NCBI GenBank assembly: GCA_003222375.1
Contig: QHVX01000009.1
Coordinates: 1 to 39,754 of the forward strand
Length of the DNA stretch: 39,754 bases
Reading direction: 5' to 3'
Source of the DNA: Acidobacteriota bacterium
Lineage (GTDB): Bacteria > Acidobacteriota > Thermoanaerobaculia > Gp7-AA8
Shown: piece after piece, positions 1-39,754 of the stretch
Numbering within the stretch: the stretch's first letter is position 1
Layout: each line of letters starts with the position of its first letter
Position numbers and translations under genes: made by a program
The notes under the pieces: model-generated
What the model was told of the DNA's origin: nothing
What the model saw: the letters and a program-made list of their open reading frames with translations, nothing else
Database searches by the model: none

Positions 1-270
<270 letters not shown>

Positions 271-281
271 TTATAGGCGCC

Positions 282-3200
282 TTATTGTGCAGGCACGTAC
301 GTTGGATCTTGCGTGATTTGATCGATCACCGAGCCGTATGCCGTCACGCGTCCGCTGCCTGCGTTGACGGACACCGTCACGCGACCGTTGTAGACCGTTC
401 CGGCGCCGAAGCTCGCGAGCGAGATCTGCCTGAACTCGTTTGCGGCCAGCGGAATGTCGGTGCTGATCGCAAACTTCGAATCGGGAAGGATCAGCGACAC
501 GTGCGCCGTGGCGGCGATGCCGGAGGTCTCCGCAAGACCGATGTTAGTGCGGTAGCGATCCGACGCTTCGAGCTGCAGCAGTTGCAGCGAGCGCTCGCCA
601 TTTCCGACCGACTGCGCCGTCGTCACCGCCGGAATGAATTGACCATACGTGCCGGATGTCGTCTGCGTGTACGTGCGCGCGGTGGCGACGAGCGCAGACG
701 GATTCGTCGTGCTCACGAGAAGCGAACCGGCCGTCTGCAGGCCCGCTTGCGGGAGTGTCGACGCGATGAGGTTGTCCAACGCGCGGACTTCTCCGGCCTG
801 AACGGTCATCGTCGTTGTCACCGGGTGCGCCGAATCTCCCTGTGGGAAATATGAAAGCGCGATAGGCAACGCGGTCGCGCCGGAGTTGAAGAGTCGCACG
901 TCGCTCTTCCAGTGCGCGATGCCGCCGACATCGAAGTCTCCGACGCCGGGAAGGACGAAGCGGGTCGCGCTCGTGCCGCTCTTCAGGACGGGCGAGACGA
1001 GCAGCGGGTCGTTTGTGAAATTGTCGACGACCGACGCATAGGCAGTCACCTTGCCGGTTGGGGAGGTCACTTCGACCTCGAAGCGGCCGTCGGTCAGCGT
1101 GATTCCGTTCACACTCAGGAAGTTGTTGATCTGAAGATGCTCGCTCGGTTGCAGCGTCTCCGGAATTTGCGCGAGCTCGCGGCCGGAGTTGTCGAACACG
1201 TGGACCAGGACGTTGGCGGTCTCGCCGGCGGCTTCCACGAGGCCGAGGTTTGTTCGAAAAGCCGGCGATTGCGCGATCTGCTGCAGCGACAGACGGTTGC
1301 CGCTGCCGACGAATTGCGAGAACGGAACCGCCGGGATGAACTGACCGAATGTTCCATTCGGAGTCGCGTTGAAAGTGCGGCTGGAAGCAACGGTCGTGAC
1401 GCTCGGAGTCACTGACGTCGACAAATTGGTCGTCGATGATGTCAGCGGACGGATCTCGAGAACCCCGGTCGCCGAGCCGCCGTCAGAGCCGATGCCGAAG
1501 AAATTCGTGAGGATGTCATCGAGCGCCATCGTCGCGCCGGGATCGACATCGATCGTGGTCGACTGTCCCGATTGTGTGCCGTCGGTCCCCGACAGCGTAA
1601 AGTTGAGCTGATACTTCTGCGGCCGCGCGGAGACATTCGCGACGCGCACGTCGGACTCGAATAGGGAATCGTTCGCACCGGCAGCATGCCCGACTGCCGG
1701 AATGATCAGCGAATCGGGCGGCGGCGCATTCTTTCCGCCCGGTGCGACCGGCGTGACGAGGCTGACGGAGACCGGAATCGCCGGCGCGACTCCATTCGTC
1801 ACGTAGCGTCCTGAACTTCCAGTCGTGATCACCACTGTGCCGGTGTTCGTGCCGAGCTTCAGCGCAGCCGGATCGTAAGTCACGGTGAGCGTGATCCCCT
1901 GCGGACCGATCGTTCCGCTCGAAGGTGTAACCGTGATCCAGGGCTTGTCGCCGCGCGCCGTGAAATTCACGGATGGCGTTTGTCCTGGAATGACGATCTG
2001 CTGCGTGACGCCGCTCTGCACGCCGACGTCGGCGCTCGCCTGTTTCGCTTTTTGAGGCACGATCACCACGCTCACGACTTTCGAGTAGTGACTGCGGTCG
2101 TCGCTGCAACTGCTCACCGCGCGGACGCGATAGTAGAAACGCTGCGGCTGATCGGTCACCGCGTGCGAAAAACTCATCGAGAGGCCATCGGTGACCGAAG
2201 TTGTCGCACCGGTGAAATCGGGATTGTTCGCTTCCTGAAGCTCGAAACTGCTCGTGTTCACGACCGGCGTCCAGTGCACGGTGAACGGCGTGCCGCTGAC
2301 GACCTGTCCCGGAACGCTCGCGAGCGGACGATTCGGCGTCGCGCATGCCGGAGCATTCTTGCGAATCGCGAATGACGAATCCGCCGACGTCGCGGCCGGG
2401 CAATTGTCGAAGATCGCATCGACGTGCCACTCGATCGAGCCGCTCGGCAGCGTCGCAACGAGCTCGTTCGCGGCGGTCGAGCCGATCAGGCTCACGCCAT
2501 CCCCGTTCACCGAGCCCCATACTTTGTACGACTTCGCGCCAGGCACTTTCGACCAACGCAGACGCACCGGCGAAACCAGTCCCGTGTCGCCCTCGGCCGG
2601 TGACCACAGGAGCGAGCTGCGGTTGTTGCACGCGGTCGCAGGAATTGTGAATGATAAATGTGACGATTCTGTCGGCGGACAACCGACGAAGAACGCCACC
2701 ACCCACCACTCGAATGTCCCTTCCGGCAGCTTCTTGTCGAAATCGGTGTCGGTCGTCTCGCCGATACGCGTCGGATTTCCACCAGAAAAGCGCGCCATGA
2801 GGTGATATCCGATCGCGCCGCTGACGGGGTTCCAATCGAAGTGGACCGGTGAAGTGACGTTGTTGGCGTTGTTCGCGGGCGCGACGAGCTGCGGCGCTTC
2901 GCCCGAGCACTGCGCCGCGCGCGGCACAGTGAATTTCGATTTTGCCGAACGCACCGACGGGCAGTCGTCGAAGGTCGCTTCGACAAACCACGTCACCGTT
3001 CCGGGCGGGATCGCTTTGGAAAGCGATGTATCGGTTGTTGCGTCGATGAGTCCGAAGTCGGTTCCGTTCAAAGACGCGAAGACGCGATATTTTTTGACGC
3101 GGTCGACCGCCGACCAGATCAGCGTGACCGGCGCGGTGACATTCGCGGCGTTGTCGGCCGGTGCGATGAGCAGCGGCGCCTCGGTCGGACATCCAGCGGC

Positions 3201-4949
3201 GTTGATCTTGAAGCTCGCTCGCGCCGACGCGAGCGGCGGACAGCCGCCGAAAATCGCCTCGACATACCAGACCACCGATCCAGCCGACAAGTCGGTCTTC
3301 AAATGTGTGTTGCTGGTGACGCCGAGGTCCGCGAAGGCGTCGCCGTTGAGGGAGGCCCACACCCGATACGCCAGCGTGCCCGGCACTGCATTCCACGTGA
3401 AGTCGACGGAGGTTTGGGACTGCGAGCCGCTGATCGGTGACACGAGCGTCGGCGCGCTGTTTTGACTGCAATTCGCGGACGCGCTGACCGTGAAGTTGCC
3501 GCGCGGCGAAAAAATCGACGGGCAGTTGTCGAAGAGAGCTTCCACTTGCCACACGATCGCGCCGCTGGGATTCGGAAGCGTCACGCTCGTCGTGGTGACG
3601 CGGCCGGAGAGCTGCGGCGCGCTGCCGTCGAGCGACACCCACAGCCGGTACGCGGTCGCGCCGGCGATTCCGGTCCACGAATAGGCGACCGGCGACGCGG
3701 CCGTTGCTCCATTCGCGGGCGAGGTCAGCGTCATCGTGCCGGTCGGGCAATTCGTCGCGGCCGTCGAGAATTTGAATTCGGCGGAATGTTGATCCGGGCA
3801 GCCGGCAAATGCGGTGTCGACCCACCACGTGGTCAGGCCTTGCGGTACGAGTCGCGACAGCGTTGTGTCGGTCGTGACGCCCGCCAGCTCGCCGGCGATG
3901 AAAAGTTTGTAGCCGATCGCTCCAGGTACTGCGGTCCACGTGAACGTCGCGTTCGATGGAACGTTGGTGGCGTTGTTTGCCGGCGACACCAGCGTCGTCG
4001 GCGAGTTGTTGCAGACTGTGGGACTCGCGACGATGAATGTTCCGCGCGAAGAAAACGTCGACGGGCAATTGTCGAATCGCGCCTCGACGTACCAGATCAC
4101 CGCACCCATCGGCAGCGGCGCGCTGAGCGAGGTCGTGCTGGAGCTGCCGACCAATGACGCGATCGCACCGCCGGCAGTCGCTGCCCAAACGCGATACGAG
4201 CTCGCTCCGCTGACCGCAGTCCACGTAAACGTCACCGGCGAGTTGACGCTTGCTGCAACTGCAGGAGAGATGAGCGTCGGCGATTGCGGATTGGTTGGGC
4301 AGGCCCCGCCCGCCGCCGTGAATTTGTAATGTGGCGATCCGAGTGTCTGACAGTTTTCGGCGAGCGCTTCGACCCACCACTCGACGGATCCGGAGGGAAC
4401 GCTGGTGGAGTACTCCGTGTCGCGCGTGATCGCGATCGGATTCGCCGCTCCGCCGTTGAAGGCTGCCATCAGGCGATACAAGGTCGCCCCGGTCACCGAA
4501 TCCCAATCGAAGCGGACCGGTGATGCGACATTCGATGCGCCATTCGCGGGCGATTCGAGTTGCGGCGCGCTGGTCGGACAATTCGACGCCACTGCCGCCG
4601 TGGTGAAGGTAACGCATGCGGAGCTTTGTGCCGGACAAGGTGTGCCGCTCTTCTTCGCGGCAACGCGCCATTGATAGCGCGTGCCGGCCGAGAGTTGCGC
4701 CGTGTAGGTCGTATTCGACGTGGTCGCGGTCGCGATGAGCGGACAGCCGGTTGCCAATCCCGTCCCGATGAACACGTCGTAGGAATCGGCACCCGATACC
4801 GCGGCCCAGGTCAGCGTGACGTTCGGTGCGATGTTCGTCGCGCCATCGGCAGGTGACTGAATCCTCGGCGATGCGCCCGGGCATTGTCCGAATAGTTGTG
4901 CGGCTACGCCGGCCAGTGTGACCAGCAGGCTCGCGATGCGAAGCTTCAT
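282..4949 (-). CDS. giant secreted repeat protein (~1555 aa): signal peptide, about 9-10 tandem Cys-bracketed Fn3-like modules, a BACON-like Ig module, then two copies of a ~230-aa uncharacterised beta-rich domain
   Basis: ORF 282..5069. I place the start at ATG 4949 (MKLRIASLLVTLAGVAAQLFGQCPG, signal-peptide-like), which removes the overlap with thrC. The recurring module reads CP..P.L.SPANGATNV.SPV.F.W.AV.GA..Y.V......W.VEA.F..CP and spans roughly 2060-4883. The C-terminal duplicated domain spans roughly 990-1735 and 285-965. Confidence 0.85.
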   Translation of the reverse strand: MKLRIASLLVTLAGVAAQLFGQCPGASPRIQSPADGATNIAPNVTLTWAAVSGADSYDVFIGTGLATGCPLIATATTSNTTYTAQLSAGTRYQWRVAAKKSGTPCPAQSSACVTFTTAAVASNCPTSAPQLESPANGASNVASPVRFDWDSVTGATLYRLMAAFNGGAANPIAITRDTEYSTSVPSGSVEWWVEALAENCQTLGSPHYKFTAAGGACPTNPQSPTLISPAVAASVNSPVTFTWTAVSGASSYRVWAATAGGAIASLVGSSSTTSLSAPLPMGAVIWYVEARFDNCPSTFSSRGTFIVASPTVCNNSPTTLVSPANNATNVPSNATFTWTAVPGAIGYKLFIAGELAGVTTDTTLSRLVPQGLTTWWVDTAFAGCPDQHSAEFKFSTAATNCPTGTMTLTSPANGATAASPVAYSWTGIAGATAYRLWVSLDGSAPQLSGRVTTTSVTLPNPSGAIVWQVEALFDNCPSIFSPRGNFTVSASANCSQNSAPTLVSPISGSQSQTSVDFTWNAVPGTLAYRVWASLNGDAFADLGVTSNTHLKTDLSAGSVVWYVEAIFGGCPPLASARASFKINAAGCPTEAPLLIAPADNAANVTAPVTLIWSAVDRVKKYRVFASLNGTDFGLIDATTDTSLSKAIPPGTVTWFVEATFDDCPSVRSAKSKFTVPRAAQCSGEAPQLVAPANNANNVTSPVHFDWNPVSGAIGYHLMARFSGGNPTRIGETTDTDFDKKLPEGTFEWWVVAFFVGCPPTESSHLSFTIPATACNNRSSLLWSPAEGDTGLVSPVRLRWSKVPGAKSYKVWGSVNGDGVSLIGSTAANELVATLPSGSIEWHVDAIFDNCPAATSADSSFAIRKNAPACATPNRPLASVPGQVVSGTPFTVHWTPVVNTSSFELQEANNPDFTGATTSVTDGLSMSFSHAVTDQPQRFYYRVRAVSSCSDDRSHYSKVVSVVIVPQKAKQASADVGVQSGVTQQIVIPGQTPSVNFTARGDKPWITVTPSSGTIGPQGITLTVTYDPAALKLGTNTGTVVITTGSSGRYVTNGVAPAIPVSVSLVTPVAPGGKNAPPPDSLIIPAVGHAAGANDSLFESDVRVANVSARPQKYQLNFTLSGTDGTQSGQSTTIDVDPGATMALDDILTNFFGIGSDGGSATGVLEIRPLTSSTTNLSTSVTPSVTTVASSRTFNATPNGTFGQFIPAVPFSQFVGSGNRLSLQQIAQSPAFRTNLGLVEAAGETANVLVHVFDNSGRELAQIPETLQPSEHLQINNFLSVNGITLTDGRFEVEVTSPTGKVTAYASVVDNFTNDPLLVSPVLKSGTSATRFVLPGVGDFDVGGIAHWKSDVRLFNSGATALPIALSYFPQGDSAHPVTTTMTVQAGEVRALDNLIASTLPQAGLQTAGSLLVSTTNPSALVATARTYTQTTSGTYGQFIPAVTTAQSVGNGERSLQLLQLEASDRYRTNIGLAETSGIAATAHVSLILPDSKFAISTDIPLAANEFRQISLASFGAGTVYNGRVTVSVNAGSGRVTAYGSVIDQITQDPTYVPAQ

Positions 4950-5004
4950 GGCTCTCTCGGATTCCAATGGTATGAAGGACTCGCGATGCGCAGCGTGACC
5001 ATCA

Positions 5005-6174
5005 TCACGAGTGGTACTTGTTTCCTCCCGTGTTGAACAGGACGACGGTCTCAGCAGACGAAATCGCACCTTTCTCGATTAGACGGCGAAGTGCCAAAAG
5101 TGCTGCACCTGCCTCCGGACCGGCATCGATTCCTTCGCGCGTCCGGAGCTCGGCGGCCGCAGGCTCAATCTGCGATTCCTCGACAGCGATTGCTCCACCC
5201 CTTGATTCGCGAAGCGCGCGGAGCATCAGGCGATCGCCGACCGCGCGCGGAACGCGCAATCCCCAGGCGGAGGTCTGCGCTGCTTCCCATTCGGGAGCGC
5301 TCTCGAGTCCGGAGTCGAACGCGCGGACGATCGGAGCGCATCCGCTGGACTGCACACTCCACATTCGCGGCCGCCGCTTGTCGATCCAACCGAGGCGCTG
5401 CATCTCGTCGAAGGCTTTCCACATTCCGATCAGCCCGGTCCCGCCGCCGGTCGGATAGAGGATGACGTCGGGAAGGCGGCCGAGATCCTCGAGCAGCTCG
5501 TAACCCATGATCTTTTTTCCTTCGACGCGATAAGGCTCCTTCAACGTCGAAAGATCGAATCCGCCTGTCGATGCGATGTACTGCTGCACGCGCTTGCCGG
5601 CATCTGTGATGAGTCCTGCGACCATCTCGACCTGCGCGCCGTAGCTGCGGCATTCGTCGACGATCGACTTCGGCGTATCGCGCGGCATTGCAACGAACAC
5701 CGGCAGTCCCGCTCGAGCGCCGTACGCCGAGAGAGCCGCACCGGCGTTTCCGGCGGTCGGCGCGGCCAGCGACTTCGCGCCGTTGCGCGCCGCCATCGTG
5801 ACGGCCGCCGCCATGCCGCGCGATTTGAACGATCGCGTCGGATTCTTGGATTCGTCTTTGATCCAGACATTTTCGAATTGCGTCGAGCGAAGCAGCGGCG
5901 TGATGCCTTCGCCTAACGTGATGCCTTCATCAGCCGGAAGCACTTCCGCGTAACGCCACATCGTCGGTGGACGCGATCGGATTTTTTCGCGCAGCTCGGG
6001 GGCAGGCGAGAGGTCATACTCCACCAGCAGCGGCGCGTTGCAATTGCGGCACAGATTGATGAGCTGATCCGGATCGTACTCGGTGGCGCACGCCGAGCAA
6101 CGGAGGCGAAACGAAAAGCGTCGCGACGCTTCCGCGCCGCGACGCATTGTCAGTTGGCGGTTATCGGTGGTCAC
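5005..6174 (-). CDS. thrC: threonine synthase (PLP-dependent), with an N-terminal Cys4 zinc-ribbon
   Basis: 389-aa ORF. It has the SFKSRG PLP-lysine motif, a GNAG loop and N-terminal CSAC...CRNC. GTG at 6174 overlaps the upstream stop by 1 nt. ATG at 6147 is an alternative start. Confidence 0.85.
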   Translation of the reverse strand: MTTDNRQLTMRRGAEASRRFSFRLRCSACATEYDPDQLINLCRNCNAPLLVEYDLSPAPELREKIRSRPPTMWRYAEVLPADEGITLGEGITPLLRSTQFENVWIKDESKNPTRSFKSRGMAAAVTMAARNGAKSLAAPTAGNAGAALSAYGARAGLPVFVAMPRDTPKSIVDECRSYGAQVEMVAGLITDAGKRVQQYIASTGGFDLSTLKEPYRVEGKKIMGYELLEDLGRLPDVILYPTGGGTGLIGMWKAFDEMQRLGWIDKRRPRMWSVQSSGCAPIVRAFDSGLESAPEWEAAQTSAWGLRVPRAVGDRLMLRALRESRGGAIAVEESQIEPAAAELRTREGIDAGPEAGAALLALRRLIEKGAISSAETVVLFNTGGNKYHS

Positions 6175-6941
6175 TACTGCGATTTTTTCGCGTCGTCGAC
6201 GGCCTGTTGCATCTTCTTCTGCAGGTCGTCCAACCCCTTCTTCGACTGATCATCCGGCCCGGCGAGGCCGGCGAGCTCGCTGTCGTACTTCTTCAGAAGC
6301 TGCCGGTTGTAAGCGATCGCCGGATCCTCATTGGCCTTGGCAGTGAGATCTTGTCCTTCCTTCGCCGTCTTCTCGTACTGATCGAGCATCTGCTTGTACA
6401 TCTGCTTCGTCTGCTCGTCCTTCGCTTCTTCGTACGCTTTTCTCATCTGCGAGTGGCTGGACTCGACCGACGCTGCCATCGCGTTCGAAGTCATTTCAGC
6501 GAACGCCGTCGCGCTGACGGTCAGGACTTGACCCTTGACCCACAAATACTCCTGCGTGTTGTAGCCAAGGTCTTTGGCGGCGCGGATGTCGGCAGTGGCG
6601 AATTCCGCGGCGTTCCGCATTCCCTTGAAGCTCTCCATTACGCCGGCAATCGAGTTCTTCGACTTGTCGGCCGTCTTGAAGTGCTCATCCGCTTTTTGAT
6701 ACGCGGCCTTGGCGATCTCCTTCTCGTGCTGCTTCACTTTCAAATACATCTGGACCTGCGCGTCGGTCAGTTTGCCGTCCTTCGGCGGGTCGTACTTATC
6801 GTTAGCGACCTGCTTCATCAGGTCCATCGGGCCGCGTTTGTCGAGGTCTTTTGAGATGTTCGCTTTGTCAGCCAGCTCTTTGACCTTGCAGCCGAACAAA
6901 GCGACCGACAGCAGAAGAATCGCGGGAATGATCCGACGCAT
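6174..6941 (-). CDS. lipoprotein, Lys/Glu-rich and probably helical, unknown function
   Basis: 255-aa ORF with the lipobox MRRIIPAILLLSVALFGC. GGAGGA lies upstream of the ATG. The gene is co-directional with, and tightly spaced after, the MglA-like GTPase gene. Confidence 0.7.
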   Translation of the reverse strand: MRRIIPAILLLSVALFGCKVKELADKANISKDLDKRGPMDLMKQVANDKYDPPKDGKLTDAQVQMYLKVKQHEKEIAKAAYQKADEHFKTADKSKNSIAGVMESFKGMRNAAEFATADIRAAKDLGYNTQEYLWVKGQVLTVSATAFAEMTSNAMAASVESSHSQMRKAYEEAKDEQTKQMYKQMLDQYEKTAKEGQDLTAKANEDPAIAYNRQLLKKYDSELAGLAGPDDQSKKGLDDLQKKMQQAVDDAKKSQ

Positions 6942-6984
6942 TTAATTCCTCCAAATAATAGAGATTTTCGGAGATTCTATCAGG

Positions 6985-8076
6985 CTAACGGCCGATTTGG
7001 CTTTTTACCTTATTCGTCAGCTCGTTCAGGGACTGCAGAAGCTCTCTGAGCGACCCTTCGAGTTGTCTCACTCGGCTTTCCAGAGCGGCGACCTGACTGC
7101 TGCTCGCGCTGCTCGCAGTCGAGCGCGTGAGTGGGGGTAGCTCAGGCTCATCCATCAACGCCACTGCCAGAGGTGCCTCGAGGAGTTCTTCGGCTCCCAG
7201 CTCCTCGACTTCGTCGTGGACGACAGGGATCGGCACGGTGCCTGACATCGTCGCGGGCCGCTCGCGGCCTTCGAGAAGTTGCTCGAGTGACACCTCTTCC
7301 ATCTTCTCGTAGCCGGCGTCGAGCGGGTTCGCTTCCGGGAACGGAATCGAGTCGCCGAAGGGATTTGCTTCCAGCTCCGGGGCGGGCGGTGGTGGTGCGG
7401 GAACGCGTTTGTTGCCGGCGACGGTCTTCGGCCTACCGTGCTTCGCGGGCTTCTCCGGTTTCTTCCGTTCGATCGGCTCGGCTTTTCCTTTGAGCCGGTT
7501 GTAAAGATGTTTGGCGGTGATCTTCGAGACGAGCTTGAATGTCTCCATCACGCCTTCGCCTTTGATCGCCGACGCTTCGTGATACGGATAGCCTTCGAGT
7601 CCGAGCGCTTCCTGAAGATCGTCAATCGGCAGCACGCCGGGGATGTCGCGCTTGTTGTACTGGATGACGATCGGCGTGTCCCGGGGGTCGATGTTGTTCT
7701 CCTTCATGTTCTCGAGGAGATTGGTGAAGCTCTCCTTTGTGGACTCGACCATCGACGGCTGAGAATCGGCGACGAAGACGATCGAGTCTGCGCCTTTGAG
7801 CACGAGCTTTCGCGTCTCGTTGTAGAAGACCTGCCCCGGCACGGTGTAGAGCTGCATCTTGAGATTGAAGTTGCCGACCTTGCCGATGTCGACGGGGAGG
7901 AGGTCGAAGAAGAGCGTTCGGTCGGTTTTCGTCGCCAGCGACAGCATCTTTCCCTTCTGTTTGGGATCGAGTTTGTCGAAGATGACCATCAGATTCGTCG
8001 TTTTTCCGCACAGACCGGGACCGTAGTAAACGATCTTCGCGGTCATCTCACGTGTCGCGTGATTGAAGAGGACCAT
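6985..8076 (-). CDS. MglA-like Ras-superfamily small GTPase with a ~170-aa C-terminal Pro-rich and coiled-coil extension
   Basis: From ATG 8076 the translation reads MVLFNHATREMTAKIVYYGPGLCGKTTNL...DRTLFFD...LYTVPGQVFY...QYNKRD. This aligns by eye along the whole MglA core (P-loop, TVPGQ, NKRD). The tail contains PAPPPPAPE and a heptad-like stretch, SQVAALESRVRQLEGSLRELLQSLNELTNKV. Confidence 0.8.
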   Translation of the reverse strand: MVLFNHATREMTAKIVYYGPGLCGKTTNLMVIFDKLDPKQKGKMLSLATKTDRTLFFDLLPVDIGKVGNFNLKMQLYTVPGQVFYNETRKLVLKGADSIVFVADSQPSMVESTKESFTNLLENMKENNIDPRDTPIVIQYNKRDIPGVLPIDDLQEALGLEGYPYHEASAIKGEGVMETFKLVSKITAKHLYNRLKGKAEPIERKKPEKPAKHGRPKTVAGNKRVPAPPPPAPELEANPFGDSIPFPEANPLDAGYEKMEEVSLEQLLEGRERPATMSGTVPIPVVHDEVEELGAEELLEAPLAVALMDEPELPPLTRSTASSASSSQVAALESRVRQLEGSLRELLQSLNELTNKVKSQIGR

Positions 8077-8110
8077 AGTTTTCAAGAGTATCGCATAGAA
8101 TCCGCGGGCC

Positions 8111-8377
8111 GTGGATGAGGGCCCGGTCGAGATCCCGATCACCGATACACTCGACCTTCATGCGTTTCGTCCCGACGAAATTCGCGATGTGGCGCTGGAG
8201 TACCTCACCGAAGCGCGGACGCGTGGTTTCAGGCAGGTGCGGTTGATTCACGGCCGCGGCATCGGCATGCAACGTGCGAATATTCAGTCGATGCTGCGAC
8301 GTCTCGACTTCGTTCAGGACTTCTGGGACGACGCGTCCCTCGGAGCGACCGTGGTAGTGCTGAGGACTGAGGACTGA
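8111..8377 (+). CDS. stand-alone Smr (small MutS-related) domain protein
   Basis: 88-aa ORF with LDLHAFRPDEI...VRLIHGRGIG, typical of Smr domains. The last codons and the TGA stop lie inside the GGACTGA heptamer array. Confidence 0.7.
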   Translation: MDEGPVEIPITDTLDLHAFRPDEIRDVALEYLTEARTRGFRQVRLIHGRGIGMQRANIQSMLRRLDFVQDFWDDASLGATVVVLRTED

Positions 8378-8394
8378 GGACTGAGGACTGAGAA
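8360..8394. repeat. tandem heptamer array (CTGAGGA x4 plus one variant), left arm of cassette 1
   Basis: Read directly: ctgagga ctgagga ctgagga ctgagga ctgagaa. It is the inverted complement of the array at 8653-8683. Confidence 0.9.
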
Positions 8395-8413
8395 CTACGA
8401 TCGGTAGAACTAA

Positions 8414-8683
8414 TTGTGGACCGAGGGACAATTAGTGCATGAAAAAAACAGAATTGAGCGCTTTGAAGATCTCATCGCTTGGCAAAGAGCACGTCTGATG
8501 ACGAACGCGGAAGTGCGCAATGATTTATATCTCGCGCTGGACGTCGGTTATGTGGACGAGACCACAGCATTGACGATGATCGCGAGCGCGGAAGAAGTCA
8601 GTCGAATCATTGGTGGCTTGCGAAGCGCAGTGGCTCGCCAGAGGAAACGCACTCAGTCCTCAGTCCTCAGTCCTCAGTCCTGA
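8414..8683 (+). pseudogene. degenerate four-helix-bundle protein gene (23S rRNA intervening-sequence protein/Avd-like family)
   Basis: The translation NRIERFEDLIAWQRARL...AEVRNDLYLALDVGYVDE...EEVSRIIGGLRSAV matches the intact copy at 13940-14320. About 45 central residues are missing. The conserved ATG at 8439 is out of frame because of an A7 run at 8442-8448. Confidence 0.6.
8653..8683. repeat. tandem heptamer array (TCAGTCC x4), right arm of cassette 1
   Basis: Read directly. It is the reverse complement of the GGACTGA units and ends 2 nt before the nadA ATG. Confidence 0.9.
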
Positions 8684-8685
8684 TC

Positions 8686-9672
8686 ATGTCAACACTTCTC
8701 GAAGAGCTGCAACGCGTCAAGACGTTCGAGTACACCGAAGAAGACGTCGTTCAGTTCGAGGCCCTTCACGAGGAGATCCGATCGCTCAAGAAAGAGCGCA
8801 ACGCCGTCATCGTCGCGCACAACTACTACCGGCCTGAGATTCTGAAGGTTGCCGATTTCGTGGGCGATTCCCTCGAGCTGGCGCTGATGGCGTCCAACGT
8901 CAGGGACGCCGACGTCATCGAATTCTGCGGCGTGCATTTCATGGCCGAGACGGCGAAGATCGTCAATCCGTCGCGCACGGTTCTGCTCCCGAATCTTCTC
9001 GCTGGATGTCAGCTCGCCGGCTCGGCACCCGCCGAAGATCTGCGGGCACGCAGAGACGAACTGAAAAAGCAGTATCCGGATCTTGCGGTCGTCAGCTACG
9101 TCAACACGACTGCGGCAGTCAAAGCGCTCTCGGACGTCATCTGCACGTCGGCGAATGCGCCGAAAGTCGTCCGGTCGCTGCCTAACAAGAACATTTTGTT
9201 TGTCCCCGATCGGAATCTCGCAAATTTCGTCGCGAAGCAGGTTCCTGAAAAGAACATCATTCCGTGGGACGGGTTCTGCTACGTGCATCAGCAGATCACT
9301 CCGCAGGAGATCGAGCGAATCCGACAGGCCGATCCGGAGCTCGAAATTCTCGTGCATCCCGAATGTCGCCCCGATGTCGCCAAGCTTGCCAATGCCGTGT
9401 TGTCGACTTCCGGAATGGTCAAGTACGCGAAAGAAAAATCTGCAAAGCGGTTTCTGGTGGTCACCGAATGCGGACTCTCCGATCGGCTGGCGATGGAAGT
9501 CCCTGACAAGCAGTTCCTGAAAGGCTGCAAGCTGTGCACATTCATGAAGGTCACCACGCTCGATGACGTGCGCGACTCGCTGAAGTACATGCGCTACGAA
9601 ATCGAAGTGCCGGAGGAGATCCGTGTTCCTGCCGAGCGCGCGCTGCGGCGGATGTTCGATGTTGCGGGGTAG
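8686..9672 (+). CDS. nadA: quinolinate synthase A
   Basis: 328-aa ORF. The stretch AVIVAHNYYRPEILKVADFVGDSLELA...VVSYVNTTAAVKALSDVICTSANA...FVPDRNLANFV is collinear with the Thermotoga-type NadA that I recall. Confidence 0.9.
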   Translation: MSTLLEELQRVKTFEYTEEDVVQFEALHEEIRSLKKERNAVIVAHNYYRPEILKVADFVGDSLELALMASNVRDADVIEFCGVHFMAETAKIVNPSRTVLLPNLLAGCQLAGSAPAEDLRARRDELKKQYPDLAVVSYVNTTAAVKALSDVICTSANAPKVVRSLPNKNILFVPDRNLANFVAKQVPEKNIIPWDGFCYVHQQITPQEIERIRQADPELEILVHPECRPDVAKLANAVLSTSGMVKYAKEKSAKRFLVVTECGLSDRLAMEVPDKQFLKGCKLCTFMKVTTLDDVRDSLKYMRYEIEVPEEIRVPAERALRRMFDVAG

Positions 9673-9678
9673 TAGTCC

Positions 9679-9716
9679 ACCACAGAGGCACAGAGAACGC
9701 AGAGACCTCCGTGGTG
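9679..9716. repeat. palindromic hairpin element between convergent genes; possible bidirectional terminator
   Basis: CACCACAGAGG pairs with CCTCCGTGGTG (10 of 11 positions) around a 17-nt loop holding short CAGAG-type tandem units. It sits between the nadA stop (9672) and the kinase stop (9720). There is no clear U-tract. Confidence 0.45.
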
Positions 9717-9719
9717 AAA

Positions 9720-12167
9720 TCAGTGACAAATCAATTGGTAAACGCCGATGACATCATCGCGTACGTCATCGAGATCGGCCTTCATCTTCCCAACTGTTTT
9801 CTGAAACTCCGGGTCGGTCTCGATCGGCTGCATCCACGGATGCTTCACCCACGCGTACCAGCTGTGATTACTCAACTCGGCCGAGCGATTCACCCACGCG
9901 ACCGATTTTTGATGATCGCCGATCTTCGCGTAGCAAAGCGCCTGACGCATGGCAGCCCAGTGATTGTGCATTGCGTCCGGCTCGAATGACTTCAGCGCAG
10001 CCTCGCACGCCGCGCGATCTCCGTTGGCAGCCGCAATCATCGCGTGCAGACTCTTTCCGAGGTAGTGATTTGGAACGATGTGACTGACGCGATCGGCCTC
10101 CGATGTCGCGTCCTGCAAGTTACCGAGCAGGATGAAGGCGTTTGCGCGGATGTCGTGCCCCGCGACTTCGGTGTCCTTGGCGGCGAGCGCGGGTTGCGCG
10201 TTCTGCAATGAGCCTTCGGGGTCGACGGCGTTGACGTACCAGTAGCCGCGGACTTTTACCTCGTTCGAGTTCGGATCGAGCTTCTGCATCCGATCGGCAA
10301 TGCACTGCGTTTTCTGCGTATCGCCGATGGAGACGAAATAGGTGGCCATGCTGTTGAGCGCATGCGTGTCATTGGCGTTCAGGCGCAATGCGGCCAGCTC
10401 CTCGCGGACCGATTCGCGAAAACGTTCGGGAAACCGCACGAAGGCGCGGCCGAGGGCGAGGTGGGCGGTGGGGAGGTTGGGATCGAGGCGCACCGCCTGG
10501 CGCGCATACCACTCGGTTTTCTGCGCGACGTCGGGATCGGTATCGAGAGCACGGGCCTGACCGAGTGACAACGCGATCGCGAGATCGGCGTACGCAGCAG
10601 CGAAGTTCGGATCGAGCGCGATCGCCCGTTTCAGCGCCGCGACCTGGGTGCGATGCTCTTGCGGAACGAGGCTTCCGATGAGCGAACGCGCTTTGAGATA
10701 TTCCTCGTACGCTTTCGGATTCGTCGATCGCGCTTCCGATCGGCGGCTGATCTGCTGCACGCCGAGCTTCTGATTGAGCGCGGTGACCGTTCGCGACGAG
10801 ACATCGTCGATCAATTTGAGAAGATTCTCACGGCGGCCATCGATCGTGTCGGCCCACACGTTGTAACCGGTGCGCGCATCGGTGAGCTGTAAATTGACGC
10901 GCACCAGATCGCCGGCCGCGAGGAAATGTCCTTCCAGCAAACCGTCGACGTGCAGTTTCTGTCCGACGGTTTTCGCGTCGATCTTTTGATTGCGGAACTC
11001 CATGACCGCCGACGTTGGTCGCACCTGCAGGGATGGAATCTGCTGCAGGTTGGTCGTGAGCGCATCGGCAAGACCGACCGACAAGAAATCATCGCGCGCA
11101 TTGTTCGCGATGTTCGTCAACGGCAAAACCGCCATGGAGTGGATGGGCGGCGGAGCGGCCGTGCCCGTAGTCGTGGTCGCATCGTCGCTCACGCCACTGG
11201 TTTGCGCGAAGTAGATGGCCGTCCCGATCAACCCCAACGCCGCCAGCGCTATCACGATCCTCGGCCACCGCGCTCGATGGACGGTTCGGCCGATGAGGCT
11301 TCGCGAGTGCGATGGCGCGAGCGTGTGCCGCGCTGTTGGAGTGATCAGGACATCGAGGTCGGCGAGCACTTCGCGCGCGCTTTGATATCGATCCTTGGGA
11401 TCCTTCTGCAGGAGTTTTCCGATGATCCTGGCGGCGGCGGTTGGAAACGCCGAATCGCGCGGGACAAACGGCTCCGGTTCCGAGTCGCGAATTTTTTCGA
11501 GAACCAGCAACGGCGCGTCGGCGTTGAAGGGGAGCTGGCCGGACGCCATCTGATAGAAAACGATGCCGAGGCAAAAGAGGTCGCTGCGTTCGTCAGCAGG
11601 TTGGCCTCGAGCCTGTTCGGGCGAGAGGTAGTGCAGTGTGCCGAACAGTTGTCCGGTGGTCGTGTCGATCGACATGGCCGCAACTTCGCGATGCAGCGCC
11701 TTGGCGAGGCCGAAATCGAGAATCTTCACCTGGCCGGAGGGCTCGATGATGATGTTGGCGCTTTTCAGATCGCGATGGACGATGCCGCCCTCGTGCGCGG
11801 CTGCCACTCCGGCAGTGATCTGGCGCGCGACGTTGAGAAACTCGGCCGCTTCGAATGGACGGCGATGAATTCGCTGCGTCAGCGTTTCGCCTTCGCAGTA
11901 CTCCATGACGATGTACGGTGCACCGTCCGATTCGCCGACTTCGTGGATCGTCGCGACGTTCGGATGGCGAATGGCGGCCGCACTGCGCGCTTCGCGCATG
12001 AAACGCGCGCGGCGATCGCCGGCCGCCAGATCTTCCGCGCGAAGAACTTTGAGCGCGACAGTGCGCTCCAGACGCGAATCGCGCGCGAGGTAAACCGTTC
12101 CCATCCCACCTTTGCCGAGTACTCGGATGACCTCGAATCGGTCGAACGACTGCGGGACTTCAGTCAT
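9720..12167 (-). CDS. Ser/Thr protein kinase with a transmembrane segment and C-terminal TPR repeats
   Basis: 815-aa ORF with GKGGMGTVYLA, VALK, HRDLKSANIII, DFGLAK and SPEQ. A hydrophobic helix (IVIALAALGLIGTAIYF) is followed by TPR-like repeats. Confidence 0.9.
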   Translation of the reverse strand: MTEVPQSFDRFEVIRVLGKGGMGTVYLARDSRLERTVALKVLRAEDLAAGDRRARFMREARSAAAIRHPNVATIHEVGESDGAPYIVMEYCEGETLTQRIHRRPFEAAEFLNVARQITAGVAAAHEGGIVHRDLKSANIIIEPSGQVKILDFGLAKALHREVAAMSIDTTTGQLFGTLHYLSPEQARGQPADERSDLFCLGIVFYQMASGQLPFNADAPLLVLEKIRDSEPEPFVPRDSAFPTAAARIIGKLLQKDPKDRYQSAREVLADLDVLITPTARHTLAPSHSRSLIGRTVHRARWPRIVIALAALGLIGTAIYFAQTSGVSDDATTTTGTAAPPPIHSMAVLPLTNIANNARDDFLSVGLADALTTNLQQIPSLQVRPTSAVMEFRNQKIDAKTVGQKLHVDGLLEGHFLAAGDLVRVNLQLTDARTGYNVWADTIDGRRENLLKLIDDVSSRTVTALNQKLGVQQISRRSEARSTNPKAYEEYLKARSLIGSLVPQEHRTQVAALKRAIALDPNFAAAYADLAIALSLGQARALDTDPDVAQKTEWYARQAVRLDPNLPTAHLALGRAFVRFPERFRESVREELAALRLNANDTHALNSMATYFVSIGDTQKTQCIADRMQKLDPNSNEVKVRGYWYVNAVDPEGSLQNAQPALAAKDTEVAGHDIRANAFILLGNLQDATSEADRVSHIVPNHYLGKSLHAMIAAANGDRAACEAALKSFEPDAMHNHWAAMRQALCYAKIGDHQKSVAWVNRSAELSNHSWYAWVKHPWMQPIETDPEFQKTVGKMKADLDDVRDDVIGVYQLICH

Positions 12168-12189
12168 TGGCTACCCAAGCGATTCTACA

Positions 12190-12672
12190 ATGGCGAGTTG
12201 CATGATCGAGTTCACCGAGGATCGCATCCCGTCGCAGGGGCTTGCCGAGGCGGTCGATGACCTGGTCGAGCTGTTCGGAGGCGACCTGCAGTCGTCGCGG
12301 GAGGGCGAGCGGCGCTTCATTCTGCCCCTGCGTCGGGGGGTGGCGGTGGCGGGGGGAGTGGAGTGCACAGTCTCCTGGGCAATCGACGCGAGCGATCAGG
12401 CGACCGTGACGCTGGTCTGCAATCGCGATGTCGACGCGCCCAAAACGCAGCGCATCGCGATCCTCGTGGTCGGTGTCATCGGCGCCCTCACGTTCATGAT
12501 GTGGCCGTTCTTCGGTAAGCATGCGACGCAGCTCGGGACACTGGCCTGGATCGGCGGATTCGTCGCGCTGGCGGTTTACTTTCTGACGCTGCGGCGGACT
12601 TCCGGCGGCATCGCGTACGACTTTCTGCAGCGACTCGCGCGGCGGCAGCGCGAAACTACAACCGGTCCGTGA
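12190..12672 (+). CDS. hypothetical membrane protein (two predicted TM helices)
   Basis: ORF 12112..12672. I prefer ATG 12190 so that it does not overlap the divergent kinase start. It contains the hydrophobic stretches IAILVVGVIGALTFMMWPFF and LAWIGGFVALAVYFLTL. I recognise no family. Confidence 0.45.
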   Translation: MASCMIEFTEDRIPSQGLAEAVDDLVELFGGDLQSSREGERRFILPLRRGVAVAGGVECTVSWAIDASDQATVTLVCNRDVDAPKTQRIAILVVGVIGALTFMMWPFFGKHATQLGTLAWIGGFVALAVYFLTLRRTSGGIAYDFLQRLARRQRETTTGP

Positions 12673-13834
12673 GGATCGTCTTCGCGATCGTGGCAAGCTG
12701 CATGTTCGAGGTCCCTTCGTAGATCTTTCCGATCTTCGAGTCGCGCCAGAATTTTTCGACCGGATACTCCTTGGTGTACCCGTTGCCGCCAAAAATCTCG
12801 ACCGCGGTCGACGTCACCCGCTCGCACACTTCTGACGAAAAGAGCTTCGCCATGGCTGCTTCGCGGAGGAATGGCTTGCCGGCATCCTTCAGCCGCGCTG
12901 CGTTGTAGACCATCAGTCGCGCCGCCTCCAGCTGGGTCGCGGCCTGCGCGATCTGAAATTGAAGCCCCTGAAATTCGGAGATCGCCTTCCCGAACTGTCT
13001 CCGCTCTTTGGAGTAGGCGATGGCGTACTCCAGCGCGCCGCGCGCCACGCCGATCATCTGCGCGCCGATTCCGATCCGCCCTTCGTTGAGCGTTTCGATC
13101 GCGATTTTGTAGCCCTTGCCGGCTTCGCCCAGGACGTTTTCTTTCGGGACGCGGCAGTCTTCGAGGATCAGCTCACACGTCGATGACGCGCGGATACCGG
13201 TCTTGTCTTCCTTCTTTCCGACGGAAAAGCCGGGAAAATCGCGCTCGATGATGAACGCAGTGATGCCCTTGTAACCAGCGTCCGGATTCGCATTCACGAA
13301 CACGATGAACACTCCCGCCTCAGCCGCGTTCGTGATCCACAGCTTGCGCCCGCTGAGGACCCAGTGATCGCCCTTGTCTTCAGCGCGCGTCGCGAGAGCA
13401 AAGGCATCCGATCCTGAGCCGGCCTCCGAAAGCGCATACGCCCCGACGGTGTCGCGCGCGAGCATCGTCAGGTATTTCGATTTCTGATCGTTGTTTCCCC
13501 AGCGAAGAATCGCGTTGTTGACGAGGGTGTTCTGCACATCCACCAGCACGCCGCAGGACGCATCGACGTGCGACAGCTCCTCGACGACGATGACGGCATT
13601 GAAGAACGACGAGCCCGCGCCGCCCCATTGATCCGGCACCTCGATGCCCATGATTCCAAGGTCGAAGAAGCTGCTGATCAGCTCTTTTGGCATTGCCGCC
13701 TGGGGATCCATGTCGTGAACGAGCGGCCGGATCTTCTCGATCGCGAACTCGCGCACGCTCTGCTGGAACATCTGCTCCTCGTCGGAGAGTACGGTGAGCG
13801 GCGCACCAGCGGGGACTTCGATGGCAGGGGTCAT
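12656..13834 (-). CDS. acyl-CoA dehydrogenase (short/branched-chain type)
   Basis: The start is ATG 13834 (MTPAIEV...). The track ORF runs further upstream only by reading through the heptamer array (SSVLSPQSSVLSP). Family-typical stretches are GAYALSEAGSGSDA, GIGAQM and IYEGTSNMQ. Confidence 0.9.
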   Translation of the reverse strand: MTPAIEVPAGAPLTVLSDEEQMFQQSVREFAIEKIRPLVHDMDPQAAMPKELISSFFDLGIMGIEVPDQWGGAGSSFFNAVIVVEELSHVDASCGVLVDVQNTLVNNAILRWGNNDQKSKYLTMLARDTVGAYALSEAGSGSDAFALATRAEDKGDHWVLSGRKLWITNAAEAGVFIVFVNANPDAGYKGITAFIIERDFPGFSVGKKEDKTGIRASSTCELILEDCRVPKENVLGEAGKGYKIAIETLNEGRIGIGAQMIGVARGALEYAIAYSKERRQFGKAISEFQGLQFQIAQAATQLEAARLMVYNAARLKDAGKPFLREAAMAKLFSSEVCERVTSTAVEIFGGNGYTKEYPVEKFWRDSKIGKIYEGTSNMQLATIAKTILTDRL

Positions 13835-13847
13835 CTCGCGGATTATA

Positions 13848-13889
13848 GGACTCAGGACTGAGGACTGAGGACTGAGGACTGAGGACTGA
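13848..13889. repeat. tandem heptamer array (GGACTGA x5 plus one variant), left arm of cassette 2
   Basis: Read directly: ggactca ggactga x5. It starts 14 nt from the acyl-CoA dehydrogenase ATG. Confidence 0.9.
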
Positions 13890-13939
13890 GAAAATCCACC
13901 GCGCGTAGAGGGGCCTTTGCGACCGAGGGACAACTAGCC

Positions 13940-14320
13940 ATGGACAACAGAATTGAACGATTCGAGGACCTTATCGCGTGGCAAAAGGCGAGGCTTTGGA
14001 CAAGCGACATCTATCGAATGGCCTTAGAGGGACAGTTTGCCCGCGATATCGTTATGTCGCGGCAGATCCGAAGCGCCGCACTCTCCGTTCCCTCAAATAT
14101 CGCCGAGGGTTTCGAGCGGGGGAATCGCAATGAATTTCATCAATTCCTGTCGATCGCGAAATCTTCTGCAGCAGAAGTGCGTAGTGACCTCTACACTGCC
14201 TTGGATATCGGCTATTTGGAGGAGAAAAGATTCACATTGTTGCTGGGCGAAGGCGAGGAAGTTGCGCGGATTATCGGCGGTTTACGCCGAGCGGTGAATC
14301 GACAGCGAACGAAGAGATGA
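13940..14320 (+). CDS. four-helix-bundle protein (23S rRNA intervening-sequence protein/Avd-like family)
   Basis: 126-aa ORF. The stretch FEDLIAWQKAR...SIPSNIAEGFERG...EFHQFLSIAKSSAAEVRSDLY matches the family signature as I recall it. The 5' leader GACCGAGGGACAAyTAG is conserved with copy 1. Confidence 0.85.
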   Translation: MDNRIERFEDLIAWQKARLWTSDIYRMALEGQFARDIVMSRQIRSAALSVPSNIAEGFERGNRNEFHQFLSIAKSSAAEVRSDLYTALDIGYLEEKRFTLLLGEGEEVARIIGGLRRAVNRQRTKR

Positions 14321-14321
14321 C

Positions 14322-14367
14322 TCAGTCCTCAGTCCGCAGTCCTCAGTCCGCAGTCCTCAGTCCTGAG
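14322..14367. repeat. tandem heptamer array (TCAGTCC/GCAGTCC x6), right arm of cassette 2
   Basis: Read directly. It is the inverted complement of 13848-13889 and ends 4 nt before tRNA-Leu. Confidence 0.9.
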
Positions 14368-14370
14368 TTG

Positions 14371-14460
14371 GCCCCTGTGGCGGAATTTGGTAGACGCACG
14401 GGACTTAAAATCCCGAGGCCCGAAAGGGCCGTGCCGGTTCGAGTCCGGCCGGGGGCACCA
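14371..14460 (+). tRNA. tRNA-Leu (anticodon UAA), type II with a long variable arm and an encoded CCA
   Basis: Hand-folded. The acceptor stem pairs GCCCCTG with CGGGGGC. The anticodon stem CGGGA/TCCCG closes the loop CT-TAA-AA. The variable arm is GGCCCGAAAGGGCC. The T arm is GCCGG-TTCGAGT-CCGGC, followed by discriminator A and CCA. Confidence 0.9.
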
Positions 14461-14465
14461 ATGGA

Positions 14466-16118
14466 TCAGCGCGCCACGAATTTCGCGCGCGCAAATCCGG
14501 TCGTTCCGCTGATCTGATCGATGATCCCGACCGACAAAATGTTCTCGCCCGGGTTCACGCGGATCGCGGTTGTGAAGGTCATCGGCTTCGCCCGCACCGC
14601 CTGCTCCGCGAACGGCGGTATTCCCAGCCCTTGCGGGCGTCGTATGACTTCGGAAGTGCGCCCATCACCGGTGCCGATGACGAAGTAGAGGATGAATCCT
14701 CCGACGAGCTTTTGGTCCTGCGGAAGAAGCGTGATCGTCGAGGCCATCGTCACCTTCACCGGTACCTTGAATTTTCCATTCTCATTCGCTGGCGGACCGG
14801 TTCGAATCGAGATTGGCCACGCGCTCGAGGCGCCGTCGGTGTAGAGATTTGCGATGACGCGATCGCTCATCTGATCGTCGCTCGACTTGATCATGACGGT
14901 TTCTCGCGCACGCACCAGATACGCCGGATTTTTTAACTTCACCGTGATTTTGCGCGGCGTCCCACGTGACTCCGGCGGCCGATAGCCGAGGGAGTAGTAG
15001 GAATCGAGGTCCTTGCTGATGATGTCGAAGGCCAGATCGAAGTTCGTCGTTTGCGTGACGGCGACACCACCGGTGGCTCCCGCCATCGCCTTCAGTGCAG
15101 AGCCGGTGCTCGCAGCGCGAGAAAAGCTTTCGGTGTAATCGAGCGGAGCGTTGTTGTCGGCAGAAACTTCGTGCGCCGACTGCGCGGTCCCGATCGCATA
15201 GATCACGACGCCGTTTTCGCTCGCTCGCTTTGCGACGTCGTCGATCATGTCCAGGGTTCGATTGCCGGAGACTCCGGTGATCGCCTGCAAATTCGGAAGG
15301 TTCGCTTGCCCCATGTACGGCGAAAAGGCGTCGAAGGCATATCGATAAAGCTCGGCGCCGGGGCGGCCGGTGAGATGTTCCCCGACGAACAGGAGAACTT
15401 TCTTTCCTTCCAGACCGCCGATACTCGTCGCCATCCGCTCCATCGCCTGGAGCATCGGCTCTTGTTCGACGCTGAGCCGCTGCGCGTAACCGTCGATATC
15501 CATTTGCGCGCGGGTGTAGAGCTCCTGCCACGGAAGGAAGTTGTCCTCACCGAGGCGAACGAGATACTGAATGTCGCGCTTGGCCGCTTCGATGGCGACC
15601 TGCTGACCGTCTCCTGCCGGCGCCATGTGCCGGAGTTTGCCGATGGCGCGCTTGACGTCCTCTTTGTCGCTCGAGAACGGAAGAATCACGTGAAGACCGA
15701 GGCGCCAGCAGACGACCATCGCTTGATCTTCGGGCCGCATTTTCTGATCGACGAATCTCTCGACGGCGGCCAGGACCGCTTCTTTCTTCGCGTTCTGCAG
15801 CGAGGCGCTGTCGACGAAGAGAAGCAGCCGCCGTTGCCGCAATTCGAGCGGCACATCGGGTGGGGATGCATCGGCGCTTTGTGCGCCGGCGATATCGGTG
15901 CGGCGGACTTCGTAGAGATTCGTGATCGTCTGCTTGACGCCCTCTTCGTAGACTTCGAAGTCGTCCTTCGTCAGCCCGCTGACCGGATTGCCATGACGAT
16001 CGCGCACGACGACGTCGACGTTGACCACGCGCACTTCGATGGTCTCGACAAGTTTCTGCTGGGGAAATCCGGAGAAAGCCAGAAGCGAGATCAAGACGGC
16101 GACAGTGAGGGTTCGCAT
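14466..16118 (-). CDS. secreted VWA-domain protein of the VWFA-related acidobacterial type
   Basis: 550-aa ORF. A signal peptide is followed by IEVRVVNVDVVVRDRHGNPVSGLTKDDFEVYEEGVKQTI, the N-terminal signature I associate with TIGR03436-like proteins. A central VWA-like region follows. Confidence 0.8.
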   Translation of the reverse strand: MRTLTVAVLISLLAFSGFPQQKLVETIEVRVVNVDVVVRDRHGNPVSGLTKDDFEVYEEGVKQTITNLYEVRRTDIAGAQSADASPPDVPLELRQRRLLLFVDSASLQNAKKEAVLAAVERFVDQKMRPEDQAMVVCWRLGLHVILPFSSDKEDVKRAIGKLRHMAPAGDGQQVAIEAAKRDIQYLVRLGEDNFLPWQELYTRAQMDIDGYAQRLSVEQEPMLQAMERMATSIGGLEGKKVLLFVGEHLTGRPGAELYRYAFDAFSPYMGQANLPNLQAITGVSGNRTLDMIDDVAKRASENGVVIYAIGTAQSAHEVSADNNAPLDYTESFSRAASTGSALKAMAGATGGVAVTQTTNFDLAFDIISKDLDSYYSLGYRPPESRGTPRKITVKLKNPAYLVRARETVMIKSSDDQMSDRVIANLYTDGASSAWPISIRTGPPANENGKFKVPVKVTMASTITLLPQDQKLVGGFILYFVIGTGDGRTSEVIRRPQGLGIPPFAEQAVRAKPMTFTTAIRVNPGENILSVGIIDQISGTTGFARAKFVAR

Positions 16119-16151
16119 CGCTTCGGTCCTGTGTTAGTCTACGAGAAAGCC

Positions 16152-16184
16152 GTTGATTAACGGAACAATCGGTTGATTAACGGA
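16152..16184. promoter_or_regulatory. direct repeat GTTGATTAACGGA x2, starts 20 bp apart (7-nt gap), in a divergent promoter region; candidate operator
   Basis: Exact 13-mers lie at 16152-16164 and 16172-16184, between the VWA gene start (16118, minus) and the small zinc-ribbon ORF (16197, plus). No binding factor is known. Confidence 0.3.
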
Positions 16185-16196
16185 GGGGAGGGCGTG

Positions 16197-16466
16197 ATGG
16201 GTACCTGCGATTACTGCGGCAGCCGATTCCCGCTGACGCGTTCCACCAGAAAATATTGCACACCCCGCTGCAAGACGAACGCTTGCCTCGATCGAAATCC
16301 GTCGCGAGTGCGCGCCGCTGACGTTCGCGCGCTCTACGCGCTGCTGGAAGAGGAGGAGCTTCGGAGCGTGGAGGCGTTTCGGGAGAGGCTGCGGATGATC
16401 ATCGCTCCCGAGCGGCCGGAGATCTCGGAGCCGCCCGAGGAGGCATACATCCCGAGTTTGGACTGA
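16197..16466 (+). CDS. small zinc-ribbon protein (CxxC...CxxxC)
   Basis: ATG 16197 is preceded by GGAGGGGAGG. The translation reads MGTCDYCGSRFPLTRSTRKYCTPRCKTNA... A strong hairpin follows directly after the stop. Confidence 0.55.
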   Translation: MGTCDYCGSRFPLTRSTRKYCTPRCKTNACLDRNPSRVRAADVRALYALLEEEELRSVEAFRERLRMIIAPERPEISEPPEEAYIPSLD

Positions 16467-16497
16467 AATAAAAAAGGGCGCCTTTGCAGGCGCCCTT
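16466..16497 (-). terminator. intrinsic terminator hairpin; the U-tract is present only on the minus-strand transcript
   Basis: The stem pairs AAGGGCGCC with GGCGCCCTT (9 bp) around the loop TTTGCA. On the minus strand the stem is followed by TTTTTTATTT. On the plus strand it follows the small ORF stop but has no U-tract. Confidence 0.6.
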
Positions 16498-16883
16498 CCG
16501 GGGTGGGAGCTAAGAACTCGCCCCCTCAGGTTTACTAGGACAATCCATCGAACGCAGTACCTCCTCCCCCATGAATTTCCGGCGGACCCGCAACAAGCGT
16601 CACGTCCATGGCCATGACCCACCTCACCGAAGTCGCGGACCGGATCGACCGCTCCGACGCGCCCCGGGGTGGAGGGGAGGAGCGGGAACTTTTATAACTG
16701 GTTCAAAGAGCGTCTGTCGCTCGATAACGCTATGCGAATCTTTTTATTGCAGAAGCAATGTAATGATGCGATTTTTCGCCGGAAATAGCAACGCGGAATG
16801 TGCACGGTATCGCTCCCTGCTACCGCAATCGGCATGCCGATTTTCGTGTGCTACCATTCCGCTTTTCCGGAGCCTAATCGCCC

Positions 16884-17508
16884 ATGAAACCAATGATTTC
16901 CGTTGTTGCGTGCGCGCTCGCGCTCGCTTCTCCAGTCTCTGCCGGCAATGTCAGCGGCAGGGTCAGTTTCGTAACAAAACGCGGCCAAAATCCGATCGCC
17001 GCCGAAACCCTCATCTGGCTGGAGCCAGTCGCCAGCCGTGTCCCGAAACTCGTTCCCGGCAAATTCCAGATGGTGACCCGCGGCAAAATGGTGCTGCCTC
17101 CCGATCTCGCATAACCTCTTCTCCCTCTCCTCCAACAACCCCTTCGACCTCGGCCTCTACCGGCGCGGGGCTGGGAAGGTGCAAAAATTCGACAATCCAG
17201 GCCTCGTCAACGTCTATTGCAACGTGCATCCGAACATGTCGGCGGTCATTCAGGTGATGTCGACACCCTATTACGGGTTCGCCGATCAAAAGGGAGACTA
17301 CGCCCTTCCGAATGTTCCGCCTGGTCGTTACCGGTTGATCGCGTGGAACGAGCAGGGTGGGCAGATCGAGTCGCGGATCGAAGTGACGACCGCCGGAGCG
17401 GTGACAGGCAACGTGGCGCTGATGCTCGACAGCCGCAACTACCGCCTCACACAGCACCTCAACAAGGTCGGGAAGCCGTACGAGCCGCCGAGCCTCAAGG
17501 ACTATTGA
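16884..17508 (+). pseudogene. periplasmic cupredoxin-like plus carboxypeptidase-regulatory-like protein, split by a 1-nt frameshift
   Basis: ORF 16884..17114 has a signal peptide (MKPMISVVACALALASPVSA) and ends ...GKMVLPPDLA*. The frame of ORF 17179..17508 is open from 17077 and reads HNLFSLSSNNPFDLGLYRRGAGKVQKFDNPGLVNVYCNVHPNM from 17110. Together these make one domain if a single nucleotide near 17106-17110 is removed. Confidence 0.6.
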
Positions 17509-20232
17509 TTGACGGCTGCAGACGGCACAACCGAACCAAAACTGAAGCGGCCGACGCTCGAGCGAGCGCGCTTCCCGCTGGTTTGGAAGTTGTTCGGTCT
17601 GACGGCGCTGCTGATCGTGATCGTGGTCGCCATCGCGGTCGGCATCACGATTCAACGCGCGGACGCGATTGCCGCGAACACGGTCAACACTTCGATTTCG
17701 AACGCCGCAAACCTCTTTCGTGAATTCGAGCGTCAGCGCCTCGGCCGCCTCGCTCTTCCAGCCATCCTGTTAGGCAACGATCCGAAGTTCGTCGCCTACA
17801 TCCAGGAATCGATGGGCGGGCAAGTCATCGACCTGGTGAGCATCGCCGATCAACTCGAGCAGCGCCGGCAATCCCTGGGCACCGATCTGCTGATTCTTCT
17901 CGACGATCAGGGCCGCATTGTCGCGCGCACCGATCAGCCGACGGTGAACACAGCGGGTCGCGAGGACTTGTACGAACAGTCGCCGCTCGTGAAGAAAATC
18001 GTCGACGATGTGAGCGTCGAGTTCACCGCCGGCGTTTTGCCGCTGAGCAAGAAGCTGTTCCACGCCGCGGTCGCGCCGATCGGCGCCGGAGCGAACAACG
18101 TCCGCGTCGGATATCTGGTCAACGCCTACGGGATCGACGACGCTTTTGCGAACCGTATCGCCGACGCGACCAACGCGGGCGTCATTTTCTTTTCGCCGAA
18201 TTCACTGGCGCGATCGGCGAATGCGCCGGCGTTCAACATGGCGCAGATGACAGGCACGGACCGGATCCTGAAAACCGGCAAACCTGTTCCACCTTCACGG
18301 CTCCAGATCGAACGCAATCGGTACGTCATGACCGGGCAGCCGTTGACGTCGGGAGGCGACACGGTCGGCGCTGCGGTGTTCATCCGCTCGCTCGAACGCG
18401 AGCTCGCGCCCTTCCGCCAAATCGAGCAGGCGCTTCTCTTCGGCGGCGGCGCGGCGCTGCTGCTGGCGTTCATCCTCTCCTACCTGATCGCAAAGCGGGT
18501 GACGCGGCCGATCGAGCAGCTCGCGATGACGGCGCAGTCGGTGACCGCCGGCGACTACTCCGTGCAGCCAAACATCGCGCGCGGCGACGAAATCGGCATC
18601 CTGGGCCGGTCGTTCGCGAAGATGATCGTCGCGCTTCGCGACAAGGCCGAGCTCGAAGAGCTGTACGAACAGATGGCCGCAAAATCGGCAGAGCGCGAGG
18701 CGGCAGCGGCGGCGGCCGCCGTTTCCAGAGCTTCGGAGCCGGCGCGGCTGGATGAAGGAACGGTCGTCGTGACCGATCTCCGCGGTCTGCCTCCGGTCGG
18801 CGATGGCGATCCGGCGCTTCTGGTCGGTGCGGTCAGCCGTGTGATGAAGCTGCAGGAAGCGGAGGTCGCGCGGCAGGACGGCGAGGTTCGCGAAGTCGAA
18901 GGGCATCGCCTGGTGAGCGTGTTCCGCGGTGATCGCGGAGTTTTGCATGCGATCCGTGCTGCCCGCGCGATCAACGAGGAGCTCGCTACGCTCACCGACG
19001 TGCAGATGTCAATCAGCGTCGGTATCGCGACCGGCCAGTTCGTGACCGGTTCGATCGAGGTCGACGGCAGCACCGGTCTCGCGATCCTCGGTAACGCGCC
19101 GCAGTTGGCGAGCGTGCTGGCATGGCACGCGCCGAATGGCTACGCGTACATCTCGTATGAAACTGCGCAGACGGCGGGCGGCGAGATCATGTCGGGTTCG
19201 ACACGGGAATCGATTCAGCTCAAATGGCTGCCGCAGCCGCTGCCGGTCGCATCGATGCCGTTGGTGAGCATCACGACCGGGGTCATGCGATCGATCGGCG
19301 CGACGACCGACTCGATGACAACGATGCGAATGGATGAGACTGCCGGCGCACCGCCGCCTCCCAGCGCCGCTATTGCGGAGCTGGCACCCGGACTTCTGTT
19401 CGCCAACCGCTATCGCATCGAACAGATCCTCGGCCGCGGCGGAATGGGCATCGTCTACAAGGCGAATGACACGCAGCTCGACGAGACGGTCGCGATCAAG
19501 ACCCTGCCCGGTGACGTGATGACGCGTTCAGCCGAAGAGCTGGAGCGATTCAAACGCGAGATTCGCCTCGCGCGGAAGATCACGCATCGCAACGTTCTCC
19601 GGACCTACGATTACGGCGAGGCCGAAGGCGTCTACTTCATCAGCATGGAGTGCGTCCGCGGCTACACGCTGTGGGAGCTTCTCGAAGAAGCGCCCAATCA
19701 TCGCCTTGCGCCGCGCGTTGCGCTGGGCATCGCGCGTCAGATTTGCCGCGGGTTGCAGGCAGCGCACGAGCAGGGAATCATCCACCGGGACATCAAGCCG
19801 CAGAACGTGCTCATCGATCACAAAGGCGAAGTGAAGCTGATGGACTTCGGCATCGCGCGCGTGGCGGAAGCGAAGGAAGGGATGACGCAGGCCGGCCTGA
19901 TCGTCGGAACTCCGCACTACATGAGCCCCGAACAGGTGCAGGGAAAACAACTCGATCCGCGCAGCGACGTCTACTCAGTCGGCATCTTGATCTACGAGAT
20001 GCTCGTCGGCGCGAAGCCGTTCGTCGCACCCTCGCTGACCGCCGTGCTGACCGCGCACATCACCGAGACGCCCAGGCCGGCGATCGAGCTGCGGCCGGAG
20101 ATCGGACGCGAAGTCAACGGCATCGTGATGCGCTGCCTCGCGAAAAACGCGAAGGATCGCTACACCGATGCCGGCGCGCTGCTGCAGGATCTCGATCAGG
20201 TGCAGATGACCGCCGCTGCGGTAGCGGCGTGA
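17509..20232 (+). CDS. membrane sensor protein: periplasmic domain, HAMP, degenerate class-III cyclase-homology domain, Ser/Thr kinase
   Basis: 907-aa ORF. The TTG start directly abuts the upstream TGA. It has two TM helices and a HAMP-like stretch (RPIEQLAMTAQSVTAGDYS...DEIGILGRSFAKM). A CHD-like segment follows (GTVVVTDLRG...SVGIATGQFVTG...ILGN). The kinase motifs are GRGGMGIVYKA, VAIK, HRDIKPQNVLI, DFGIAR and SPEQ. Confidence 0.85.
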   Translation: MTAADGTTEPKLKRPTLERARFPLVWKLFGLTALLIVIVVAIAVGITIQRADAIAANTVNTSISNAANLFREFERQRLGRLALPAILLGNDPKFVAYIQESMGGQVIDLVSIADQLEQRRQSLGTDLLILLDDQGRIVARTDQPTVNTAGREDLYEQSPLVKKIVDDVSVEFTAGVLPLSKKLFHAAVAPIGAGANNVRVGYLVNAYGIDDAFANRIADATNAGVIFFSPNSLARSANAPAFNMAQMTGTDRILKTGKPVPPSRLQIERNRYVMTGQPLTSGGDTVGAAVFIRSLERELAPFRQIEQALLFGGGAALLLAFILSYLIAKRVTRPIEQLAMTAQSVTAGDYSVQPNIARGDEIGILGRSFAKMIVALRDKAELEELYEQMAAKSAEREAAAAAAAVSRASEPARLDEGTVVVTDLRGLPPVGDGDPALLVGAVSRVMKLQEAEVARQDGEVREVEGHRLVSVFRGDRGVLHAIRAARAINEELATLTDVQMSISVGIATGQFVTGSIEVDGSTGLAILGNAPQLASVLAWHAPNGYAYISYETAQTAGGEIMSGSTRESIQLKWLPQPLPVASMPLVSITTGVMRSIGATTDSMTTMRMDETAGAPPPPSAAIAELAPGLLFANRYRIEQILGRGGMGIVYKANDTQLDETVAIKTLPGDVMTRSAEELERFKREIRLARKITHRNVLRTYDYGEAEGVYFISMECVRGYTLWELLEEAPNHRLAPRVALGIARQICRGLQAAHEQGIIHRDIKPQNVLIDHKGEVKLMDFGIARVAEAKEGMTQAGLIVGTPHYMSPEQVQGKQLDPRSDVYSVGILIYEMLVGAKPFVAPSLTAVLTAHITETPRPAIELRPEIGREVNGIVMRCLAKNAKDRYTDAGALLQDLDQVQMTAAAVAA

Positions 20233-20233
20233 C

Positions 20234-20307
20234 GTCATCCTGAGCCGCGCAGACGGCGAAGGATCTCGATCGCGCAACTTGAGATCCTTCGCTCCGCTCA
20301 GGATGAC
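20234..20307. repeat. long imperfect palindrome between convergent genes; REP-like or bidirectional terminator
   Basis: GTCATCCTGAGC...CGAAGGATCTC (20234-20267) pairs with GAGATCCTTCG...GCTCAGGATGAC (20281-20307). Confidence 0.6.
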
Positions 20308-20331
20308 GCTCGGCTCCGCTGTCGCCTCGCG

Positions 20332-21003
20332 TCACTTCCAAATCGACTCGAGCAGCGGCGCCTTGAAATAAAGACTGCCGACTTTCAACGCGTCTTCCTG
20401 CCCGACGTTGTCGAGCTCGAAGCTCTTCAATCGAATCAGCGGCAGTTTCTTGTAGCGTCGAAAGTTCAGCTCGACGTACAGCGGCGTGCCCGGGATGGAC
20501 TTCCACGACTCCGCGGTCGAGGGCGAGATGCCGCGGACAAACGCGTCCACGATCCGCCGCAACTGCAGGTTCTCGGGAATCGCGTTCGTCGTCCAGACAT
20601 CGATCCAGGCGTCGGGACCGAAGATCAAGCGATACCGTCGCGCCGCGATGCCGCGAACTTTTCCGGAGACCGGCGGCGCGATCGGAGGCGGTACGGATGC
20701 GATGTCGTCATCGTTCTTGGCCTTCTGCAACATGCTGGTGATTTCTGACACCGGCATCGTCGTGTACATCCGGCCGTACGGGTTCATGATCGTGACGGTC
20801 GGCGTTCCGAGGCGGCTGAAGCCATCCAGCCAGAGAGAGTCGGCGCGCACGCCGGCGGGATAAACGTGAAGCGTGATCGAGCCGAACCTGCTGAGGTACG
20901 GGAAAGGCGCCGCGGTATTCGCTTCGAGTTGGATGTGATACGGCTTGGGCGGAGCAGCGTGAACAGAAGTCGCGACGAGCAGAGCGAGAAAGATTCTTTT
21001 CAT
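20332..21003 (-). CDS. hypothetical secreted protein
   Basis: The start is ATG 21003 (MKRIFLALLVATSVHA, signal peptide). It overlaps the GT2 stop in a TGATG arrangement, which implies translational coupling. Confidence 0.65.
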   Translation of the reverse strand: MKRIFLALLVATSVHAAPPKPYHIQLEANTAAPFPYLSRFGSITLHVYPAGVRADSLWLDGFSRLGTPTVTIMNPYGRMYTTMPVSEITSMLQKAKNDDDIASVPPPIAPPVSGKVRGIAARRYRLIFGPDAWIDVWTTNAIPENLQLRRIVDAFVRGISPSTAESWKSIPGTPLYVELNFRRYKKLPLIRLKSFELDNVGQEDALKVGSLYFKAPLLESIWK

Positions 21004-21707
21004 CAGGGGCGGTGGGTCAGTGCATAAAGATACCAGCGTAGGTATCGCGGCAGCCATCGCAACAATTGGAAGCGCGACTGCCCCCTGGAACGGTCGCGCC
21101 ACTCCGTGGGCACTTCCACGACGCGATAACCGGCAGCGTAAGCCTTGGCGGTGAGCTCCAGCGAGTACTCGAACCCGCCGCGGCTTTCGATTTCAAAAGA
21201 CTTCAGGACGTCGCGTCGATACGCGCGAAACGCATTCGTGGCGTCGTGGACCGGAAAGCCTGCAAGGTGCAGCGAGAGCCCGGCAAGGCGCGACAGCGTC
21301 TTTTTGATCATGCCGCCGCCAATTTGCCGGCCGCCTCGCATGTAGCGCGATGCGCACACCACGTCGGCTTCCCCGGCGCGAATCCGGCGCACCATCTCGT
21401 TCACGATCGCGGGATCATCAGACAGATCGGCCATCGTGATGATCACGACATCGCCTGTCGCGGCGTCAATGCCGCTTCGGATCGCGGCCAGGACCCCGCT
21501 TCCCCGCGTATTTCGAACGAGCGTCAAGCCTTCGTATCGATCGCTCAACGAGCGCGCGACCGGCAACGTGTCGTCGTCGTCGAAGTCGTAGACGATCAGC
21601 ACACGCTTCGCGTACGGAACGCTGCGGTACAACTCGGTCACCATCGCTGCAATGTTTTTGCTCTCGTTGAAAACGGGAACGATGAAATCGACAGTTTCAG
21701 ATGGCAC
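21003..21707 (-). CDS. family-2 glycosyltransferase (polyprenyl-phosphate sugar synthase type, DPM1/ArnC-like)
   Basis: 234-aa ORF with IVPVFNESKNI and the acidic motif YDFDDDDT. Its small size is typical of Dpm1/ArnC-like GT2 enzymes. Confidence 0.85.
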   Translation of the reverse strand: MPSETVDFIVPVFNESKNIAAMVTELYRSVPYAKRVLIVYDFDDDDTLPVARSLSDRYEGLTLVRNTRGSGVLAAIRSGIDAATGDVVIITMADLSDDPAIVNEMVRRIRAGEADVVCASRYMRGGRQIGGGMIKKTLSRLAGLSLHLAGFPVHDATNAFRAYRRDVLKSFEIESRGGFEYSLELTAKAYAAGYRVVEVPTEWRDRSRGQSRFQLLRWLPRYLRWYLYALTHRP

Positions 21708-22716
21708 CGACGGACACCCTTTCTCGAATCCAGGGCACGATCTCGTCGAGAGCTTCTTCGACGCTGGTGGTCGCTTCGAAGTTCAGGATCCGTTTCGCCT
21801 TCTCGGTGCTCGGAATCCGTCGCTGCACGTCGTAGCGGAACGGTTTGTCGGAAACGTACCGGAACGGATCGCCCGGCCGGATTTTCTTCCAGATCAGCTC
21901 GGCGAGCTTCAGCACCGTCATCGATTGCGGGGACGAGAGATTGAAGTCTTCGTTGAGCGCCTTGGGCGATTCGACCGCCAGGCGGATTCCTCTTCCGAGG
22001 TCGCCGCCATATGTGTAATGCCGCACTTGGTTGCCATCGCCCAGGATGTGCAGCGGATCCTGACCCTTGAGAACTCTTTGCACGAGATCGGGCACGACGT
22101 GACTCATCGCGAGGCGAACATTGCCGGACGTCAATCTGCTTTCGACGACCGCGTTCGACTCGCCAATGCCGATGCAGTTGAACGGACGCACAATCGTGAA
22201 CGGCAGGCCGTACTGTTCCCTGGCGCCTTGCGCGAAGTACTCCGTCGCGAGTTTTTGAAATCCGTATGTCGACCTCGGTGGCGGACTGCGCCGTTCCTCA
22301 CCTTCGGGAGTCGGATAGACATCGGTGCTTTCGAAAACCATCGAAGAGGAGATGACGGTGATCTTGTGCAGCGTCTGACGCTGATGCGCGCGGATGGCGG
22401 CATCGAATGCGCTGGCCGTGATGCGCTCGTTCTCCGCGATCAGATCGTAGGCCAGCTCGTGAAAGAGCGCGATGCCTCCGACGACTGCCGCGCCGGCGAC
22501 GAAGTGATCGCAATCGCGCAACAGATCATCGAGCAGGGCCGCATCTTTCGCGTCTCCGCGAATGAATCGATAACGCGGATGATCGGCGTAGCTGCGCTGC
22601 AGGGCACCGTACTTCGAGAGATTGTCGAGCCCCACGACTTCATAATCCGCGCGCAGCAGCTCCTCGATGAGATAACCGGCGATGAAGCCTCCCGCACCGG
22701 TGACGAGAATCTTCAT
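21697..22716 (-). CDS. NAD-dependent nucleoside-diphosphate-sugar epimerase/dehydratase (SDR family)
   Basis: The start is ATG 22716 (MKILVTGAGGFIAGYL, GxxGxxG). It has a YxxxK-like motif (YGFQK) and an ATGA overlap with the upstream gene. Confidence 0.85.
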   Translation of the reverse strand: MKILVTGAGGFIAGYLIEELLRADYEVVGLDNLSKYGALQRSYADHPRYRFIRGDAKDAALLDDLLRDCDHFVAGAAVVGGIALFHELAYDLIAENERITASAFDAAIRAHQRQTLHKITVISSSMVFESTDVYPTPEGEERRSPPPRSTYGFQKLATEYFAQGAREQYGLPFTIVRPFNCIGIGESNAVVESRLTSGNVRLAMSHVVPDLVQRVLKGQDPLHILGDGNQVRHYTYGGDLGRGIRLAVESPKALNEDFNLSSPQSMTVLKLAELIWKKIRPGDPFRYVSDKPFRYDVQRRIPSTEKAKRILNFEATTSVEEALDEIVPWIRERVSVGAI

Positions 22717-23927
22717 TGGAGGAGAGCGCCCTTGCCGTAGAAGTTCCAGATATCGATCACGCGCCGGCCACCGAGGTCCAGCTCGCGATAACGTCGATGC
22801 GGCGCGCCGAGGATGATGAGGTCGCAACTGTCGACGAGATCTTCAGCGGGGATGAACCGCGGGTCCGAGATGTATTCGTCGCTGCAAACGACCTCGCGCG
22901 CTTCGTATTCGAGAATCTTTCGGAGCTTGTACGACAGTGACGCTCGTGGATCGTCGCTCTCCGCTTTGAAGCTCATCCCCAGGATTCCGACTCGCATCTC
23001 GTTAAGCGGATGCCTTCTCTTGAGGTGCCGGACGATGAAATTCGGCAAGCCCTCGTTGATCAGCATCGCAGCATGGCCGAGCTGGAAATTGTTGTTGTAG
23101 GCCGCGGCCAGCTGCATCGTGTCTTTGAAGAGGCAGGGTCCGGCCGCGAAGCCGCTGCCTGGAAAACCGGACATCCGCGGATAGTCGGCGACGACGGCGT
23201 CATAAATGCGATAGAAATCGAGTCCATAATCGGCGGCGATCATGAAGAACTGGTTGGCGGCCGCAAACTGAATGTATCGCCACGAGTTCGTGAAGACTTT
23301 CGCGAGCTCGGCCTCCGCCGGATCGAGCCGGATGATGTTCGGACTCAGCCGTCCGAACAACGCGGCCGCCATTTCGGTCGCCTGGCCGTCACAGCCGGCA
23401 ACAATTTGCGGCAGCGTCTTGAACTCTTTCAACGCATGTCCTTCGGCGATGCGCTCGGGACAAAACGCCACGTGCACGCGGAGTCCCGCTTCGCGCAACA
23501 ACTCGTCCACCTTGGCAGTCGTTCCCGGAAAGACAGTGCTTCTCAAAATGATGCACTGACCGTCGCGCAGATGTGGTGTCAGGCCCGTGAAGAAGCGCCG
23601 AATCGTGTAAAAGGTCGGGTTCAAGTGTTCGTCGACCGGCGTGCCGATCACCACGACGACGTACTGCGCTTTAGCTACAGATTCCGGAGTAGTCGATGCG
23701 CAAAGCGTTTTTCCGATGTGCTTGCGAAGAAGCGCATCGGCACCTTCCTCACGGAAAGGCATGACGCCCTGGCCTACCGTCTTCACCGCCTGAGAGTCGA
23801 TGTCGTAGATCGACACCCGCAGCCCGCTCTCCGCAAATGCGATGGCCAGCGGAAGGCCGACGTGGCCGCAGCCGCCGACGACACAGACGTCGAATTGATC
23901 GCTCACCGGCACGACAGTGTATCGCAA
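22713..23927 (-). CDS. nucleotide-sugar dehydrogenase (UDP-glucose/GDP-mannose dehydrogenase family)
   Basis: 404-aa ORF with an N-terminal Rossmann motif (VCVVGGCGHVGLPLA) and the catalytic-Cys motif GFAAGPCLFKD. The start codon (TTG at 23927) is uncertain. Confidence 0.85.
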   Translation of the reverse strand: MRYTVVPVSDQFDVCVVGGCGHVGLPLAIAFAESGLRVSIYDIDSQAVKTVGQGVMPFREEGADALLRKHIGKTLCASTTPESVAKAQYVVVVIGTPVDEHLNPTFYTIRRFFTGLTPHLRDGQCIILRSTVFPGTTAKVDELLREAGLRVHVAFCPERIAEGHALKEFKTLPQIVAGCDGQATEMAAALFGRLSPNIIRLDPAEAELAKVFTNSWRYIQFAAANQFFMIAADYGLDFYRIYDAVVADYPRMSGFPGSGFAAGPCLFKDTMQLAAAYNNNFQLGHAAMLINEGLPNFIVRHLKRRHPLNEMRVGILGMSFKAESDDPRASLSYKLRKILEYEAREVVCSDEYISDPRFIPAEDLVDSCDLIILGAPHRRYRELDLGGRRVIDIWNFYGKGALLQ

Positions 23928-23962
23928 CGATATGACATTATTTTCGTGTTAGGCCTGGATCG

Positions 23963-25876
23963 ATGATCGCTCTGCGGATCGTGTTTCTCCTGTTGCTGCT
24001 GGCGGTCTGTTCTGTTTTTCCGGGATTTTTGCTGGTGCGCAAGCTGCGGTGGAGCGCGGCAGAAAAACTGTGCGGGTCGATCGCGGCGTCGCTGATCTTC
24101 CTTTATCTCGCGTCCTTCCTGGTTTTTTTCCTGTGGCTGCCTACGTGGTGCTACTGGCTTCCCTCCGCTGCCTCTCTGGTCGCGGCTGTCGTTGTATGGC
24201 GCGACCTGACGAGACTCGTGATGACGCGCCACGTTCGGCGGTTTCTCGCCGGATACCTCTTTTTGTTCGTGTGGACGTTTACGCTGCTTCTCCTGGTGCG
24301 GACATACAGCGGGGGAGGGTGGGGCGGCGACTGGCTCGAACATTTTCATCGGTCGCTCTTTTTTCTCCGCCATCTTCCGCCCGGGACAATGTTCGTCGAT
24401 GTGTACGCGCTACCGGCGCGTCCGCCGATGATGAATGTGCTGACTGCGTTTTTTCTGGCACACGCCGGGGACAGCTTCGAGAACTTCTCGGTCGTATTTC
24501 TCGGCCTCAACTTGCTCGTTTTTTTTCCGTGCGCGCTGATGCTGCCGGCATTCGCGCGGCGGGGATCGAAAAGAATCCTGATCCTGGTGGGCCTGCTTGC
24601 CTGCTCGCCGATGTTGATGCAGAACGCGACCTACACCTGGACGAAATCGCTGTGCTCCTTTTACGTGATCTTCGGGCTCTGGCTGTACCTCGCGGGCCTG
24701 CGAAAAAACGAGGCGTCGAGAATCGTTGCGGCGTTCATCTCGCTGGCGGCCGGCATGCTGGTGCACTACGCGGCCGGTCCCTATCTCATCTTTGTGACGG
24801 CGCATCTTCTGATCACGTCCATGCGACGGAGATGGCGCGTCATCCTGATAGCGGGAGCCTGTTCATCAGTCCTGTTCGGAACGTGGCTGGCGTGGTCGAT
24901 TGCGAATTACGGCCTGCGATCGACATTCGCTTCGAACACGACGGTCACGACCTCGCAGCAACTCGGTGACTCGAACGCGCGCAAGTTTCTCCTCAATCTT
25001 CGCGACACGATCGTGCCGCATCCACTTCGCGAACTGCCGATTGATCGCGACCAGCGGCAAGCCGGCTATGTCCGCGACTACTTTTTCCTGATGTATCAGA
25101 CGAATCTCGTCACGGGCATGGGCATTGTCGGCGGCTTGGTCATCGTGTATCTCTTTTTTCGAGTCGTACGGCAAAGGCGCGAAATCTTCTGGCTGGTCTT
25201 CATCCCGGCCATGTTTCTCCTCGGCATCGCCGTTGTCGGTGAGCGCGATCCCGCCGGATCGGCGCACCTCACGCTGCAACCGATCGTCTTTCTGGGCCTG
25301 ACATTCCTGGCGGCGCGTTTCTTCACGCTTGGAATGCTGGCCAGATCGGCGGTCATCGCCGGATGCGCGATCGATCTCGTCTTCGGCGTGTTTCTGCAGC
25401 ATGGCCTCGAAAATTACGAGAACGACGTATGCCAGGAACGCTTTCAGTCCGCGGTTCGTGCCGCACCTACCGGCGTTTACGTCGTCACGGAAACAGACAT
25501 CTCTCCGACAGCAGCGTCGAACTGGCGGATGAAAAGGTACGCGTTCGTGCCGAAAACAATTGCGCCGATGCTGTCGAAGGCCACGCTCAAGCCGGAAGCG
25601 CGCGCGATGATCCTGCACCGGCTCGAAGTGCAGTCGCGCATTCTGCGCGATGAGGATTTGTCAGCCTGGGGTGGATGGTGGCGCCGCCATTCCGATCGCG
25701 TCACATTCCTCGGCGATCACATCGGCTGTCACGTCTGGTTTCTCTACGCCTTCGACGTGATGCTACTCGGCGGTCTGGTCACAGTGATCCGGCGGCAGCC
25801 GCGCTTCACAGAGCCGACCGAGCAGCCGCAGATGGACCGCCGATCGCGCCGCAGAGCCAGACGCCGAAAACGCTAG
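23963..25876 (+). CDS. polytopic membrane protein, probable GT-C (ArnT/PMT-like) glycosyltransferase
   Basis: 637-aa ORF with at least 10 hydrophobic helices and a basic C-terminal tail. The functional call rests mainly on context: it is divergent from the GT2, epimerase and dehydrogenase genes. Confidence 0.6.
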
Positions 25877-26332
25877 AACGTGGAATCGAGGAAAGGCCGG
25901 AGCTTCTTCGATCGCGACGGATGCCGCAGCTTGCGCAGGGCCTTCGATTCGATTTGGCGGATGCGCTCGCGCGTGACGTTGAACGAGCGGCCGACTTCCT
26001 CGAGCGTATGCTCGGATCCGTCGCCCACGCCAAATCGCATCTTGAGCACCTGCTCCTCGCGCGGCGTCAGCGTGCGGAGGACCTTGTTGGTCTGCTCTTT
26101 CAGATTCGCCACGATGACGTGATCGATCGGGGAGATCACGCCGCGATCCTCGATGAAATCGCCAAGATGCGAATCTTCCTCTTCGCCGATCGGCGTCTCG
26201 AGTGAGATCGGCTCCTGCGCGATCTTCATGATCTTGCGGACCTTCGCCACCGGCATGTCCATCCGGTCGGCGATCTCCTCGGCTTGCGGTTCGCGGCCGA
26301 GCTCCTGGACCAGCGCGCGTGAGGTGCGCGTG

Positions 26333-26364
<32 letters not shown>

Positions 26365-26413
26365 AATGCGGATGGTGCGAGCCTGATCGGCGATCGCGCG
26401 CGTGATGGCCTGA

Positions 26414-26454
<41 letters not shown>

Positions 26455-26779
26455 GCGGTACTCGAATTTCTCGACCGCCTTCATGAGACCGATGTTGCCT
26501 TCCTGGATCAGGTCGAGGAACTGCAGTCCGCGATTGGTGTACTTCTTCGCGATCGAGACGACGAGGCGAAGGTTCGCGACGATCAGTTCCTGCTTCGCCT
26601 GATCGGCTTCCTCTTCGCCGGCCTTGATGTCCTTGATCGTCACGCGAAGCTCGATATGGCTCGTGCCGTAGAACGACTCGAGCTCGCGCAGTTTTTCCTG
26701 ATACTTCTGCAGGCGCCGGCGGTAGAAGTCGCGGCGCGTCTTGTCCTTCTCGCGCTTGAGCGCTGCCTCGTCCTTGCGG

Positions 26780-26978
26780 ATCATCGCGGCCTCCAGCGGC
26801 ATCGTCGACAAGACCAACGATCCTGTCCGCATGTATCTGCGCGAAATGGGGACGGTCAAGCTGCTCGATCGGCAGGGCGAAGTCGACATCGCGAAGCGCA
26901 TTGAAAAGGGCGAGCGCAAGGTCTACAAGGCGCTCTCGCAGAACCGCATCATCCTCGAAGAAATCCTGAAGATCCACG
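26780..26978. repeat. left arm of the 199-bp perfect inverted repeat (antisense copy of rpoD region 1.2)
   Basis: It is the reverse complement of 27087-27285, read base by base by eye. On the plus strand it encodes [66 protein letters not shown]. Confidence 0.9.
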
Positions 26979-27086
26979 TCGTGAGCGCCGTCGCCGACAG
27001 CGTGGCGGCATCGATCTCGTCCTCATCCTCGGGCATCGCGAGATCGATCATCTCTTTGATGACGCGTGTGTCCTTCTTCGCGCTCT

Positions 27087-27285
27087 CGTGGATCTTCAGG
27101 ATTTCTTCGAGGATGATGCGGTTCTGCGAGAGCGCCTTGTAGACCTTGCGCTCGCCCTTTTCAATGCGCTTCGCGATGTCGACTTCGCCCTGCCGATCGA
27201 GCAGCTTGACCGTCCCCATTTCGCGCAGATACATGCGGACAGGATCGTTGGTCTTGTCGACGATGCCGCTGGAGGCCGCGATGAT
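27087..27285. repeat. right arm of the 199-bp perfect inverted repeat (sense copy of rpoD region 1.2 on the minus strand)
   Basis: It is the reverse complement of 26780-26978. The flanking bases differ on both sides, which sets the arm boundaries. Confidence 0.9.
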
Positions 27286-27675
27286 TCTTCGATCGCGCCG
27301 TCGACCGTCATCGTGCCCTTGCCGGTGGAAGGGGCGAGCTGCTTCTCGGCATCTTCAATGACGTCGATGCCGAGGTCGGTGAAACGGATGTAGATCTCGT
27401 CGAGCTCCTCGGGAAGGCTTGTGACTTCCTCTGGGAGAATTTCGTAGATCTCGTCGTAGAGAAGGAATCCTTTTTCCTTCCCCAGAGCGATGAGCTGCTT
27501 GACCTCGACGTATTTTTCTTCGACGCTCAACTCACCGACCCCTTCCTCAACATCCGTGGATTCCTGTTCGAGATTCGCACCGCGCAGGCGTGTCGTCATC
27601 TCTTCAGTCGCTCCTCATCGCTCTGCAGTTTTGCCTCTTCGCAAGGACACTCGCGTAATCGCAAGAGGACGATAA

Positions 27676-29412
27676 TTATTTCAGTGTGCTCAACATACGG
27701 GACAGTTCGAGCTTCTCGGTATCGAGCTGCCGTTCACGACTGTGGTCGCCGTTGCGCACCGCTTCCTCAATGTCTTGTTGAATTTCCCGTTTCCGCCGCT
27801 CGATGTACGCCTTCTGCATCGGGATGAGGACCTCGTCCAGACGCCCCAGTGCTACGTCTTCGAGGTCTTCCGTGAGCGTTACTTCCGAGAGCAGGGTCAG
27901 CTCGGCCTCGCCCTTAAGATGGGTCGCGATTTCCGAATAATCAATAGGTTGACCAGCGGAAATCGCACTTTTTGTGATAGAAAACAGGGTTCTGCAAGCG
28001 GGATCGCTGAAAAAACCCTCCTTGATCCCCTCAACCTTGTCCCGACCCAGGCGCCCTTGAACCAGTGCAGTCAGCACGAACTTCTCGCCGCTGGGGACAG
28101 CCCTGACAACCTGCCGCTCAACCGGGCCTGCCGCTTTTCCCCGCACTTTTGACCAGACCGTCTCGAATTCGAGGTGGAAGCCGTCAGCGATTCGTTGCGC
28201 CGCGTCGTTGCGAACGACGGGATCGACAACCGCGCTCAGCAGCGGCATGAACGCCTCGACGCGGTCGGCCTTCTCGCGGCCGGTCAACGTCTTGACGTTG
28301 GAGGCCCACTCTTTGAGCGCAAAGTCGAAGATGTCAGTCGCATTGCCAAGCAGTTCGAGGAACCGGTCGACTCCCTGGTTCTGAATCAGCGTGTCGGGGT
28401 CTTTTTCACCTTGTAAATCCAGCGCGGAGACAGTCAGCCCGGCCGCCAGCAGGACAGGGGCGGCGCGGAGGGTGGCGCTCTTGCCGGCGTCGTCGCCGTC
28501 GTACGCGATCACAACCTTCGTGGTGTAACGGCGCAGCAGCGAAGCCTGACCCGATGTCAGCGATGTGCCCATCGACGCCACGACACCTGGAACGCCGGCG
28601 TGATCGAGCGCGATGGAATCGAAATAGCCCTCGACGAGAATCGCGCGATCGATGCGGCGCATCGCATCTTTCGATCGATGCAGGTTGTACAGCAACCGCG
28701 ATTTATTGAAGAGATCCGACTCCGGCGAGTTGAGATATTTCGGATCGGTGCCGTCGAGCGAACGTCCGCCGAATCCGACCAGCGCGCCCGTCTCTCTGTG
28801 AATCGGAATCATCAGGCGATTGCGAAACCGATCGTAGTAGCCGGTCCCGCTCTTGCGCGGCATCACCAGACCCGCGAGCTCGAGCGTCTTCTCGCCATGT
28901 TTGCGAGCGAGGCGAGTGAGGACGTAGTCCCACGAGTCGGGCGCATATCCGAAGCCGTATTTTTTGATGATGTCTTCGCCGACTTTGCGGTCGTCGAGAT
29001 ATTTCCGCGCCGGATTGTCGGGAAATCCGAGGGCCTGGTGAAAAGCTTCGGAGGCTTCGTCGACGACTTCGAGCAGGTCGTCTTTGTCGCTTTCCCTGGT
29101 CGTCTTGCGGCGACGGGGAAGCTCGATGCCGACGCGCGAGGCCACGTGCTCGACCGCCTCCGGAAACGTGAATCGCTCGGTGAGCGCGAGGAACTTGAAA
29201 ACATCGCCGCCCGTGCCGCAGCCGAAGCAGTAGAAAAGCCCTTTGTCGCGATCGACATGGAATGACGGCGTCTTCTCGCGATGAAATGGGCAGAGACCCT
29301 TGTAGCTCTTGCCGGCGAGCTTGAGAGGAGTGACCTGCGAAACGAAGTCGACGATGTCGGCTGCGCTCCGCACCTGCGCGATCACCGAGTCATTGAGATC
29401 GACAAACGCCAT
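27676..29412 (-). CDS. dnaG: DNA primase
   Basis: 578-aa ORF. It has the zinc-finger CPFHREKTPSFHV...YCFGCGTGGDVFKF and the TOPRIM motif ILVEGYFDSIAL. Its ATG overlaps the mutS2 stop in a TAATG arrangement. Confidence 0.9.
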   Translation of the reverse strand: MAFVDLNDSVIAQVRSAADIVDFVSQVTPLKLAGKSYKGLCPFHREKTPSFHVDRDKGLFYCFGCGTGGDVFKFLALTERFTFPEAVEHVASRVGIELPRRRKTTRESDKDDLLEVVDEASEAFHQALGFPDNPARKYLDDRKVGEDIIKKYGFGYAPDSWDYVLTRLARKHGEKTLELAGLVMPRKSGTGYYDRFRNRLMIPIHRETGALVGFGGRSLDGTDPKYLNSPESDLFNKSRLLYNLHRSKDAMRRIDRAILVEGYFDSIALDHAGVPGVVASMGTSLTSGQASLLRRYTTKVVIAYDGDDAGKSATLRAAPVLLAAGLTVSALDLQGEKDPDTLIQNQGVDRFLELLGNATDIFDFALKEWASNVKTLTGREKADRVEAFMPLLSAVVDPVVRNDAAQRIADGFHLEFETVWSKVRGKAAGPVERQVVRAVPSGEKFVLTALVQGRLGRDKVEGIKEGFFSDPACRTLFSITKSAISAGQPIDYSEIATHLKGEAELTLLSEVTLTEDLEDVALGRLDEVLIPMQKAYIERRKREIQQDIEEAVRNGDHSRERQLDTEKLELSRMLSTLK

Positions 29413-31721
29413 TATTCCTCGAGCACGGCGACAGTAGCACCATCTCCTCCCTCGTTCTCATTGCCGGGACGCCACGATTTCACGGCCGGATGCTTGCGCA
29501 GATGCTCGCGCACGGCCTTGCGGAGCGCGCCGGTCCCGAAGCCGTGAATGATGCGCACAGCCTGCTTGCCTTCGAGCAAAGCGCGGTCGAGAAACTTGTC
29601 CGACGCTTCTAACGCGTCGTCGACTCGCTGGCCGATCAGATTGAGCTCTGCCGTCTCAGGGATGAGGGATGGGGGATGAGGGATGAATGATTTGTGAGAA
29701 GGCTTCATCCCTCCGCCCTCATCCCTCAGCCCTAAGAGCTCTTTACGATCGACAGTCATCCTCTTACCCGAAACGTTCAATACCGCCTTCGTCCCGTCAA
29801 TCGACTCCACCACGCCGCGCACCTTGAACTTGCGATGCTCCGCCTGATGTCCCACCCGAACCTCCCGCCGCTCTTCGGGCAGAAACTCGATTGCCTGATC
29901 GATCGGCTTCGTGAGCGTCGTGACGACCTGTCGCATATTCGCGTTCGCGCGCAGATTCTTGATCTCGTTCGAGACCTGACGCGAGACATCGTCGCGCAGG
30001 CGCTCCAGCTCTTCGCGAAACGCCGATCCGACGCGCGCGCGTTCGCTGTCGAATTTCTTACGACTGGCCTCCAGCGCTTGCCGCTCTTCTTCGGCTGCTG
30101 CCTGCCGCCTTTCGAGTTCCGCGCTTTGCTCTACAACGCTGCTCATTTTGTTCTGCAGCATGCCGACGAGTTGATCGACCTCGACATAGCGAGGTCCGAG
30201 TCGCTCGCGAGCGCGGTCGATGATGGGGGAGGGAAGACCGATCACCTGCGCCACTTCGATGGCGCGGCTGCGACCGGGAATGCCGACGATCAGGCGGTAG
30301 GTCGACTTGCCGGTCGCGGTGTCGAACTCCATCGACGCGTTGACGACGCGCGAGTCGTTCATCGCGAAGCTCTTCACCGACGAAAGATGCGTCGTGACGA
30401 TCAACAATGCGCCGCGCTCGAGGAAATACTCGATCACCGCGGCTGCCAACGCAGCACCTTCTTCCGGATCGGTTCCCGCTCCAAGCTCGTCGAGGAGGAC
30501 CAGCGATCGCTCCGTAGCCGCCGAGATCACGCGCTTCAACCGCACGAGGTACGCCGAAAAAGTCGAGAGATGTTCGGTAACGCTCTGATCGTCGCCGACG
30601 AGGACGTGAATCGCGTCGACGATCGGAATCATCGAGCCATCGGCAGCGGGAAGTGGGAGGCCGCTCATCGCCATCGCGACGAGAAGCCCGGTCGTCTTGA
30701 GCGCAACGGTTTTGCCGCCGGCGTTCGGTCCGCTGATGATCAGGGCGCTCGTCGCGGCGCGCAGCTCGACCGTGACCGGAACAACAGGTTGATCGGTTTC
30801 CTGCACGCGTTCATCGAGCAGCGGATGGCGCGCGTCGATCAGGTGCAGACGTCGATCGTTGTTGAATGACGGCCGGCTGGCGCCGACGGTGTCGGCGAAG
30901 ATCGCGCAGGCCTGCAGCGCATCGAGCTCGCCGGCAACGTGAATCGCGGCGCGAATGTCATCGGCGGCCTCGGCGATCAATTGCGAAATGAAGCGCAGGA
31001 TGCGCGCGATCTCTTCGCGTTCCTGCAGCAAGAGATCGGCGAGGTCGTTGTTCAACTCGATGGCCTGCATCGGCTCGATGAACACCGACGCGCCGGACCC
31101 GCTGCGCTCGTGCAGGATTCCGGGGATCGCGTTGCGATGATCGGTGCGCACCGGGATGCAGTAGCGATCGCCTCGCATGACGATCAGCGGCTCCTGGATT
31201 GCCTCGCCATGTTTGTTCATGACGTCGTGGAGGACGCGTTGGACGGCGTTGCGCTTTTCCGGCACGCGTTTGCGGATCGCGCGAAGCTCGGCGGATGCAT
31301 CCTCGCGAAGCTTGCCCTCGCGGGTGAAAAACTTGTTCAGCTTTCCGACCAGCTCATCGAGCTCCGGAATTGCGCTCGCGATCGCCGCGAGCCGCAAGAA
31401 GCCTTCGGTTCGCGTGCACGTCTCGCGCAGGGCTTGCGTCGCGCGGACCGCGCGAAAGACTTGCCACGACTCCTCGAGCTCCAGCACCGAATCGCGGGCC
31501 AGCAGCGCACGGACATCCGTCAAGCCGGCGAGCGGCATCAGCCCTTGCGTATGAACGAAACGCCGCATGTCGGCGAGATCGGCCTGCGCGTTTTCGCAGG
31601 CCGTGAGCGTCGGCAGGGGATGGCGCCTCGCGACGGCATCCTTGCCGGGGGCGCTTTTCGCCTCCATGGCGACGAGCGTCAGGATGCGATCGAATTCGAT
31701 TTCGTGGAGTGGTGATTTCAC
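29412..31721 (-). CDS. mutS2: endonuclease MutS2 (MutS domain V ATPase plus C-terminal Smr)
   Basis: It has the Walker A motif ISGPNAGGKTVALKT and the C-terminal Smr motif VRIIHGFGTGALRKAVREHL. I prefer GTG 31721 (VKSPLHEIEFDRIL) as the start. The longer track ORF reads through the octamer palindrome. Confidence 0.85.
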   Translation of the reverse strand: MKSPLHEIEFDRILTLVAMEAKSAPGKDAVARRHPLPTLTACENAQADLADMRRFVHTQGLMPLAGLTDVRALLARDSVLELEESWQVFRAVRATQALRETCTRTEGFLRLAAIASAIPELDELVGKLNKFFTREGKLREDASAELRAIRKRVPEKRNAVQRVLHDVMNKHGEAIQEPLIVMRGDRYCIPVRTDHRNAIPGILHERSGSGASVFIEPMQAIELNNDLADLLLQEREEIARILRFISQLIAEAADDIRAAIHVAGELDALQACAIFADTVGASRPSFNNDRRLHLIDARHPLLDERVQETDQPVVPVTVELRAATSALIISGPNAGGKTVALKTTGLLVAMAMSGLPLPAADGSMIPIVDAIHVLVGDDQSVTEHLSTFSAYLVRLKRVISAATERSLVLLDELGAGTDPEEGAALAAAVIEYFLERGALLIVTTHLSSVKSFAMNDSRVVNASMEFDTATGKSTYRLIVGIPGRSRAIEVAQVIGLPSPIIDRARERLGPRYVEVDQLVGMLQNKMSSVVEQSAELERRQAAAEEERQALEASRKKFDSERARVGSAFREELERLRDDVSRQVSNEIKNLRANANMRQVVTTLTKPIDQAIEFLPEERREVRVGHQAEHRKFKVRGVVESIDGTKAVLNVSGKRMTVDRKELLGLRDEGGGMKPSHKSFIPHPPSLIPETAELNLIGQRVDDALEASDKFLDRALLEGKQAVRIIHGFGTGALRKAVREHLRKHPAVKSWRPGNENEGGDGATVAVLEE
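29655..29732. repeat. GGGATGA-heptamer palindrome embedded in frame in mutS2
   Basis: AGGGATGAGGG (29658-29668) pairs with CCCTCATCCCT (29717-29727). GGGATGAA (29680-29687) pairs with TTCATCCC (29704-29711). The element is translated as ...GGGMKPSHKSFIPHPPSLIPE... just before the Smr domain. Confidence 0.55.
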
Positions 31722-31722
31722 A

Positions 31723-31785
31723 GGTTGTCGCGTTGTCGGGTTGTCGGGTTGTCGACAACCTGAGAACTCGACAACCTGACAACCC
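31723..31785. repeat. GGTTGTCG-octamer tandem array with an inverted copy (palindrome centred on GTCGAC)
   Basis: Read directly: ggttgtcg cgttgtcg ggttgtcg ggttgtcg | acaacc tgagaactcg acaacc tg acaaccc. It lies between the rpsU terminator and the mutS2 start. Confidence 0.7.
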
Positions 31786-31788
31786 AAC

Positions 31789-31817
31789 AAAAAAGGACCC
31801 GCCTTGTCGGCGAGTCC
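31789..31817 (-). terminator. intrinsic terminator downstream of rpsU
   Basis: On the minus strand, GGACTCGCC-GACAA-GGCGGGTCC is followed by TTTTTTG. It lies 25 nt after the rpsU stop. Confidence 0.7.
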
Positions 31818-31841
31818 TCGTGAGTTCAGTTCGATTTCAAC

Positions 31842-32048
31842 TCAGTAACCAGCGCGGCGCTCTTCTGCGAGTTTGCGCAGCACCTTCTTGCGTGCGGCAA
31901 TCGCTTTTCTTTTGCGTTTTGTGCTCGGCTTTTCGTAATGCTGCCGCTTCTTCAGCTCGGAAAGGATCCCCGACTTCTCGCATTTCCGCTTGAACCGGCG
32001 GAGCGCGTTCTCGAACGTCTCATCTTCTTTGACGTGGACGAGAGGCAT
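31842..32048 (-). CDS. rpsU: 30S ribosomal protein S21
   Basis: From ATG 32048 the translation reads [50 protein letters not shown]-rich Shine-Dalgarno sequence lies upstream. Confidence 0.9.
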
Positions 32049-32197
32049 CCTTTTTCTCCCCCCCTTCTTCTGGCGATTCGGACCCACCGCGGGTCAAATC
32101 ATTCTAGGGACCGCTAACAAACCGGTCAACGTTCGTTTCAACGGGCGGTCAGGTCAAATCCATTCCGGTTAGAATGCGGGCGTTCTTGGAGGACCTG

Positions 32198-34297
32198 ATG
32201 AAAAGAAACGCTATCGCGCTGTTGCTGCTCATCTTAGCGGCCTGCACCACCACGACGACCACCACGACCACCGCGCCGCCAGCGCAACCGACCAAGGTCG
32301 CCGTGCCGGTCACCGAGGCCAATGCGGTGACGGAAACAATACAAGGGGTAGAAATTAGGGATCCGTATCGCTGGCTCGAGGAACAGGAGAGTCCCGCGAC
32401 CCGCGAGTGGATCAACCGGGAGAACGCTTACACCGATGCGATGCTGGCGCAGCTCCCCGACAAGGCGCGATTTGCCCAGCGGATCGAGTCGCTCGTCAAC
32501 ACCGATCAGATGAGCTTTCCGATCGTGCGCGGCGGCAGATATTTCTTCACCAAGCGGCCGGCCGGTCAGGATCTCTTCTCGATCCACATGCGCGAGAGCG
32601 CGACCGGTCCCGACATTCTTCTCATCGACCCCGCCCCGATGAGTCCCAAGCACACCACGAACGTCGGGATCAACGACGTGAGCGATGACGGCAAGACGAT
32701 GACGTATTTCGTGCGCCAGGGCGGCGCAGATGAGATCGAAGTTCACTTCTACGACATCGACGGCCGCCACGACATCGGCGTGCCGCTCAATGTCGCGCGC
32801 TACTTCGGCATCTCGCTGACACCCGATGGACGCACCGCGTATTTCACGCGCTACACGTCAAAGGAACAGCATGTGTTCCGCCGGCCTGTCGGCGGCGGCG
32901 ATGAACAGTCGCTATTCGGCGAGGGCTACGGCCCCGACAAAATCGTCGGCTCGGGGATTTCCGACGACGGCCGCTATCTGCTCATCCAGGTCTCCTACGG
33001 CTCGGCAGCGAAGAAGACGGAGCATTACGTCAAAGATCTGACCACTGACGGCCCGATTCGCACGGTCGTGAACGACCTCGACGCTCGATCGAGTATCGAC
33101 GCCGCCGGCGACAAGCTGATCATCCAGACGAACTGGAACGCGCCGAATGAACGCATCATGATCGCCGACGTCGCCAATCCCGAGCGCGCGAATTGGAAAG
33201 AGCTCGTGCCCGAGAACAAGAACGCCGCGCTGCAATCGGTTGCGTTGGCGGGCGGGCGCATTTACGCGAACTACCTCGAGAACGTGAAGCCACGCGTGAT
33301 CGGCTACACGATCGATGGGCGTCCGCAGGAGGAGATCAAGTTCGACACCATCGGCAACGTCAGCAACATTATCGGCCAGTGGACGTCGCCGATCGCCTTC
33401 TACCGATTCACTTCATTCGCGACTCCGCCGACGACCTACGCCTATGACGTTGCATCGCGCACAAGCACACAGTTCTTCCGGCAGAGCGCGCCCGTGAATT
33501 CCGCCGACTTCAACGTCGAGCAGCTTTGGTACACGTCCAGGGACGGCACGCGCATTCCGATGTTCGTGATGTACAAAAAAGGACTGCAGCGCAACGGAAA
33601 CAATCCGACCCTGCTGACCGGCTACGGCGGATTCGTTCTCAGCTCCCTGCCGAACTTTTCAGCAACTGCTGTCACGTGGGCCGAGAACGGCGGCGTCTAC
33701 GCGCTTGCCAATCTCCGCGGCGGCGGCGAATTTGGCGAGGAATGGCATAAGGCCGGGATGCTCGCGAACAAGCAGAATGTCTTCGATGACTTCGCCAGCG
33801 CCGCGCAATACCTCATCGATCAACACTACACGTCCCCGCAACATCTGGGCATCCAGGGCGGCAGCAATGGCGGTTTGTTAGTCACGGCATTGCTGACGCA
33901 GCGGCCGGATCTCGTAAAAGCGGTCGTGTGCAGCTATCCGCTCATCGACATGATCCGTTACCACCGCTTCCTGGTCGCGCGTTTCTGGGTGCCGGAATAT
34001 GGATCGAGCGAAGATCCGGAGCAATTCAAGTGGATCTACGCCTACTCGCCCTATCAGCATGTCGTGAAGGGGAAGAGTTATCCGGCGGTGCTGTTCATCA
34101 GCGGCGATTCGGACACGCGCGTCGCGCCGCTGCACGCCCGCAAGATGACGGCGATGATGCAGGCGAACACCGGCTCGAGGAATCCGGTGCTGCTGCGCTA
34201 CCACGTCTCGAGCGGTCACTCCGGCGGCGAGCCGCTGAAAGAGCAGGTCAATAATCAGGCGGAGAGCCTGGCATTCCTGATGTGGCAGACGCGCTGA
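32198..34297 (+). CDS. prolyl oligopeptidase (S9A family), lipoprotein with a poly-Thr linker
   Basis: ATG 32198 is preceded by GGAGGA. It has the lipobox LLILAAC followed by T9, then DPYRWLEE, the catalytic-Ser motif GGSNGGLL, and D and H further downstream. Confidence 0.9.
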   Translation: MKRNAIALLLLILAACTTTTTTTTTAPPAQPTKVAVPVTEANAVTETIQGVEIRDPYRWLEEQESPATREWINRENAYTDAMLAQLPDKARFAQRIESLVNTDQMSFPIVRGGRYFFTKRPAGQDLFSIHMRESATGPDILLIDPAPMSPKHTTNVGINDVSDDGKTMTYFVRQGGADEIEVHFYDIDGRHDIGVPLNVARYFGISLTPDGRTAYFTRYTSKEQHVFRRPVGGGDEQSLFGEGYGPDKIVGSGISDDGRYLLIQVSYGSAAKKTEHYVKDLTTDGPIRTVVNDLDARSSIDAAGDKLIIQTNWNAPNERIMIADVANPERANWKELVPENKNAALQSVALAGGRIYANYLENVKPRVIGYTIDGRPQEEIKFDTIGNVSNIIGQWTSPIAFYRFTSFATPPTTYAYDVASRTSTQFFRQSAPVNSADFNVEQLWYTSRDGTRIPMFVMYKKGLQRNGNNPTLLTGYGGFVLSSLPNFSATAVTWAENGGVYALANLRGGGEFGEEWHKAGMLANKQNVFDDFASAAQYLIDQHYTSPQHLGIQGGSNGGLLVTALLTQRPDLVKAVVCSYPLIDMIRYHRFLVARFWVPEYGSSEDPEQFKWIYAYSPYQHVVKGKSYPAVLFISGDSDTRVAPLHARKMTAMMQANTGSRNPVLLRYHVSSGHSGGEPLKEQVNNQAESLAFLMWQTR

Positions 34298-35152
34298 CTA
34301 CTTATGCGTTGAGTTCCAGCTCTCCTTCGATACTTTCCACTTCCCGCCTTCGCGAACCATCGTGACGGTTCCGGTGGCGGGATCTCCGTCGCTCGAGCCG
34401 GTTGCGGTCAGCGTGGCCGTGTCGCCGTCGACCGCTCCGCCGGTGACCTTGATGTTTTTCGGCTCCATCATCTGCATCAGCGGAAAGAGCTTCTTGAAGT
34501 CGGGGTCGTCGTTCATCTGCTTCGCGCGCTCGGCGGTTACACCGCCCAGGACTGCCGGCATGTTTCCCTTCTGGACATTCTGCACGAACGCCAGATAGCT
34601 TTTCCCGATGTCGCCACCGCCCGCCGGAACAGGGGTGCCCTTGAGTTTCGCCGGAGCTTCGGCTTTTGGCGCCTTCACGACAGCGTCGAACGTCGCGGAG
34701 TAAGAGAACTTCACATCTTTGAATGACGATTCGTGCGACGATGCGAGTTTTCCGGCGGCTTCGTTTTTCGTGAGCTTCGTCGGCTCGAACTCGTGCATGC
34801 CGACGGCCGAGAAACTGTTGCCTTGAAAGTGGAAGTCGGGACTGTAAAGCATGCCGCTGATGATCTTTTTTTCCGGCGTGATCTCGACTTCGACGCCGGT
34901 CAGCTTGCCGCTGTCGGAGAGGTCCATCATTTTTCCGATGTTCGAGAACTCTTCGACCGTGACCGGGATATTGCTGAGGAGCACCACAATGTCCGTTTTT
35001 TTCTTGTCGAAGCCGTTCTCGGTCGTCTTTGCAACCGCATAGCGCAGTTGTGTCTTTTTTCCGCCGACGGTCATCGTGCCGCTGGCAGTTCCTGGATCGG
35101 TCGCGTATGCGACGCCGGCAGACAACAAGAGCGCAGCAAGAACTTTGATCAT
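34298..35152 (-). CDS. hypothetical secreted protein
   Basis: The start is ATG 35152 (MIKVLAALLLSAGVAYA, signal peptide). The C-terminus (REGGKWKVSKE) resembles small SnoaL/DUF4878-like folds. I make no firm family call. Confidence 0.6.
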   Translation of the reverse strand: MIKVLAALLLSAGVAYATDPGTASGTMTVGGKKTQLRYAVAKTTENGFDKKKTDIVVLLSNIPVTVEEFSNIGKMMDLSDSGKLTGVEVEITPEKKIISGMLYSPDFHFQGNSFSAVGMHEFEPTKLTKNEAAGKLASSHESSFKDVKFSYSATFDAVVKAPKAEAPAKLKGTPVPAGGGDIGKSYLAFVQNVQKGNMPAVLGGVTAERAKQMNDDPDFKKLFPLMQMMEPKNIKVTGGAVDGDTATLTATGSSDGDPATGTVTMVREGGKWKVSKESWNSTHK

Positions 35153-35215
35153 TTTGGACCCCCAGACGGCGAAGCATACACGGTTCGCGGCCACCGCGAG
35201 ATTGCGAGACCGCCG

Positions 35216-35833
35216 TTACGCTAACAGATGCTCCACCCGCGCGATGATCGCGTCGAGCGCGACGCGATTCTCGCCGCCTTCCGGGATGATCAGATCGGCG
35301 TAGCGCTTCGACGGTTCCACGAATTCTTCGTGCATCGGACGAACGGTGGTCATGTATTGCTGCACGACCGATTCGAGCGTGCGGCCGCGCGACTGAATGT
35401 CGCGCACGAGCCGTCACATGAATCGGATGTCGGCCGGAGTGTCGACGAACAGTTTGATGTCGATGCGCTTTCGCAGCTCCGGTTCGGCGAGGACCAGGAT
35501 GCCCTCCACGATGATGACGCGCCGCGGCTCGACATGCTGCGTCTCCTGACGTCTCGCGTGCGCCGCAAAGTCGTAAGTCGGGACGTCGACCGACGAACCC
35601 TTCGCGAGGACGTCGAGATGCCGGGTGAGAAGCTCGGTCTCCAGCGAATCGGGATGATCGAAATTGATCTTGTGCCGCTCCTCCGTCGAGAGTCCGTCGA
35701 AGTTGCGGTAGTACGAGTCGTGCGAGATCCACTCGATCCGGTCGCGGCCGACGCGGTCGTAAATCGCGCGCGCGACAGTTGTCTTACCCGATCCCGTTCC
35801 GCCGGCGATGCCGATGATCACGGGAGCCTGCAT
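35216..35833 (-). pseudogene. udk: uridine kinase interrupted by an in-frame TGA
   Basis: It has the P-loop IGIAGGTGSGKTT. The translation reads ...[35 protein letters not shown]...IIPEGGEN. The TGA (35414-35416) occupies the first Arg of the conserved MRR(I/L)xRD motif. Both halves are in the same frame. Confidence 0.8.
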
Positions 35834-35845
35834 GGAAGGCGTGGA

Positions 35846-36013
35846 CTACGACTGCTCTTCTTCCAGCTCCGACTCGGTCACGAAGTCAGCCGGATCATCC
35901 GTGCCGCAGGTCTGGCACATGATGCTGATGAGTTTGTCCTTGTCCTGGTCGTACTCGAATTGATAGGAAGGGGTTTCGCACTGCAAGCAGATGTAGTACT
36001 CCGGCTCGCTCAT
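35846..36013 (-). CDS. small zinc-ribbon protein (55 aa, CxxC...CxxC, acidic tail)
   Basis: From ATG 36013 the translation reads MSEPEYYICLQCETPSYQFEYDQDKDKLISIMCQTCGTDDPADF. It ends 12 nt before the udk start. Confidence 0.55.
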   Translation of the reverse strand: MSEPEYYICLQCETPSYQFEYDQDKDKLISIMCQTCGTDDPADFVTESELEEEQS

Positions 36014-36036
36014 GGCCGGATAAGGATAAACCAAGT

Positions 36037-36107
36037 CAGAAGGCAGAAGGCAGCAGGCAGAAGGCTGCCTTACTTCTCCTTCTGCCTCCTGCCTCCTGCC
36101 TCCTGCC
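36037..36107. repeat. GGCAGAA/GGCAGCA heptamer array with an inverted TCCTGCC array (hairpin)
   Basis: The left arm (36037-36064) pairs with the right arm (36078-36107), with one mismatch per heptamer outside a perfect 9-bp core. The right arm encodes the last ~12 codons of the 264-aa ORF. The TAA stop lies in the loop. Confidence 0.6.
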
Positions 36108-36864
36108 TTGCTTCCTGGCTTTCTGGCATACCGATGGAAGGTGCGATAAAACGCGCCTCGCTGGTCGCATTCTCGATGACCGAGGCGTAAACGTAGGTAT
36201 TGGGGGCGCTGGTTTCGACGACCACGTTGAAGTTGTCGCCTTTCGCGATCAGGGGGAAGAGCGTCTGGATCGAGGTGTGCGCGAGGGAATTCGCTCCGAT
36301 TGCAATCCGCGCGACCGCGATGTTGCGTCCGGCTACCCGCTGCACGGCTAGTGTGAATGTCGCCTCGCGGTCGCCCAGGTTGACGAGGCCGAGGTTGGTG
36401 CGAAAGACGTCGCTGAACGAAAGATTGTTCAGCGTACGGAACGGATACGACGCATCGTTGTAGATGACCGGGATGGGCTCCGGCCGCGTGATGTCGGTGC
36501 CGCGGATCGCATACGCATTGGCTGCCACGCGCACGGAACGTTTCCCCATCGTCTCGACGATCAGCGGCGAGAGCGCGGCCTCCATCCCAAATGCCTGAGC
36601 GACGACGTCGGCAAATCGCTGTGTTCCGCCGCCGGGAAGCGTGAACGCAATTGTCGGCTGGTCTGGTGCCGTCGGGAGACGGAGAGCGACGAACAATTCC
36701 TCGCGGCCGTCGTTGTGCAGTTCGACGTCGGTTTTCCAACGGACCTCGTTCGGACCGGTGACGCTGCCGACGATCGGCACCAGGACGCTCACGCTTTGTG
36801 GCGTCTGCGCAAGTGCAGGCGCGGCAAGCAAAAGCGTGGCTAAGAATGGCCGCAACATATCCAT
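36070..36864 (-). CDS. secreted single-domain protein, paralogous to the duplicated C-terminal domain of the giant protein at 282-4949
   Basis: It has a signal peptide (LLLAAPALAQ). Motifs shared with both domains of the giant protein are VP.VG......W.TDV.L.N, FRTNLGL and VYASVIEN.T.E. Its ATG overlaps the upstream stop in a TAATG arrangement. Confidence 0.7.
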   Translation of the reverse strand: MDMLRPFLATLLLAAPALAQTPQSVSVLVPIVGSVTGPNEVRWKTDVELHNDGREELFVALRLPTAPDQPTIAFTLPGGGTQRFADVVAQAFGMEAALSPLIVETMGKRSVRVAANAYAIRGTDITRPEPIPVIYNDASYPFRTLNNLSFSDVFRTNLGLVNLGDREATFTLAVQRVAGRNIAVARIAIGANSLAHTSIQTLFPLIAKGDNFNVVVETSAPNTYVYASVIENATSEARFIAPSIGMPESQEARQEAGGRRQKEK

Positions 36865-37677
36865 TAGACGAATCGCGGGTGGAGAAGACGCGCGATGACG
36901 ACCGCGACTTTAGCGAACGGACTGAGCGAAAGCCGTTCGCGAAGCACCACCAGCGGATTGCGTCTCAGACGCCCGAGAACAGTGGCGTAGATTCCGCCCA
37001 TCAGCAAAACCGGGAAACGCGCGTCGAACGACACCTCGCGAAGCAGCGGCTCGGCAGCGCGGAAATACGACTCGGCCCGCGCGATCTGAAACTCGATGAG
37101 CTGCCGCGTGCCGTCATTCGCGTCGAAACTTTTCACACCGAAGCGGCAGAGCTCATCCTGCGGGATGTACACGCGATCGCGACGGAGATCGTCGCCGATG
37201 TCGCGAGTGACGTTGGTGAGCTGCAGGGCCGTCGCGAGTTTTCTTCCGTGCTCGACGGCCTAGGGAGATGTCGGAGATCGACCACGCCACCAGCTCGCAA
37301 TATCGAAGCAGCTCGTCGAAATTCGCGTAGCGCGTCTTGACGAGATCCTGCCGGCAACCCTCGATCAGCGCAACGAACGCCGACTTCGGGATGTTGAAGT
37401 ACCGCAGTGCGTCCGCGAGCGCGATCGTGATCGGATGCGAAGGGTGTCCGTCGTAGCAGCGATCGAGCTCCCGTTGCCAGTCATCGAGTGTAGCGGCGGG
37501 CTTCAGCCCGCCGTCTTCGTCCGCGATATCGTCCGCCCAGCGACAGAACGCGTAAGCGGCGTACACGGCGCGCCGCTTCTGTCGGGGGAGGAATCTAAAT
37601 CCTACTGAAAAATTTGCACCATATTGATGTGCGATTTTTCGGCAGAAGGCATACGACTGATCGAGTGTCGCGCTCAT
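36864..37677 (-). pseudogene. squalene/phytoene synthase family protein (HpnD/CrtB-like) with a frameshift
   Basis: The N-terminal frame reads YAFCRWADDIADE...YANFDELLRYCELVA. The C-terminal frame reads ALQLTNVTRDIGDDLRRDRVYIPQDELCRFGV. The total length is 814 nt, not a multiple of 3. A TAG at 37260-37262 closes the C-terminal frame upstream. Confidence 0.75.
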
Positions 37678-38816
37678 GATGCCGGCCCCAGCGGCGGCAC
37701 TTTCATTTCCGTGTCGCGCGAGCGGCACCAATGCTCGCCAGGTTTGTGTTGACAGCGTCCGCGATGCCGCCAGAAACGCCGCACCATCGGCGCCAGCATC
37801 GACTTCCACGACGGCCGGCGATGCCATTTGCTCAAATAGCCGCGAAAGTCGCGCGCGTGCGCCGCTTGTCGCACGAACATCGCGAGTCCGAAGTTGCCGC
37901 CTGTTTCGTAAAGGAATCGATTGACGAGGCTGGTCTCCTGTTTCGCCCCCAGCTCCGCGCGCCACAGGTCATCGAAGTCGCGTCCTTCGAGAATGCTGCG
38001 CGCTGCGAGGTTGCCACTGGTGAGCGCATAGCGGATGCCGAGGCCGAAGAGGTAGTCCTGAAAACCGGCGGCTTCGCCGACGAAGCGGGCATGATCGCTT
38101 GTCGCCCGCTGCTTGAGATGAAAATTCATGTACGAGTAGCCGGTCCGCGTCTCGGACGGAATCACGAAACGATGCAGCTTCTGCGCTGCGGCCAGCGAAT
38201 GATCGAAATAGTCGTCGATGCGCTTGAAATCGGCGACGATCGCGCAACCGAACGTTGCAAAACCGTCGAGGATGAAAAGATAGGAGTATCCGCCCGGCGA
38301 AAGTTTGTGATCGAAGTAGACATCGACGCGCTCCGGCTCCTCGGTCCGCCACGTCATTTCGCGCGCCAGTCCGTCGGGAGCTGCCGGGCCGGTAGCCACG
38401 ATATCGGCTACGTCGATTCCAAGCCGGCTGTTGAAGGTGACCTTCGCGCCGGCGTCCCGCGCCTGCGCCAGGAGCCCTCGATCGAGCGTCCCTTCTTCCG
38501 CGCCGCGGCGAATGAACCATCCGTACGGCTCGCCGCTGCGAATGACCCGCGGTACGCGGGTGTGATCGTAGAACGTCGCCCAGTCGGCAGGCCGAAAATA
38601 AAAATTGCGCACGATGCCGATGCGATCGAGAAACGTCGGGATGGGCTCGCGCTCGGACGCCGACTCGATGATCTGCAGATCGCCGATGAAGCGCGTTCCG
38701 ACGTCGGGCCGGGCCTCGTGGACCTCCACCGCCCGCCCTCCCTTGGCGAGGGCGATGGCCGCGGCGAGGCCCGATGGCCCCGCGCCTGCAATGCGGATGG
38801 GTTGCATCTGAGTCAT
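37674..38816 (-). CDS. FAD-dependent oxidoreductase (geranylgeranyl-reductase-like)
   Basis: It has IRIAGAGPSGLAAAIALAKGG...VHE (a dinucleotide-binding fold). I prefer the start at ATG 38816. It has an ATGA overlap with the synthase gene downstream. Confidence 0.8.
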   Translation of the reverse strand: MTQMQPIRIAGAGPSGLAAAIALAKGGRAVEVHEARPDVGTRFIGDLQIIESASEREPIPTFLDRIGIVRNFYFRPADWATFYDHTRVPRVIRSGEPYGWFIRRGAEEGTLDRGLLAQARDAGAKVTFNSRLGIDVADIVATGPAAPDGLAREMTWRTEEPERVDVYFDHKLSPGGYSYLFILDGFATFGCAIVADFKRIDDYFDHSLAAAQKLHRFVIPSETRTGYSYMNFHLKQRATSDHARFVGEAAGFQDYLFGLGIRYALTSGNLAARSILEGRDFDDLWRAELGAKQETSLVNRFLYETGGNFGLAMFVRQAAHARDFRGYLSKWHRRPSWKSMLAPMVRRFWRHRGRCQHKPGEHWCRSRDTEMKVPPLGPAS

Positions 38817-38836
38817 CTTATCGTTCTGATACCAAC

Positions 38837-39754
38837 GTGAATTCCGAACCAAGACGTCCACGGGCGGGGTTTGCGGCCCTGGTGGCCGCCGGAATTCTGC
38901 TCAGCCGTCTGTCGGGATTCGTCCGCCAGAAAATTTTCTCGTATTACCTCGGCAATTCCGACGCTGCCGGCGTCTTTTCGGCCGCCTATCGCATCCCCAA
39001 TTTTCTGCAGAACCTGTTTGGCGAAGGCGTCCTCTCCGCCTCGTTCATCCCGGTTTATGCGCGGCTTCTGGCGGAAGGGGAGGAGGAGCTGGCGGGTCGC
39101 GTGGCCGGCATCATCGCTTCGCTATTGGCTCTGACGGTCGCGATTCTAGTCCTCATCGGCGTCCTCCTCACGCCGTGGTTGCTCATCGTGATCGCACCCG
39201 GTTTCAAAGGCGACGCGCGCGAGTTGACCATCGTCGTCGTACGCATTCTTTTCCCGGGCATCGGTCTGCTTGTGATGTCGTCGTGGTGTCTGGGGGTTCT
39301 CAACAGCCACCGGAAATTCTTCATCTCTTACGTCGCGCCGGTGTTGATGAACATCGTGATGATCGCGACGCTGTTGTTTTTCGGAGGTCGCGTGAGCGAC
39401 CGTGACCTCGCGGTGTGGGCTGCCTGGGGAACGGTCATCGGCGCCGCTGCGATGCTCGCGATTCAGTTGCCGTTTGTGTTTCGGTACGCGAAGCATCTGC
39501 GTTTCGCGATCGACACGGCGCTCGAGCCGGTGCGAAACGTCGTGAAGAATTTCATACCGGTTGTCATCGCACGCGGCGTGGTTCAACTCAGCGCCTACCT
39601 GGACAACCTTCTCGCCACACTCCTCGGCACGGCCGCCGCTTCGGGGCTGTCGTACGCGCAATTGATCGCATTGCTGCCGCTGAGCCTATTCGGAATGTCG
39701 GTAGCAGCCGCCGAGCTGCCGCAGATGTCGAGCACCCTCGGCTCTGACGAGGAG
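38837..39754 (+). CDS. murJ: lipid II flippase MurJ (MviN), N-terminal part; continues past the window end
   Basis: My own translation from GTG 38837 reads ...ILLSRLSGFVRQKIFSYYLGNSDAAGVFSAAYRIPNFLQNLFGEGVLSASFIPVYARLL.... This matches the MurJ N-terminal signature (R.LGF.R......G...DAF..AFRIPN.LR.LF.EGA.S.AF.PV). It is not in the ORF track because there is no stop in the window. Confidence 0.85.
   Translation, partial: MNSEPRRPRAGFAALVAAGILLSRLSGFVRQKIFSYYLGNSDAAGVFSAAYRIPNFLQNLFGEGVLSASFIPVYARLLAEGEEELAGRVAGIIASLLALTVAILVLIGVLLTPWLLIVIAPGFKGDARELTIVVVRILFPGIGLLVMSSWCLGVLNSHRKFFISYVAPVLMNIVMIATLLFFGGRVSDRDLAVWAAWGTVIGAAAMLAIQLPFVFRYAKHLRFAIDTALEPVRNVVKNFIPVVIARGVVQLSAYLDNLLATLLGTAAASGLSYAQLIALLPLSLFGMSVAAAELPQMSSTLGSDEE

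Follow-up and report, generated by a model that had tools for sequence, protein, structure and literature searches.

A four-helix-bundle gene enclosed by inverted tandem heptamer arrays next to tRNA-Leu in an Acidobacteriota bacterium, and its relatives across bacterial phyla

Introduction

In the DNA of an Acidobacteriota bacterium (the 39,754 nucleotides of contig QHVX01000009.1 analysed here, called the window below), a gene of the PF05635 four-helix-bundle family is enclosed by two inverted arrays of tandem 7-nt units and packed between an acyl-CoA dehydrogenase gene (acd) and the gene for tRNA-Leu(UAA). The same cassette, an inverted pair of heptamer arrays around a homologous gene, is spread across many bacterial phyla, and at the acd-tRNA-Leu site of relatives it has been gained and has decayed. 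From these comparisons we lean, with modest confidence, towards reading the locus as one copy of a widespread promoterless selfish cassette, kin to the S23p intervening sequences of 23S rRNA, which would be transcribed by its host and released by RNase III. A gene-in-hairpin cassette outside rRNA is apparently undescribed; a full-text search, which reached few subscription journals, found no paper that links four-helix-bundle genes outside rRNA to inverted heptamer arrays.

Anatomy of the cassette in the window

The preliminary description of this DNA held that two heptamer arrays form an inverted pair around a gene for 126 amino acids, and this arrangement was confirmed (Table 1). The arrays consist of 6.3 and 6.9 head-to-tail units in intergenic DNA with a period of 7, as in STRR-like repeats. 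Their pairing parts, 13847-13890 and 14321-14364, are 44 nt each, 93% complementary and separated by 430 nt, and the units of the 3' arm alternate between T and G at one position. A two-unit probe allowing at most 2 mismatches gave 17 matches in the window against 0.24 expected, all of them confined to this locus and to 8357-8680, where a second copy is located. In the RNA fold of minimum free energy, the arrays are paired end to end (-272.9 kcal/mol, compared with -226.8 +/- 7.9 for shuffled sequences; z = -5.9). Terminal inverted repeats that form a long stem around an ORF, as expected of an S23p-type intervening sequence, are thus present in the window. When the 5' arm is read inward, TGA occurs in all three frames; when the 3' arm is read outward, there are zero stop codons.

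Table 1. Positions of the cassettes, hairpins and flanking features in the window, counted from its first letter
Feature	Position	Strand	Description
Decayed cassette	8358-8686	+	GGACTGA arms 8358-8392 and 8652-8686; 35 nt, 94% complementary
acd start codon (ATG)	13834	-	acyl-CoA dehydrogenase (Pfam); 12 nt from the 5' arm
Spacer from acd start codon to array	13835-13847	-	ATTATA at 13842-13847, reading TATAAT on the minus strand, 7 nt upstream of the acd ATG
5' arm	13847-13890	+	6.3 heptamers, GGACTCA once and then GGACTGA five times; 97% matches, period 7 (Tandem Repeats Finder)
Cassette leader	13891-13939	+	Shine-Dalgarno-like GAGGGA at 13925-13930, 9 nt 5' of the ATG
Four-helix-bundle gene	13940-14320	+	intact, 126 aa; PF05635 / TIGR02436; stop codon abuts the 3' arm
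3' arm	14321-14368	+	6.9 heptamers (T/G)CAGTCC, reverse complement of the 5' arm; 87% matches, period 7 (Tandem Repeats Finder)
tRNA-Leu(UAA)	14371-14460	+	begins 2 nt past the 3' arm
Solo inverted tandem-heptamer hairpin, GAGGGAT-type	29654-29737		16-nt loop; in-frame insertion of about 25 codons within the mutS2 ORF, directly ahead of the Smr domain
Solo inverted tandem-octamer hairpin (GGTTGTCG)	31723-31784		abuts the mutS2 start codon (31721, minus strand)
Solo inverted tandem-heptamer hairpin, CAGAAGG-type	36029-36113		between two minus-strand genes

The cassette contains a single ORF, and its product matches PF05635 with E = 1e-29 (103.2 bits against a cut-off of 33.8; 105 of the 106 profile positions covered) and TIGR02436 with E = 9e-27 (93.5 bits against a cut-off of 24). 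Residues S49, S52, N53, I54, A55, E56, G57 and F58 are invariant in an alignment of 34 sequences, and they contain the family motif S-x3-N-x2-E (SNIAEGF) (PMC3936711). The solved structure nearest to the protein by sequence similarity is that of Xcc0516 (PDB 2GSC; E = 1.2e-9), a pentameric four-helix bundle, and members of the family, Xcc0516 among them, have been described to form pentameric toroids (PMC4990558). Comparison of the intact gene with the orthologous copy in a relative (L083) gave dN/dS = 0.08 (dS 1.40, dN 0.107). The gene is under strong purifying selection and is no passive passenger. In the leader, a motif read from the sequence, CCGAGGGACAA, is common to the second copy in the window and to four cassettes of the same subgroup (L002, L006, L083 and L103). 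No defence-system model of PADLOC was matched.

The locus lies outside any rRNA, as had been stated. An Rfam scan of 8000-15000 at E <= 1 found tRNA as its sole match and no rRNA, and the flanks of the insertion are acyl-CoA dehydrogenase and tRNA-Leu rather than a helix of 23S or 16S rRNA. The tight packing that was originally noticed also holds, with the gap to the tRNA corrected from 4 to 2 nt and that to acd from 14 to 12 nt.

A decayed second copy had been mentioned as well, and it is real. With the same GGACTGA arms, it retains a gene remnant (8439-8651) that has suffered a frameshift in a run of seven A residues and has lost about 55 internal codons; over residues 78-125 it shares 58% identity with the intact copy. 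This cassette is wedged in between two genes: a Smr-domain gene has its TGA stop within the 5' arm, and nadA begins with an ATG at 8686. Three further hairpins in the window are without a gene (Table 1), and these probably belong to the same phenomenon.

Occurrence and context of the cassette among homologues

A database search with the window protein returned 7187 related clusters (E <= 1e-5), and in many of these relatives the C-terminus reads TQSSVLSPQS, which is the translation of TCAGTCC repeats. For a census of the genomic surroundings, one genome per GTDB species was scanned and 80 loci were kept. They come from at least 12 phyla, which are Cyanobacteriota, Acidobacteriota, Deinococcota, Planctomycetota, Nitrospirota, Chloroflexota, Desulfobacterota, Armatimonadota, Methylomirabilota, Gemmatimonadota, the Bacteroidota/Chlorobiota/Ignavibacteriota group and Pseudomonadota. 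Complementary arms with a score of at least 14 were sought within 250 nt on either side of each gene, and equally spaced placements in the same loci were used as controls. Inverted tandem-heptamer arms were found in 69 of the 80 loci, compared with 0 of 237 control placements. In many phyla, then, hairpin arms are the norm around genes of this family, and the preliminary description, which had tied its proposal to arrays and genes occurring together elsewhere, was decisively borne out on this point. Cultured carriers of the cassette include Calidithermus chliarophilus DSM 9957 (L060) and Thiohalophilus thiocyanatoxydans DSM 16326 (L058). On plasmids, where a search matched 13 records, all below 60% identity, two distant homologues (33-43% identity), one from Nostoc and one from Riemerella, lie between inverted arrays of the GGGAAAA and AAGGTTC types. 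Carriage of the window subfamily by phages was considered and rejected, as 2.9 million viral contigs gave one weak match (41% identity).

The repeated unit itself is variable. There are 23 distinct heptamers, the commonest being GAGGACT (22 loci), GAGTGCT (17) and GAGTGAT (6), with GAGTAAC, GAGTTCC, AAGTCCA and GAGTCGC among the others. The unit differs between loci, yet it is always identical in both arms of one locus. Arrays range from 2 to about 17 units in length, and a typical arm has about 3-6. In 26 of 71 loci, compared with an expectation of 10, the unit is shared with the nearest protein neighbour (permutation p = 0.01), and this weak correlation suggests that the arms travel with the gene, yet turn over quickly and in concert. 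When the phasing is chosen to maximise a common core, a phased AG, usually followed by T or G, is present in 22 of the 23 distinct units. The need for pairing alone does not explain this (G/A)AG(T/G) core together with the strict 7-nt period.

Mismatches between paired arms were also counted, with 52 G-U, 65 A-C (on the sense strand) and 140 transversions. These wobble counts give no support for selection at the RNA level and cannot separate pairing in RNA from pairing in DNA; since G-U is not in excess, pairing could be maintained at the DNA level or by homogenisation.

Around the cassettes, the host gene upstream is co-oriented with the cassette gene in 48 loci and opposed in 9, and the one downstream in 48 and 8, respectively, where orientation was called from ORFs and not from annotated genes. 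Among ordinary neighbouring genes, co-orientation occurs in about 70% of cases, which the 84-86% seen here exceeds only moderately. In 34 of the 48 cases with a co-oriented upstream gene, the host stop codon falls between 22 nt inside the arm and 6 nt before its start. Such stops at the arm edge leave minimal operon spacers and no room for a promoter of the cassette's own. The asymmetry of the arms in the window is also common elsewhere. All three frames are closed in the upstream arm, read inward, in 50 of 73 loci, and the downstream arm, read outward, is fully open in 54 of 73. Because of this open arm, some annotated homologues run on through it, and the ORF of L083 (P0002) continues through the 3' arm into the tRNA. 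A tRNA was contained in none of 60 other loci, and thus the proximity to a tRNA gene is particular to the site in the window.

Gain and decay at the acd-tRNA-Leu site

Loci orthologous to the one in the window were collected from a metagenome scan with acd (82-96% protein identity), and the interval from the acd ATG to tRNA-Leu was read in each. A full cassette is present in the window and in L083, whose acd protein is 93% identical to that of the window. In L081/L070 (96%), which together are one locus from a Thermoanaerobaculia genome bin (82-87% nucleotide identity, whereby the window is assigned to this group), the gene is truncated at its 5' end, and L103 has a gene fragment. L085 and L086 (92% and 90%) hold a solo GGACTGA hairpin with a loop of 47-56 nt, and L082 (95%) holds a small remnant. 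L087 (91%), L101, L089, L092 and L095-L097 are empty, with no trace of a cassette and with two conserved boxes that are treated below. Close relatives thus have empty sites upstream of tRNA-Leu, and truncated and solo-hairpin intermediates exist beside them.

The loops of L085 and L086 align to one shared internal segment of the gene. The nucleotide alignment score is only 15-19, and the translations of the loops, GKFVDDIGVM and GKFAEDRVLRS, are remnants of the conserved GxFAxDxV helix (helix 2). Since the loop translations match a helix of the gene, these two solo hairpins are worn-down cassettes. Other relatives (L090, L100 and L104) have solo hairpins of different heptamers in the tRNA leader, and in L090 another hairpin, built of the same heptamer, lies about 520 nt from the first. 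Full, truncated, solo-hairpin and empty states at one site indicate that the cassette is an insertion that decays. It replaced about 30-55 nt at the orthologous site. Comparison of occupied with empty acd-tRNA-Leu sites revealed no target-site duplication, and thus gave no clue to the route of insertion.

Transcription of tRNA-Leu at the occupied site

The empty sites are informative as to how the tRNA gene is expressed. A box on the acd side is conserved in 12 of 12 aligned orthologous sites, as GCGAATCATA(T/G) or GCGGATTATAG. The former, which gives TATGAT when read on the acd strand and precedes the acd ATG by a few nucleotides, is found in 9 of 9 sites without the GGACTGA cassette. All nine also have a -10-like box on the tRNA side, (C/G)GTTAT(C/G)AT (GGTTATCAT), 10-31 nt upstream of the tRNA. 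Occupied sites, that of the window included, keep the acd-side box as GGATTATAG, with the array directly after it, and lack the tRNA-side box. We infer that the two boxes are divergent -10 elements, and the TATAAT upstream of acd in the window may serve as the -10 box of an acd mRNA with a short leader or none.

A scan of 13600-14600 for sigma-70-like promoters and terminators on the plus strand, which is blind to non-canonical promoters, found none. As the tRNA-side box is gone from the window, transcription of the tRNA must either pass through the cassette or begin at the cassette's left edge. Because acd is divergent, read-through from an upstream gene is impossible here, and a start within or just before the 5' arm must be assumed. 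The comparison of the sites thereby supports a shared transcript for the cassette and the tRNA, and the original proposal that the tRNA depends on the cassette for co-transcription or for a promoter gains comparative support from the -10-like box, which is there in 9/9 cassette-free sites and missing in the window.

Comparison with known elements

The nearest counterparts are the S23p intervening sequences of 23S rRNA in Leptospira, Coxiella and Xanthomonas (Ralph and McClelland, 1993), which likewise carry a PF05635 gene in the loop of a long stem, measure about 430-520 nt and have an ORF prone to decay; both they and the present cassette may be regarded as selfish. In the intervening sequence of Coxiella, the S23p protein gene is accompanied by a terminal stem of 28 bp, which RNase III cuts at mid-stem, as mapped by RACE, and the ORF is decaying (PMC4990558, Warrier et al., 2016). 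At its 5' end, from the cleavage site, it has 2-3 tandem GACAGAT heptamers, whose copy number varies among strains (PMC4990558). The resemblance to rRNA intervening sequences, which was part of the preliminary description, is supported by this combination of a terminal stem and tandem heptamers. There are also differences. The cassette in the window is outside rRNA, between a protein gene and a tRNA gene, and its stem of 44 bp, compared with 28 bp in Coxiella, consists wholly of heptamers. Its Shine-Dalgarno sequence is inside the loop and would survive cleavage, whereas that of Coxiella is removed. Genes of PF05635 have further been noticed inside cas operons (PMC3936711), in linkage with CRISPR adaptation modules (PMC10910872), and in insertions of both the 16S and the 23S rRNA of CPR bacteria.

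The arrays resemble another class of sequences. The TAACTGA repeats of Beggiatoaceae, Cyanobacteria and Bacteroidetes are direct intergenic arrays with no assigned function, and one inverted case only is on record (MacGregor, 2015, PMC4679880). Like these and the STRR sequences, the arrays described here are intergenic tandem 7-mers that often abut start or stop codons, vary in copy number and are patchily distributed among phyla, and GGACTGA of the window and TAACTGA share ACTGA. Unlike them, the window arrays are inverted around a gene, and PMC4679880 makes no link to four-helix-bundle genes or to gene-enclosing hairpins. The STRR sequences, tandem heptanucleotides of cyanobacteria, were reportedly described by Mazel et al. 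in 1990.

The Avd proteins of diversity-generating retroelements share the homologous four-helix-bundle fold and are likewise pentameric and nucleic-acid-binding. Unlike Avd genes, the gene in the window is in a hairpin cassette and not in a retroelement operon; its neighbours are acd, the tRNA and a VWA-like gene, and no adjacent reverse transcriptase or template/variable repeat was found at the cassette and its neighbouring genes. REP/BIME, MITEs and Rickettsia palindromic elements are, like the present elements, dispersed palindromes in short intergenic spacers, some of them in frame within genes (compare the mutS2 hairpin), and they can decay to short hairpins. Those elements, however, are non-coding and have family-specific sequences, and MITEs have target-site duplications, whereas the arms in the window are tandem heptamers of variable sequence and the full element carries a gene under selection. 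Neither a non-coding, family-specific repeat nor a duplication of the MITE/REP type was seen here.

Possible mechanism and rival explanations

In the reading towards which we lean, the cassette would be a gene of about 380 nt with its own ribosome-binding site, placed between two inverted tandem 7-nt arrays. It would have no promoter and would ride on the host transcript, which in the window would also carry tRNA-Leu, the ancestral -10 box having been displaced by the insertion. The arms would pair in the RNA to give a stem of about 44 bp, and this would be cleaved by RNase III by analogy with the Coxiella intervening sequence. Cleavage would yield a stem-capped mRNA that retains the ribosome-binding site and would free the flanking host RNA, after which the tRNA may be finished by RNase P. 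The inward stops would uncouple host translation from the cassette. Hosts could tolerate such an element in rRNA and tRNA leaders as well as in cas operons and at ordinary operon junctions, and decay of the gene would leave solo heptamer hairpins behind. It may move by recombination between arrays that share a unit, or through some activity of the nucleic-acid-binding pentamer that it encodes. Both the processing by RNase III and the mobility are what we infer from the analysis, and the most economical reading would make the rRNA intervening sequences one special case of a general cassette.

The arrays may instead work in DNA, as ends for a trans-acting recombinase or transposase (in duplex form or as single-strand hairpins) or as portable homology for RecA exchange, with the RNA stem incidental. 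We consider this rather unlikely, though a number of observations agree with it. G-U pairs are not in excess over A-C among arm mismatches (52 vs 65), both window cassettes share their unit, as do the two solo hairpins of L090, the weak correlation of unit and protein (26/71 vs 10 expected) suggests that arms travel with the gene, and close relatives differ in whether they have the cassette. On the other hand, no transposase or recombinase is in or next to the cassettes, no target-site duplication marks the orthologous site, and symmetric arms predict a random orientation of the gene, in contrast to the co-orientation of about 85%. With a loop of 430 nt, moreover, cruciform extrusion is unlikely. 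For the related rRNA elements, cleavage by RNase III is an experimental result (PMC4990558), which again speaks against a purely DNA-level role. It is also conceivable that the pentameric ring binds about five tandem units of single-stranded RNA or DNA, for self-regulation or in a propagation particle, and this would be compatible with action at either the RNA or the DNA level. The periodic conserved core, as it appears in the sequences, favours some protein recognition of the arrays, since (G/A)AG(T/G) recurs in strict 7-nt phase in 22/23 units and the other positions vary; the relative Avd binds nucleic acid and a reverse transcriptase, and typical arms of about 3-6 units would suit a five-membered ring. 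Pentameric toroids are moreover known in the family (Xcc0516, PDB 2GSC; PMC4990558). As a full explanation we nevertheless hold ring binding to be improbable, because array length ranges from 2 to about 17 units, solo hairpins have unrelated units and no gene nearby, and the core was found with the phasing chosen to maximise it.

It might also be argued that no element exists and that neutral simple-sequence repeats arose by replication slippage near the gene by chance. Among the long simple-sequence repeats of many prokaryotic genomes, those with a heptanucleotide unit are indeed reported to be the most abundant (summarised in PMC4679880). Slippage does not, however, account for complementary arms on both sides of the gene in 69/80 homologues and in 0/237 controls, for two arms that switch unit together, for a cassette gained and lost as a single unit at the orthologous site, or for 17 matches of the window pattern where 0.24 are expected. 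A chance or simple-repeat origin is effectively refuted by the census and the orthologous-site comparison.

Beyond the promoterless, host-transcribed cassette favoured above, a wider proposal can be formulated, which we offer tentatively and would not yet expect to hold in full. S23p/TIGR02436 genes may be the cargo of pan-bacterial promoterless selfish cassettes bounded by hairpins, of which rRNA intervening sequences, many STRR-type repeats and solo hairpins, including those in frame within genes, would be forms or decay products. The pentamer would recognise the 7-nt arrays or help to generate them, and the cassette would be a mobile element without a known transposase and with a new mechanism of propagation.

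Significance

The S23p/four-helix-bundle family has thousands of members (7187 clusters from the window query), and to our knowledge the sole function assigned so far within it is that of the Avd branch. For 30 years, rRNA intervening sequences with genes of this family have remained a curiosity. If a hairpin of inverted heptamers is the normal setting of the gene, the rRNA elements would become a special case of a general element. Some of the enigmatic heptamer repeats of prokaryotes, such as STRR-like arrays and solo hairpins, would then have a testable origin, and insertion into well-transcribed operons may be all that lies behind the reported association of the family with CRISPR loci. For engineering, a self-excising module for translation-insulated expression could be useful as well. 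The scope of the cassette is much wider than the searched literature suggests.

Inverted tandem-repeat hairpins within the window

Inverted tandem-repeat arms with no gene between them, here called solo hairpins, are found at mutS2 and elsewhere in the window (see table). One of them interrupts the mutS2 ORF in frame, at approximately residues 663-688, and the Smr domain of MutS2 (residues 693-767) begins shortly after it. This hairpin resembles the cases in Rickettsia where a palindromic element is inserted in frame. Smr-domain coding sequence adjoins both this hairpin and the decayed cassette (8358-8686), in which a remnant of the four-helix-bundle gene lies between GGACTGA arms; this shared adjacency may be a coincidence. 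Upstream of the octamer hairpin at the mutS2 start, there is an intrinsic-terminator-like hairpin with a T-run on the minus strand (~31795-31825). The CAGAAGG-type hairpin is tightly flanked by two minus-strand genes, and its loop holds the end of the upstream ORF (36070-36864). Separately, a perfect inverted repeat extends over the ends of two ORFs on the minus strand; it may reflect either an error in assembly or an inverted duplication that happened very recently.

Repeat and associated features of the window
Feature	Position	Remarks
Stand-alone Smr gene	8111-8377	next to decayed cassette
Perfect inverted repeat, 199 nt	26780-26978 and 27087-27285	108 nt between arms
mutS2 ORF	29415-31721	minus strand
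Smr domain of MutS2, coding part	29415-29640	next to in-frame solo hairpin
Solo inverted tandem-heptamer hairpin	29654-29737	GAGGGAT-type units, loop 16 nt
Inverted tandem-octamer hairpin	31723-31784	unit GGTTGTCG; directly abuts mutS2 GTG start
Inverted tandem-heptamer hairpin	36029-36113	CAGAAGG-type units; arms 36 nt, 86% complementary

The acd and tRNA-Leu leaders and gene decay

On the strand of the acyl-CoA dehydrogenase gene (acd), TATAAT/TATGAT is conserved in the window lineage (13835-13847; orthologous sites L081-L104). Because this motif lies only ~7 nt from the acd ATG, the sequence suggests that acd mRNA would be leaderless in this lineage. The leader is longer and carries a GGAGG ribosome-binding site in more distant relatives. 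In three cassette-free orthologous sites (L090, L100, and L104), the stretch from the conserved -10-like box to tRNA-Leu holds solo hairpins of other heptamers (GGTTGCT/GGTCACC-type). In L090, a pair of hairpins with one common unit lies ~520 nt apart (~1780-1845 and 2369-2447), so solo hairpins of this kind are themselves dispersed repeats. In several cassettes elsewhere (L015, L016, and L027, from species-representative genomes), the four-helix-bundle gene is broken by premature stops or frameshifts while the arms are intact, as would be expected if genes often decay within persisting hairpins.

Follow-up and report, generated by a model that had tools for sequence, protein, structure and literature searches.

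The closest described counterparts of the structure reported here come from genome assembly, DNA amplification, replication and programmed inversion within genes. Chen, Anantharaman, Shaiber, Eren and Banfield (2020) described overlaps at scaffold ends whose length equals the largest k or k-1 used by the assembler, and local assembly errors, which lack supporting reads and are especially prominent in the output of IDBA-UD (PMC7111523). For IDBA-UD itself the overlap is stated as n and not n-1, which counts against the match to k-1 considered below (PMC7111523). Among the chimeras made by strand-displacing polymerases, inverted joins with deletion of the intervening sequence and 2-21 nt of complementarity dominate (PMC1855051). 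Template switching between short inverted repeats is also known as a source of mutations, by which the arms of the repeat are extended (PMC7202029, PMC8604942).

We examined a long inverted duplication within rpoD in a DNA stretch of 39,754 nt (referred to as the window), which is the whole contig of a GenBank MAG and contains no Ns at a G+C content of 60.7%. Both a repeat search and a direct string test found two inverted arms of 199 nt each that are 100% complementary and enclose a spacer of 108 nt, for a total of 506 nt. The symmetry is broken at all four arm ends, where the flanking bases mismatch, so that the string test bears out a preliminary description of this DNA in which exact reverse-complement arms with four differing flanks had been read by eye. 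No other long inverted repeat was found in the window by the repeat search, and a repeat of 199 nt cannot be due to chance. As single-stranded DNA, the repeat region folds with -325 kcal/mol (z = -40 compared to shuffled sequences). The presence of the inverted duplication in the deposited sequence is thus confirmed.

The repeat leaves rpoD, a minus-strand gene, broken into three ORFs (Table 1). In the sense direction, the order of blocks in the contig is A/B-C/rc(B)/D (a slash marking a junction), and the native order is A-x-B-C-y-D. Block B is contiguous with spacer C, as it is in all relatives. The contig has lost 37 nt at J1 and a net 54 nt between C and D, or 91 nt overall.

Table 1. Coordinates of the blocks and junctions that make up the broken rpoD locus, and of the neighboring dnaG gene.
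Feature	Position in window	Strand	Remarks
Block D, 3' part of rpoD (RKDEAALK... via regions 2-4 to stop codon)	25873..26779	-	fully intact
J3 microhomology ATCATCGCGGC (reverse complement GCCGCGATGAT)	26780..26790	+	J3 (rc(B)/D) at 26779/26780
Left arm rc(B), exact inverted copy of region 1.2	26780..26978	+	occupies the place of the native 253 nt (KINDIM...SQSAAMI); contains a stop
Junction J2 (C/rc(B))	26978..26979	.	spacer end abuts the reverse complement of the end of B; blunt, 0-nt overlap
Spacer, block C, native rpoD (ESAKKDTRVIKEMIDLAMPEDEDEIDAATLSATALT; ESAKKD...ATALT)	26979..27086	-	gene positions 551-658
Right arm, block B, native RpoD region 1.2 (...EILKIH)	27087..27285	-	gene positions 352-550
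Junction J1 (A/B)	27285..27286	.	37 native nt gone (gene positions 315-351, encoding KEVDQREEVQAD); 1-nt overlap; frameshift
Block A, 5' part of rpoD (start codon to ...TMTVDGAIE, region 1.1)	27286..27599	-	from ORF and alignment to relatives
dnaG, directly upstream of rpoD	27676..29412	-	normal dnaG-rpoD synteny

The three junctions are not alike. The sequence at J3 is ambiguous: GCCGCGATGAT is what the first 11 nt of B give when reverse-complemented, and it also stands immediately before D in the native gene, so that it may count as the last part of the inverted arm or as the native codons ...AAMI that precede RKDEAALK. The segments joined there are about 560 nt apart. In the native gene of one relative (L002, positions 352-362 and 901-911) this 11-nt inverted match is one of the two longest, and in the other relatives the microhomology is only 5-7 nt. 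Overlap is therefore at most 11 nt at J3, compared to 1 nt at J1 and none at J2, a pattern that fits one homology-guided junction and two arbitrary abutments.

The consequences for the reading frame had been set out in the preliminary description, and our ORF and frame check reproduced all of them. The right arm and spacer encode RpoD from region 1.2 onward, region 1.1 runs into the right arm out of register as a result of the frameshift at J1, the antisense left arm leads the frame into a stop directly after ...TWIFRISSRMMRFCESAL, and regions 2-4 are cut off from any upstream frame. Removing the left arm alone does not rescue the frame, deletion of the full 506 nt produces an in-frame join (GA/C), and the spacer is free of stops in either orientation. 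Where RpoD needs one uninterrupted frame, the GenBank record holds three ORFs, separated by the J1 frameshift and the stop in the antisense arm: PYQ53764.1 (DMF59_00980), a 167-aa hypothetical protein consisting of block A and an out-of-frame read-through to 27096; PYQ53763.1 (DMF59_00975), a hypothetical protein that is the third rpoD piece; and PYQ53762.1, a 342-aa "RpoD" called from the ATG at 26901. A 103-aa fragment aligns to RpoD positions 122-195, and the 3' fragment scores 555.1 bits with the NCBIfam model NF004208 (RpoD; cutoff 555) and 412 bits with TIGR02393 (cutoff 354). Regions 1.1, 1.2, 2, 3 and 4 are all recognizable, as in a group 1 sigma-70 factor. A tblastn search for sigma regions 2-4 found this one locus in the window and no second. 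The inverted arm also places a GGAGG 5 nt upstream of an in-frame ATG (window 26784-26799, minus strand). If the allele truly existed in vivo, this pair could in principle give a sigma fragment with regions 2-4 and without regions 1.1 and 1.2; as a ribosome-binding site it very probably has no meaning should the structure be an artefact.

Comparison with relatives revealed what the native gene looks like. All of the best homologs (120 of 120), from Thermoanaerobaculia and Acidobacteriota metagenome genomes, are full-length RpoD proteins of 568-628 aa, mostly 604-612, and full-length relatives carry PF03979, PF00140, PF04542, PF04539 and PF04545. A protein alignment of the window with eight intact relatives of 604-606 aa, at no more than 98% identity, showed that 12 aa (KEVDQREEVQAD) are missing between A and B and 85 aa of a non-conserved region between C and D. 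The latter segment, KINDIM...SQSAAMI, is what belongs between ATALT and RKDEAALK, a point for which the preliminary description had looked to close relatives. The DNA alignment placed the breaks to the base, with x being 37 nt (gene positions 315-351) and y 253 nt (659-911), and the rebuilt native gene is 1818 nt long with an intact ORF of 605 aa, in which B accounts for 199 nt and C for 108 nt. Apart from these losses, all four blocks A to D are intact, with 95-98% protein identity to relatives. Since these blocks have not decayed, the disruption, if there was one, had no evolutionary time.

A sister contig from a separate assembly (L001; ENA ERZ27315255, k141_5833734, MEGAHIT) encodes a DnaG identical to that of the window and matches the window with 99.87% identity over 6128 nt, gap-free. 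Its block A is 100% identical, and x, B, C and y follow one another in it as in the native gene. Comparison with this contig indicates that the intact arrangement is present in the same population. The inverted structure is missing from a near-identical genome and from independent assemblies, as would be expected of a misassembly. In its final ~470 nt (about 6700-7189), beginning near the end of y, the identity of the sister contig drops to about 77-91% relative to both the window and other relatives; this divergent end, at about 85% identity, is probably due to chimerism at the end of the contig or to recombination in the 3' half of rpoD.

The length of the arms is informative when the origin of the assembly is considered. 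On the basis of the DMF59/PYQ accession series, we take the MAG to belong to BioProject PRJNA449266, presumably the study of Angelo Coast Range grassland soil by Diamond et al. 2019. In the Angelo soil study, DNA was obtained by direct PowerMax soil extraction and entered standard JGI Illumina libraries unamplified, with no MDA; the 2x250 Illumina reads were hard-trimmed to about 200 nt and assembled with IDBA-UD v1.1.1 (-mink 30 -maxk 200 -step 10) (PMC6784897). In a de Bruijn graph with k = 200, neighboring vertices overlap by 199 nt, and no inverted repeat longer than 199 nt can avoid repeating a 200-mer. The arm length equals maxk-1 of the presumed source study, and the repeat therefore looks like a product of a de Bruijn graph. 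This argument stands only insofar as the source assembly used 200 as its largest k.

We also simulated the locus by placing the rebuilt native gene in a k = 200 graph together with one inverted chimera at the J3 microhomology. The resulting non-native unitig was 387 nt long and identical to the left arm of the window (199 nt) followed by positions 1 to 188 of D. The native unitig began at position 352, the first base of B, and the upstream unitig stopped at position 550, the last base of B. When a SNP was added at gene position 315, a third codon position at which relatives have A or G, the upstream unitig stopped at 314, exactly where A ends in the contig. Breaks in the k = 200 graph thus coincide with both repeat ends, with the end of A and with J3. 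However, the end of the spacer (position 658) was not reproduced by the simulation and requires a branch at 459 or 659. A polymorphism at 459, 351 or 659 was rejected as the source of a B+C unitig, as all three positions are invariant in 10 relatives; a sequencing-error branch is a possible source of the spacer end. A SNP at 513-515, combined with a mis-trimmed 199-nt overlap, was likewise rejected as the cause of the end of A, as the two differences between the window and the sister contig lie at 525 and 534 instead. The blunt joins at J1 and J2, in a contig free of Ns, are impossible by pure de Bruijn traversal. Snap-back priming was considered for J2 and discarded, for the junction sequences offer no suitable base pairing and the join is blunt.

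We conclude that the inverted duplication is, with high probability, a local misassembly in a short-read soil MAG and not a structure of rpoD in the organism, which almost certainly carries a normal 605-aa RpoD. In the course of events that we propose, an inverted chimeric link rc(B)-D would have formed at native microhomology, between ATCATCGCGGC where B begins and GCCGCGATGAT immediately ahead of D, either in a single chimeric library fragment or in a rare template-switch molecule, and this link would have been taken into the de Bruijn graph. At the final k of 200, it would yield a unitig made of 199 nt (k-1) of rc(B) and then D, the native path would break at the start and the end of B, and the polymorphic gene position 315 would terminate the upstream unitig where A is seen to end. 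The assembler may then have strung together the upstream contig, B-C and rc(B)-D by blunt joins, dropping 37 nt at J1 and swapping the 253-nt y for the 199-nt inverted arm; for the blunt J1 and J2, some merging step would have to be assumed. The preliminary description had also considered an artefact, in the form of an MDA fold-back or a long-read palindrome. Our analysis supports the artefact but not this route as its main cause, since the spacer is native, the flanks continue normally, and the presumed source, which relied on unamplified Illumina libraries, used neither method.

It is possible, but unlikely, that the assembler was faithful and that a molecule carrying the whole of A/B-C/rc(B)/D was made in vitro by polymerase template switching during library preparation or amplification, in a region of low coverage. 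J3 lies at a native microhomology of up to 11 nt and is an inverted join of the kind that strand-displacing polymerases favor. However, a single molecule would have had to acquire three junctions within 506 nt, two of them with an overlap of 0-1 nt, the presumed source did not involve whole-genome amplification, and the identity of the arm length with k-1 would be a coincidence.

We consider it very unlikely that the structure reflects a recent mutation in vivo, in which a template switch during replication, of the quasipalindrome type or a fold-back, occurred at a short inverted repeat and left a lineage of cells, or relic DNA, with a null rpoD allele. In favor of such an event, J3 falls exactly on a short inverted repeat of the native gene, and identical arms in an undecayed gene are what a new event would be expected to leave. 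However, rpoD is the single housekeeping sigma gene, with no second copy in the window, and a null allele is unlikely to reach consensus frequency; the 99.87%-identical sister strain is intact; and losses of a further 37 nt and 54 nt occurred at blunt joins. The mutation would also have to match the presumed k-1 of the assembler in arm length and to be unique in the public data searched. We therefore give little credence to a true allele within the soil Thermoanaerobaculia population that is tolerated by means of a second copy, polyploidy or relic DNA.

The uniqueness of the structure was assessed in several collections. Junction k-mers were absent from GTDB representative genomes (two junctions, exact scan) and from IMG/VR, and a 24-mer across J2 had no match in GTDB representative genomes or IMG/VR viral contigs. 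In JGI metagenome contigs, the sole match to a J2 20-mer was an unrelated ECF sigma gene (L006), a chance match. Among about 15 billion proteins, a single contig accounts for all three broken ORFs. Two cluster mates of the 103-aa ORF (P0124 and P0125) were examined as candidate carriers of the junctions and rejected, as both are native.

A programmed inverton, in which recombination between the arms flips the 108-nt spacer and thereby switches sigma-factor isoforms, can be dismissed as exceedingly improbable, for despite perfect arms around a short segment that is stop-free both ways, the same stop in the antisense arm ends either orientation, the frame is already lost at J1, the arms consist of sequence that codes for the essential region 1.2, the repeat is missing from all relatives, and no recombinase, invertase or transposase was found near rpoD in a Pfam scan of 10 neighboring ORFs (whose content comprised a kinase, a GT2 glycosyltransferase, an epimerase, a UDP-glucose dehydrogenase and a PMT_2-like protein). 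The suggestion in the preliminary description that the organism might carry a rearranging rpoD is not supported, for related reasons: flipping the spacer repairs the gene in neither orientation, 37 + 253 native nt are absent, the near-identical sister contig is native, no recombinase is nearby, and the junctions were found nowhere else. Programmed inversion is thus excluded in practice.

Other repeats and gene-content differences were noted in the window. Two "four helix bundle protein" genes (TIGR02436, 23S rRNA intervening-sequence protein type) at 13847-14368 and 8360-8681 are both bracketed by inverted 7-nt tandem arrays, (GGACTGA)n ... (TCAGTCC)n. The complete gene (13940-14320, 126 aa, 93.5 bits) adjoins a tRNA-Leu(taa) at 14371-14460, and the second (8414-8683, 89 aa) is apparently internally deleted; in sequence the two look like small repeat-flanked cassettes. 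Palindrome-like GGTTGTCG repeats opposite GACAACC repeats lie at 31723-31790, at the mutS2 / rpsU end, AGGGATG and TCATCCC repeats at 29658-29733, and two neighboring 7-nt arrays at 36033-36108. These 7-8-nt tandem arrays may be terminator-like elements or repeats typical of the lineage. Relative to an 88%-identical relative (L003/L004), the window also contains an extra block of ~5.5 kb between rpoD and a HAMP / Ser-Thr kinase gene (window 17509-25876), with genes for cell-envelope glycosylation: a PMT_2-like membrane protein, UDP-glucose dehydrogenase, an NAD-dependent epimerase and a GT2 glycosyltransferase.

The biological importance of the broken locus is small. It has nevertheless placed an essential single-copy marker gene in the record as a truncated "RpoD" (PYQ53762.1) and two "hypothetical proteins" (PYQ53763.1 and PYQ53764.1), entries that find their way into protein databases and can bias phylogenies and estimates of completeness. 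It also offers a reusable diagnostic for artefacts, namely a perfect inverted or direct repeat with a length of the largest k minus one within an otherwise conserved gene, delimited by one microhomology junction and by blunt joins. If the structure were true in vivo, it would be a rare natural case of a large template-switch inverted duplication that inactivates an essential gene.

When set against intragenic invertons, the rpoD locus shares the inverted repeats around a short segment within a coding sequence. However, no recombinase is encoded nearby, neither orientation is functional, conserved coding sequence makes up the 199-nt arms, and nothing of the arrangement is conserved in relatives. 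The likeness to quasipalindrome template-switch mutations is that copying the flank of one arm turns a short inverted repeat into a long perfect one (PMC7202029, PMC8604942). A short inverted repeat did exist beforehand at the presumptive switch point. However, the flanks did not remain unchanged after switch and return, as 37 nt and a net 54 nt were lost. The quasipalindrome events that are known involve tens of nucleotides and conserve length, whereas here 199 nt were copied, 91 nt were lost on balance and an essential gene was destroyed.

Strand-switch chimeras from MDA (Lasken and Stockwell 2007, PMC1855051) resemble J3 in the inverted join between nearby segments, the short complementarity and the loss of what lay between. 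With 5-11 nt of complementarity over ~560 nt, J3 has the properties by which such chimeras were defined, and J1 (1 nt) and J2 (0 nt) do not (PMC1855051). In contrast to MDA chimeras, microhomology is found at one of three junctions, the presumed source reports no MDA, and the length of the arm appears to be set by k and not by chemistry. Strand switching therefore fits J3 but leaves J1, J2 and the k-1 arm unexplained. Inverted duplications are not described among the local assembly errors of IDBA-UD, in an account by the laboratory of the presumed source study where "inverted" and "palindrom" have 0 occurrences (PMC7111523). In other respects the rpoD locus is like those errors, having a short wrong internal stretch in a long scaffold, a gene that is broken by it, relatives that lack it, and, for the presumed source assembly, a characteristic length equal to the largest k or k-1 (PMC7111523).
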